In this document: positions 1 to 64,000 of the stretch, piece by piece
Numbering within the stretch: position 1 is the first letter of the stretch
Layout of the letters: the number at the start of each line of letters is the position of its first letter
Source of the DNA: Macrostomum lignano
Lineage: Eukaryota
Assembly: GCA_002269645.1 (NCBI GenBank)
Contig: NIVC01001925.1
Coordinates: 124,001-188,000 of the forward strand
Direction: 5' to 3'
DNA: 64,000 nt
Made by a program: the position numbers and the translations under genes
The notes under the pieces: model-generated
What the model was told of the DNA's origin: nothing
What the model saw: only the letters and a program-made list of their open reading frames with translations
The model's database searches: none

Positions 1-343
1 GGTAAAGGAGGCAGGCGCGTCAGCATGATTCTGTATTGTAGAGGTTATTAACTATATGCCACCTATAGTTAAGCTGAAAAAGCCCGATCAAAATTAAATT
101 TAAACACAATCTAAAAATAGATTGGCAGGGGCACAGCTGTAGGCTGAGTGACGGGGGTGCGAGTTCATTCATTCCTGTTCAAACTGGTTCGCATGCATTA
201 GAAGCCGCAGCAGCTTATAGAACGCACAGACAACCAGAGGACAGTCAGAGAACCAGGCCAGTTAAAGTTACTTTTTAAACTTTGCCTTATAAACCAACTA
301 AGCTAAAAAGTACAGCACGACTCTCCGAAATTCACCGACGTAC

Positions 344-6477
<6,134 letters not shown>

Positions 6478-7692
6478 CTGCAGCAGAGTATTTTTATATG
6501 GTCTTTATATTAGTTAAAGAAAACACAAGTCATTGTGCAATTTCAAGTGATTTTATTGTTAAAGACCAGATCATAGCTGCTATTTGGCTATGTGATAGGC
6601 TCATAAATGAGACATTTGAAGCATAAACTATAAAAATAGAAAGAGTATTGATTGCAGTAGCTTATAGTATTCTTAAAAATATAATACAAGTTTATTTCTA
6701 TAATATTGACAATAAAAAGTACTAAGGTCAAAGAGAAGATTACTGGCTTTCCTCCGATTTTGCAGCCTTAGGAAAGAAAAATAAAACAAAAATTTCATGA
6801 CAAGATACAACTGTAGACAATGAAAAACAATTTAAAAAATCCACAATAATATTATGTTGCTTTTAAGAATATAAATGATTTTTTACAGGTCAAAATGATG
6901 TCTTCATTATTTTTATTTCTTTAATAAGTCATTTTATTTTAATAAAGTCTTTAATTAAATATCTTGTAAATCTTGTCCCATGAAAAATTACAAATATTTG
7001 AGCCATAGCCATATTTTATTCTATTTAATCACATAGATAGACATATAGCAGCTAATTGTAGTATACTAGGCATTATATCAGATATTTAGACAAGGAATTC
7101 TTGGAAAACCAGAGAAAAAAATGAGTAGAAATTAAGTTTATATTATTAAGAATGTCGAATTTATGATATGCCAAATTCTGGTAATTTTGTACATTTCTTA
7201 TAAAATGTTGTATTTGAAATTTTTCATACAAAAAATGAAATTTCGAACTTTTTAAATTGTCCATTCTGTTCTCTATAGCTGTCGAAAAGAATGATCTTTG
7301 TCGAAAAATTATTCTTATTGTGATTTTTAGAAAATTTTTCTCACGATATTTTTGTTTAATTTTACGATCGGCATTTATAAGCTGCGGCACGGTCGCCATA
7401 ATTTCTGTGCAGAATGAAAAAAACCATTTTTGCTCTAGCGGAAAATTTTTGAAAGCATTAAAATATCCGCAATTCGTAAAAAGCATTACGGAGATAAGAG
7501 GTTTTCATTTTGCGGCTCAAAAATTGTTATTGCTTTTGATAGGAGGCAGACCACGCCGTTCATCTTTTTATATGTTTTGCCTTTCTTGTGACACTTCATA
7601 GAGTTTTTGTTTAGCAAATTAGAATTCTATGTTAATTTTATATCCAAAGTACTTGTCATGGTCACAACAGGCCCAAATTCAAACATTCAGAC

Positions 7693-8504
7693 TGTGACGT
7701 TGTCAGTTTAAGGTGGTCCCGAAAAGGGCCGTTGGACTGCTGTTCTCCATAGTCATTCAACCCTTCAGTTTCACCGTTTCAACTAAACTTTTCCATTCGT
7801 TTATTGCGACGTTTACTTGTAGTAGTGCCCAACGATTTTGTGGCAATTTATAATTCATTGTATATTTTGCTATCCTCTCTCGCAACCGTATAAAATTGGC
7901 ACGATCGATAATTTTAAGTTCTCTCGCCAGCCAATGAAATCACTCGTGCTCGCGCTACCCCCCTCTGCGCTCTTTTATTAAACCCCCCCCCCGCCTGGCG
8001 GCGGCACTCCCCGCTTGTTCCTTGTTTCCTTCCCTGCGGCCTCTTAGCTGTCTTATCTGTTTGTCTGGCTGCCTCGAGCCTCCTTATTTCTCACCACGGC
8101 CCTTCTGTCTGGGCCAGCCTGCTCACACACTTACTTGACTGTTTCACGCCACGACCGACGCCAAACTCGCCACTACGTTTCACTGCCTTCACTGTGCTCA
8201 TAGCCACTGCTCACGTCACGTCGCCATTGTGTCATTCGCCTGCCACTTGACTTCATATCCAAATTATATTCAACCCATTGTTGCAGCCGCCAGTGCCCAG
8301 AAAGCTAAAGTCTGTTTATTGCCAGTAACAACCAAACTTAATACTGATATTAACAATAAAGACAACTACGGCAGTTCCTGCCTTTATCGCCAAGTGCTCC
8401 GCTACAAAAAAAGCTTTACAAGAATTGACTTCAACTTATTTTGGGACTAAAACGGCCCTTTTAAGGGTCACCGCATAGCTGGCCGCTACGCCAATAACGT
8501 GACA
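7693..8504. mobile_element. Solo LTR, copy 1 (5-bp TSD CAGAC)
   Basis: Termini TGTGACGTT...AACGTGACA. CAGAC lies at 7688-7692 and 8505-8509. Near-identical to 25673-26515. Confidence 0.85.
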
Positions 8505-8704
8505 CAGACAAAATTATCTAGGCTACACATTTAAATATGGCTTTTATAATTGTATAACTAATAAATAGCCTTACTCAAAAGCCTTCTATTCTACTTGAAT
8601 GAAATTAATTATGAAGATAAATAAAATTAAGTGTCACTGGCATGAAAACTATAAAATCATTAATATTACAACAATAACAACAACAACAACAACAACAAAG
8701 TACG

Positions 8705-9975
8705 CTGTCAGGTGGAAAAAAGCAGCATCACAGGGCACGCTTCAGAGCCTGGGCGCGAACAAAGTGCCGCGTTAGTAATCCGCTCGTCGCTGATCTTAAA
8801 GGCGGCGCGCAGCAGGTCAGCGTGCGCCGCGTTGACTTGCTGTTCGAGCGAATCCGTCAGCGTCCAGGTCTCGGCGTTGTACAACAGGACAGTCTCGACC
8901 ACCGCCTGGAACAGCGCCGCCCTCTGGCGGTCAGGTTGGCCACCCTCACAGAGCGAAAGGCAGCCCAAGCGAGCCCGCGGCGACGCCGCAGATCTTCGCG
9001 GACGTCAGGTACCAGACCGCCGAGGTAGACGAACTACTGACAGCGCGGAAGCTCCGTTACCTGCCCGCCAGCGCCTCGGCAGAAAATTGCGGCCTCGATG
9101 TCGCCCGGCCCGCAGAGCACAACGGTTTTCTTCGTGTTCACCACCAGGCCGATGCTCGCTGCAGCGCTATCCAGCTTGTCCAGCTGGCGCTGCATGGGCG
9201 CCCTCTACGGTCGAGGACGGCAGGGCGAGGTCATCGGCGTAGCCAAACACGCTGAGCCGCAATTCTCCGGTTGACGTCGACCCACGCGTCGCCGCAGTAG
9301 GAAGCCGTCTTCGTCGGTAGGAAGAGCAGTTCGTAGCACCCAGTCAAGCACCAGGACGAACAGGAACGGCGCTATAGTGTCCCCCTGGAGCACCCCGGAC
9401 CGGGATGTCTCGAAGGAGTCCGACAGGCCATCCGGCGTCATCACAGCTGTTCTCGTAGCACCGTACAATGCCATTATGGCGGAGATCAGCTGTTCTGGCA
9501 CATGGTACGCGCGGAGCACATGTGGGAACGCAGCCCTCGCAACCGAGTCGAATGCCTTCATGAAGTCAATGAAGACAACAATCAGGTCCAATTGGCGCGT
9601 GCGCGCCTCCTCGATGATTCGGCGAAGAGCCAGGATCTGCGGCACTGTGCCACGGTGGGGCCGAAACCCGTTCTGCTCAGGTCGCAGGTAGGGATCTAGC
9701 ACGGGTTGCAACCGCGATAGCAGCATCCGGTTGAACAACTTTGCAGCACAGGATTGCATGCAGATGCCTCGGTGCTCTTCTAGCCGTGTAGTGCCCGGCT
9801 TCTTTGGAATGGCGATGATGTGCGCCATGGTCCACTCGGTGGGTGCCACCTCACCGGAGAGGACGCGGTTCATCACACGGGCGACCTCACTGGCCACACA
9901 GTGGATGCGCAGCGCCTCGATGGGCACCTCGTCCGGACCCAGCGCCTTGCCGCCCGGCGTCTTCTGGGCGAGCAT
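8705..9975 (-). mobile_element. Non-LTR retrotransposon (RTE-like) reverse transcriptase fragment, frameshifted and truncated
   Basis: RT motifs EQNGFR, FIDFMKAFDSV and GVLQGDTIAPFLF. GYADDLAL lies in a shifted frame at about 9225-9250. Downstream VLLYNAETWTL. No endonuclease domain or TSD seen. Confidence 0.9.
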
Positions 9976-10891
9976 TACGAGTTACGACTTCAGCCATGGT
10001 GACTGGTGCAACGTTAAAATCTAATTAATATTAGATACTCGGATACCTAAGTTATAGTCTTTGCTAATACTCGGCCGGGGTTTCCGAACCCGATTCATTT
10101 TCTTAAATGAATATTCGATAAATTTAAGAAACTGCGAACAAAATTGCTAACTGAGAAAATATAGCAGCAACATCAGCTTTTTGTGGTACTGCACAAGTTT
10201 AGTAATGAGAAGATCCCAATGAAGCCCAGTATGATTGTATTTACACGAGGCGTATTGTAGTTCGTATTCGTAGATTTTCTTTACTCAATTTTGTCATTAA
10301 AAGAAATAATAACAAGAACTGTTGCTTTAATATTTTAGGTGAATACAAAAAACGCGCCACGCAGTTTTGAGGCTGCATAATGATGGCTGGTTTAGTGTCT
10401 GTATACTTGAAATAAAAAGACGGTGCAAGATTACTTAAACTGGTACTATACTTGCATTCATTACTACTATGAGTACCAGCCACTATACAACAGCAGGAGC
10501 TGATGGATGCTGATGCGATGATTACCAGAAAAGCCAACACATTTAATAATTGTAATAACCATAATAATATTATAGTAGTAGTATTAGTAGTATTAACAGT
10601 AAAACTGTGCACCAAATGCCCAACAGAGACGGGTTAAAATGCCAGTTAAATAATTACTTCAGATAAAAAATGCGTTTCATTAATTCGCTTACTAAATGAT
10701 ATAAACAATTTGGCTGGACTAATAACTAATTGAAAACTAATGATAATAAACAGAATAGTAAAAAATAATAGTGCAATCTGACATTAGAGAGATAAGAGAT
10801 GGAATTAAAACGCAAAATTATGTTTATAAAAATAAGTATTTACTAAGTGCATAAGCACGATTTCAAGGTGCTGAAATTACCGCCACAGAAT

Positions 10892-13800
10892 TCAAGCCTG
10901 ATTGGCTCCCAGCGGATTAGGAGCCGTCACGCGCCTGGCATAGCAACCGGAGTTGAGCCAGTGAGCAGCCCTGGCCACCTGCTCAGGGTCGATGGTGACA
11001 CTCTTTGTGCAGTTGTCAGTCTTGTAGATGCCCACCAGCCTATCGGACAGCTCGAACATGTTGTTGCGCAGGCTGATCACAATGAACTGCGCATTGCGGG
11101 CGCAACGTTTGATGTAGTTGGCCACGATTGACACGTTTTTAAAGTCCAAAGCGGCGTCGATCTCGTCCATGAAGTACAGCGGAGTTGGCTTGTAGTGATG
11201 CAGCGCGAACACCAGCGCCAGGGAGCTCAGCGTCTTCTCACCGCCGCTCAGGTTGCCGATGGATTTCCAGCTCTTTTTCGGCGGCCGCACGGAGAACACC
11301 ACGCCTTCGGTGAACGGGTCCAGCGAGTCCACCAGCTCCAGCTCCGCGTCTCCGCCGATGGTGATCATCTGGCAGACGGGGGGATTAAATTATGAGCAAT
11401 TAAGGACAGTGGTGGGAGTGAGGAGTAGCCTTTTTTAAAGCAATGCCTACAGTGTCACTTCCAAGGGCTAAATACAATAATTATAAACAAAGGCATCTGT
11501 GAAAGCATCTTAGTCAATAAAGAATAAGAATTGGCAAAGAAAAATCCGGGCAATCAGATACACAGAAATTCGGGCTACCCCTCAAAAGTCGGGCATTCTG
11601 GTCATTTCCCTTTCGAATTCGGGCCTCACTCCCACCACTGATTAACAGGGAAAGACAGAAGAAGCAGAGAGCAATGCCGCAGCACCTGGTACATCTCCTT
11701 GAGCTTGCCGGTGATGATCCGGAAGCCGCTCATGAACTCGGTCAGGCGGGCGTGCCGCCACTCCTCGTGCAGGCGGCGCTGCTCGTCGCGCACGGTGGTG
11801 ACCCGATTCAGCTCGCCCACCTTGGCCAGGTAGGCGGCCTCCTTCTGCCTGTACTCGTCCAGGGCGCTCATGTCCGGCTGCATTCGGCCGACCTCGTCCT
11901 CGAGCTGCTGAATCTGCGTGCGCAGGCCGCTGTTGCGCAGCTCGTCAAGCTCGGCATCGGGCAGGGTGGGCAGCTTCCACATGTCCTCCACTGAGAAGCG
12001 GGGCCGCTGCTGCCGCTCAGCCGCTGCCGCCTCTGCCGACTGCTTCTGCCTCTTCTGCTTCTCAGCTCTGCGCTTCTGCTTCTTCGACAGTTTCTTTCCT
12101 CTGCGCTTCTCCTTCTGCTGCTGTCCCGGCTTCGAGCTTTGAACGCCCTCGTCTGTGCGTCTTCGCTTGGACTTCGGCGGCTCGTCCCCAGACTCCACCG
12201 GCTCCGACTTCACCGCGTCCGCCGCGTCCTCATCCTCAGCCTCGTCGCCACCGTCGGCGGGCACTTCCGGTTCCGCTTCGGGATTTTCTTCTTCTTCTTC
12301 CATGGCTGCATCATTGTCTGCTTCCTCTTTATCGTCTTCTTCATGAGCAGAGCCGGAAGCTGCAACAGGCACCAGCTGCATCTGTTGCTCCACTTGTTCT
12401 TCATCATCAGCCGGCTCTGCTGCCTCATCTTTGTTGCTTTGATCTTCATCGGCATCACTGCCGTCCACCTCCATTGCGGCGTGTTCTTCATTCTCCTCAG
12501 CCTCCTCAGCCTCAGACTCATCCCCGTCTTCATCAGCTGACTCGTCATCCTCCTCATCTTCGTCGCTTTCCTCTTCCTCCTGACTGGAAGCTGCGGCCGC
12601 GGCAGCAGCGGCCTCGGCCTCCTCCCGTCTGACGCGCTCTCGCTCAGCTTCCTCAGCTTCCTCTTCGTCATCCTGAATCCGGTGCAGCTGCAGCTGTTGC
12701 AGCTCGCGCTCCCAGCCGCGCCGTTTCCTCTCGTGCTCCTCGATGACGCCAACCACCGACTGCAGTTTGTGGCGCAGATCGACCTCGAGCTTGCGCAGCG
12801 ACTGCTCCTCCTTCTCCAGCTCTTCCAGCTCCGCTTTCATGCTGTCCACTTTCTCCTGCCATTTCTTCACTTCCTCCTGGGCCGCCTTGTGCCGGTTCAT
12901 CAGGTCGCGGCACTCGCCCTCCAGCTGGTTCATGCGGTCGCCAATGGTTGCTAGGCGGGTTTTGCACTCCTCCTTTTCCGTTTCAAGGCGAGCCAGGCGT
13001 TCTTCGGATTCGCGCACCTGGAATGCGTTCGAGTGTTTTATTTAATGAATTTCACTTCAAACAGGTACGCATCTTATCTGCAGTAAAAATTAATATTTTC
13101 CATCGATTTTTGCACCTTTCGTTCCGCAGTGCTGGCTGCCACCTTAACCTTGGTGGACAGAGCCTTCTGCTTCTTTATCTCGGCAAGAACGGCGTCTAAC
13201 CGGCTTTGAATGACCTGAAAGTTGAAACAGAATGCGACGATTAATAAAAATGGACCAATGAGTTTGGATTTAGGAGGCTGGCTCAGCAACTGGGGATCTG
13301 GGAGGCTGGCCTAGCAACTGGGGATCTGGGAGGCTGGCCTAGCAACTGAGGATCTGGGAGGCTGGCCTAGCAACTGGGGATCTGGGAGACTGGCCCAGCA
13401 ACTGAGGATCTGGGAGACTGGCCCAGCAACTGAAGATCTGGGAGGCTGGCCCAGCAACTGAGGATCTAGGAGGCTGGCCTAGCAACTGAGGATCTGGGAG
13501 ACTGGCCTGGCAACTGGGGATCTGGGAGGCTGGCCCAGCAACTGAGGATCTGAGAGGCTGGCCCAGCAACTGAGGATCTGAGAGGCTGGCCCAGCAACTG
13601 AGGATCTGGGAGACTGGCCCAGCAACTGGGGATCTGGGAGGCTGGCCCAGCAACTGAGGATCTGAGAGGCTGGCCCAGCAACTGAGGATCTAAGAGGCTG
13701 GCCCAGCAACTGACGATCTGAGAGGCTGGCCCAGCAACTGAGGATCTAAGAGGCTGGCCCAGCAACTGAGGATCTGAGAGGCCGGCCCAGCAACTGAGGA

Positions 13801-16800
13801 TCTGAGAGGCTGGCCCAGCAACTGAGGATCTGGGAGGCTGGCCCAGCAACTGAGGATCTGGGAGGCTGGCCCAGTAACTGAGGATCTGGGAGGCTGGCCT
13901 GGCAACTGGGGATCTGGGAGGCTGGCCCAGCAACTGAGGATCTGGGAGACTGGCCCAGCAACTGAGGATCTGGGAGGCTGGCCTGGCAACTGGGGATCTG
14001 GGAGGCTGGCCTGGCAACTGGGGATCTGGGAGGCTGGCCCAGCAACTGAGGATCTGGGAGGCTGGCCTGGCAACTGGGGATCTGGGAGGCTGGCCCAGCA
14101 ACTGAGGATTTGGAGCCGCTGATTCTCACCTGCAGCCTGGCGCCGCCGACCTCCATGATGCGGCTGTCCAGCTGGGCCACCTCGGTCTCGGCTTTGCCAG
14201 CCGCATCGCTGCTGGTTTTCTGCTCAGCTTCGGCGGTCTCCAGCCGCTGCCGCAGTTTGTCCAGCGCCTTGGCGTCCGGCTCCGCTTCGGCCGCGCGCCG
14301 TTCAGCGTCGGCCAGGACTTCGCGCGCCGCTCGACGCCGTTCGCCTAGACGGGCGACTTCGCGCTCGACAGCGTCGGAATTGCGCGCCAGCTGTCGCAGA
14401 TCCCGCTCCAAGCCGGCGATGGTTTCGCCTAAACGGGCCCGCTCGTCTCGCAGGCCGTTGAGCTGGGCGGTCAGGTCCGCCAGGCGCTTCTCGGCCTCCT
14501 GGGCGGACTCCTCGCCGCCTGAGCCGGCCGCGGCGGCCATGGCGGAGCCGCCGACTGTGGAGGCGTCCAAGTTGACGCGGGTGCCGATGCGGCCTCTGCG
14601 GATTTTGTGTTGGTAAACGGCGGGAGTAAACTATTACTAAAAGTGATTCGTCAGCTAATTAGAGTTGTACTTTTATTACACACCTTGTCGGCCGGCCACC
14701 GCCGCTCATTGTTCCGGACAGTTCGATAAGCCCGCCCTGCTCGGACACGACCCGGTATCTGGGCGTACCGTAGGCCACCCGGGTGGCCTCGTCCAGATCC
14801 TTGGCAACCAGGGTGTCGCGGATGGCATAATAAAACGCATTTCGAACCTTGGGATCGGGCACCTGCAGCAGGTCGAATAGGCGGGGAATCGGCGCGTTGC
14901 AGCGCTTGGAAGACTCGGCGGCCCACTGCTCCATCTTGTCCAGGGCGATGAACGTGGCCGTGCCGATTCGCTGCTCCTTGAGAAACCTTACGCAGGCCTC
15001 GCCTGTGGCGATCGTGTCCACCACGATGTCGTCTAGGGGACCGCATGCCGTACTCATGGCCACGTCGTAGCTGCCGGCGGGATGGATTGTGGGGGGATTG
15101 TGGCTGAGCGATAATGGGGATCTGGGATGTTTGTTCATGGGGATCTGGGATGTTTGTTCATGGGGATCTGGGATGTTTGTTCATGGGGATCTGGGATGTT
15201 TGTTCATGGGGATCTGGTATGTTTGTTCATGGGGATCTGGGATGTTTGTTTATGGGGATCTGGGAGGGTTGTTCATGGGGATCTGGGAGGGTTGTTCATG
15301 GGGATCTGGGAGGGTTGTGGCTCATCATGGGGATCTGGGAGGGTTGTGGCTCAGCATGGGGATCTGGGAGGGTTGTGACTCATCATGGGGATCTGGGAGG
15401 GTTGTGGCTCATTATGGGGATCTGGGAGGGTTGTGACTCATCATGGGGATCTGGGAGGGTTGTGACTCATCATGGGGATCTGGGAGGGTTGTGACTCATC
15501 ATGGGGATCTGGGAGGGTTGTGGCTCATTATGGGGATCTGGGAGGGTTGTGGCTCAGCATGGGGATCTGGGAGGGTTGTGACTCATCATGGGGATCTGGG
15601 AGGGTTGTGGCTCATTATGGGGATCTGGGAGGGTTGTGGCTCAGCAAGGGGATCTAGGAGGTTGTGGCTTTTATTCACTGATGAAACTCCTCACCGCTCA
15701 TCGATGGCGCCCAGGTCGCCCAGCCTGCCGCGCACTCCGGTGAATCTGCCGCGCTTCTTCTGCTCCAGCAGAGCCTGCAGCACCCGGCTCTGGCTGCGCT
15801 GCTCCAGCTGCCGTCTAGCTTCATCAACTCGCACCCGAAGCCCGCGCGCCTCTTCAGCTAAGCCAGCCTCCCGCTGCTGCAGGGCAGCCTCATCTCGCCG
15901 AGCACGTTCCAGACTCTTCTGCATCTCGGGAGTCTCCTTGGCGGCCCGATCTCTGATGGCGGTCTTCTCGGCCAGGGCCCGTTCCACCCCGTCGGCATCC
16001 TGCTTCGCGGCATCCAGGCGCTGCAAAGCTCGGGTCTGGCCGCTCAGGAGGATGTCCAGCTCCGTGCGGGCCATGTCTCTGGCTGACCGCTTGGCGTTGG
16101 CGTCTTTCTGCAGGTCTGCCAGCTGGCGCTCGGCGATGACCTTCTCGGCTCGGAGATCTTTGGTCTCCGCCTCGATGGCGTTGAGGGCCGTTTGCCTGCG
16201 AGGGTTTGCAGGCAGTGCAGACTTGAAGGTGAAAATATGCAGGTACTACTTCAAGTAGGAGGAGCAAGAATAACACTTCGCTCCAGTGTGATAAAAAGCG
16301 AATATCTCAGTGATTTAGTAATAATAATTGATTGCACCTGCCCCGATTGGGCCAGATTTAGGGATGATTCTCATGCTGATTTAGGGATGATTCTCTTGCT
16401 GATTTAGGGATGATTCTCTTGCTGATTTAGGGATGATTCTCATGCTGATTTAGAGATGATTCTCATGCTGATTTAGGGATGATTCTCATGCTGATTTAGA
16501 GATGATTCTCATGCTGATTTAGAGATGATTCTCACGCTGATTCAGCTCACCTATTGGCCTCCTCTTCCACTCGCTGCTTCTCCAACTCGACCAGTTTCTC
16601 AGCCAGCTCAGCCAGTCGCTTCTCCGCATCCTCGGGAGCCCGCTTCAGCTCCTCGATCTTGCTGGCCTCCTCCTCAGCCAGGCGCACAGTCTTCTTACCC
16701 TGCGCTTTCATCCGCTTGTACTCTTCGCGCAGACTGGCGTCTTCCACCTCCAGGGCGGTGAATTTCTCCTTAGTAACCGTATAGATCGTCTGCTGCTCCT

Positions 16801-18155
16801 GGTAGGCCTTCACAATTTCTTTGTTCTCTTCAACTTTGCGTTTAGATTGCTGCTTGGCTTCCTGCAGTTTGGCCAGTGCCGCGTCCAGCTCACTCTGGCG
16901 CTGCTCCTGCTCACCTCGCATGCTGTCGATGGTGGCGGCGCATTCGCGGCGATAGATTTGAAACAGGATGTTCTTCTTGCTCACAATCTGATTGCACAGG
17001 CGCAGGTATTGCAGGGCTTTGTCACGCTCGCCTTGAAGATCCGCTTTCTGCTTCTCTACGGCCTTCACCTGTGAATTGTGAATGCGTTCTGGTTTATGAG
17101 TACCTAATTAACAGGGAGTAGGTTGTGAGTAGCTAATTAACAGGGATTAGGTTGTGAGTAGCTAATTAACAGGTGTAGGTTATGAGTAGCTAATTAACAG
17201 GTGTAGGATATGAGTAGCTAATTAACAGGTGTAGGTTATGAGTAGCTAATTAACAGGTGTAGGTTATGAGTAGCTAATTAACAGGGAGTAGGTTGTGAGT
17301 ACCTAATTAACAGGGTGTAGGTTGTGAGTAGCTAATTAACAGGTGTAGGTTATGAGTAGCTAACTAACAGGTGTAGGTTATGAGTAGCTAATTAACAGGT
17401 GTAGGTTATGAGTAGCTAATTAACATGTGTAGGTTATGAGTAGCTAATTAACAGGTGTAGGTTGTGAGTAGCTAATTAACATGTGTAGGTTATGAGTAGC
17501 TAATTAACAGGTGTAGGTTATGAGTAGCTAATTAACAGGTGTAGGTTATGAGTAGCTAATTAACAGGTGTAGGTTATGAGTAGCTAATTAACAGGTGTAG
17601 GTTGTGAGTAGCTAATTAACAGGTGTAGGTTGTGAGTAGCTATTTAACAGGGAGTAGGTTATGAGTAGCTTATAAACAGAGAGTGTCATTACCTGGTTGA
17701 CCTTCTCCAGTCTGAGGTCATTAAGCGCATCGATGCGTCTGACAATTCTAGTGAGTGGATTTTTAAAACGCGAACTGCCGATGATGTCCTCGAGGTACTC
17801 CAGCAGGCCTTCTTCGTGCTCGTTCGGGGCGATGGGCTTCATTAGTGAGATCTGCTCCACTTCGCCCTGGATTGTTGCATTAGTGATTAAACTTACGAAT
17901 ATGGCTTATAGGGGTTTATGGCTTATGGCTTATGGGGTTTATGGCTTAAAAACTTTAGCACTGCAACTAGTTATTGAAAATCCTGTGAGAATATCTGTTT
18001 GTTAAACCGAATATCTATTAGGATATATTCATTCATCTATGCGCAAAAATGTCTGTATCTATCCAGGGCCTGTCTGTCTGTGTTGCCTGCCTGTCTGTCT
18101 GTCTGTCTGCCTGTCTGTCTGTCTGTCTGCCTGTCTGTCTGTCTATCCGCCTGCC

Positions 18156-18216
<61 letters not shown>

Positions 18217-20405
18217 GCCTGCCTGTCTGTCTGTCTGTCTGTCTGCCTGCCTGTCTGTCTGTCGGTCTGCCTGTCTGTCTGCCTGTCTGTCTGCCTGTAT
18301 GTATGTCCAAGCCAGCAGACCTGCAGGATGAGGAAGCGGTTGTGAGTGAGGTCGATCCCCACTCGCAAGAGCAGCTCGGCCACTTTCTTATACTCGTGCC
18401 GCCGCCCATTGACAGTGTAGTAGGAGGCGTTGTCCTTGAAGGCGGTCCTGGCCACGCTGAACTGCGAGCCTTCGACAATGTCGTAGCCGCCGTCTTCTCG
18501 ATCCACCACGCGCTGGAAGTGGATCTCCACGGTGCAGCTGTCGATGGCGGCGAAGTTCTCGCTGGAGTGAATCAAGGAAGACAGCTTCTTGGAGCGGATC
18601 TTCGAGGCGCGGTAGCCGAACACGAACAGCATGGAGTCGATGACGTTGGACTTGCCGCTGCCGTTGGGGCCGACAATGGCGGTGAAGTTCTGGTGGAACG
18701 GGCCGAGTATTCGCTCACCGGCGTAGGATTTGAAATTGCGGTTCACAATCTGGCTGATCATGAGGCGGGCTCGGCCCTGCGGATGGGGAAACGGCATCGC
18801 AGCATTGATCACGGAACTCTGGATTGCAGGGGATTCTTGGAGTGGGAGAGCTACTAGGATTTTGGGGATTGGGATTCTTGGAGTGGGAGAGCTACTGGGA
18901 TTTTGGGGATTGGGATTCTTGGAGTGGGCGAGCTACTGGGATTTTGGGGATTGGGATTCTTGGAGTGGGAGAGCTACTGGGATTTTGGGGATTGGGATTC
19001 TTGGAGTGGGAGAGCTACTGGGATTTTGGGGATTGGGATTCTTGGAGTGGGCGAGCTACTGGGATTTTGGGGATTGGGATTCTTGGAGTGGGAGAGCTAC
19101 TGGGATTTTGGGGATTGGGATTCTTGGAGTGGGAGAGCTACTTGGATTTTGGGGATTGGGATTCTTGGAGTGGGAGAGCTACTGGGGATTTTGGGGATTG
19201 GGATTCTTGGAGTGGGAGAGCTACTGGGGATTTTGGGGATTGGGATTCTTGGAGTGGGAGAGCTACTGGGGATTTTGGGGATTGGGATTCTTGGAGTGGG
19301 AGAGCTACTGGGGATTTTGGGGATTGGGATTCTTGGAGTGGGAGAGCTACTGGGGATTTTGGGGATTGGGATTCTTGGAGTGGGAGAGCTACTGGGGATT
19401 TTGGGGATTGGGATTCTTGGAGTGGGAGAGCTACTGGGGATTTTGGGGATTGGGATTCTTGGAGTGGGAGAGCTACTGGGGATTTTGGGGATTGGGATTC
19501 TTGGAGTGGGAGAGCTACAGGGGATTTTGGGGATTGGGATTCTTGGAGTGGGAGAGCTACTGGCGATTTTGGGGATATTTTTGGGATTGGGATTCTTGGA
19601 GTGGGAAAGCTACTGGCGATTTTGGGGATATTTTTGGGATTGGGATTCTTGGAGTGGGAAAGCTACTGGGATTTTGGGGATTGGGATTCTTGGAGTGGGA
19701 GAGCTACTGGGGATTTTGGGGATTGGGATTCTTGGAGTGGGACAGCTACTGGCGATTTTGGGGATATTTTTGGGATTGGGATTCTTGTAGTGGGAGAGCT
19801 ACTGGGATTTTGGGGATTGGGATTCTTGGAGTGGGAGAGCTACTGGGATTTTGGGGATATTTCTGGGATTGGGATTCTTGGAGTGGGAGAGCTACTGGGA
19901 TTTTGGGGATTGGGATTCTTGGAGTGGGAGAGCTACTGGGATTTTGGGGATTGGGATTCTTGGAGTGGGAGAGCTACTTGGATTTTGGGGATTGGAATTC
20001 TTGGAGTGGGAAAGCTACTGGGATTTTGGGAATTGGGATTCTTGGAGTGGGAGAGCTACTGGGATTTTGAGAATATTTTGGGGATTGAGATTCTTGGAGT
20101 TTTGGGAGTTAACTGCGATCCAAAAATTGGGATGCTGAGCTGAGACTTCTGATATAGTGAGAACTGTGATATACAAACTTCTGAACTGAATGAATGCTGA
20201 ACTTCTGATATAGCAAGGCATATGCAAAATCATATTCTCTCAAATTACCAAAACGCACCTGCTCTTCTCCAGTCATAGGCAAATCTGCAGGCTTAGGCGG
20301 AATCACCAGCGGCGCCAGGTTCATGAGGTCCTGCTCAGTTTCCAATCGTTCATCATCGCTGCCGCCCCCGGCATGATGATCTGGGTCATCTGCTTGGTCG
20401 GTCAT
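10892..20405 (-). CDS. SMC4: Structural maintenance of chromosomes protein 4 (condensin subunit), 10 exons, ~1518 aa
   Basis: Exons 20259-20405, 18321-18776, 17693-17866, 16551-17068, 15695-16195, 14684-15070, 14130-14595, 13116-13214, 11686-13017, 10892-11368, all phase-consistent. Walker A GPNGSGKSN, hinge GRLGDLGAID...YDVAMSTACG, signature LSGGEKTLSSLAL, Walker B YFMDEIDAALD and the SMC4-type GGDAELELVDSLDPF are present. Confidence 0.96.
13272..14110. repeat. 28-bp minisatellite in SMC4 intron
   Basis: ggaggctggcccagcaactgaggatctg units inside intron 13215-14129. Confidence 0.95.
15110..15665. repeat. ~24-29-bp minisatellite in SMC4 intron
   Basis: ggggatctgggatgtttgttcat grading into ggggatctgggagggttgtggctcatcat, inside intron 15071-15694. 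Confidence 0.93.
16360..16542. repeat. 23-bp minisatellite in SMC4 intron
   Basis: gatgattctcatgctgatttagg units inside intron 16196-16550. Confidence 0.92.
17095..17670. repeat. 28-bp minisatellite in SMC4 intron
   Basis: gagtagctaattaacaggtgtaggttat units inside intron 17069-17692. Confidence 0.95.
18068..18300. repeat. Degenerate (TCTG/CCTG)n microsatellite in SMC4 intron
   Basis: Visible tetramer run inside intron 17867-18320. Confidence 0.93.
18826..20100. repeat. ~41-bp G-run-rich minisatellite in SMC4 intron 1
   Basis: gggattttggggattgggattcttggagtgggagagctact units inside intron 18777-20258. Confidence 0.95.
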
Positions 20406-21499
20406 TGGGACCTGACTTCAGCTGCAGTTGAAATTGGATTGCTTAAGGAATAAAACCTAAATTTAAGTGCATAAATTCTAAGCCATTCTATAAAATTCTA
20501 CACTAATGTGCCTAATAGAATAAGCATATTTTATGCTTTTATAATCATAATTATATCACAAAGTGAGATTCTAGGCCACAAATATTTAAGATTCTATAAC
20601 TATAAGAGTTAGTAGTCAAGTTCTATTTCTTTTCTTTTTCTTCAAATATTTCTTCAAATAGAAAAATAATTATAACTATATTATAAAATAATTAATTCTA
20701 TATAATAATAAATCAAAACTTTTTGTATCTTAAATATTCAAAAAATTATAATATGTTTTGCCTATTAGTCAGTACTTAGGATGGTGATTTATGTCTAAAT
20801 ATTTTTGTTATCACTGTTTATTCAACTGATTTCTATGCCCTATGGCTATATATTATCTTTTAGTTTTTTATCCCTTCTATTAAAAAAATAAATATAATAT
20901 AACTAGAATAGCATAAACTTTGCAATAATGCCTAAAAAAGTTAACCTTAGGCCTAAAATGTATTAAGAAAACTGTATTTTTGCTACTTTCGCTATAGGCT
21001 AATGTATTTGAATTTTTTCCTTTTGTAGTAGACAATTTACTATATTGAAAGTTATTTCCTAATTGAAGGCAACAAAGCTAGATTAAAAATAAAAACAATA
21101 ATGGTAAAAATTAAAAAATAGTTTTTTACTGGCTTTGACTTTTATAAATGGATTGAGTTTTTGGCTTGAACTATCATTTTTATATTAAAAAAATCCATGT
21201 TAGAAGCCTAGACTCCAGAAGGTTACATATATGCTAGAAAATTCTGATATACAAATGACCCCTTTCAAAGTTAGTGTACAAATTTTAGCATACAAATTTT
21301 GGCATATAAATTCATGCCAATTTTTACATACCAATTTTGGTGAACAAATTCATGCCATACATGAAATTTGTAATGTAAATTAAGGAGTTGAGGTTTTACA
21401 TAAAATAAAGAAAATTTATATAGTCTAGAAAGTCAGTGATAAACTTTTTGCTTCTTATAAATAAAAAAATTGAGTTAATACAAATTATTGTTAGGAATG

Positions 21500-21864
21500 T
21501 TTTATTTTTATTAGAGGCAGGGGGTTGTGTGCACCCTGGCACACTTTAAGCGACATAGACACACAACCAGCGAGGCATTACTGCCCATTCCGCCAACTCC
21601 CCTGAGCAGGCATACAAGCGCGCAGATACATATGCAGGCACACACTCACGCAGGAGTGTACAGCGGCCCTAACTTTATTTTATCATTAGGCATGTACACT
21701 TCACTGCGCCTTGGGGGGTTGGCTCTCAAGGCCATTAATTGCGCGAGCAGAGCCAAGCCGAGATTCCAATTCAGCCCCAAATTAATGTGACTGCACTTGG
21801 AATCGAGCCTGGGTCGCTGGCACACCAGAGCAGCTGCACTACCACTGGGCTATGCCTATGGCCC
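21500..21864 (-). mobile_element. tRNA-derived SINE, copy 1
   Basis: The minus strand begins with an A box (TAGCCCAGTGG) and B box (GGCTCGATTCC) and ends in CTCTAATAAAAA. Homologous to 28853-29200 and 47286-47639. Confidence 0.8.
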
Positions 21865-22218
21865 TCTTTGCTAGGAATGCAAATTTTGCATTATTGTTTT
21901 TGTAGGTATAATTAAAGTTTGTTTAAAATGAAAATATTTGTAATATTTTAAATACTTTTCGTACAAAAGCCTTTCTCAGGAACCTTTACTTGTGAAAACT
22001 GAATGACCTTTTTTAGGAAGAATTTTTTGGCATTATTATTAGGTTCTGATGACTATGCTGAATAGGCCTACCTGGGTTTACCAACTTAATTTTTATAATT
22101 TCCTTAGCAGCTTAGCTATAAAATTTTTGCTAACCGACTTGGATTGACGGCGTTCAAAGAATGACCGGTTATTCATCATTAAGCTTAGCCGTAGCCAAAT
22201 TGGACGGACGGGTCACTG

Positions 22219-25200
22219 CATGCAGGGATTCCCCGAGCGATATTCAAGATCGATATTCGGAAGTAACAAAAATCTTTGCTTTTAAAGCACCAAACGCTAT
22301 GATTTTTTACAGAAAAAACATCACCCACGAGATAAACCTACTTGAAAAAAATTACGGCTACAGATAGAAAGGATTTTTTACAATTTGCAAAAAACTGATG
22401 TTCCTATCTCCGCAATGTATTAGATTGATATTCGATTTCGAGTACTTCTGCTTGCTCTCTGTCGCTGAAAATTGACATGCAGGACTTCACCCAGACACTA
22501 AGCGATTATCATAACTCAAACCGAACTCAAAGCTTCATGCTCGAGAACTATTCGAGAAAAACTGATGTTCCTATCTCCACAATGTATTAGATTGATATTC
22601 GATTTCGAGTACTTCTGCTTGCTCTCTGTCGCTGAAAATTGACATGCAGGACTTCACCCAGACACTAAGCGATTATCATAACTCAAACCGAACTCAAAGC
22701 TTCATGCTCGAGAACTATTCGAGAAAAACTGATGTTCCTATCTCCACAATGCATTAGATTGATATTCGATTTCGAGTACTTCTGCTTGCTCTCTGTCGCT
22801 GAAAATTGACATGCAGGACTTCACCCAGACACTAAGCGATTATCATAACTCAAACCGAACTCAAAGCTTCATGCTCGAGAACTATTCGAGAAAAACTGAT
22901 GTTCCTATCTCCGCAATGTATTAGATTGATATTCGATTTCGAGTACTTCTGCTTGCTCTCTGTCGCTGAAAATTGACATGCAGGACTTCACCCAGACACT
23001 AAGCGATTATCATAACTCAAACCGAACTCAAAGCTTCATGCTCGAGAACTATTCGAGAAAAACTGATGTTCCTATCTCCGCAATGTATTAGATTGATATT
23101 CGATTTCGAGTACTTCTGCTTGCTCTCTGTCGCTGAAAATTGACATGCAGGACTTCACCCAGACACTAAGCGATTATCATAACTCAAACCGAACTCAAAG
23201 CTTCATGCTGGAGAACTATTCGAGAAAAACTGATGTTCCTATCTCCGCAATGTATTAGATTGATATTCGATTTCGAGTACTTCTGCTTGCTCTCTGTCGC
23301 TGAAAATTGACATGCAGGACTTCACCCAGACACTAAGCGATTATCATAACTCAAACCGAACTCAAAGCTTCATGCTCGAGAACTATTTGAGAGATGAGGT
23401 AAGCCACTTTTTGTCCCTGTGTCACATCTTAATCTTTGTGGCATAGTAGCCATTTGTAAATTTTATTTCATAGCTACGAAATGCCTCGAAATTTGGACGA
23501 TTTACAGATCGATAGCGTTGTGACTGATGGAATAAAAAAGTTTGCAACGCCTCGTAGTTTTAAAGCTTCGGCTCCCATCTTCTGCAACATCGCAGAACGA
23601 CTAAATTTGAGGAATACCATACACAATCGAGCCATGATGTTCCACTGGATTCGCAAAAGAACAAAAGAAAAAAATGAATTGACCGGATTGACTGGAACTT
23701 TCTCTGAGGGCCGCATTCCTTTGATTAGTACTCCCCCTAGACCTTCTGAGGGTCACTCTCCTCCGGTTAGCACTCCCCCTAGACCTTCGGAGGGTCAACC
23801 TCCTCCGGTTAGCACTCCCCCTAGACCTTCGGAGGGTCAACCTCCTCCGGTTAGCACTCCCCCTAGACCTTCGGAGGGTCAACCTCCTCCGGTTAGCACT
23901 CCCCCTAGACCTTCTGAGGGTCAACCTCCTCCGGTTAGCACTCCCCCTAGACCTTCGGAGGGTCAACCTCCTCCGGTTAGCACTCCCCCTAGACCTTCTG
24001 AGGGTCACCCTCCTCCGGTTAGCACTCCCCTTAGTCCTGAAACTCATTCTATTGTATCGACTGATGTATTGTCACTCGATGTCAAGCAGAAGAGCCGCCA
24101 AAAGCAGACGGTGCAGCAACAATTGATTGGGTGAGTTGTAAAATTCTTGTACGCATAAACACCTCTGTGCCAAATATCCATACACATGTACTCACTTTAC
24201 CTTTACTTCTTGTACATGCACTACGGTAGATCGAGTGCTCATCCTGTCTTGACTGGATCCACTGCGTCTGTGCATCCACAACGCAAGAAGAGGAAAACTT
24301 CTGCTGCTCGACCTGCATCAATTTACTCAGCTGATCGATTACCATACAAGTCAATGGCCTAACTTTGTGCAGCATTAAATATGCATGACTATTAGACTAT
24401 AGTCTAATGATTTAATTAAATGATAAGATTAAAGAGCTAATTGAGTTTCATCTAAATTATAATTTATTCAGTGCAAATAATCGCTTAGTGTCTGGGTGAA
24501 GTCCTGCATGTCAATTTTCAGCGACAGAGAGCAAGCAGAAGTACTCGAAATCGAATATCAATCTAATACATTGCGGAGATAGGAACATCAGTTTTTCTCG
24601 AATAGTTCTCGAGCATGAAGCTTTGAGTTCGGTTTGAGTTATGATAATCGCTTAGTGTCTGGGTGAAGTCCTGCATGTCAATTTTCAGCGACAGAGAGCA
24701 AGCAGAAGTACTCGAAATCGAATATCAATCTAATACATTGCGGAGATAGGAACATCAGTTTTTCTCGAATAGTTCTCGAGCATGAAGCTTTGAGTTCGGT
24801 TTGAGTTATGATAATCGCTTAGTGTCTGGGTGAAGTCCTGCATGTCAATTTTCAGCGACAGAGAGCAAGCAGAAGTACTCGAAATCGAATATCAATCTAA
24901 TACATTGCGGAGATAGGAACATCAGTTTTTCTCGAATAGTTCTCGAGCATGAAGCTTTGAGTTCGGTTTGAGTTATGATAATCGCTTAGTGTCTGGGTGA
25001 AGTCCTGCATGTCAATTTTCAGCGACAGAGAGCAAGCAGAAGTACTCGAAATCGAATATCAATCTAATACATTGCGGAGATAGGAACATCAGTTTTTCTC
25101 GAATAGTTCTCGAGCATGAAGCTTTGAGTTCGGTTTGAGTTATGATAATCGCTTAGTGTCTGGGTGAAGTCCTGCATGTCAATTTTCAGTGACAGAGAGC

Positions 25201-25437
25201 AAGCAGAAGTACTCGAAATCGAATATCAATCTAATACATTGCGGAGATAGGAACATCAGTTTTTTGCAAATTGTAAAAAATCCTTTCTATCTGTAGCCGT
25301 AATTTTATTCAAGTCGGTTTTTCTCGTGGGTGATGTTTTTTCTGTAAAAAAAATCATAGCGTTTGGTGCTTTAAAAGCAAAGATTTTTGTTATTTCCGAA
25401 TATCGATCTTGAATATCGCTCGGGGAATCCCTGCATG
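22219..25437. mobile_element. Foldback-type DNA element: long inverted arms with 167-bp tandem units and 7-bp TSD GTCACTG
   Basis: Termini CATGCAGGGATTCCCCGAGCG...CGCTCGGGGAATCCCTGCATG. GTCACTG lies at 22212-22218 and 25438-25444. Left arm 22219-23393 has a ~175-bp outer part plus 6 units starting at 22394, 22561, 22728, 22895, 23062 and 23229. Right arm 24477-25437 has about 4.7 units, inverted. Confidence 0.9.
23394..24362 (+). CDS. Predicted three-exon ~264-aa protein inside the foldback element (HTH-like N-terminus, 7x Pro/Ser/Thr repeat, basic NLS)
   Basis: ATGAG|GTAAGC (23394-23398), TTTCATAG|C (23474-24130), GG|GTGAGT, ACGGTAG|A (24230-24362, TAA). Both introns keep the frame. No similarity to a transposase catalytic domain was recognised. 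Confidence 0.6.
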
Positions 25438-25672
25438 GTCACTGCACTGGACTATTAAATTGAATTTTATAGTTTAAATTAAATTAAATTTCGTATTTTG
25501 TTACAATTTTAACAAAACGATATTACTAACGAAAAAATTATATTGCGCATTTTCGGAATTTAACCAAATGATCCATCCTACTCGCAAATCTAAGCTACGC
25601 TGATCGTTTATAACTGGATAAAAACCTTCTATGCAAAATCTCTGAGAATCGCTATATAGAAACAATAGACTG

Positions 25673-26515
25673 TGTGACGTTGTCAGTTTAAGGTGGTCCC
25701 GAAAAGGGCCGTTGGACTGCTGGTTTTCCATAGTCATTCAACCCTTCAGTTTCACCGCTTCAACTAAACTTTTCCATTCGTTTATTGCGACGTTTACTTG
25801 TAGTAGTGCCCAACGATTTTGTGGCAATTTATAATTCATTGTATATTTTGCTATCCTCTCTCGCCACCGTATAAAATTGGCACGATCGATAATTTTAAGT
25901 TCTCTCGCCAGCCAATGAAATCACTCGTGTTCGCGCTACCCCCCTCTGCGCTCTTTTATTAAACCCCCCCGCCTGGCGGCGGGCACTCCACGCTCCCCTT
26001 GCTCTCTCTCGCTCCTCTCTCTCCGCTTGCTCCTTGTTTCCTTCCCTGCGGCCTCTTAGCTGTCTTATCTGTTTGTCTGGCTGCCTCGAGCCTCCTTTTT
26101 CTCACCACGGCCCTTCTGTCTGGGCCAGCCTGCTCACACACTTACTTGACTGTTTCACGCCACGACCGACGCCAACTCACCACTACGTTTCACTGCCTTC
26201 ACTGTTCTCATAGCCACTGCTCACGTCACGTCGCCATTGTGTCATTCGCCTGCCACTTGACTTCATATCCAAATTATATTCAACCCATTGCTGCAGCCGC
26301 CAGTGCCCAGAAAGCTATAGTCTGTTTATTGCCAGTAACAACCAAACTTAATACTGATATTAACAATAAAGACAACTACGGCAGTTCCTGCCTTTATCGC
26401 CAAGTGCTCCGCTACAAAAATCCGCTTTACAAGAATTGACTTCAACTTATTTTGGGACTAAAACGGCCCTTTTAAGGGTCACCGCATAGCTGGCCGCTAC
26501 GCCAATAACGTGACA
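25673..26515. mobile_element. Solo LTR, copy 2 (5-bp TSD GACTG)
   Basis: TGTGACG...CGTGACA. GACTG lies at 25668-25672 and 26516-26520. Same family as 7693-8504. Confidence 0.85.
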
Positions 26516-27560
26516 GACTGAGTATTCGTAAGCTTGGAATAAGCGTGTGGTAGACTAAAGCCTTCCTCCCTTAAGAAAATACTCTTTTAGCATTAAGAAT
26601 TAAGAGTCATCCTTTTGATGGCCTTAGCAGAATTTGATTGGCTTGGCTTCGTCTCCGTCAGTAAACGCGAAACGGCCTCAAGTCTTTTTCGGCTTTAAGG
26701 CAAATAATAAATAAGTAGGAATTAATACATGCATACATTATACACTTAGCATTTTTAATTGATCCAAGTTCTAGAGCTTAATACAGATTGGTTCTTGAAA
26801 CGACTCTTAGCTGGCGAAAAGGAATTATTTTAAAAGTGCCTATTGATTTCCAGTTCATAATCGACGATTTAAAGCCTGTTGGACTCTGATCTGACTCTGA
26901 TCTGTTATGGACTGTGGGCTCTGGGGTCAGTGCTCGGGGTGGGTTCTTTGTCTGGTGAGGGTTTGCGTACTCCATGTACATCGTTGCTCATTCTCTATTC
27001 CATCGTGCATGCCTTATCTCTGTTGCACCCACCCCAATGCTATGCTGCGATGCTTATTAAATGGGTTTCTGATCTAAGGTTGACTTCAATAAACTTTTGT
27101 CACTACTGAGTGTTAAAGCTATTGACTTTAAAAGCCACTCGAATTTCTTTTCGATCTTTGATCTTGTTTGTACATACTTGTATCAGGCCATAAATCAATT
27201 TTCGTAAAGCTATATAAACTGTATGATACTACTTACATGTATTTACTCGTGTATTTACTCGTATCAAGGCATATGCAATGCATCTACATGTAGGTAGGTT
27301 TCTGCAGTAAGGAGTAAAGGCCGGGTTATATGGAGTTAATTGTAGGGGTAAAAACTTATACAGTAATAACTGGTACGATCCTATATGTAGACAGCAGTTC
27401 GACAGTGGGTTGGGAGACCAGCAGCCAATAGCAGGGATGATCATGACCAACAGACATCTTAAATGCACATCTACTGTAAATTTTGGAGCTATACATTTCC
27501 TTGGCAGGAGTTACAGTTATCAGCGTAAAATCAATCTGAATTCCATAAACTTGAATAGCC

Positions 27561-28321
27561 ATGCACTCTACGAATCTATTGCCCATGGTAACAGCGCTAC
27601 TACTAGCTGCTGCCGCTGCTGCTGGGGAGCAGGCTTGCAAACAAAGATTCACTCTGATTGACGGCTTCCTGTGCATTAAAAGTCGGTTTGTTCATGCATT
27701 TAACGAAGTGACTTCTGAGCAGCAGTGCGCAATTCTGTGCTGGGCCAGGGAGCAATGCCGGGCATTCAGCCTGTCAACGGTCCATGTCAGTTGTATCTAT
27801 TCGACAAGTGCAGCAAGTCTGTGAAAGACTGCGGATGCTCGAGGCGAGGCCGGGTGTTCGTGAAGCAGCAGCCTGGACTGCCACCGGGACTGCTGTGTCC
27901 GCCCGGATACGGAGACGACCTGTGCGGAGTGAAGTACAGAGTCTATAAAAACTTGGATAGATCGTGGTTGAAGGGTCGACAGAAGTGTGAGTCAGACAGC
28001 GGTCTGGTGATCATGGCGGACGTGACGAGCTCGGTAGAGATGAAACACGTGGAATCGATGTATTCTCTGCACGCTGGCGGCAACACAATGTGGCTGGGAG
28101 GCCTCCAGGAGCCAGGAAGCGTCGAGCCGAAAGACGGCTGGTACTGGGTCGGCTGCAACATCACCGTAGACAACAGCCTTTGGAACTACAATGAGCCGAA
28201 CGACAACACTCCCAACGAAAATGTAATCGTAATGCATCCGGGTTATAGTAAATTGGTTGACATACGCGACAACGTCAATGCTAACAGGCTGTTGTGCGAA
28301 TGTGTATCACCTTTTGACTGA
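27561..28321 (+). pseudogene. Secreted PAN/apple + C-type lectin domain gene with a 1-nt frameshift (pseudogene or sequence error)
   Basis: Hydrophobic leader (MVTALLLAAAAAAG) and PAN-like CAILCWAREQCRAFS in ORF 27561. The sequence continues as VNGPCQLY in the ORF 27725 frame. CTLD motifs SW..GRQKC, MWLGG, WYW, EPND and terminal LCEC. The shift is at about 27770. Confidence 0.7.
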
Positions 28322-28852
28322 AACTTTGTCTAAAAGTCTTTTTTAGTCACAGTTCATTTACACGTTCATAAGGAGGAAAGAAATGCAGTGAACTATATTA
28401 AACTATCTTTCCATTAACAACCAGTGCAATAACTAACTTATTACAAAATACAACTCAAATTGGATGTTCTTCAAGGCAAAGGCAACCTGATAGCGCTTGC
28501 ATTTGCTTAAGGTCCAAATAAACAAGCAGCCAGCATGCCAAAGCCAGGTACAAAAGTCCTGGAATTTTCTTCTCACAAGACTGGCACACCGGATCATTAA
28601 AACCGAAAGCCCATTAGTCTCTATTTATTTAGCCAAGTCTTAAACTGTTGCTATTAACTAAAAGCTTTTAACATATCTTCTGTTTGCCAAACTACGAAGC
28701 TAAAACGTGCTAAATGATGGAAAAGCATTATTTAAGTAGATAGTTAGTTGCTTGTCAAACAGGAAATCGACTTGCATGACAATTCGCCATCTCGTATTAG
28801 TTTTGAAGAGGACCCTACTGAGCTAAGCGTCGCCAACCGAACAAATATATCG

Positions 28853-29200
28853 TTAGAGTTGGAGACAGGGGCTGTGAGCACCCTGGCGCATTTTGAGCGA
28901 CATTGGCACACAACCGGCGAGAGGCATTACTGCCTATTCCGCCGAATCCCTTGAGCAGGCACACACGCGCGCGGCTACGTACGCAGTCATACGCACAGGC
29001 ACACTCACACAGCGGCCCTAACTTTGTTTATAGTTAGGCATGTACACTTCACTGTGCCTTGGGGGTTGGCCCTCAAGGGCGTTAATTGCATTAGCAGAGC
29101 CAAGCCGAGATTCTAATTTAGCCCAAAATTAATGTGACTGCACTTGGAATCGAGCTTGGGCCGCTGGCGCATCAGAGCGCCGAGCTGGACCACTGGGCTC
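28853..29200 (-). mobile_element. tRNA-derived SINE, copy 2 (more diverged)
   Basis: Shares gtgactgcacttggaatcgagc, cactgggct and body sequence with copies 1 and 3. Confidence 0.75.
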
Positions 29201-29388
29201 CCCAACCGAGTACTATTGAACATTCCTAGGTTAACGAGAGTCGATATCGATACCTTGAAAATTTAGGAACAGATCTTAAAATAGCATAAAATTTCCTATT
29301 ACAAGCCTTGAGACTACTTAGGTGACGAACTTGACAGCCTTCACTATAAGCTGAATTATGAATTCAAATTCACTAATTTAGTATATTA

Positions 29389-30934
29389 CTAGCAATTTAA
29401 GCCCCCCGTTGGGGGGGCGCAAGAATGACGCCAAGTGGTTTTTATTTTGGCCAATGAGTAAAAACCTTACTTATTATTCAAAATCCATTAATCAAAACTT
29501 ACTTTTTCTCATTTTTGGCAATAATAAATTGCCATGAATCAAAACCTTCACCAGCCAAAGTTTCCTTCATCAGCCCAAAACCCTTTCTAATTCAGCAAAT
29601 AGTACTTATCCTTTCAAGCACAAACTCTTAGGGCATATCGTCATTGGCCTGGGCATATTCTGGTCCGCAGCAGGAGCTCAATATGCCATAAGCCTTGATG
29701 ACATCTCAATAATTTCCCCAGTAAACCTTGACAATTCAGCAATTCCCCCAGTAAGCCTTGAAATCTCAGTAATTCCTCCAGTAAGTCTTGACTTCTCACA
29801 ATTCCCCCAGTAGGCCTTGAAAACTCAGCAATTCCCCCAAGTAAGCCTTGACATCTCAGTAATTCCCCCATTAAGCCTTGAAAACTCAGCAATTCCACCC
29901 AGTAAGCCTTGAAATCTCAGTAATTCCTCCAGTAAGTCTTGACTTCTCACAATTCCCCCAGTAGGCCTTGACACTGTCCACGCTGTCCACTGAGCGATAC
30001 TCTCGCAGTTATACAGATTCACCGCGCCGACAATCAGCCTGTCTCTGCCGCTGCTCTTCCAGACGGGTAATCCGCTCAGCCTCGTCTTCAGCAGCGCGAA
30101 ACTCAGCCTGTCTCTGCCGCTGTTCCTCCAGACGGGCAATCCGCTCAGCCTCGTCTTCAGCAACGCGACACTCAGCCTGTCTCTGCCGCTGTTCCTCCAG
30201 ACGGGCAATCCGCTCAGCCTCGTCTTCAGCAACGCGACATTCAGCCTGTCTCTGCCGCTGTTCCTCCAGACGGGCAAACCGCTCAGCCTCGTCTTCAGCA
30301 ACGCGACATTCAGCCTGTCTCTGCCGCTGTTCCTCCAGACGGGCAAACCGCTCAGCCTCGTCTTCAGCAACGCGACATTCAGCCTGTCTCTGCCGCTGTT
30401 CCTCCAGACGGGCAAACCGCTCAGCCTCGTCTTCAACAGCGCGGCGCTCGGCGTCTCGCCGCCGCTGCTCTTCCAGACGGGCATCGCGCTCTCCAGCAGA
30501 CTCGGCCAGTCGTCTTTTCTTTGCGTCACGGCTTCTCTTCAAATGGCTTGCGCCACGGCGCACCATCATACAGTGGGGCTAAATAGATAAAGCACTATTA
30601 GAGGGTTCAAAAACCAAAGAAAAGAAAGAAGGAAAGGAAGCAGTGGGCTACATAAAAACCAAGCAGCCTACAGCTATTAGCATTATAATCTATGGCCAAA
30701 ACCGTTTGCAAGCTCTCACTGCCGAAAAAATACATTAGCGAGATGGGCAAAAACCTGTTTTCTGACAATTGAGAGGCCTCTTTAATTTGGATAGCTTATT
30801 AAAAATACGTGTACCGATTCCGGACAATTTGCCATCTAATGGTGCAAAAACGGAGAAAATCGGTCATTCCGTTCGCAAGATTTTCTGTTACAAGCAAACA
30901 AACAAACAAACAAACTCAACTTTAGTATATAAGA
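29389..30934 (-). mobile_element. Non-autonomous Helitron carrying a truncated STPR-repeat ORF
   Basis: Minus strand: 5' TCTTATATACTAAAGTTGAGTTTGTTTG at 30934; 3' hairpin CCCCCCCAACGGGGGG followed by TTAAATTGCTAG at 29389, then T. Confidence 0.75.
30009..30569 (-). CDS. STPR-like 23-aa repeat ORF (7 units), probably an N-terminal remnant of a Helitron protein
   Basis: Unit AEDEAERFARLEEQRQRQAECRV (69 bp) has the E-x3-ER-x2-RL spacing of STPR repeats. It is co-oriented with the Helitron and truncated at the 3' end. Confidence 0.55.
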   Translation of the reverse strand: MMVRRGASHLKRSRDAKKRRLAESAGERDARLEEQRRRDAERRAVEDEAERFARLEEQRQRQAECRVAEDEAERFARLEEQRQRQAECRVAEDEAERFARLEEQRQRQAECRVAEDEAERIARLEEQRQRQAECRVAEDEAERIARLEEQRQRQAEFRAAEDEAERITRLEEQRQRQADCRRGESV

Positions 30935-33082
30935 CTAGCAATTTAAGCCCCCCGTTGGGGGGGCGCAAAAATGACGCCAAGTGGTTTTTATTTTGGCCAA
31001 TGAGTAATAACCTTACTTATTATTCAAAATCCAATCAAAACTTACTTTTTCAAATTTTTGGCAAAAATAAATTGCCATGAATCAAAACCTTCACCAGCCA
31101 AAGTTTCCTTCATCAGCCCAAAACCCTTTCTCATTCAACAAATAGTACTTATCCTTTCAAGCACAAACTCTTAGGGCATATCGTCATTGGCCTGGGCATA
31201 TTCTGGTCCGCAGCAGGAGCTCAATATGCCATAAGCCTTGATAACATCTCAATAATTTCCCCAGTAAGCCTTGACATCTCAGCAATTCCTCTCAGTAAGC
31301 CTTGACAATTCAGCAATTCCCCCCAGTAAACCTTGACAATTCAGCAATTCCCCCAGTAAGCCTTGACATCTCAGCAATTCCCCCCAGTAAGCCTTGAAAT
31401 CTCAGTAACTCCCCAGTAAGTCTCGAATCTCAGTTATTCTTCCAGTAAGTCTTGAAGTCTAAGCAATTTCCCCAGTAAGCCTTGACATCTCAGCAATTCA
31501 TCTAAGAAAGCATTGAAATCTCAGCAATTCCCCCAGTAAGCCTTGAAGTCTCAGTAATTCCCCAGTAAGTCTCGAATCTCAGTAATTCCTCCAGTAAGTC
31601 TTGACTTCTCACAATTCCCCCAGTAGGCCTTGACAACTCAGCAATTCCCCCAGTAAACCTTGAAATCTCAGAAATTCCCCCAGTAAGCCTTGAAGTCTCA
31701 GCAATTCCCCCCAGTAAGCCTTGACAACTCAGCAATTCCCCCCAGTAAGCCTTGAAATCTCAGTAATTCCCCAGTAAGTCTCGAATCTCAGTAATTCCTC
31801 CAGTAAGTCTGGACTTCTCACAATTCCCCCAGTAGGCCTTGACAACTCAGCAATTCCCCCAAGTAAGCCTTCACATCTCAGCAATTCCCCCAGTAAGCCT
31901 TGACAACTCAGCAATTCCCCCAGTAAACCTTGAAATCTCAGAAATTCCCCCAGTAAGCCTTGAAGTCTCAGCAATTCCCCCAGTAAACATTGAAATCTCA
32001 GAAATTCCCCCAGTAAGCCTTGAAGTCTCAGCAATTCCCCCAGTAAACCTTGAAATCTCAGAAATTCCCCCAGTAAGCCTTGAAGTCTCAGCAATTCCCC
32101 CAGTAAACCTTGAAATCTCAGAAATTCCCCCAGTAAGCCTTGAAGTCTCAGCAATTCTCCCAGTAGGCCTTGACAACTCAGCAATTCCCCCAGTAGGCCT
32201 TGACAACTCAGCAATTCCCCCAAGTAAGCCTTCACATCTCAGCAATTCCCCCAGTAAGCCTTGACAACTCAGCAATTCATCCAAGAAAGCCTTGAAATCT
32301 CAGCAATTTCCTGAGTAAGCCTTGAAATCTCAGAAATTCCCCCAGTAAGCCTTGAAGTCTCAGAAATTTCCCCAGTAAGCCTCGACATCGCAGCAATTCC
32401 CCCAAGTAAGCCTTCACATCTCAGTAATTTCCTCAGTAAGCCTTGACATCTCAGTAATTCCCCCAGTAAGCCTTGACATCTCAGCAATTCCTCCCAGTTA
32501 GCCTTTGGCTGGTGAAGGTTTTGATTCATGGCAATTTATTTTTGCCAAAAATGAGAAAAAGTAAGTTTTGATTAATGGATTTTGAATAATAAGTAAGGTT
32601 ATTACTCATTGGCCAAAATAAAAACCACTTGGCGTCATTCTTGCGTCCCCCAACGGGGGGCTTAAATTGCTAGTAGTTGCTTTTAATCAAAAAATGTTCG
32701 ATTAGTCCAGGCACAAGCTACAAATAAATGAAAATTTATTTAATATATTTTTATCTCCCACGTGCATACTCTGAAGCTTGCGAATAATTTAATTATTTAT
32801 AGCTCGCAGCATCAGCTCAAGAAGTTAAAGTTTAGTCTATGGCCATAGACGTATTATTATTTTTCGAGCTCTCACTGCGAGAAAAATACACTAATTAGAT
32901 AGGGAAAATACAGTTTTTTTAATATTTAAGACCTTTAGAATTGAAGCAAATAAAAGAAATGTTAACCATACAATCCTTGGCTGAGTTGCAATGTTTTGGC
33001 GAAAACGCGATCGAAATTGGTCATGAATTGCAGTCTGTAGAGCGTTTTACACGGACATAGATTAGAGATTTAGTATATAAGA
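30935..33082 (-). mobile_element. Second non-autonomous Helitron-like unit with a ~30-bp minisatellite and an inverted extra 3' terminus
   Basis: 3' hairpin+CTAG at 30935 directly abuts the first Helitron's TC. 5' A|TCTTATATACTAAA at 33082. The cagcaattcccccagtaagccttgaaatct array spans ~31240-32500. An inverted terminal ~170 bp lies at 32503-32673. Confidence 0.65.
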
Positions 33083-33305
33083 TTATTGTTCAAAATAGAA
33101 AAACGAGACTTGAAACTGAAAACGAAATGCACTCGAGCTTACCGCGGTGCACAAACAAGATTTGCAAATATGCTAACAAAATGCATGGTACAAAATGCAT
33201 GGTTTATGAAAAAGCTGAATGCAACTTCCTAGTCGCTCACGTGACTATAATACCGATACGGAAGGCATACTTGAGTATCAAGTGTTGAAAATACCCATCA
33301 TCGAA

Positions 33306-36030
33306 TCAAAGCTCCAGTTCTTCTTCGTCCGGCTCAGCTGGCCCGTCTCCAACCGTATCCGGCGCTGTTGCTGACCGACTCTCGTGACGCCAGAACTCGC
33401 TCGCATCAATAAGAATGCTGACAATGGTTGCGCCCTGACCGCTGTTAATCAAATCATCAAGTCCAATCCTACAGCATTAGGATAACGATTGAAATTAATT
33501 GAACCCGTGTTAGTCCAGTCAATTCAAAGGTCTTTGTTACAGTACAAATGGAAAAAAATACCGAATGTGATTCCGTGCTACAAGGAAGAAACCGAAAGAT
33601 TCGCCTCTGCTTGTGTGGGAATGACGTGAATATAATAATTAGTGAGCGCCGTCAGGCGGTTGTGGAGTATTATGTGCCCCGAGGTGGTGGCTGTTGTGGA
33701 GTATTATTTGCCCCGAGGTGGTGGCTGTTGTGGAGTATTATTTGCCCCGAGGTGGTGGCTGTTGTGGGAGTATTATGTGTCCCGAGGTGATGGCTGTTGT
33801 GGGAGTATTATGTGTCCCGAGGCGGTGGCTGTTGTGGGAGTATTATGTGCCCCGAGGTGGTGGCTGTTGTGGAGTATTATGTGCCCCGAGGTGGTGGCTG
33901 TTTGTGGGAGTATTATGTGCCCCGAGGTGGTGGCTGTTGTGGAGTATTATGTGCCCCGAGGTGGTGGCTGTTTGTGGGAGTATTATGTGCCCCGAGGTGG
34001 TGGCTGTTGTGGAGTATTATGTGCCCCGAGGTGGTGGCTGTTGTGGAGTATTATGTGCCCCGAGGTGGTGGCTGTTGTGGAGTATTATTTGCCCCGAGGT
34101 GGTGGCTGTTGTGGAGTATTATTTGCCCCGAGGTGGTGGCTGTTGTGGAGTATTATTTGCCCCGAGGAGGTGGCTGTTGTGGAGTATTATGTGCCCCGAG
34201 GTGGTGGCTGTTGTGGAGTATTATGTGCCCCGAGGTGGTGGCTGTTGTGGAGTATTGCTACATGAGGTGGAAGCGGTATAGGTACAGCAAAGCAAGACAA
34301 GGACAAGAACACGGAATAAAGAAAGGTCATCCGCTTTTTCTTTTAGCAGTTACCTGCAAGGATCGGCCGGTCTCGCCATAACAAAAATCTCGTCCATTAG
34401 GTCTGGCAGCCTCAGCGGCTCAACGCCGTGCGACCGCAGACGACGCTGCAGGCCGCGGTAGAAATAGTTGACTGACCAGGCGGTGATGGCGCCGCAGCTG
34501 TCAATATCAAGGATGCGGAAGAAATAGCTAAGCGACTGGGGAGCCGACCGGCACTCCATGGCCAGACAGAAATCCAGGTAGGCCTGGTAGTCCATCTCGC
34601 CATTGAGAGTAACGCAAGTCTGAAACAGCCGGTCCAGAAACGCGTCAGTCAGGAAGCCGGCGCCGTAGCCAGCCAGCTCCGTTTTGCTCAGCAATCCGTT
34701 AGCGTCTTTGTCCAGAGCGAGGAACGATCCGTAGAGCCGCAGGGTTTTATAGGCGCTAAACCAGTTGGTTTTGGACGGAGACGAAGTCTCTAGTTGCAGC
34801 TCGGCGAAATCGTCCAGAAACGAACTGGTCAGAATGTCGAAGATCCGGACGCGACCGGTGCGCAATGGGTCGAGGAAGAAGACAAACTTGCGCACCGCAG
34901 TGCAAACGTAGTAGCTGTAAAACAGTTTGTCCAGCTTGCGCAGCTGATACAGCGTTGGTATCAGATTGGTAACGTAGTTCTCCAGATCCGATTCGCTTAG
35001 AGACCCGTCTCCGGAAAAGTCGTAAAGCGACAGACAAACTCGAGTCTGCAGCAGCCAAGTCTTCCTGGAGATAAACTCGTATAAGTGATCCGTGCTCACT
35101 CTGCCCAGCGGATCGGCCTGCAGCAGCTTGAAGAAGAGACTGGGCGACAGGAGTTTTGAGCACTTCGGCCCGGCAGCTTTGCACACTTTCAAATAATCGA
35201 GATAGTTGATGAACCGCTCTCCATCGGCTGAGTCTGGTAGAGTTCGGTGAGCTACAAGCAGGTGCCAGATAGTCTGTTGAGAAAAAAACATGCCAATCTA
35301 TTTTTCATAACTTTGCACTGCTAAGTCCAATAATTTGAAGAAAACGCTTTTTCAGAAAATGTGAAGACTGATAGACAAAGAAGGACAGACGGTAAGAGGC
35401 GGAAAGAACAACAATCTCGACAGATGAAATAGTAAAAGTCAAGTCTTCGAAAGAGATCGTCAACTGAAGAGTTATCTATCGCTCCCTTTGTACATCAATT
35501 GCATCACTTGATGGCTCATCTAAAATAGACCAGCCTTTATTGTTTGCCAATACAGGTAGCGCGCACTGGCTCTGCGGTTAAGACCAGCTGGCAATAAGTA
35601 AGGATTCATAAAATGGTCCTGGCCAAGCTCACACACGGGCGCAGGTATCCGCAAGGTTAATTCACGTGCATTGTGCACGCGATATCTGACACAGACTCCC
35701 CCCTAAAGCATTACAACCCAATTAGGCAATTTTACATCAAACTGCAATCGTCACCTTCAATTCCTCGCTATTCAACAGCTCGCCGCACTTTCTCTGCAGA
35801 TGAGCAGCCCGAGCCTCTTTAACTAGGCGAGCGCGCAGCTCGGCGCCCAATTCGGTGGTCTGCATTCTGTGCCTGGGCCGGCACAGCGCTGACATGCAGA
35901 CGTCGGTAGCAGTACGATTAAACAAATCCCCAGCCATCTGCTGGTAGTGCTTGTTAAAGAGCCTGGCCTCCTCCTTAGGATTGACAGCCTTCATCACAGA
36001 TCTGTTGCCAGCAGCCATCTCTGACGCCAT
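33306..36030 (-). CDS. PPP2R3C: PP2A regulatory subunit B'' gamma (EF-hand)
   Basis: Exons 35755-36030 (start codon uncertain), 34354-35273, 33306-33468. Peptides LQRKCGELLNSEELK, YVCTAVRKFVFFLDPLRTGRVRI, LDKDANGLLS, EMDYQAYLDF and DDLINSGQGATIVSILID match PPP2R3C. Confidence 0.93.
33655..34258. repeat. 34-bp minisatellite in PPP2R3C last intron
   Basis: gtggagtattatgtgccccgaggtggtggctgtt units. Confidence 0.95.
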
Positions 36031-36293
36031 AGCAACCCGTTGAAGACGCAGCTTTAGGCTGCTGCAATCCGCGTAACTGCTGAGGAGAGCCTGAAATTGG
36101 TCGTTGCAGCTCACTGTTAAATTTTGAGCCAATTACAGAATGAGCCAAGGAACTTCAAAATTAGAAGGATTAGAAAAACATTTTAGAACCTCATTCACTA
36201 CTAATAATAACTACTAAAAGTAACATGATAGCGCCGGATAAATCTAGTCGAAGGTAAGAGGAAAAAGGAAGAAGTGACTGCTTTGTACGAGTA

Positions 36294-36699
36294 TCTACTA
36301 TAATTTGAAAGAAAGGACGAATTACATTATCAGGAAAAGCAAAAGACCAACGCGGGTTCAATACGTTTCCGATTGATTAGGGCTAAGGTAAGATTAGGGT
36401 TAGCGTTAGGGTTCAACCATAAAAGATTATAGGCTCATGGGGAATTGCTGAGATGTCAAGACGTATGGGGGGGATCGCTGAAATGCTTGGCTCATGGGGG
36501 TTGTTGCCAAAGCTCATAGGGGATCTGATATCTTAGGCTAGATAGCTGGCTTTCAGAGTGAATGCATATTTACTTTAAACATCACTTATCTTAAAAAATT
36601 AATAAAGGCGATTATACAAAGTCAAAACCTACATTTAGTTTATTCAAAAAATAATATTTCTTTCCTTGTTGTCGCCCCAACGGGGACGCAGATTGCTAG
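36294..36699 (+). mobile_element. Short non-autonomous Helitron (~406 bp)
   Basis: A|TCTACTATAATTTG at 36294; hairpin CCCCAACGGGG followed by GATTGCTAG|T at 36696-36700. Contains one copy of the ~30-bp unit (36439-36460). Confidence 0.6.
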
Positions 36700-37317
36700 T
36701 TCTCAACAGCTAAAACAGTTCCTCAACGGTTGAGAGCCACACTCGAATACTTGAGATTCTTACCTTCTACTGGCCTGGAGGAAAGGAACAGCTGACTAAC
36801 TGCTGCCCATAAAACGAGCAAAAGAGCAAGCTTTATGCCGTAATACAATTTGAGCATTCTTAAGGGTACTGTGACTTACATGCCTGCTGTTGTAAAGAGT
36901 TCTGTAGCGCTGTTAGGCTTAAAATTTGGGTGGGGCCTGAGTAGTTTTACTGCTTGCCACAAGGAAAAAAACTTCAAGAAGTCTTTGGTTGGGATTGAGA
37001 AATTAAGAAGCGAGGCGTGTGCTTGCTTAGTAGTAAAAAGGGAAGACGAGACGCAACAGTCCCTGCGTTGCTGAGCTAAATTCAACGACTCGTGAATCCA
37101 CTCACAGCCCCCCCACAGCCCGCGCCAACCCTGATCCGACCCCACCCTGCACAGCTGTGATCGGTGTGTAAGGGAAAATCAATCGGCAACATCAGGAAGA
37201 GGACCAAGTGGGACGTGGAATCGATTTAAGCGCAAGCGCACACAAGGGGCGGTACCCGCATTCTCGGCTGTACCGACTGCAGGCATTTAAAGTAAACTTG
37301 CACAGGGGAAGGCCGGA

Positions 37318-40300
37318 ATGCAATCCAAACGAGGGACGGGCAGGCCAGCCAGCGCCGCAATGACAAGCAACTTCAAACTGGCCAGGCGGTGGCCGCAGAA
37401 CCCGCCACCAGTGCCTAAAAAGCCCTCAATTGAATTCCAAGAGAAGCAGAGACGCTTCGAGCAGAAAGCGGCAATGGAGGGCCAGCAGCAGACGGCTATT
37501 CCGCCGCCGCCACCGGGGCCGCCACCACCGCCGCCACCGCCGCCAGTAGGGTACAACGATGCAGACCGGTTCTACGTAGCCAGCCCGCCGCCTAGTGAGA
37601 ACTCGCTAGTTGTCGATCACCAGGAGCCGCACCAACAGAAATTCAGCAGCCGGCCAGGAAATGATCCGTTGAATTCGGCATGGTTGAGCAAGAAATTGGA
37701 CAGGATAGACGAGAAGCAAAAAGATTCGGCCAAATTGCCGACGAACGCACAGACGGACACAAAAGACCTGCCAAACGATGAAGAGAATCGCAGGCGAAAG
37801 ATGGAAGAACAATTGGGCGATTTGAAGGCCGAGAACCGAGCCAAAACACGCGAGTTGAAGACCAACAAGTACATCGAGAACGAAATGAACAGGAAACTTA
37901 AAACTGCAGATGATGCCTACGTGTTGCGTCATACTGTGAAGGACAAGGACCGGCTCATCAACAATCAGGAGAAGATAATTGCTGAGCTCACTGCAGAAAA
38001 TGCTAAATTGGCTGAAGACCTTGCCGAGCGAGACCGGCAGGTTTTTCAGCTGCAGTCCGAAGTCGACAACCTGGACAGGGTTATAGTAGCCAAGAAGGCA
38101 CTCAAGGAGGCTGAGCGGTTGCAAGCAGTGGGCGAAGATTTGGACAAGGCAAAGGACGATCTGGCAAATGCAAACTTTGAAATCGAAACGGCTAGAAATG
38201 AGTTGAAGAATGTTCAGGGTGTTGTCGCTAGAAAAGACAGAGAAATAAAAAGCAAAAATGATCATATCGAACAGCTGACAAAACAGCTGACTCAAGCAGA
38301 AACTAAAATTGCGGGATTAGAGAACGAAAAATTAGTGGCCGACAACCACAGCAAAGCAGCTAATCGAGAGGCGAAGCTTCTTAAAGAGCAAAATGATAAA
38401 CTAGTGGACTTCAAAGAGCGATGCAACAACTTGGAGGAAGAAAATGCGTACATGGCCGAAGCTATTCGAACACTAGAAGCCAAAATACTGCAGCTAGAAT
38501 CTATCAAGCATGACAAGGAAGTGCTTGATGACCTAGTGCACGACTTGAAGTCCGCGATTAAGGATAAGAACCAGATTGCCAAGGAGAGGCGTAATCTGAT
38601 GATTGAAACGCAGCAGCTAAGAGACCTGCTTCGAGAGAAAACTGTAGATGAGGAAGCCCTGCAGAAGGAGCTATATAAGCTAAAGGAAGTGCTAAGCGAG
38701 CTGGAAAAAGAGAACAACTTTTACAGAGACCTGGACGTCGACTTTCGACGACTCAAACAAAAATACGAGGAGATAGAAAGAGAACGCTTCAAGAACGAGC
38801 TGGTACTGGCAAAACTGAGGCCGAGAGTTGAGCGGCTTCAGAATCGCTGCAAAGAAAAGGACGACCTCATACGCAGACTAGCTAATGAACTTAGATCAGG
38901 TGGCGATCGTTATCCAAGGGACCTGCTACAAGAGGCTGATAGGAATCAGAACAGCGCACTGAATGACTATATCGACATGGACGATTACCTGGACGGCGAA
39001 CCACTATCCGCTCAAGTGAGACGATCTAGGGATAGGCGTCCGCACGCAAGTGCTCATGCTCAACGATCTCCGATGGCGGCATACGAACCCGCCAAAGGCT
39101 CGCGAAAGGCTTCAAAGTCGCCGTCGCGAGGGTATGAACAGGATCGAGCACCATCGCGGCCGCCCGAAAGATACAGCTACGGCCAGCAGCAACCGGAACG
39201 CCACTTTCCTAGTAGAGAATTTCCCCAAACTGAAGAGCCGAGAAGAGCTCAACACCAGCAGAACAGCCAACAACCAACAAGTAGTGGTAGAGATCCACAG
39301 AGAAACGGAGAAAATTATGATAATCCGGCCAGACAGCAGCCCCCAAGAAAGGAGCAAAGCAATTCTAGACACCCGCCACCAACCGCTTGGGAGATTCCCA
39401 GAAACGAGAGTTCTCCACAAAATGTTCCAGAAGCCAGGACAAACGATGGAGTCTACGAGGAAACAATTCGACCAACAAAAAGAGAAGACGAAGAGGCCAG
39501 GAAACAACCTCGAGGTTACGATCCGACTCGCCTAGCGGATAAGGACGATCCGCATCAATACGCGCGCGAACAGCCGGTTCGTCAGTATCCGAATCATTCG
39601 GAGCCTAATGCGCAACCAGGTGCTTACGAACCTTCAATACAACGCGGTTATCAAGAACCGAACCAGAGAGACGCGGAAGGTGATCGGAAGCCTGATTTGA
39701 CCCGCAATGAGACGTACCCCGTGCTGGACCAACGGCAGTCTCCGGTGGACAACGGCAGAATGCCTTATTCGGCAGAAAAATCTCCGGCATACCAGGAACT
39801 ACATCAACCGAACGAACACAATCAGCCGTTGGATCATCAAAACCAGCATCAGCAAGCCATACCGCAGCACATGGATCCTCCTGTGAATGTACGAGCCCAG
39901 TATGTGCCGGACAGTGGCAACCTACAAATAGAGTGGGACATCCCTGCGCTTGACGAACTAGACAGGAGTAATGGAGTTGTAGTGGCTGGCTACAAAATCT
40001 TCGTTAACGGCACGGAGCAGCAGCCCGTGGTGAGTTCTCGCGTCACCAAGTCTATTGTGCCGAGATCAGCATTGGGCGAAGTGGACGTCAATGCGCTTAG
40101 AATAAGCGTGCAATCTTACAGCTACGACGGAGATACCTCGGACAAGGCCAACATAAGCGTAGCGCCTCCGCCTCCACGCCCGGCGGTGGAAAACGACAAT
40201 CGTGAACAACAACGCGAGCTAACACCAACAGCCCCGTTGACTGTGGAGATAGAGCAACTGACTCAGCATCAACCAGCCAACAATGATCCACCGATTGACA

Positions 40301-40677
40301 GCAACAAGCCAACGAATCAAGAAGATCCTTCTAGTGACAGGCCAGCATCTCCTGAGCAGCAGCAACAGCAGAAGCAGCCGGTGTCATCGGCTGAGGCACC
40401 CGAAGACGACCGTTTCCGCACGCGCGACAACTCGCCAGCAGGCGCGGCCGCTCGTTTAGGCCTCCCGCCACCGTCTCCGCAGTCGTTCGTGCGCAAGGCG
40501 CTGTACGACTACCAGCCTAGTCAGCACTCGCAATCCGCGTTTCCTCCATTCGAGCTGGAGCTGCACCGGGGTGACGATGTCCAAACCTTTGGACCGGTCA
40601 GGCCGGACGGGATGTACAATGCGGAGGTGAACGGCAAGAGAGGACTGGTGCCAGCGCAGTATCTGAAGCTCAACTAG
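37318..40677 (+). CDS. Intronless RIMS-binding-protein-like protein (polyPro, long coiled coil, one FN3, one C-terminal SH3)
   Basis: Single 1119-aa ORF (start may be a later Met). FN3: PPVNVRAQ...LQIEWDIP...NGVVVAGYKIFVNG. SH3: RKALYDYQP...ELELHRGD...DGMYNAEVNGKRGLVPAQYL. Both are RIM-BP-type. Confidence 0.8.
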   Translation: MQSKRGTGRPASAAMTSNFKLARRWPQNPPPVPKKPSIEFQEKQRRFEQKAAMEGQQQTAIPPPPPGPPPPPPPPPVGYNDADRFYVASPPPSENSLVVDHQEPHQQKFSSRPGNDPLNSAWLSKKLDRIDEKQKDSAKLPTNAQTDTKDLPNDEENRRRKMEEQLGDLKAENRAKTRELKTNKYIENEMNRKLKTADDAYVLRHTVKDKDRLINNQEKIIAELTAENAKLAEDLAERDRQVFQLQSEVDNLDRVIVAKKALKEAERLQAVGEDLDKAKDDLANANFEIETARNELKNVQGVVARKDREIKSKNDHIEQLTKQLTQAETKIAGLENEKLVADNHSKAANREAKLLKEQNDKLVDFKERCNNLEEENAYMAEAIRTLEAKILQLESIKHDKEVLDDLVHDLKSAIKDKNQIAKERRNLMIETQQLRDLLREKTVDEEALQKELYKLKEVLSELEKENNFYRDLDVDFRRLKQKYEEIERERFKNELVLAKLRPRVERLQNRCKEKDDLIRRLANELRSGGDRYPRDLLQEADRNQNSALNDYIDMDDYLDGEPLSAQVRRSRDRRPHASAHAQRSPMAAYEPAKGSRKASKSPSRGYEQDRAPSRPPERYSYGQQQPERHFPSREFPQTEEPRRAQHQQNSQQPTSSGRDPQRNGENYDNPARQQPPRKEQSNSRHPPPTAWEIPRNESSPQNVPEARTNDGVYEETIRPTKREDEEARKQPRGYDPTRLADKDDPHQYAREQPVRQYPNHSEPNAQPGAYEPSIQRGYQEPNQRDAEGDRKPDLTRNETYPVLDQRQSPVDNGRMPYSAEKSPAYQELHQPNEHNQPLDHQNQHQQAIPQHMDPPVNVRAQYVPDSGNLQIEWDIPALDELDRSNGVVVAGYKIFVNGTEQQPVVSSRVTKSIVPRSALGEVDVNALRISVQSYSYDGDTSDKANISVAPPPPRPAVENDNREQQRELTPTAPLTVEIEQLTQHQPANNDPPIDSNKPTNQEDPSSDRPASPEQQQQQKQPVSSAEAPEDDRFRTRDNSPAGAAARLGLPPPSPQSFVRKALYDYQPSQHSQSAFPPFELELHRGDDVQTFGPVRPDGMYNAEVNGKRGLVPAQYLKLN

Positions 40678-41487
40678 ACTAATGGTATGCGAGCCTACAG
40701 TAAGAAAGCTTTGAAAGAAAGAAATCCAGGAAGATATCGAGTTAACAATAAATCACGTTTCTTTCCTACTAAATCACCTAAAGTCTTCCATTGCTAACGA
40801 ATTCCCTCTTATAGTTAGTTACCTGGCTAATTTTATGCATGTATTCTAATGATATATAAGTTGTGGCGGTCCAATTTCTCAGTAGCTACTAGTACGGTTG
40901 TACAGTAGCAGAACTTCATACCGTACAATGCGAGCGCTTAAAGCAGCGGTGCTGCTAAGCTATAAGCCCCGTTTCCTACTCACTTTTTGTGTATTACCTC
41001 ACTATTTAGAATAGTAAATATTGCTTTAATATATCAACGCTTAGCCTATGCGAAACGATATTATTTCACTCATTTATTTAAGATAAAGTTTGCAGAATTA
41101 TACTTTTTTATTTAATAGTACAATCGAATATATAATAAATAAACGCTACATTTGTTAAGAGTACCTTGTTATCAATATTTTCTATTTTATTTACTAAGAG
41201 TAAACCAAACTGTTAACAAGAAACTAAAAATATTAACACTTGATTACAAGTGATTAAGTGAAAACACATGAAAGATGGATGCAATCAAAATTGGCGTAGC
41301 ATGCATGCGTGTTTATTTGGTGTATTTTGTTGACAGATCAATCTACAATAGCTCGGTTAATAACGGTAGTATTTTTAACCCTAGAGCGATGGATGTCCTA
41401 TTCTATGACATTAAAATGTTCAAAGCAGGAACCACTCAAGTAAGGACGGGAAACCTCCTTTCTTGGAAAGTTTTAGAAGGCAGGCTT

Positions 41488-41900
41488 TTCCGAAAAAATA
41501 CACTACGGAGATAGGAAGTTTTCATTTTTTCAGCACAAAAATTGTGTTATTGCTTTCGGTAGGAGGCAGACCAAATGTTTTTCTTTTGATATGTTGTGCC
41601 TTTCTTATAGCTCTATTAATATTCATATTTTGTTCAGGAAATTAGCGTACTATGTTAATTTTTATTCTTTGTACATTCCCTGTACCCAGAAATAATAAAA
41701 ACGCATGGCACAGATCGACTCTTAACTTTGGTTTCATAAATCTATTTTATCATCTGTTACACGTATTGTTACACAGTCAGCTAAGAATGAAAAAATTGAT
41801 TTATAAAACCAATGAGCTGAACCGAACCGAATCGAAAGCAATAAAAATTTTTGTGCTTAAAAAAAGAAAACTTCCTATCTCCGTAGTGTATTTTTCGGAG
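41488..41900. mobile_element. MITE-like element with ~70-bp inverted repeats
   Basis: ccgaaaaaatacactacggagataggaagttttc...ttattgctttcg (41490-41560) is inverted at 41832-41897. A related sequence lies at ~7480-7590. Family and TSD unresolved. Confidence 0.55.
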
Positions 41901-42011
41901 AAACGAGGTTTATCGTCCTTCTAAGGACTTGAGCAGTCCTTGATTCGAAAGTGTAGAAAGAAAAGCTAAACACAAAATTGCGGTTAACATTGAGTCAACT
42001 AGACAAAGACG

Positions 42012-42596
42012 TCATTTTTTCGGCAATACGAACCGACCGTGCCGGTTTACTTCGGGTTCGCCTAGCGCCTTTGGCGGCGTTGGAAACCTCGCCAATAGCG
42101 CGTTGATCTGCGGCGCCGCCAGCCTGCCGCCAACGCTGCGGCCAGTTTCCGGTTTCTTAATCAGCTCCTTCCGTCGGCGTCGTTTCGCTTCTTCAACTTC
42201 TACGCAGCGTTGGAACGTGCCAATCTGAGCTGTGCACCTGCGCTGATTGTAGTCGGCGCCGTTGAGGCACTCCAATAGGCTGAGCATCTCGTTCACGCAG
42301 ACGGCTCGGAGGCCTTTCTCGCCGCGACCGGAGACGACGTTTCTCAAAGCTGGATGGCGGAGAAACACCGTCGGAAAGGTGCGGGCGATGTCCTCGCGTA
42401 CGGCTTTGGACAGCGGCTTTGTGTCAATGCTGACATTGTGCAGCTCCTCTTCTTGCCGCTGCTGCTGCTTCTGACTACTGGCTGGCATGCCAGCACCAGT
42501 AGCATTTGTAGCAGCGGTCTGTTCAACAGTCTTCTTTAACAATTTGCTTCCAGCGCTAGCGGCCGCTTTGCCGCCAGAAGATGCTGCGGAAGACAT
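42012..42596 (-). CDS. CHCHD1: CHCHD1 / mitoribosomal protein mS37 with N-terminal extension
   Basis: Twin CX9C (CVNEMLSLLEC...CTAQIGTFQRC), preceded by LRNVVSGRGEKG and followed by INALLARFP, as in CHCHD1. The start may be the upstream Met at 42674. Confidence 0.8.
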   Translation of the reverse strand: MSSAASSGGKAAASAGSKLLKKTVEQTAATNATGAGMPASSQKQQQRQEEELHNVSIDTKPLSKAVREDIARTFPTVFLRHPALRNVVSGRGEKGLRAVCVNEMLSLLECLNGADYNQRRCTAQIGTFQRCVEVEEAKRRRRKELIKKPETGRSVGGRLAAPQINALLARFPTPPKALGEPEVNRHGRFVLPKK

Positions 42597-42821
42597 CCGG
42601 GATTTGTATTGGTCTGACTGGATTGAGGATGCGGCAGCTCGGGCATGAATGCGCAATGGGATGAATTTGTCCATGATCCCATCATTCACTGGTCAAAAAT
42701 TATTTAACGCAAACGAGCGAAGTGGATTAGAATTCAAAACACACAAATATGAGACAACAATGAAACTGTCGAATCGTACAACTTACAGTCTATAATAATC
42801 AAAGTCTTGGATCCAAAGATT

Positions 42822-43722
42822 CCACATCTACAATCCCCCCGATACACAGTTCATAGATCTACAATCCCCCCGATACACAGTTCATAGATCTACAATCCCC
42901 CCGATACACAGTTCATAGATCTACAATCCCCCAATACACAGTTCATAGATCTACAATCCCCCCGATACACAGTTCATAGATCTACAATCCCCCCGATACA
43001 CAGTTCATAGATCTACAATCCCCCCGATACACAGTTCATAGATCTACAATCCCCCCGATACACAGTTCATAGATCGATACATAGTTCATAGATCTACAAT
43101 CCTCACAATACACAGTTCATAGATCTACAATCCTCACAATACACAGTTCATAGACCTACAATCCCCCCGATACACAGTCTATAGATCTACATTCCTTTCA
43201 ATACACAGTCCATAGATCTACAATCCTCACAATACACAGTCCATAGATCTACAATCCTCACAATACACAGTCCATAGATTTACAATCCTCACAATACACA
43301 GTCCATAGATCTACAATACCTCAATGCACAGTGCATAGATCTACAATCCCCCCGATACACAGTCCATAGATCTACATTCCTTTCAATACACAGTCCATAG
43401 ATCTACAATCCTCACAATACACAGTCCATAGATCTACAATACCTCAATGCACAGTGCATAGATCTACAATCCCCCCGATACACAGTCCATAGATCTACAA
43501 TCCTCACAATACACAGTTAATAGATCTACAATCCTCACAATACACAGTCCATAGACCTACAATCCCCCCGATACACAGTCTATAGATCTACATTCCTTTC
43601 AATACACAGTCCATAGATCTACAATCCTCACAATACACAGTCCATAGATCTACAATCCTCACAATACACAGTCCATAGATCTACAATCCTCACAATAGAC
43701 AGTCCATAGATCTACAATCCCC
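42822..43722. repeat. ~31-bp minisatellite between POLR3C and CHCHD1
   Basis: agatctacaatccccccgatacacagttcat units. Confidence 0.95.
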
Positions 43723-43968
43723 TCAGTTGGACACCTGAATCGAATATTAACTACTAAAACATTGTTTAAAATTGTTTGATAAGTTAAAAAAAATTAATTT
43801 AAACGGACTCAGTAAAAATTAATTGGCGAAATGCTTAGCAAACAAGGCAATGTATATTTTTTGCTTGAGCACACAAAAGTTACGTCATAATTAAGTGACC
43901 TGACACTCGTGACTGCATAAATCCACAATGCTAAGAAGCAAACGAACTTGAATTTTAGGGTTTGCTGT

Positions 43969-45814
43969 TCAATTGTGCTGACTAGCGAACTCAAGAAACA
44001 ATTCGTACAGAAAGATATTCTCTTCTAGGAGAAGCTCCCCAGCGCGAAGAGCGGTGCGGCTTCGCTTCAGGGTCTCCAGCTGCTCCCGTTCCGGCGGCGT
44101 CAGCAGCTGAGCAGCCTGAGCTCGTTGCTCGCTTAGCTCGGCCGATGCGTCCGAGTTCCCGGCCGAATCGGCGGCCGAGATTTGAGCATCGAGATTTTTT
44201 AAAAGCTCTTTGACGCGCTGCCTCTTGTCCAGCAGGCGCCGGTTGGTGGCCACCTCGGCAAGGCGGCGGGTGAGCAGCCGGTCCTGAGCAGTGAGGGGCG
44301 GTTGAGAAGGGACGACTCTTTGTGCCGAATTGAGTAGCTTAAAGTGAGATTCTTTGAGGGACTGAGTAGCTTGAAGTGAGATTCATTGAGAGATTGAGTA
44401 GCTTGAAGTGAGATTCATTGAGGGATTGAGTAGCTTGAAGTGAGATTCATTGAGATTGAGTAGCTTGAAGTGAGATTCATTGAGATTGAGTAGCTTGAAG
44501 TGAGATTCATTGAGATTGAGTAGCTTAAAGTGAGATTCATTGAGTGATTGAGCAGCTTAAAGTGAGAATCTGAGAGACTGAGTAGCTTAAAGTGAGATTC
44601 TTTGAGAGACTGAGTAGCTTGAAGTGAGATTCATTGAGATTGAGTAGCTTAAAGTGAGATTTATTGAGGGATTGAGTAGCTTGAAGTGAGATTCATTGAG
44701 ATTGAGTAGCTTAAAGTGAGATTTATTGAGGGATTGAGTAGCTTGAAGTGAGATTCATTGAGGGATTGAGTAGCTTAAAGTGAGATTTATTGAGGTATTG
44801 AGTAGCTTGAAGTGAGATTCATTGAGATTGAGTAGCTTAAAGTGAGATTTATTGAGGGATTGAGTAGCTTGAAGTGGGATTCATTCAGAGACTGAGTAGC
44901 TTAAAGTAAGAATCTTTGAGATTGAGTAGCTTAAAGTGAGAATCTTTGAGAGACTGAGTAGCTTAAAGTGAGATTCTTTAAGAGACTGAGTAGCTTAAAG
45001 TGAGATTCTTTAAGAGACTGAGCAGCTTAAAGTGAGATTCTGTGAGTGATTGAGCAGCTTAAAGTGAGATTCTGTGAGTGATTGAGCAGCTTAAAGTGAA
45101 ATTCTTTGAGGGACTGAGTAGCTTAAAGTGAGATTCTTTGATACATTGAATAACTTAAGACGATTTTAAGTATTTCGTCTTGGCCTAGGTGACATCATAC
45201 AAGCCCGTTTTACCTGATAAGCGTGCATGTTGAGCAGCAGTTTCCTGGTTGTCTGCTCTAAATTAACGTGAAACAAATAGTAGGCGGTGTTGGGCCGGGG
45301 GTTCATGAAGTCGGCGGCCCGGCTGAGCTCGGCGCAGTGGACGAAGCCGTCAACCAGCAGGCGGTAGAGCAGCTCCTTGCAGTCGCGGCCGCCGATCAGG
45401 ACGTGCGACTCCAGCTCCGCCTGGGTGAGATTCGGCTCCTCGGACAGCGCATTGAACACTCGGACGGCCTTGTCGCCGAGGCGTTGGCGAATCACCGCGG
45501 CTACGGACTGGCGAGTGAGGCTGAAAATGGCGCGCCTGAACAGAATGCGGAACTGGCCGCCCGCTGCGCCCGACTGCCGCTCGATGAAGCCGTCTTCTGC
45601 CAGGCTGGACAGGTGCTGGTCCAGCTGGGCGGGGAGGCAGGTGAAAATGTTGATAGATAATAGATAAAAGACAGAAAGACAGACAGCCAGACAGGCAGAT
45701 ACTAAGAAAGACAGACAGCCAGACAGACAGACAGAAGTCAGTCAGACAGACAGACAGACAGACAGACGGACAGACAGTCAGTCAGACAGACAGACAGACA
45801 GAAGTTAGTCAGTC

Positions 45815-45855
<41 letters not shown>

Positions 45856-48800
45856 GGCAGGCAGACAGACAGACCAACAGACAGGCAGACAGACAGACAG
45901 ACCAACAGACAGGCAGACAGACAGACAGACAGACAGACAGGCAGGCAGGCAGACAGACAGACCAACAGACAGGCACACAAACATTCTCACCCCAGATCTG
46001 GCATCGCCGGCAGCGGAGGCGGCCAACTGGGCCACAATGTCGGCATGTGCCAACACCTCGGACTCGGCGGACTGCGCGTGACCCAGCCGGACCCTCTCGT
46101 CCACAATGTCCAGCATGGCGGCAAGCACGCGGCTCGCCTGGGCGCCGAGAACGGACGCCGCGGCCCTGGTGAGGATCGAATCGCGCCAACGGAATCGGAG
46201 CTGCTGCGCGTTGGCCGAGAATTCCTGCGCTGCCTCCTCAGGACGACGGGCGTCGGCAACTGATGTGGTCTCGGCGGCGACTCGGGGGCGCTTGGCAGGC
46301 GGTTCCTGTTGTGGGGGCCGGGATTTGCACCGGGACTGTTACTGGATTCTCACCTGGCATCTCTCTCTCCTTTGGCATTTCTCTCACCTGTCATCTTTCT
46401 CTCACCTGGCCTCTCTCTCATTTGGCATCTCTCTCTCACCTGGCCTCTCTCTCACTTGGCATCTCTCTTACTTGGCATCTCTCTTACTTGGCATCTCTCT
46501 CTCTAGTCTCTTACCTGGCATCCCTTTTTCACCTTGAATCTCATTCCCATTGGCCATCGATACATACATCAATGTTTTCCATCTTTTTCCCCTTTGGCAT
46601 CCCACTGTCAACAATCCAATCCTACAGGGCCAACAAAAACAGTTTTTTTAAATTGATTTTCCGCACACACCAGCGACTCGTTGGACAGTTTAACAGCCGG
46701 CCCCAGCGACTCTCGAATATGTCGAAGAGCGGCCTCTCGCTCAGCCCGACTCAACGGGGCGAACGGCTTTTCAACGCGATAAATCTTGCTGCTGCCAATG
46801 ACGTCATCATCTTCGAACTCGTCGTCGTCTTCGAGACGGCCGCCGCTGCCACATCCGCTGTTGTCAGCAACTGGCAGCGGGGGGACAACGGAGCCGCGGC
46901 GTTGAATAAATCGCAGCTCCAACAGGCTGGCGAAGGCGTTCAATGCGCGCAGTCCGGGATCCACGGCGGCTGGTGCCGCTGCGGCGCTAGAGGAAGCTTC
47001 ATCCTCTTCGGCAAGTCGCTTAGCAACGGTTGCTAGGCAGGCTAGGAGGCCCAGCCGGCCAGAGTACAGCAGCTCCTCGATTACCAGCTCGGCAGCGTGG
47101 CCCAGCTGAGTTCGAGTCAGGCAGAGAAAAGCTGGAGCTCGATTCAGCACTCGAACTTGCGCCCAGTTGATCGAATATTCAATGGCTGAGTCTTTGCGTC
47201 GACTCAAAATTAACAGGTCGTGTGTGAGCAGCAGAGTCAGGCACTGTTGCACCTGGTTAAATATTAGTTTGAGTGGATTGAGGCTTTTTTTATTAGAGGC
47301 AGGGGGGTTGTGTGCATCCTGGCGCACTTTAAGCGACATAGGCACACTTGCTGCCCATTGCTGCCCATTCCGCCGACTCCCCTGAGCAGGCACACAAGCG
47401 CGCGGATACGTACGCAGGCACACACTCACACAGGAGTGTACAGCAGCCCTAACTTTATATTATTGTTACGTACACTTCACTGCGCCTTGGGGGGTTGGCT
47501 TTCAAGGCTGTTAATTGCACAAGCAGAGCCAAGCCGAGATTCCAATTCAGCCCCAAATTAATGTGGCTGCACTTGGAATCGAGCCTGGGTTGCTGGCACA
47601 CCAGAGCAGCTGCGCTACCACTGGGCTACGGCCTCCCTAGATTGAGGCTAACCTAACGATTAGTATATACCTGTATGATAAATTACCACTGCAACCAAAA
47701 TTTCCCATATCCATATTCATAGCTAATTAATTTCCTATTACTTGCCATTACTTTATTATCATTCTCTACATAGTGCCCAATGTGGGACTATATTTCACTA
47801 TAATATAATAAGGAAATATAGAATAATAGCAATAGCTTAACCTATCACTAATTAATTGTCTCATTTATTAATTGTGCAAGAAATATGGATGGGACTGCAC
47901 TGCATTCATCTTGATTTTAGCCATCACCAATCACAATGTGTATATAGCATAAAAATCTGTTGCTTGAAACTGGCTACATTTGTTTATTTCCATTGTCTTG
48001 TCCCTTTCACCACCTATAAAATCAAGGGCTATAATAGATCTGGTAGTCTTAGCTATTAAATGGCTAATATTATTAGACATAGGAATTGTGTTTCTATAAA
48101 CATCCATATCTATATATTCTACCTTAAAGATTAGTTAAGAATAAAAAAGTTTGTTATACTTGTTTGACACTTTATAATTATAATGACCTTATATGCTAAA
48201 AATATAAGAACCATTTTTGTAACTTTTTTAAGTGTTTAAAAAATTGGTTTTTATAAAGAATGACATTATATATTTTTTCATATTAACATCAAAAGATCCT
48301 AATAAGATAGGCCCTACAAATATAAGATAACAAAAGATATTGGCATCCCAATCAAACCTAGCTAGAATCTCTAAATATATATTTTAAAAAATTCTCTCTA
48401 TGAAATAGTATTTTTCACTTTCTTCTAATTTATATTTGCTTTTTATTTTATTCAACTGCATTTCAAAGTTAGGCCTACCCATTTGCAAAAAAACTAGTTT
48501 TTATTGCAATCTGCCTTTTGATTATGATTGCTAGCATTGGCATTATTAAATAATGCCAATGCTAGCAATGGCAAGTCATGGGATTCTTGTTGATAAATCT
48601 TATTGAAATTTATAATCAAAATGATATATATGGTTATAAAAGAATAATTTTTAACTTTTAGAAATCATATAAATAGATATTTCAATATGAAATTGTCTTG
48701 ATTGAAACAACATTTCAATTTTCTAAGACTTTCTAGCCCCTAGGCATACTTTAAAAAGCTCAGTTTAGCTTAATAGTGCATTAAAAATAGGCCTAACCAT

Positions 48801-49161
48801 AATAAAAATATTTAAAAAGCTTATTCATTTGATTATGACAATGTACAAATTTATAAATTAATATATAAAATTCAAAATACTGGCTTACCATTTGTAAAAC
48901 TTGATTATTTGTGCTCATAGTTTCAAAAGCAAGAGATGGGCTACTTTTTTCAAAGTATTTTAAAAGTCTTAAAGATGATGAATGTGCAAGATTTTCTGCT
49001 GGAAAAAATGAGACTTTTTCACTTGGTAGCCTAAACTGCTGCATGATCATTTGTAGTGGTGATTTGCTATTTTTGCTAATGTAGAGAAAGACTGCAGCAG
49101 TTTCAGGGCCAAGGTGGACCCTTAAAAACGAGGTAATTTGATCAACAGCACTAACTGCCAT
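43969..49161 (-). CDS. POLR3C: RNA polymerase III subunit RPC3/RPC62, 5 exons, ~589 aa
   Basis: Exons 49015-49161, 46671-47252, 45991-46305, 45214-45624, 43969-44283, all phase 0. Peptides AELVIEELLYSG, EPPAKRPR, LDQHLSSLAED, CKELLYRLL, YYLFHVNL and LTPPEREQLETLKR align with remembered RPC62 motifs. The exon-1 donor (AAA|GTCTCA) is weak. Confidence 0.88.
44330..45145. repeat. ~30-32-bp minisatellite in POLR3C intron 4
   Basis: gagtagcttaaagtgagattcattgagatt units. Confidence 0.95.
45665..45975. repeat. Degenerate (CAGA)n microsatellite in POLR3C intron 3
   Basis: Visible tetramer run. Confidence 0.93.
47286..47639 (-). mobile_element. tRNA-derived SINE, copy 3, in POLR3C intron 1 (10-bp TSD GATTGAGGCT)
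   Basis: TSD at 47276-47285 and 47640-47649. A and B boxes in the head. AATAAA plus A-tail. Confidence 0.85.
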
Positions 49162-50636
49162 AGTTATTTTTTGCTATCCTAAATCATAATTCTACACCAA
49201 TTTATCTATGGTACTTTTTAAATTTCCAATAAGTCTAAGTCCTACATATTTATTCGATGCATTCTTAAATTCTAACCTAACATTTTATACATTTGTATTA
49301 TATTATGACTAATGCTATATGCAAATTTAATAAACGAGCAATTTCTTATTAAAAACGATTACATGACCACCTCCATGAGGACTCGGACTCATTTTTTACT
49401 TGACGGAACTAACATTCGGCTTAGCAACATGCCAAGCCGTTTTGTTGGTTTTTAGTCTTAATTATTTTGCTGAAGTTTTTAAGCCAATAAATCCGAGTCA
49501 CTTTCTAAAGTTATTTACATTTTTTACTTTGCGTTTGAGATAAACTTTGTTTAAACGGACTATTGTTTACAAAGGATGCAGGCAACAACGTCTAAAATTT
49601 AACATGAAAAATTTGTTCACTTTGTTCACACTAGCTAACTGTGCAGAGCGGCTGTTCTCGAAGCAAATAATGAATTCGAAAAATAACTAAAGGTAAGAAA
49701 AAATAAATATTAAAATTCATTTTTGGGAAATCTCTGGTTGGAATCGCTATGGCGTTTACTATTACATGTTTCTAGCACAGCATTTGAGTACAATGTGGAA
49801 TCCCATACTTAAGAAACGCTAACTCCTTAAAAAAATTTTATTCCTGGAGCCCAAAATTAGTAGTAGGTCTTAATTACTACATCTCCTAAGTTTGACTTTC
49901 CAAGTTTCTATTAGGTTTTTTTTCTGCGACTTCATGCAACCATGTTCATATAATTTCACATGGCTATTAAAACATTCCAGGTTGCCATAAACTCCAGAAT
50001 TCATAAGATCGATTTGATATGGATAATCATCCAATGTATGTTTATCTTTCTTTAACAACGAATATTTATTAAAAATTATGTAACCTTTGCTAGCCGTTAC
50101 CTGCCTTTTATTTATTCATCTTGTTGTCTCCGTACTACGAGCTATCTTATTTTCTCTCATAGTCATAGGAACTGCTTCAATGCAAAACAAAATCATAATT
50201 AAAATTCGACTTATACAATTCAAATTGATCCGAAGAAGTTTCAGTTGCAGTTCTGATTATTTTATTAACTGAACCAGCCACTGGTACCTTAACTATTTAT
50301 TATTTAATGTCGTGTTACAAACTATACAAAACACCTGCTAGATGCACATTAATCACAACCCCCAAAGATCTGTCTAAATTGCGCTATCTACTAACAAGCA
50401 ATCAATTTTTCTATGCTGTTGGTTTGGTTGATTTTCCATGATAAATATTACTCGCCTGTACAGAATATTAATTGAAGTATTAATTCATTCACTTTAATTT
50501 TTTATTGCAACAACAAATACGAATTTATCTTTTTATTTTGACATATTTTGACAAAAAGTCCAGTTTAAGTAGCTTAAATTGTTTACAATGATTCTCACAT
50601 ATTAAATTGATAACCGAAAGAGGGAAGTGAACAGAA

Positions 50637-53600
50637 ATGCGTGTGCAGATGCAGATGCAGCTCAGGTTTGAGGAGCAGTGATCAGCTAGAACTGGAAGGA
50701 CTGCATAAAATACCTTTAAAAAGCACTACGTGGAATATTTTGCCCTATATTTCGAGCAGCACCCTGCTGGAGCGGAACGGCAGTTTCTACCCCTCAGTGG
50801 AGCCCAGCTGGTCGCAGCAAGCAGCAGCAGCAGCAGCCGGCAGAGACCTGGATTATTCTCCGTACGCCAGGGCCGCTCCGGCGGCCGCCGCTCGTGTGGA
50901 TGAATTCGACCTGATCCGGGCGAGTCACGTGCTCACAAGGCCGCCACCGGCTCCGGGTGGGCAGCACCAGCACCGCGGCATGATGATTAGCCGGCCGCGG
51001 TCGCCAGCGGTCTCGTTGGGCAGCCTGCAGCAGCAGCAGCAGGTGAACCGGAGAAGCGGTTCGGCACCGTCGCTGAAACGGAAAGCGCCGCCGTATGCAG
51101 GTGAGGCTCGAGTCTATAACTGATTGGCCTGTCTGGCAAATTTCATCACCACCTGAGCTAGCTCATCTCAGCTCATGGGATTTTGCATCGGTATCGATAA
51201 GTCTCTTAGTGATTGAGAGGCATGGCGGGCAGTGGACGCTTGTGGCAAAGGCTCTGGACCAGTCCAGGGGTCCAGAGGGCAAGATGCTCACGGGTTCGTA
51301 GATCTCATCGAAAGCCCGAGATGGTGCAGCTGATCCTTGTTAAAGGCTGGGCATTGGCAGACAAAATTCTGGGAATTTTTATTGTCTAGGCCACAGAAGG
51401 GGTTAAGTTCGCTAATGAGGTTTGCACGGAGGAGGTACGAGCGTATCACTAAGCAACTTAAAAGCAAAGGACAAATGAATAGAGTGAACGGGATGTGGAG
51501 CTTCTAGGAAAACTTTTAAATGTTCGTCTTTAAAGACAAGATTTTATTGGAGGCCAAAATAAGAGACAATAGAACTTTGTTGCTATCTACTAGTATTTTT
51601 GAGTCAGGAAATAAGGTGTGAACATGAACTCTTTCTTCACATTTAAAACATTTTTTCACAAGCAATCAAAAGCCTGGCATTTGATCGACTCCATATCGAT
51701 CAAAGTCTCGGAAACGGAAAGGCTTTGTCGCATCCTGATTGTGCACATGAAATTTCTGTGTCAGATATAGAATGAGGGACAGTCCCTTCTGTCTCTGTCT
51801 CACTCTGCTCAATCTGGCCGCGCCAGTCTTCAAAGTGTTTCTTTGGGAAACGTGGCACATTAAAAAAACACATCCAATTATTTTTCGGCCATCCGCAGAG
51901 CGAGTGTCCACAAACCCGCGCATTGACGCGGGCTTCGGCCCCGACCTCAAGGCAGCCTCCCCCCTGGCCGGCTACTCCGCCCTGTGCGATCCCCATCTGG
52001 TGGAATACTTCGATCGTAAATTTACTAGCGCAGCCGGTGGCGCCGTGCAGGTGTGCTCAACTAAGCGCGAGTTCGGTCGACACGGCGAAGCTGAGCATAT
52101 TGGCCTGCGGCCGAGATCCAGGTGAGACTTGTTGGACCAATTCCTTAACTTTGATCCATAGTACGCTCGGATGCAGGTGTGTGCAGGGGGCCGTCTGTAC
52201 AGTGCTGAGACTGTGAAGGGTCGCAACTTGCATTCTTTTGCAGTGTGAACTAAGCTGAGCTGGCTTAACTTTCCACTCAATCACTCACGATGGCTGCACT
52301 GGGCTAGTGATCAATTCTGAGTACTACACGATTCAGGATCTCAATTCTCAACTGAATCCAGTTCTAGATGCTGTGTCAGAATTTCTGGTTTAGGTCTGCT
52401 TACCAAAAATAATCAAGCTCAGTAAACAGCGTCTCTTGATTGTTCTTTAACCATCAAACAACTTTCGATGCGACAGCCAGCACCGCTGTACACCATGTGC
52501 TAGTGTGCCTTCCAATGTGTCTGTTAGCGTGATCAGGGGTCAGCAGAACGGGCATGACTGCGTGCCTCCTTGCTGGCTGTGAGTCAGCTTGACCATCTAA
52601 CAAACCAACCATAAAACTGCCACCCGCATGCAGATCGGAGGCGCTGATCCGTCGCGATTTCACCTACAAGGTGTCCGTCACCACCAGCGACGCCAATGGT
52701 TCCGGCACGGACGCGCCCGTCTACTTCGCCATGCGCGGCACCCTGGGCCTGATGCCGCGGCGCCGGCTGGCCAAGAAGACTTCAACAGCCAAGCGGGCCC
52801 GGTTTCGATTCAGTCGAGGCTCGACTCAGACGTTCCGGTTTAACCTGCCAGATCTGGGCGATCTGGAGTCCGTGTCTATCGAGGTAGCTTTTCCTAGCAT
52901 CCTACCGCACTATTAGTGCCTTGCAAAATACTAATTAATCAGCAGCTTACATTGTACGTCTAAAGGGTTGCTGGCTCCCGCTATTTGTTTGAAAGGCGGT
53001 GAGGCCGTGGTCAGAAAGGCGGTAGTCAGTCCAGATCACGTTCAGTATATCTAACTACGAGCGTAAGCCTAACTAATGAGGTTCTGTTGTTTTCGCAACG
53101 CACTGGCTTTTTAGCCGACCAATTATTAATCACTATGCGTGCACGATCATAGATAGTCATAAAAAACATTAAAAGTCGAGATAGTACAGTAGAAGCAAGG
53201 ATACAATCAAGGTAGAAGCTAGGTGTATGGTACAGCATTCGCATCAACTGAATTCTCTCAATTTGACTCGCCAGCACACCGGCATTGAGGAGCGGGACAG
53301 CTGGCTGCTGCAGAGCATCGAGGTCACCAACCTGCAGACAAAACGCTGCTGGATGTTCCTCAACAACCACTGGCTTTCGCTCTACAAAGAGGACGGTCAA
53401 ACTTGTCGGGAACTTTTTGCTGTGCGCTGCACGAAGACCAGCTACGAGGTGGTGGTGGTCACCGGGGACCAGGAGGGCGCAGGCACGGACTCGCAAGCCT
53501 TCATCACAATCTACGGTCGGACGGGCATCACCAGGAAGCTGGCTCTGAAGACGCCAGACAACGAGAATCCGGTGTTCCGTCGCAACTCAACGCAACGCTT

Positions 53601-56600
53601 CGTCCTGAATGCTCCCTGCGTTGGTCCACTGAAGAAAATCCGCGTCCAGCACGACGAGTCCGGCCGGTCCACAGACTGGTTCCTCGACCGCGTGGTCGTG
53701 TCCGACCTGAAGCACCCCAAGTGGAAGTATCATTTCGCCTGCGGCCAGTGGCTGTCAAGACGTCACGGCGACGGCCAGGTGGTCCGCGAACTCGCTGGCG
53801 GCAAGGACCCGAAATCGGTGCCGAAGGCTACCACCTTCCGGGTGACGGCTTTCACGGCCAACAAGCCGGGCGCGGGGACGGATGCCGACGTCTTCATCAA
53901 GTTGTTTGGCGAGTCCGGAGTGTCGAACGACTACCAGCTGAAAGTGCCCGTGTCCAACAAGAAGCCCTTCGGTCGGGGACAGGTGCGTTTGCAAGCGATT
54001 GGCGTGTTTAGGACAGACCTGGACTGGTCCTTATTTCACCTTTTCTGGCAATGCTTTCATCCTGGCTGGAAGACCAAAAACTGTTATCGATGAGACAAAA
54101 TGAATCAAATATGAACCGTCAAGCTTAAAAATCGTGGGTGATTGAATTAAAACATTGACTGAAAGCATTTGGCTCAGTAAAATGTGACCCTGCTTAATGA
54201 AACTGTTTAAAAAGATCAATTTCCTCGAGTCAACTCTAATTTATTTCATCCCCAAAATCGCCTCACACCGCCAGGTGGACGAGTTCATGTGCAAGGGCCG
54301 TCAGCTGGGCCCCCTCAGCAAAGTTCGAATCTGGCACAACAACCTTGGCTTCGCGGCCTCCTGGTACCTCGACAAACTCATCATTGACGACTTGGCCTTG
54401 TCCAAGGTGTACGAGGTGCCCTGCTATCAGTGGTTCTCCCAGTCGGAAGGCGACCACAAGCTCTGTCGCGATCTTCCCGTCCGAAGCGGCGTTAGCGGCC
54501 TCGGGCCCTACAAAGAGGGCTCGGATGTGTCTTATGACATCCGTGTGAAGACGAGCGACCGGAAAAACGCCGGCACGTCTGCTCGCGTCTATATCGTTCT
54601 GCACCGCGACAGTAAGAAGGCCAAGAAGCCGAAACGAAGCGACAAGATCTGGCTGAAGTCTGGCAAGTTCGACCGCGGCAGCATCGACCGATTCGCCATC
54701 ACGCTGCAGGACATGCTGTCGCCAGTAACCAAGCTGGACATCGGGCAAGACAACAGCGGCGTGGGGCCCGGCTGGCACCTGGAATCGGTTTGTGCATTTT
54801 ACGAGATCTTAGAAACTGATGCTACCGTTTGAAATTTGCACAGCTTATCCCTATTGAAAAAGAGTGAAACGTTAGCTCTTAAAGTCAGTGTAAAGTCCAG
54901 ACCAATGTGCTTCCCACTTAAGTCCTCTTTGGTCTTCTTTGGTAGAAGGTTGGGGAAAGTACATGTCAATTACACTCATGTGGCGGTAAAATGACCCGGC
55001 TGTGGATATTTACTAAACATTCTTGGTGGCTAAACGCAACATTTATGTACTCTGCTTCTTAGGATTTACTTCCCTTCCAGGGGTCGGCAAACTCCGGCCC
55101 GCGGACCACATGCGGCCCGAAAAGCCTCTCTAACCGGCTCTCGGGTCCTTTGAAACTTCACAATATCTATAACAATCCGGCCCGCTCAAGGCTAGTGTCT
55201 ATTCTCAGCTCTGCTGTCTCTAATCTCCTTCTCATCGCTTTTCTCTACTCTCTCCTCTCCCTTCTCTCCTCTCCTCTCCTCTCCTCTCCTCTCCTCTCCT
55301 CTCCTCTCCTCTCCTCTCCTCTCCTCTCCTCTCCTCTCCTCTCCTCTCCTCTCCTCTCCTCTCCTCTCCTCTCCTCTCCTCTCCTCTCCTCTCCTCTCCT
55401 CTCCTCTTGTCTTCTCATTTATTCTCTCGCCTCTCCTTTCTCCATTTCTCTTCTCTATTCCCTCTCCACTCTCCCCTCCTCTGGCCCGCGGTCATGCGCA
55501 AGGATCTCTGTCTGACCCTTGAGGTAAAAAATGTTTACAGACCCCTGTTTTACTTTAATAGACACTACGAGAATGTGCAACAAAAAGGAAGACATTTTGC
55601 TTTCAATGCTACTGTTCGTGAGTAGAGTTGCTGTTTGCATTTCCATTATTTCTTTCCCAGGTGGTGATCTACTGCCCAATGACGGGCATAGAGCAGACAT
55701 TTGTCTGCAAGGAGTGGCTCAACACGGAGAACGGCTGCGAGAGAACCCTGATTGAAGACAAATCGCTTAGGAAGCAGAGAGATCAGCGTAAGCAGATAAT
55801 CGATTTTGTAATTATTTAAAAATTCATTCATCTGACATGAGTACGAAATCGAAACAATTATTATCTGACGTATTCGCTTTAAAATTTCATTGCAGAAGGT
55901 AAGGCGAAAATGAAAACACCAGCTTTATTTAGATGTTTCCCCATAAACCTGTAAAAATATTGTGGACAACCGTTTGGCATCATCATTTCGCCAATTAAGA
56001 TTCACCTTTTTGTTGTCTATCCCATTCTCGTTTTTAACTTTTATTTCCAGAATTATTTTCTGTTCATGTTGTCTCTGAATTGCCAAATGTCTTTCTTATT
56101 AATTTTAGCTGAGAAATATTTTAGTCTTCATCCTGTAGAGTTACATTCGAGCGTATTGCCTAGAGTGATCTCCAGAACTCTATCAATAAAATGTTCTGAA
56201 TGAGTTTCTAGAGTTGGGTAGCAGTTTCCCTCTTTGAGGGGTGTCCCAAAAGTTCCCGGAATGTCTAACGTAGCTCTTCAACGGAGCCATGATGTTTCAC
56301 GCCCTTGGTGTCAAATGAAAGGAAGTTTTGTCACGAAGAAAATGAAGTTAAAAGCATGTTGATATCTGTTTTTATTCAGGAGCTGCAGCAAGAAACGTGC
56401 GCGGGGGTCGGGGGTACTGTTACACAACCTCAAAAATCTATGGCAATGATTTTAAACAATAAAACACAGAACATTTCATACCGTTGATGAATCCTTGGGA
56501 CATGCACCGATTCAAAATTCAAAGCGAATCGTCAAGCTCAGCCTGCGGCTTCTCCACGTAGTCCCCATTCAGCTGAATACACCTCTGCCACTTTGAAAGC

Positions 56601-59600
56601 ATGCCGTCGATGGCCTGGGCAAAAACAGTTCGAGGCATTTCATGATGCAGGATGACGCGACGAGTGAAGCCTTCAAGTTCACTGCGGTTCTGGAACACCC
56701 GGCCACGAATTTTCTGGACCGTCTCTAAAGCGTTCGATCCATTCGTAAATGGCAGTTTTTTTCAGGCTGTTCTCACCGTGGATGGAGAATAAGTGGTCAG
56801 AAATCTTGGCTCCACTCCATCCTACTGACCAAAGCCTCGCAAAGGACAAAAACTTGACTTCGCTGACTTTCAAGGCTCTGAAGAGAACCCAATTTGGCAA
56901 AGAGATTTCAAGTTGAAAGCAAGCGCTTGGTAAGAATTATCTGCACTCGCGCAAAAGCTCAGATTAGCTTAATGAGCATTTCTGCTTTTTTCCATAGACA
57001 CTACCACGTCTTTCTGAGACGTTAGTAGCACGAATTCAAAATGAAAATATCCAAAAACGAAGATGAAAAAATTATTTTCAGTGATATGTGAGGTTGTGTA
57101 ACAGTACCCCTGACCTTTGCGCACGTTTCTTGCTGCAGCTCCTGAATAAAAACAGATATCAACATGCTTTTAACTTCATTTTCTTCGTGACAAAACTTCC
57201 TTTCATTTGACACCAAGGGCGTGAAACATCATGGCTCCGTTGAGGAGCTGCGTTAGACATTCCGGGAACTTTACATTAAATAATGTAAAGACAGTCAGCA
57301 GAAGGGACAAAGCCCTCTAGGTTTCTATTTTTAGATTTAGTATATTTGGATTAGCAATCTAGTGCCCCCCTTCGGGGTCGGGTCGCCCAATAAGCAAGGG
57401 ACAAACCGATATTCATGTGAATCCTATTTGTCTTGACATCTCAGCAATTCCCCCCGTAAGCTGTCCCCCAGTAAGTTATACCGATTAGTGGTATTGAGTA
57501 TTTCTCTCATGGCTGCAATCCCATTGAAAATCACCTCTGCCGCGCAGAGGAGGAGTGGGCGGTGGAGGTGCACACTGGCAACAAGCAGAGCGCCGGCACC
57601 GACGCCCGAGTCTTCCTGGCGCTCTATGGCGACAAAGGCAAATCAGACGAGATCTTCCTCGACTCTGTCCGGGGCAGCTTCGAGCGCGGCAAGGTGGACA
57701 GCTTCAAGATTCACACGCCGCTGGTGGGGACGCCGTTCAAAGTGCGGATCGGACACGACAACTCCGGGGCCGCGGCTGGCTGGTTCCTGGAGCGCCTGCT
57801 GATGAGGCGCACAGCTGACGGCAGCGACGATGCGGGCTTCGAGTTCCAGTGCGGACGGTGGCTGGCCGAGAGCGAGGACGACAAGTGCATCGTGCGGGAG
57901 CTGCCGGCAGAGGGAAAAGGCATCAGGAGCGTCCTGTCAGGTGAGAGGGGGCCGTAGTTAAGTAGACAATCATAAGTCTTCTTATTCGACACATTGCATA
58001 TGTATTGTCAAGGTGGCCTTCATAAACAAGTTTTTCTAGTCGTTCTTCATATTCTCACAGATTTCTGGATTTATCAGCCTTCATTAATCCAATCTTCAAA
58101 AAATCGGCCTTCAAAAACCAGTCTTCATAAACCGTTCTTTAAAATCGGCCTTCTTAAATCGGCTTTCATAAATCGGCCTTCTTAAATCGGCTTTCATAAA
58201 TCGGCCTTCATAAATCGGCCTTCATAAATCGGTCTTCATAAATCGGGCTTCAAAAATCAGTCTTCATAAACCGTCCTTTAAAGAATCGGCCTTCATACAC
58301 CGGCCTTCATAAATCGGCCTTGATAAATCGGCCTTGATAAATCGGCCTTCAAAAAATTGGCTTTAAAAAATCGGCCTTCGAAGAACGGCCTTTAAAACTC
58401 GATTCATAAGAAGCCCCACAATCCACCTCACGCTCTCATCCCACAGTGCACAAGTACCATGTGCTGGTGAAGACAGGCAAGGTTCGCTACGCAGGCACGG
58501 ACGCGAACGTCTACTGCAATCTGTTTGGCAGCAAATCCGACACTGGCAACCGGGCATTGAAATACTCAAGTTCTCACAAGAATCCGTTTGAGAAGGGCAA
58601 TGTGAGTGAAGCTTTTTTTTATTATTATAATATTGATTACAGCGCCGACTCCTTAGCTACAGTTGGCGCCGACTCCTTAACTACAGTTGGCGCCGATTCC
58701 TTAGCTACAGTTGGCGCCGACTCCTTAACTACAGTTGGCGCCGATTCCAGTAGCTACAGTTGGCACCGATTCCAGTAGCTACAGTTGGCACCGATTCCAG
58801 TAGCTACAGTTGGCACCGATTCCAGTAGCTACAGTTGGCGCCGATTCCTTAGCTACAGTTGGCGCCCATTTCATTAGCTACAGTTGGCGCCGATTCTTTA
58901 GCTACAGTTGGCGCCGATTCCATTAGCTACAGCTGGCGCCGATTCCAGTAGCTACAGTTGGCGCCGATTCTTTAGCTACAGTTGGCGCCGATTCCTTAAG
59001 CTACAATTGGCGCCGATTCCAGTAGCTACAGTTGGCGCCGATTCCAGTAGCTACAGTTGGCACCGACTCCATTAGCTACAGTTGGCGCCGACTCCATTAG
59101 CTACAGTTGGCGCCCATTTCATTAGCTACAGTTGGCGCCCATTCCATTAGCTACAGTTGGCGCCCATTTCATTAGCTACAGTTGGCGCCGATTCCAAAAC
59201 TGCAGTTGGCGCCGATTCCAAAACTGCAGTTGGCGCCGATTCCAAAACTGCAGTTGGCGCCGATTCCATTAGCGGCGTCACTCTACGCCCAATCATCTTA
59301 GCTAGCCAGGGTTTCCAGTACATTTCTTTGAGACAATCATATCAGTTGACATCTGCGGCCTCAAAGCAAGCTACATTGCAGCCTTTGATTGGCTATTTTT
59401 TACCCTTAAATTGTAGCAACTCAAACTAACCGGTTCCTGGGAAGCAGCAGAGAACGAGATTATCGCTATTATATGTCATGCAACCGGTTTTGATAGCAAG
59501 ATATGGGAAGTCTGGTTTGGTTCAAGCAAGCCGCGACATTTACCAGCTTAGTAGCGAATTCGACATTGAATCTGAGTCAAGAGAACTTTTATAGAGAGAA

Positions 59601-61897
59601 CCTGAGAATCGCCCATTCCCCACCTGAGAATCGCCCATTCCCCACCTGAGAATCGCCCATTCCCCACCTGAGAATAGCCCTCCCTGACACCTGAGAATAG
59701 CCCTTCCTGACACCTAAGAATCGCCCTTACCTGACACCTGACAATCGCCCTTCCCTGACACCTGAGAATCGCCCCTCCTGACACCTGACAATCGCCCTTC
59801 CTGACACCTGAGAATCGCCCTCCCTGACACCTGAGAATCGCCCTTACCTGACACCTGACAATCGCCCTTCCCTGACACCTGAGAATCGCCCCTCCTGACA
59901 CCTGACAATCGCCCTTCCTGACACCTGAGAATCGCCCTCCCTGACACCTGAGAATCGCCCTTACCTGACACCTGACAATCGCCCTTACCTGACACCTGAG
60001 AATCGCCCTCCCTGACACCTGAGAATCGCCCTTACCTGACACCTGACAATCGCCCTTACCTGACACCTGACAATCGCCCTTCCCTGACACCTGAGAATCG
60101 CCCCTCCTGACACCTGACAATCGCCCTTACCTGACAGCTGACAATCGCCCTTCCCTGACACCTGAGAATCGCCCTCCCTGACACCTGACAATCGCGCTCC
60201 CTGACACCTGAGAATCGCCCTCCCTGACACCTGAGAATCGCCCTCCCTGACACCTGAGAATCGCCCTCCCTGACACCTAACAATCGCCCTCCCTGACACC
60301 TGAGAATCGCCCTCCCTGACACCTGACAATCGCGCTCCCTGACACTTGAGAGTCGCTCTTTCACCGTCTTCCGTCACCTGAGATCCCATTGAAGAACGGA
60401 AGCTCTGCTCCCCGGTCCCGCAGGAGGACGAGTTCGTGCTCGAAGCGGTCGGACTCGGCAAGCGAATCGACAAAGTTCGTATCGGACACGACGGGAAGAA
60501 CGCCGGCAGCGGTTGGTACCTGGACAAGGTGACCGTCTGGCGGGAGGACCAGCCTGATAATAAATTCGAGTTCATCTGCGATAGGTCAGTTTAATCTGCT
60601 TGGTTTTATACAAATGTATATTCTTTACATTCATTTCAAACTAATCACTACACAATCACGTTGGATAATCCCAATCAATAACCTGTGCTGAGTTTTACTC
60701 AGTTTAATAAACCGCATTATTTTGCTACCTTTTCTACAGGTGGCTGGATTCCAAGGAAGATGACGGCTGCATTGAACGGGACCTCACAGCTTCTGGAACC
60801 CTGCTGGACAGTGAGTTGCCGAAGACAAAAACTGCTTTCAAACTGATATCAAGAATCAGATCGCAATGCTAGAAACTGAGCACAACTCCAGAATCTCTGA
60901 GCACAACAATAGAATCTCTGAGCACAAATCTACAATCTCTGAGCACAACAATAGAGTTTCTGAGCACAACCCGAGAATCTCTGAGCACAACCCCAGAATC
61001 TCTGAGCGCAACAATAGAATCTCTGAGCACAACAATAGAATCTCTGAGCACAACAATAGAATATCTGAGCACAACCCCAGAATCTCTGAGCACAACCCCA
61101 GAATCTCTGAGAGCAACAATAGAACCTCTGAGCACAAATCTACAATCTCTGAGCACAACCCGAGAATCTCTGAGCACAACCCCAGAATCTCTGAGCGCAA
61201 CAATAGAATCTCTGAGCACAACAATAGAATCTCTGAGCGCAACAATAGAATCTCTGAGCACAACCCCAGAATCTCTGAGCACAACCCCAGAATCTCTGAG
61301 CACAACCCCAGAATCTCTGAGCGCAACAATAGAATCTCTGAGCACAACCCGAGAATCTCTGAGCACAACAATAGAATCTCTGAGCACAACCCCAGAATCT
61401 CTGAGCGCAACAATATAATCTCTGAGCACAACCCGAGAATCTCTGAGCACAACAATAGAATCTCTGAGCACAACCCTAGAATCTCTGAGCACAACCCGAG
61501 AATCTCTGAGCACAACAATAGAATCTCTGAGCACAACCCCAGAATCTCTGAGCACAACCCTAGAATCTCTGAGCACAACCCTAGATTCTCTGAGCACAAC
61601 CTTATAGAATCTCTGTGCTTATTCCAAAGAATTCCTAATCACAATTCCTAGAAACTATGATAGAAATCTACAGTCAGCTCTAACTCTCACATTCACTCCA
61701 CAGAGCTCACCTACAACGTGTCGGTGAAAACAGGCGACGTGTCAGGCGCCGGCACCGACGCGAACGTCTTTCTCAACATCTTCGGCGACAAAGGCGAAAC
61801 TGGCGAACGCCAGCTGAAAGCCTCCGAGGCAGCTTTCAATAAATTCGAGCGGAACCGCACCGACCTGTTTCGGATTGAGAGTCCCGATATTGGAAAG
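50637..61897 (+). CDS. Multi-PLAT/LH2-domain protein (LOXHD1-like), 3'-partial; at least 7 PLAT domains
   Basis: Phase-consistent exons: 50637-50665 (tentative), 50757-51100, 51899-52121, 52634-52883, 53275-53982, 54275-54787, 55661-55787, 57548-57940, 58447-58601, 60424-60584, 60740-60810, 61704-61897. Repeated PLAT signatures Y-x-V-x-V-x-T...AGTDA-x-V, IGHD-x-SG-x3-GW-x-L and F-x-C-x2-WL. Confidence 0.88.
55078..55547. mobile_element. hAT-like MITE containing a (CTCCT)n microsatellite (~55255-55405)
   Basis: Ends CAGGGGTCGGCAAAC...GTTTACAGACCCCTG with internal ggcccgcgg motifs. No TSD found. Confidence 0.55.
56236..57272 (-). mobile_element. Internally deleted Tc1/mariner element
   Basis: ~185-bp inverted repeats at 56248-56432 and 57089-57272. 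Minus-strand remnants of the N-terminal HTH (HGENSLKKTAIYEWIERFRDG) and the C-terminus (KWQRCIQLNGDYVEK) with the catalytic core missing. Confidence 0.85.
57320..57480 (-). mobile_element. Helitron terminal remnants joined head-to-tail
   Basis: Minus strand: hairpin CCCCGAAGGGG, then CTAGATTGCTAA|TCCAAATATACTAAATC (junction 57351/57350). One ~30-bp unit at 57432-57460. Confidence 0.5.
58085..58380. repeat. 14-bp minisatellite in PLAT-gene intron
   Basis: aaatcggccttcat units. Confidence 0.88.
58640..59270. repeat. ~25-bp minisatellite in PLAT-gene intron
   Basis: gctacagttggcgccgattccagta units. Confidence 0.93.
59598..60360. repeat. ~22-23-bp minisatellite in PLAT-gene intron
   Basis: cctgacacctgagaatcgccctc units. 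Confidence 0.93.
60872..61600. repeat. 21-bp minisatellite in PLAT-gene intron
   Basis: agaatctctgagcacaacccc units. Confidence 0.95.
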
Positions 61898-61991
61898 GTG
61901 GGCGGCTGTTTTGGCTGGCGTTGAACACTTTGTTGGAAGCTCAATTGTCTTATAGTCTACATGTATTTGTACGCCTGAAACACTACTAGCT

Positions 61992-62445
61992 TGTACAAAG
62001 CCACACCGCCACTCAACTTCAAAGTGACGTCACCACTCAGCACCAAAGCCACACCACATCTCAGCACCAAAGCCACACCACCACTCAACAACAATGCCAC
62101 ACCACCACTCAGCAACAATGCCACACCACCACTCAGCACCAAAGCCACGTCACCAATCAGCACCAAAGCCACGTCACCACTCAGCACCAAAGCCACGTCA
62201 CCACTCAGCACTAAAGCCACGTCACCACTCAGCACCAAAGCCACGTCACCACTCAGCACCAAAGCCACGTCACCACTCAGCACTAAAGCCACACCACCAC
62301 TCAGCACTAAAGCCACGTCACCACTCAGCATCAAAGCCACACCACCACTCAGCATCAAAGCCACACCACCACTCAGCATCAAAGCCACACCACCACTCAG
62401 CACCAAAATGACGCCACCACTCAGCATCCAAGCTACACCTCCACT
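61992..62445. repeat. 24-bp minisatellite in PLAT-gene intron
   Basis: accactcagcaccaaagccacgtc units. Confidence 0.93.
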
Positions 62446-62814
62446 AAGCGCCGAAGATGCACCTTTAGCAGAGTCAACTATTGCAATATTTGGCGGACGA
62501 TAACAAAAACACGAGGGCTCAAAAGCCAGAATCAGTCGATATATATATTTTAATATTAGGCATGCACAAAGTATGTGCGTACATTACAATCGATAAATCA
62601 AAAGACAACTTGAGCGTGCCCCCAACCCCCCCCAGCGCAGGCCAACCCCAAAACCGCAAATGCAAACTCTCAATATCAAGTCATCACATCCCTTCGCACT
62701 TAAGTATGAAAGTAAGATTAACAAAAATTAACACTATTAGTAATAATTAAAAAAAATATTGAAGCGAGCAACACAACTAAGGTACTAAAATCGAGTTCAT
62801 CAAGAACAGTTACT

Positions 62815-64000
62815 TCAGCTGTAAGTCAGTCGCTCAGGTGCAGCGCACTTCCTCATCGAACGGCGAAGCTGCGGTATGGCGTCAGGCTCTGCCGCAGCCT
62901 CAGTAGCAACGCCGTCAGCAAAAACTTCGGATGCGCCCTTCGGCACCGCATCGCACTGCGGCACCGCTGCCGCTGGTACCGCTGGCTCGGTCGGAAGCTG
63001 ACTGACCGCGGCCGGCTTGCGCACCTGGTCCACGTGCCTGTGTGCGTCTCTGCCGTCATCGAACCGGCACGTGAAGTCGGCCGCACCAGAACTGTCCGTG
63101 ACTGTCGCCGGTCTCCAGCGTCCGTCTCTCGCGAAGTCTCGCGCCAGCACCGAGTCGCCGACATTAATGCGGCGGTCGTGCGCGTGGGCATCGTGCTGCT
63201 CCTTCTGCAGTGCCTGCTGGACGGCCACCCGGGCGGGCAGGTCAGGGCGGACTCGGTCGAGCAACGATTTCAGCCTCCGCCCCATCAGCAGCTCGCAGGG
63301 AGCCGTCCCGGTAGTCGCATGCGGCGTGACTCGGTACGTCAGGAGGAACCGGGAGACTCGCTCCTCCAGAGAGCCGCTTCGCTGCTTGGCCAGCGCACGC
63401 TTCAGAGTCTGAACTGCTCGCTCTGCTTGGCCGTTGGACGCCGGGTGGTACGGAGCCGTGCGCACGTGCCGGATGCCGTTCTTGCTCAGGAATGTCTCCA
63501 TCTCCGCGCTGACCAGGTTCGGACCGTTGTCGGAGACGATCACGTCCGGCAGACCGTGAGTTGCAAAGCTCGACCGCAGCTTCTCGATAGTCGCAGTCGA
63601 CGACGTCGAAGACATCACATGCACGTCCATCCACTTGGAGTGAGCGTCCACGACAACCAGCAACATCCGGCCCTGGACTGGCCCGGCGTAGTCAATGTGC
63701 AGGCGCGACCACGGCTTGTCCGGCCACGCCCACGGCTGCAGTGGAAACGGACCTGGCGACTTCTGCATCTCCTGGCACTCGGTGCACGCGGCGACCAGCC
63801 GCTCGATCGCCTCGTCCAGCTTAGGCCACCAGAAAACGCTTCGAGCCAGCGCCTTCATTCTCGTGGCGCCCTGGTGCCCCTGGTGCAGGCAGTGCAGCAG
63901 CGCCTCTCGACCGGCCTCGGGAACTACGACTCGGCAGCCCCAGAGCAGACAGCCATCTTGGGTGCTCAGCTGGTCGGCTCGCGTGCAGTACGGCTGCAGC
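62815..64000 (-). mobile_element. Ty3/Gypsy LTR retrotransposon pol 3' end (integrase), intact ORF entering from the window edge
   Basis: Zinc-binding LHQGHQG...CTECQ and DDE core HIDYAG / SDNGP / NGQAERAVQTLK. A purine-rich tract followed by TGTGATG at 62688 (minus) may mark the start of the 3' LTR; its other end is unresolved. Confidence 0.93.

What the first reader, a model, noticed from the sequence alone, without database searches (positions are those of the whole stretch)
22219..25437. Foldback element with 167-bp satellite arms carrying an intact, spliced non-transposase gene
Seen: a 3219-bp unit bounded by a 7-bp TSD (GTCACTG) and CATG-starting inverted arms of ~1.18 kb and ~0.96 kb. 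Each arm has a ~175-bp outer segment (only a handful of mismatches between arms) plus near-identical 167-bp tandem units. Immediately after the last left-arm unit sits an ATG, and two GT-AG introns (23399-23473, 24131-24229) join three exons in frame into ~264 aa. The protein has an N-terminal helical segment (IAERLNL...MMFHWIRKRTK, loosely HTH/homeodomain-like), 7x STPPRPSEGQPPPV and a C-terminal QRKKRK. Established: long tandem-repeat TIRs with a 7-bp TSD are features of Galileo/P-superfamily foldback elements, and FB-NOF is a precedent for cargo genes. Inference: this is a young non-autonomous foldback whose cargo encodes a nuclear DNA-binding accessory protein, with the tandem arm serving as promoter/5'UTR.
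Basis: partly seen in the sequence, partly recalled or inferred. Interest (0 to 1): 0.75.

Follow-up and report, generated by a model that had tools for sequence, protein, structure and literature searches.

The report
Foldback transposon with a broken PHD-finger gene
This is a real but ordinary non-autonomous "foldback" DNA transposon in an animal genome, and its supposed intact cargo gene is more likely a frameshifted remnant, because a PHD zinc finger is still recognisable in a different reading frame from the long ORF.

Summary
The sequence observations hold. The unit is 3219 bp (22219-25437), flanked by the direct repeat GTCACTG. Its inverted arms are 1173 and 961 bp. Each arm has a ~172-bp outer segment followed by 6.0 or 4.7 near-identical 167-bp tandem units.

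The foldback-transposon reading is well supported, although this is the only copy I could see.

The "intact spliced non-transposase gene" is only partly supported:
- A 217-codon ORF exists and is longer than chance (p ≈ 0.003).
- Half of it is a 42-bp minisatellite.
- Its unique N-terminus has no credible relative among 1.84 billion representative proteins and is predicted to be one long helix, not a helix-turn-helix.

All 27 PDB hits are PHD fingers; the best is KDM5B PHD3 (E = 0.0017), and that alignment crosses the splice junction. This frame is closed by stop codons upstream.

The superfamily is unresolved. The TSD length fits P/Galileo. The PHD, subterminal satellite and internal minisatellite fit Rehavkus, but Rehavkus makes 9-bp TSDs.

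The parts
22212..22218 (.). Left target-site duplication GTCACTG
   Evidence: Read directly from the sequence. It is identical to 25438-25444. It can be read as 8 bp (GGTCACTG) if the right end is shifted by one base.
22219..22389 (+). Left arm, outer (flanking) domain. It starts with the terminus CATGCAGGGATTCCCCGAGCG.
   Evidence: It aligns to the reverse complement of the right outer domain with 4 mismatches and a 2-nt indel. The 27-nt terminus occurs only at the two ends of the element.
22390..23391 (+). Left arm, tandem array of 6.0 units of 167 bp
   Evidence: TRF reports period 167, 6.0 copies and 99% matches; the units are listed. Each unit holds CATGCAGG, the terminal 8-mer, in the same orientation as the terminus. 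By my own hand alignment of the sequences, the match extends to about 15 of 21 bases.
23399..23473 (+). Putative intron 1 (GTAAGC...TTTCATAG), unverified
   Evidence: Consensus-like donor and acceptor are read from the sequence. No independent support; it needs RNA-seq.
23481..24134 (+). 217-codon ORF, made of 81 unique N-terminal codons, the 42-bp repeat region and 31 further codons
   Evidence: Listed. An ORF of 217 codons or more arose in 0.26% of 5000 shuffles that kept the repeat intact. No credible homologue was found. The codon-usage score is weak, -0.12 per codon against +0.77 for a held-out SMC4 exon.
23725..24038 (+). 42-bp (14-codon) minisatellite, 7.5 copies, inside the ORF
   Evidence: TRF; the copies are listed. 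The repeat is free of stop codons in 3 of the 6 reading frames. It therefore lengthens any ORF that enters it in one of those frames.
24069..24130 (+). PHD-finger relic, first half (CIVTRCQAEEPPKADGAATIDW). It is in a different frame from the 217-codon ORF and is closed upstream by TGA at 24066-24068.
   Evidence: Frame reading. PDB alignments to EBS and SHL cover query residues 6-51.
24131..24229 (+). Intron 2 (GTGAGT...GGTAG), 99 nt, phase 0 in the PHD frame
   Evidence: The KDM5B PHD3 alignment runs through the junction (tidw|iecs against VDWVQCD). Read unspliced, the PHD frame meets a TAG at the end of the interval.
24230..24334 (+). PHD-finger relic, second half (IECSSCLDWIHCVCASTTQEEENFCCSTCINLLS, then a stop codon)
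   Evidence: The pattern C-x2-C-x4-5-H-x2-C-x10-46-C-x2-C occurs once in all six frames of the window and never in 200 shuffled windows. All 27 PDB hits at E <= 10 are PHD fingers, the best at E = 0.0017. The Pfam PHD model gives E = 0.058 and 13.9 bits, below its cut-off of 24.
24230..24362 (+). It is probably an out-of-frame reading.
   Evidence: The same search that returned 27 PHD hits for the other frame found no PDB hit at E <= 10 for this frame.
24477..25264 (-). Right arm, tandem array of 4.7 units of 167 bp. The innermost unit is cut off after about 120 bp.
   Evidence: TRF, unit listing, inverted-repeat pairs I1-I12.
25265..25437 (-). Right arm, outer (flanking) domain, ending in ...CCCTGCATG
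25438..25444 (.). Right target-site duplication GTCACTG

Best explanation
This is a single insertion of a non-autonomous foldback-type cut-and-paste DNA transposon.

**Shown**
- Two inverted arms, each an outer terminal domain followed by an array of 167-bp units.
- A 7-bp (possibly 8-bp) target-site duplication.
- A 1.1-kb middle domain.

**Inferred mechanism**
- The element is moved in trans by a DDE-type transposase encoded elsewhere, which makes cuts staggered by 7-8 bp.
- The transposase recognises the terminal ~30 bp. The terminus-like CATGCAGG motif, present once in every 167-bp unit, probably acts as a reiterated secondary binding site. This was shown experimentally for the Galileo THAP domain and has been proposed for other foldback elements.
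- The arrays grow and shrink independently by unequal exchange (6.0 against 4.7 units) and stay homogeneous.

**The middle domain**
- It is not an intact cargo gene. It is the rearranged remnant of the family's own intron-containing gene.
- It keeps a genuine N-terminal coding stretch, an in-frame 42-bp minisatellite, and the last two exons, which once encoded a C-terminal PHD finger.
- The PHD frame is now shifted relative to the ORF and blocked by stop codons.
- An internal deletion of a longer gene (possibly a PHD-bearing transposase of the Rehavkus kind) or a frameshift in a small accessory gene would both give this picture.
For: - **Architecture and TSD:**
- **Terminal 8-mer in every unit:** CATGCAGG recurs once per unit, in the orientation of the terminus. 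My estimate, not a tool result, is a chance of about 0.005 that this particular 8-mer falls in a 167-bp unit.
- **ORF longer than chance:** 0.26% of shuffles reach 217 codons.
- **PHD finger in another frame across the same intron:** the regex hits once in the window and never in 200 shuffles. All 27 PDB hits are PHD fingers, the best is E = 0.0017 and it spans the junction. PHD is the only Pfam hit, at E = 0.058.
- **PHD frame is blocked:** it is closed by TGA at 24066-24068 and by a TAG in every 42-bp repeat, and has no ATG.
- **No transposase remnant:** no frame of the middle domain matches a transposase family.
- **Gene 3' end:** ATTAAA motifs lie downstream of both stop codons, just inside the right arm (read).
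- **Literature:** the foldback architecture of flanking domain, tandem-repeat domain and middle domain is described in PMC4079207. Transposase binding sites in Galileo tandem repeats are shown in PMC3688188. Rehavkus has inverted termini with subterminal tandem repeats (PMC12581902), plus a PHD finger and a minisatellite near the 3' TIR (PMC6446971).
Against: - Only one copy is visible, so mobility is inferred from structure and the TSD alone.
- No relative of the terminus, the unit, the ORF or the PHD peptide was found in any searchable collection. None of the DNA collections I could search with the terminus or the unit holds animal genomes.
- The PHD match is below Pfam's gathering score. 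The single-sequence AlphaFold model was poor (pLDDT 61) and gave no meaningful structural match.
- For a single frameshift to restore an intact N-terminus-repeat-PHD protein, it would have to fall within about 3 nt just after the TGA at 24066-24068.
Confidence: 0.6

Rival explanations
1. The middle domain is an intact three-exon cargo gene for a 264-aa nuclear DNA-binding accessory protein. It would have a helical HTH-like N-terminus, a Pro-rich linker and a QRKKRK nuclear localisation signal, and would be expressed from the left arm.
For: - The frame is open over all three exons.
- The ORF is longer than chance.
- Splice sites are consensus-like.
- Residues 28-71 are predicted helical with pLDDT about 80.
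Against: - There is no homologue of the N-terminus among 1.84 billion representative proteins. The only two hits are mutually inconsistent repeat proteins, a bacterial FN3 array and a TPR array.
- There is no Pfam or PDB match.
- The model is one long helix, not an HTH.
- Codon usage is unlike the window's host exons.
- Half of the ORF is a 14-codon minisatellite.
Confidence: 0.12
2. The PHD exons, and perhaps the whole middle domain, are a fragment of a host gene captured at the DNA level, as in Pack-MULE-type transduplication. The source could be the 3' end of a gene that ends in a PHD finger, such as a KDM5- or TAF3-like gene. In that case they are not the element's own gene.
For: - The relic keeps an intron, as DNA-level captures do.
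- The best PDB matches are the PHD3 fingers of KDM5B and KDM5A. From my own knowledge, those fingers sit at the C-terminal end of the host proteins.
- The frame does not match the rest of the ORF, which is typical of chimeric captured fragments.
Against: - By my count from the alignment, identity to KDM5B PHD3 is only about 38%.
- The relic sits together with a stop codon, ATTAAA motifs and an AT-rich tail directly against the inner edge of the right arm. That is where the 3' end of an element's own gene would lie.
- A PHD finger is a described feature of Rehavkus foldback transposases (PMC6446971).
- No parental gene could be searched for.
Confidence: 0.2
3. This is not a mobile element. It is a local inverted duplication of a 167-bp satellite array, or an assembly artefact, that happens to be flanked by a 7-bp repeat.
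For: Only one copy is seen. Tandem repeats are abundant throughout this window.
Against: - The inverted similarity ends sharply at the same base on both sides, and an exact 7-bp direct repeat lies immediately outside.
- The arms are of unequal length around a unique 1.1-kb centre. In my judgement this does not look like a palindromic assembly artefact.
- The terminal 8-mer is reiterated inside the units.
Confidence: 0.03

Closest known systems
Galileo (foldback-like member of the P superfamily, Drosophila)
   Same: - TIRs of about 1 kb with internal tandem repeats whose number differs between the two arms.
- 7-bp TSD, occasionally 8 bp.
- Many non-autonomous copies consisting of two TIRs.
- Transposase-binding sites reiterated in the tandem repeats (PMC3573991, PMC4168063, PMC3688188).
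   Different: - No THAP or P-type transposase remnant is present.
- The TSD GTCACTG matches the Galileo consensus GTANTAC only at GT.
- A PHD finger is not among the four P-element transposase domains listed in PMC3688188.
- From my own knowledge, the CATG terminus resembles the P element; I did not test it against Galileo termini.
Rehavkus (MULE-related foldback DNA transposons of arthropods and annelids)
   Same: - Inverted termini made of TIRs plus a variable number of subterminal, satellite-like tandem repeats (PMC12581902).
- A PHD finger in the encoded protein, and a minisatellite in the C-terminal region ahead of the 3' TIR (PMC6446971).
   Different: - Five of the six Rehavkus elements tabulated in that paper have 9-bp TSDs and the sixth has none given. 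Here the TSD is 7 bp, at most 8.
- Those elements are 4.9-18.5 kb long and encode a DDE transposase. This copy is 3.2 kb and has no DDE remnant, so homology could not be tested.
- Here the minisatellite lies upstream of the PHD relic, and within the long ORF.
Tetris and FB (classical Drosophila foldback elements; FB-NOF)
   Same: The same three-part plan: a flanking domain, an outer domain of tandem repeats (about 220 bp in Tetris) and a middle domain. They are non-autonomous, and the repeats can seed satellite DNA (PMC4079207).
   Different: Tetris TSDs are 8-10 bp and it has been assigned to Mutator. Its middle domain has no coding capacity. Here the middle domain keeps an ORF and a PHD relic.
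Internally deleted P elements such as KP (concept only; from my own knowledge)
   Same: A deletion derivative that keeps the 5' and 3' ends of the element's gene and may still produce a truncated protein.
   Different: No homology to these elements. No evidence that this ORF is expressed or acts on transposition.

Membership tests
Foldback-type class II (TIR) transposon (structural class) | Long inverted arms built from a terminal domain plus internal tandem repeats, around a middle domain | tested here: met
   The arms are 1173 and 961 bp, with 6.0 and 4.7 units of 167 bp, around a 1085-bp middle domain.
Foldback-type class II (TIR) transposon (structural class) | Target-site duplication directly outside the termini | tested here: met
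   GTCACTG on both sides.
Foldback-type class II (TIR) transposon (structural class) | Multiple dispersed copies or empty-site alleles (proof of mobility) | not testable with these tools
   There is one copy in the window. Metagenome, prokaryote-genome and viral scans returned nothing. No animal-genome collection was available for DNA searches.
P superfamily / Galileo | TSD of 7-8 bp | tested here: met
   7 bp, readable as 8 bp. Galileo makes 7-bp and occasionally 8-bp TSDs (PMC4168063).
P superfamily / Galileo | Target consensus GTANTAC (palindromic) | tested here: not met
   GTCACTG shares only the GT. This is one insertion, so it is weak evidence.
P superfamily / Galileo | THAP domain plus P-type transposase in the element or in an autonomous partner | tested here: inconclusive
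   No THAP or transposase match in any frame of the middle domain. An autonomous partner could not be searched for.
Rehavkus (MULE-related) | Inverted termini made of TIRs plus subterminal tandem repeats | tested here: met
   family description in PMC12581902.
Rehavkus (MULE-related) | PHD finger in the encoded protein | tested here: inconclusive
   A PHD relic is present. It is out of frame and not attached to any transposase domain. No Rehavkus PHD sequence was available to compare.
Rehavkus (MULE-related) | Minisatellite in the C-terminal region or ahead of the 3' TIR | tested here: met
   A 42-bp repeat, 7.5 copies, at 23725-24038. It lies upstream of the PHD relic.
Rehavkus (MULE-related) | 9-bp TSD | tested here: not met
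   The flanks match over at most 8 bp. Five of the six tabulated Rehavkus elements have 9-bp TSDs; the sixth has none given.
Rehavkus (MULE-related) | MULE-type DDE transposase domain | not testable with these tools
   This copy has no such domain, and no partner element is accessible.
PHD finger (Pfam PF00628) | C4HC3 ligand pattern with canonical spacing | tested here: met
   C-x4-C-x18-C-x2-C-x4-H-x2-C-x11-C-x2-C, read across the splice junction. The second-half pattern is unique in the window and absent from 200 shuffled windows.
PHD finger (Pfam PF00628) | Score at or above the Pfam gathering cut-off | tested here: not met
   13.9 bits against a cut-off of 24, E = 0.058.
PHD finger (Pfam PF00628) | Sequence similarity to solved PHD fingers | tested here: met
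   All 27 hits are PHD fingers. The best is KDM5B PHD3, E = 0.0017. Both Trp residues of the DW..C and W.H motifs are aligned.

The most novel reading that the evidence does not exclude
In intact copies elsewhere in this genome, the N-terminal helix, the Pro-rich repeats and the PHD finger may be joined in one frame. They would then form a small non-transposase protein carried by a foldback element. It would be a transposon-encoded chromatin reader of the H3K4me3-binding PHD type, with both cage tryptophans conserved in the alignment to KDM5B PHD3. Such a protein could steer insertion towards active promoters, or could act as a KP-like regulator of the family.
Probability: 0.12. Interest if true: 0.55.

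Novelty: new member of a known kind. Interest (0 to 1): 0.3.

Why it matters
As it stands, this is a tidy example of a known phenomenon. Foldback transposons carry satellite-sized (about 170 bp) tandem repeats in their arms, and such repeats can seed satellite DNA and promote inversions.

What this analysis adds is a correction. The apparent intact cargo gene hides a PHD finger in another frame. That links the element to PHD-bearing foldback families such as Rehavkus, and argues that the middle domain is the family's own decayed gene rather than cargo.

If in-frame copies exist, a transposon-borne histone-reader PHD would be a testable handle on how foldback elements choose their targets.

Tried and rejected
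**Homologues of the 260-aa product (5.8 billion proteins).** 8000 word-sharing candidates, none at E <= 0.01. The Pro-rich repeat may have saturated the candidate list.

**Full HMMER scan of the 85-aa N-terminus (1.84 billion representatives).** Two hits. One is a bacterial protein with 14 FN3 repeats and the other a TPR-repeat protein. The scores come from summing weak stretches, and the two folds are incompatible with each other. I rejected both as spurious.

**PHD peptide against the 5.8-billion collection.** No candidates.

**Exact look-ups.** The 217-aa ORF and a 1119-aa neighbouring ORF are not on record.

**DNA scans for the terminus or the unit.** Nothing in metagenome, prokaryote-genome or viral contigs.

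**Protein-guided metagenome scan.** One locus, L001, which matches only the Pro-rich repeat at 44% identity. I treated it as a low-complexity match and did not follow it.

**AlphaFold.**
- The 264-aa model has mean pLDDT 52, with one long helix and the rest disordered.
- The PHD peptide has pLDDT 61, and the Foldseek search against the PDB returned nothing meaningful. This is expected for a zinc finger folded without an alignment or metal.

**Pfam on frames of the middle domain.** The ORF-frame product and the other five frames gave no transposase remnant.

**Other negative checks.**
- The outer domain is not a diverged 167-bp unit: alignment score 34 against a shuffle mean of 31.5.
- The 167-bp unit has no unusual self-structure (z = +0.9).
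- Rfam and tRNA scans of the window were empty.

**Source organism.** I could not identify it. The SMC4 N-terminus is at most 68% identical to any listed protein, with nematodes and vertebrates among the best hits.

**Rehavkus sequences.** The supplement of PMC6446971 holds only DDE-domain alignments, so no comparison with a Rehavkus PHD was possible.
Full report
**1. The observation**

The region was read directly.
- The element runs from 22219 to 25437 (3219 bp).
- The heptamer GTCACTG lies immediately outside both ends, at 22212-22218 and 25438-25444.
- The first 27 nt, CATGCAGGGATTCCCCGAGCGATATTC, occur exactly twice in the 64-kb window, once at each end in inverted orientation. None is expected in shuffles.

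Tandem Repeats Finder and the repeat finder give the arm structure.
- The left arm has a 171-bp outer domain and 6.0 units of 167 bp (22390-23391).
- The right arm has 4.7 units (24477-25264) and a ~173-bp outer domain.
- The two outer domains differ by four mismatches and one 2-nt indel.
- The 167-bp units are at least 99% identical, with a handful of private substitutions.
- The innermost right-arm unit is cut off after about 120 bp, so the arms are unequal: 1173 and 961 bp.

The duplication could also be read as 8 bp (GGTCACTG) if the right end is moved by one base. It cannot be stretched to 9 bp. The element is the only copy in the window.

**2. Context**

The window is from an animal genome.
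- SMC4 lies on the minus strand between about 10.9 and 18.8 kb.
- Further ORFs carry PLAT/LH2 repeats, an EF-hand and a weak C-type lectin match. There are also reverse-transcriptase and integrase fragments.
- Micro- and minisatellites are very abundant.
- I could not identify the species. The best SMC4 matches are only 65-68% identical.
- The element sits in an AT-rich intergenic stretch about 3.4 kb from the SMC4 5' end.

**3. The arms**

The layout of outer flanking domain, tandem-repeat domain and middle domain is the textbook foldback layout described for FB, Galileo and Tetris (PMC4079207; PMC3573991).
- The outer domain is not simply a diverged unit: alignment score 34 against a shuffle mean of 31.5.
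- The terminal 8-mer CATGCAGG does recur once in every unit, in the same orientation as the terminus. By my own hand alignment of the sequences, the similarity extends to about 15 of 21 bases.
- A second 8-mer, GATATTCG, is also shared between the outer domain and the units.
- In Galileo, the transposase THAP domain binds near the end and again inside the tandem repeats (PMC3688188). I therefore read the 167-bp units as reiterated secondary transposase-binding sites. This is inference, not shown here.
- The unit has no unusual self-structure.

**4. The "cargo"**

The unspliced ORF 23481-24134 has 217 codons.
- 105 of these codons are the 42-bp (14-codon) minisatellite. That repeat is free of stop codons in three of the six frames.
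- Even allowing for this, an ORF this long arose in only 0.26% of 5000 shuffles that kept the repeat intact. The 81 unique N-terminal codons therefore probably are, or recently were, coding.

Beyond that, support is thin.
- There is no Pfam family.
- No homologue turned up among 5.8 billion proteins.
- An exhaustive HMMER scan of 1.84 billion representatives gave only two hits, a bacterial FN3-repeat protein and a TPR-repeat protein. Their scores come from summing weak stretches, and their folds exclude each other.
- There is no PDB relative.
- Codon usage is unlike the host exons in the window: -0.12 per codon against +0.77 for a held-out SMC4 exon. A transposon gene need not share host codon usage, so this is weak evidence.
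- AlphaFold predicts a single long helix (residues 28-71, pLDDT about 80) and disorder elsewhere, with mean pLDDT 52. This is not a helix-turn-helix or homeodomain fold.

**5. A PHD finger in another frame**

They then read:

CIVTRCQAEEPPKADGAATIDW|IECSSCLDWIHCVCASTTQEEENFCCSTCINLLS, followed by a stop codon.

This is C-x4-C-x18-C-x2-C-x4-H-x2-C-x11-C-x2-C, the C4HC3 signature of a PHD finger. The intron is phase 0 in this frame.

Tests:
- The second-half pattern alone occurs once in the six-frame translation of the whole window and never in 200 composition-preserving shuffles.
- A phmmer search of all PDB sequences returned 27 hits at E <= 10. Every one is a PHD finger: KDM5B and KDM5A PHD3, ASH1L, PHF13, PHF23, KDM7, EBS/SHL, PHF2/8, TAF3, BPTF, PHF20 and CXXC1.
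- The best hit is KDM5B PHD3 at E = 0.0017. Its alignment runs straight through the exon junction (tidw|iecs against VDWVQCD) and keeps both tryptophans.
- PHD is the only Pfam family hit, but at 13.9 bits it is below the 24-bit cut-off.
- The structural test was uninformative: pLDDT 61 and no meaningful Foldseek match.

I take the PHD relic as real with about 85% confidence. It independently validates intron 2.

**6. Consequence for the gene model**

The PHD frame is closed immediately upstream by TGA at 24066-24068, by another TGA eight codons earlier, and by a TAG in every 42-bp repeat. It contains no ATG. In this copy, the part that looks truly coding at the 5' end and the part that looks truly coding at the 3' end are therefore in different frames.
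- My rough estimate, not a tool result, is that about 3% of random sequences of this composition would stay open that long.

Two histories fit:
- an internal deletion of a longer gene that kept its 5' and 3' ends, the usual origin of non-autonomous elements;
- a small indel in a short N-terminus-repeat-PHD gene. That indel would have to fall within about 3 nt to leave the first cysteine pair intact.

No transposase remnant is detectable in any frame. ATTAAA motifs and an AT-rich tail follow the stop codons directly inside the right arm. This is where the 3' end of an element's own gene would be, so I favour the element's own gene over a captured host fragment. The latter cannot be excluded.

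**7. Which family?**

TSD length (7, possibly 8 bp) fits the P superfamily.
- Galileo makes 7-bp and occasionally 8-bp TSDs and has long TIRs with tandem repeats (PMC4168063).
- GTCACTG matches the Galileo consensus GTANTAC only at GT.
- There is no THAP or P-transposase remnant.
- A PHD finger is not among the four P-element transposase domains listed in PMC3688188.

Rehavkus matches on other grounds.
- It is described as a foldback transposon with TIRs plus variable subterminal tandem repeats that behave as satellite DNA (PMC12581902).
- It also has a PHD finger and a minisatellite near the 3' TIR (PMC6446971).
- These are three qualitative matches. However, five of the six tabulated Rehavkus elements have 9-bp TSDs and the sixth has none given.
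- No Rehavkus PHD or DDE sequence could be compared with this copy.

I therefore do not file the element under either family. It works like a foldback element, and its superfamily is open.

**8. Verdict**

This is a genuine, structurally intact foldback-type non-autonomous DNA transposon, probably a new family in an unidentified animal genome. The cargo-gene story is weakened.

Interest is modest. It would rise if in-frame copies show that the family carries a histone-reader PHD protein.

Noticed in passing
window 41419-41949: A diverged inverted-repeat element of about 530 bp with arms of about 140 nt. Both arms contain TTCCTATCTCCGTAGTGTATT, which matches positions 12-32 of the 167-bp unit at 19 of 21 bases (BLAST E = 0.02). 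Relative to the terminus, the motif is in the opposite orientation to that in the foldback. By eye, its ends (TTCAAAGCAGGAACC...) resemble CATGCAGGGATTCC only faintly. It could be a distant relative recognised by the same transposase, or a chance match.
   Followed up: partly
window 29389-32674: Another element bounded by inverted repeats, about 3.3 kb with arms of about 170 nt. It encloses two arrays of a 30-bp minisatellite (29699-29973 and 31244-32505, both in the same orientation) and a 69-bp array (30028-30491). No clear TSD at the boundaries I examined.
   Followed up: partly
window 56249-57272: An inverted-repeat pair with 205-nt arms, 94% complementary, 614 nt apart. It looks MITE-like. 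No TSD at the reported arm ends.
   Followed up: no
window ~3200-6400: A microsatellite of about 3.2 kb, (GTCT)n, which reads as DRQT or VCLS repeats in the ORF list. Shorter copies of the same motif lie inside the SMC4 region near 18.0-18.3 kb. The whole window is unusually rich in minisatellites, for example at 13.4-14.1, 18.7-20.1, 33.6-34.3 and 59.5-62.5 kb.
   Followed up: no
window ~10890-18810 (minus strand): An SMC4 (condensin subunit) gene in several large exons, with introns full of tandem repeats. Its N-terminal exon is at most 68% identical to any listed database protein, so the source species has no close relative among the proteins listed.
   Followed up: partly
window 9205-9975 (-) and 62815-63858 (-): Retroelement fragments. 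The first is a reverse-transcriptase ORF (RVT_1, E = 3e-19), which lies next to or within the SMC4 region. The second is an integrase ORF (rve plus Integrase_H2C2) at the window edge.
   Followed up: no
L001 4244-4477 (metagenome contig Ga0190269_10004600): The only metagenome locus returned for the ORF. It matches just the Pro-rich repeat (query residues 75-180, 44% identity). This looks like low-complexity similarity rather than a relative.
   Followed up: no
window 25180-25200 (outermost right-arm unit): The one private substitution in this unit turns GTCGCTG into GTCACTG, the same heptamer as the TSD. It lies 8 bp from the internal CATGCAGG motif. Probably coincidence.
   Followed up: no
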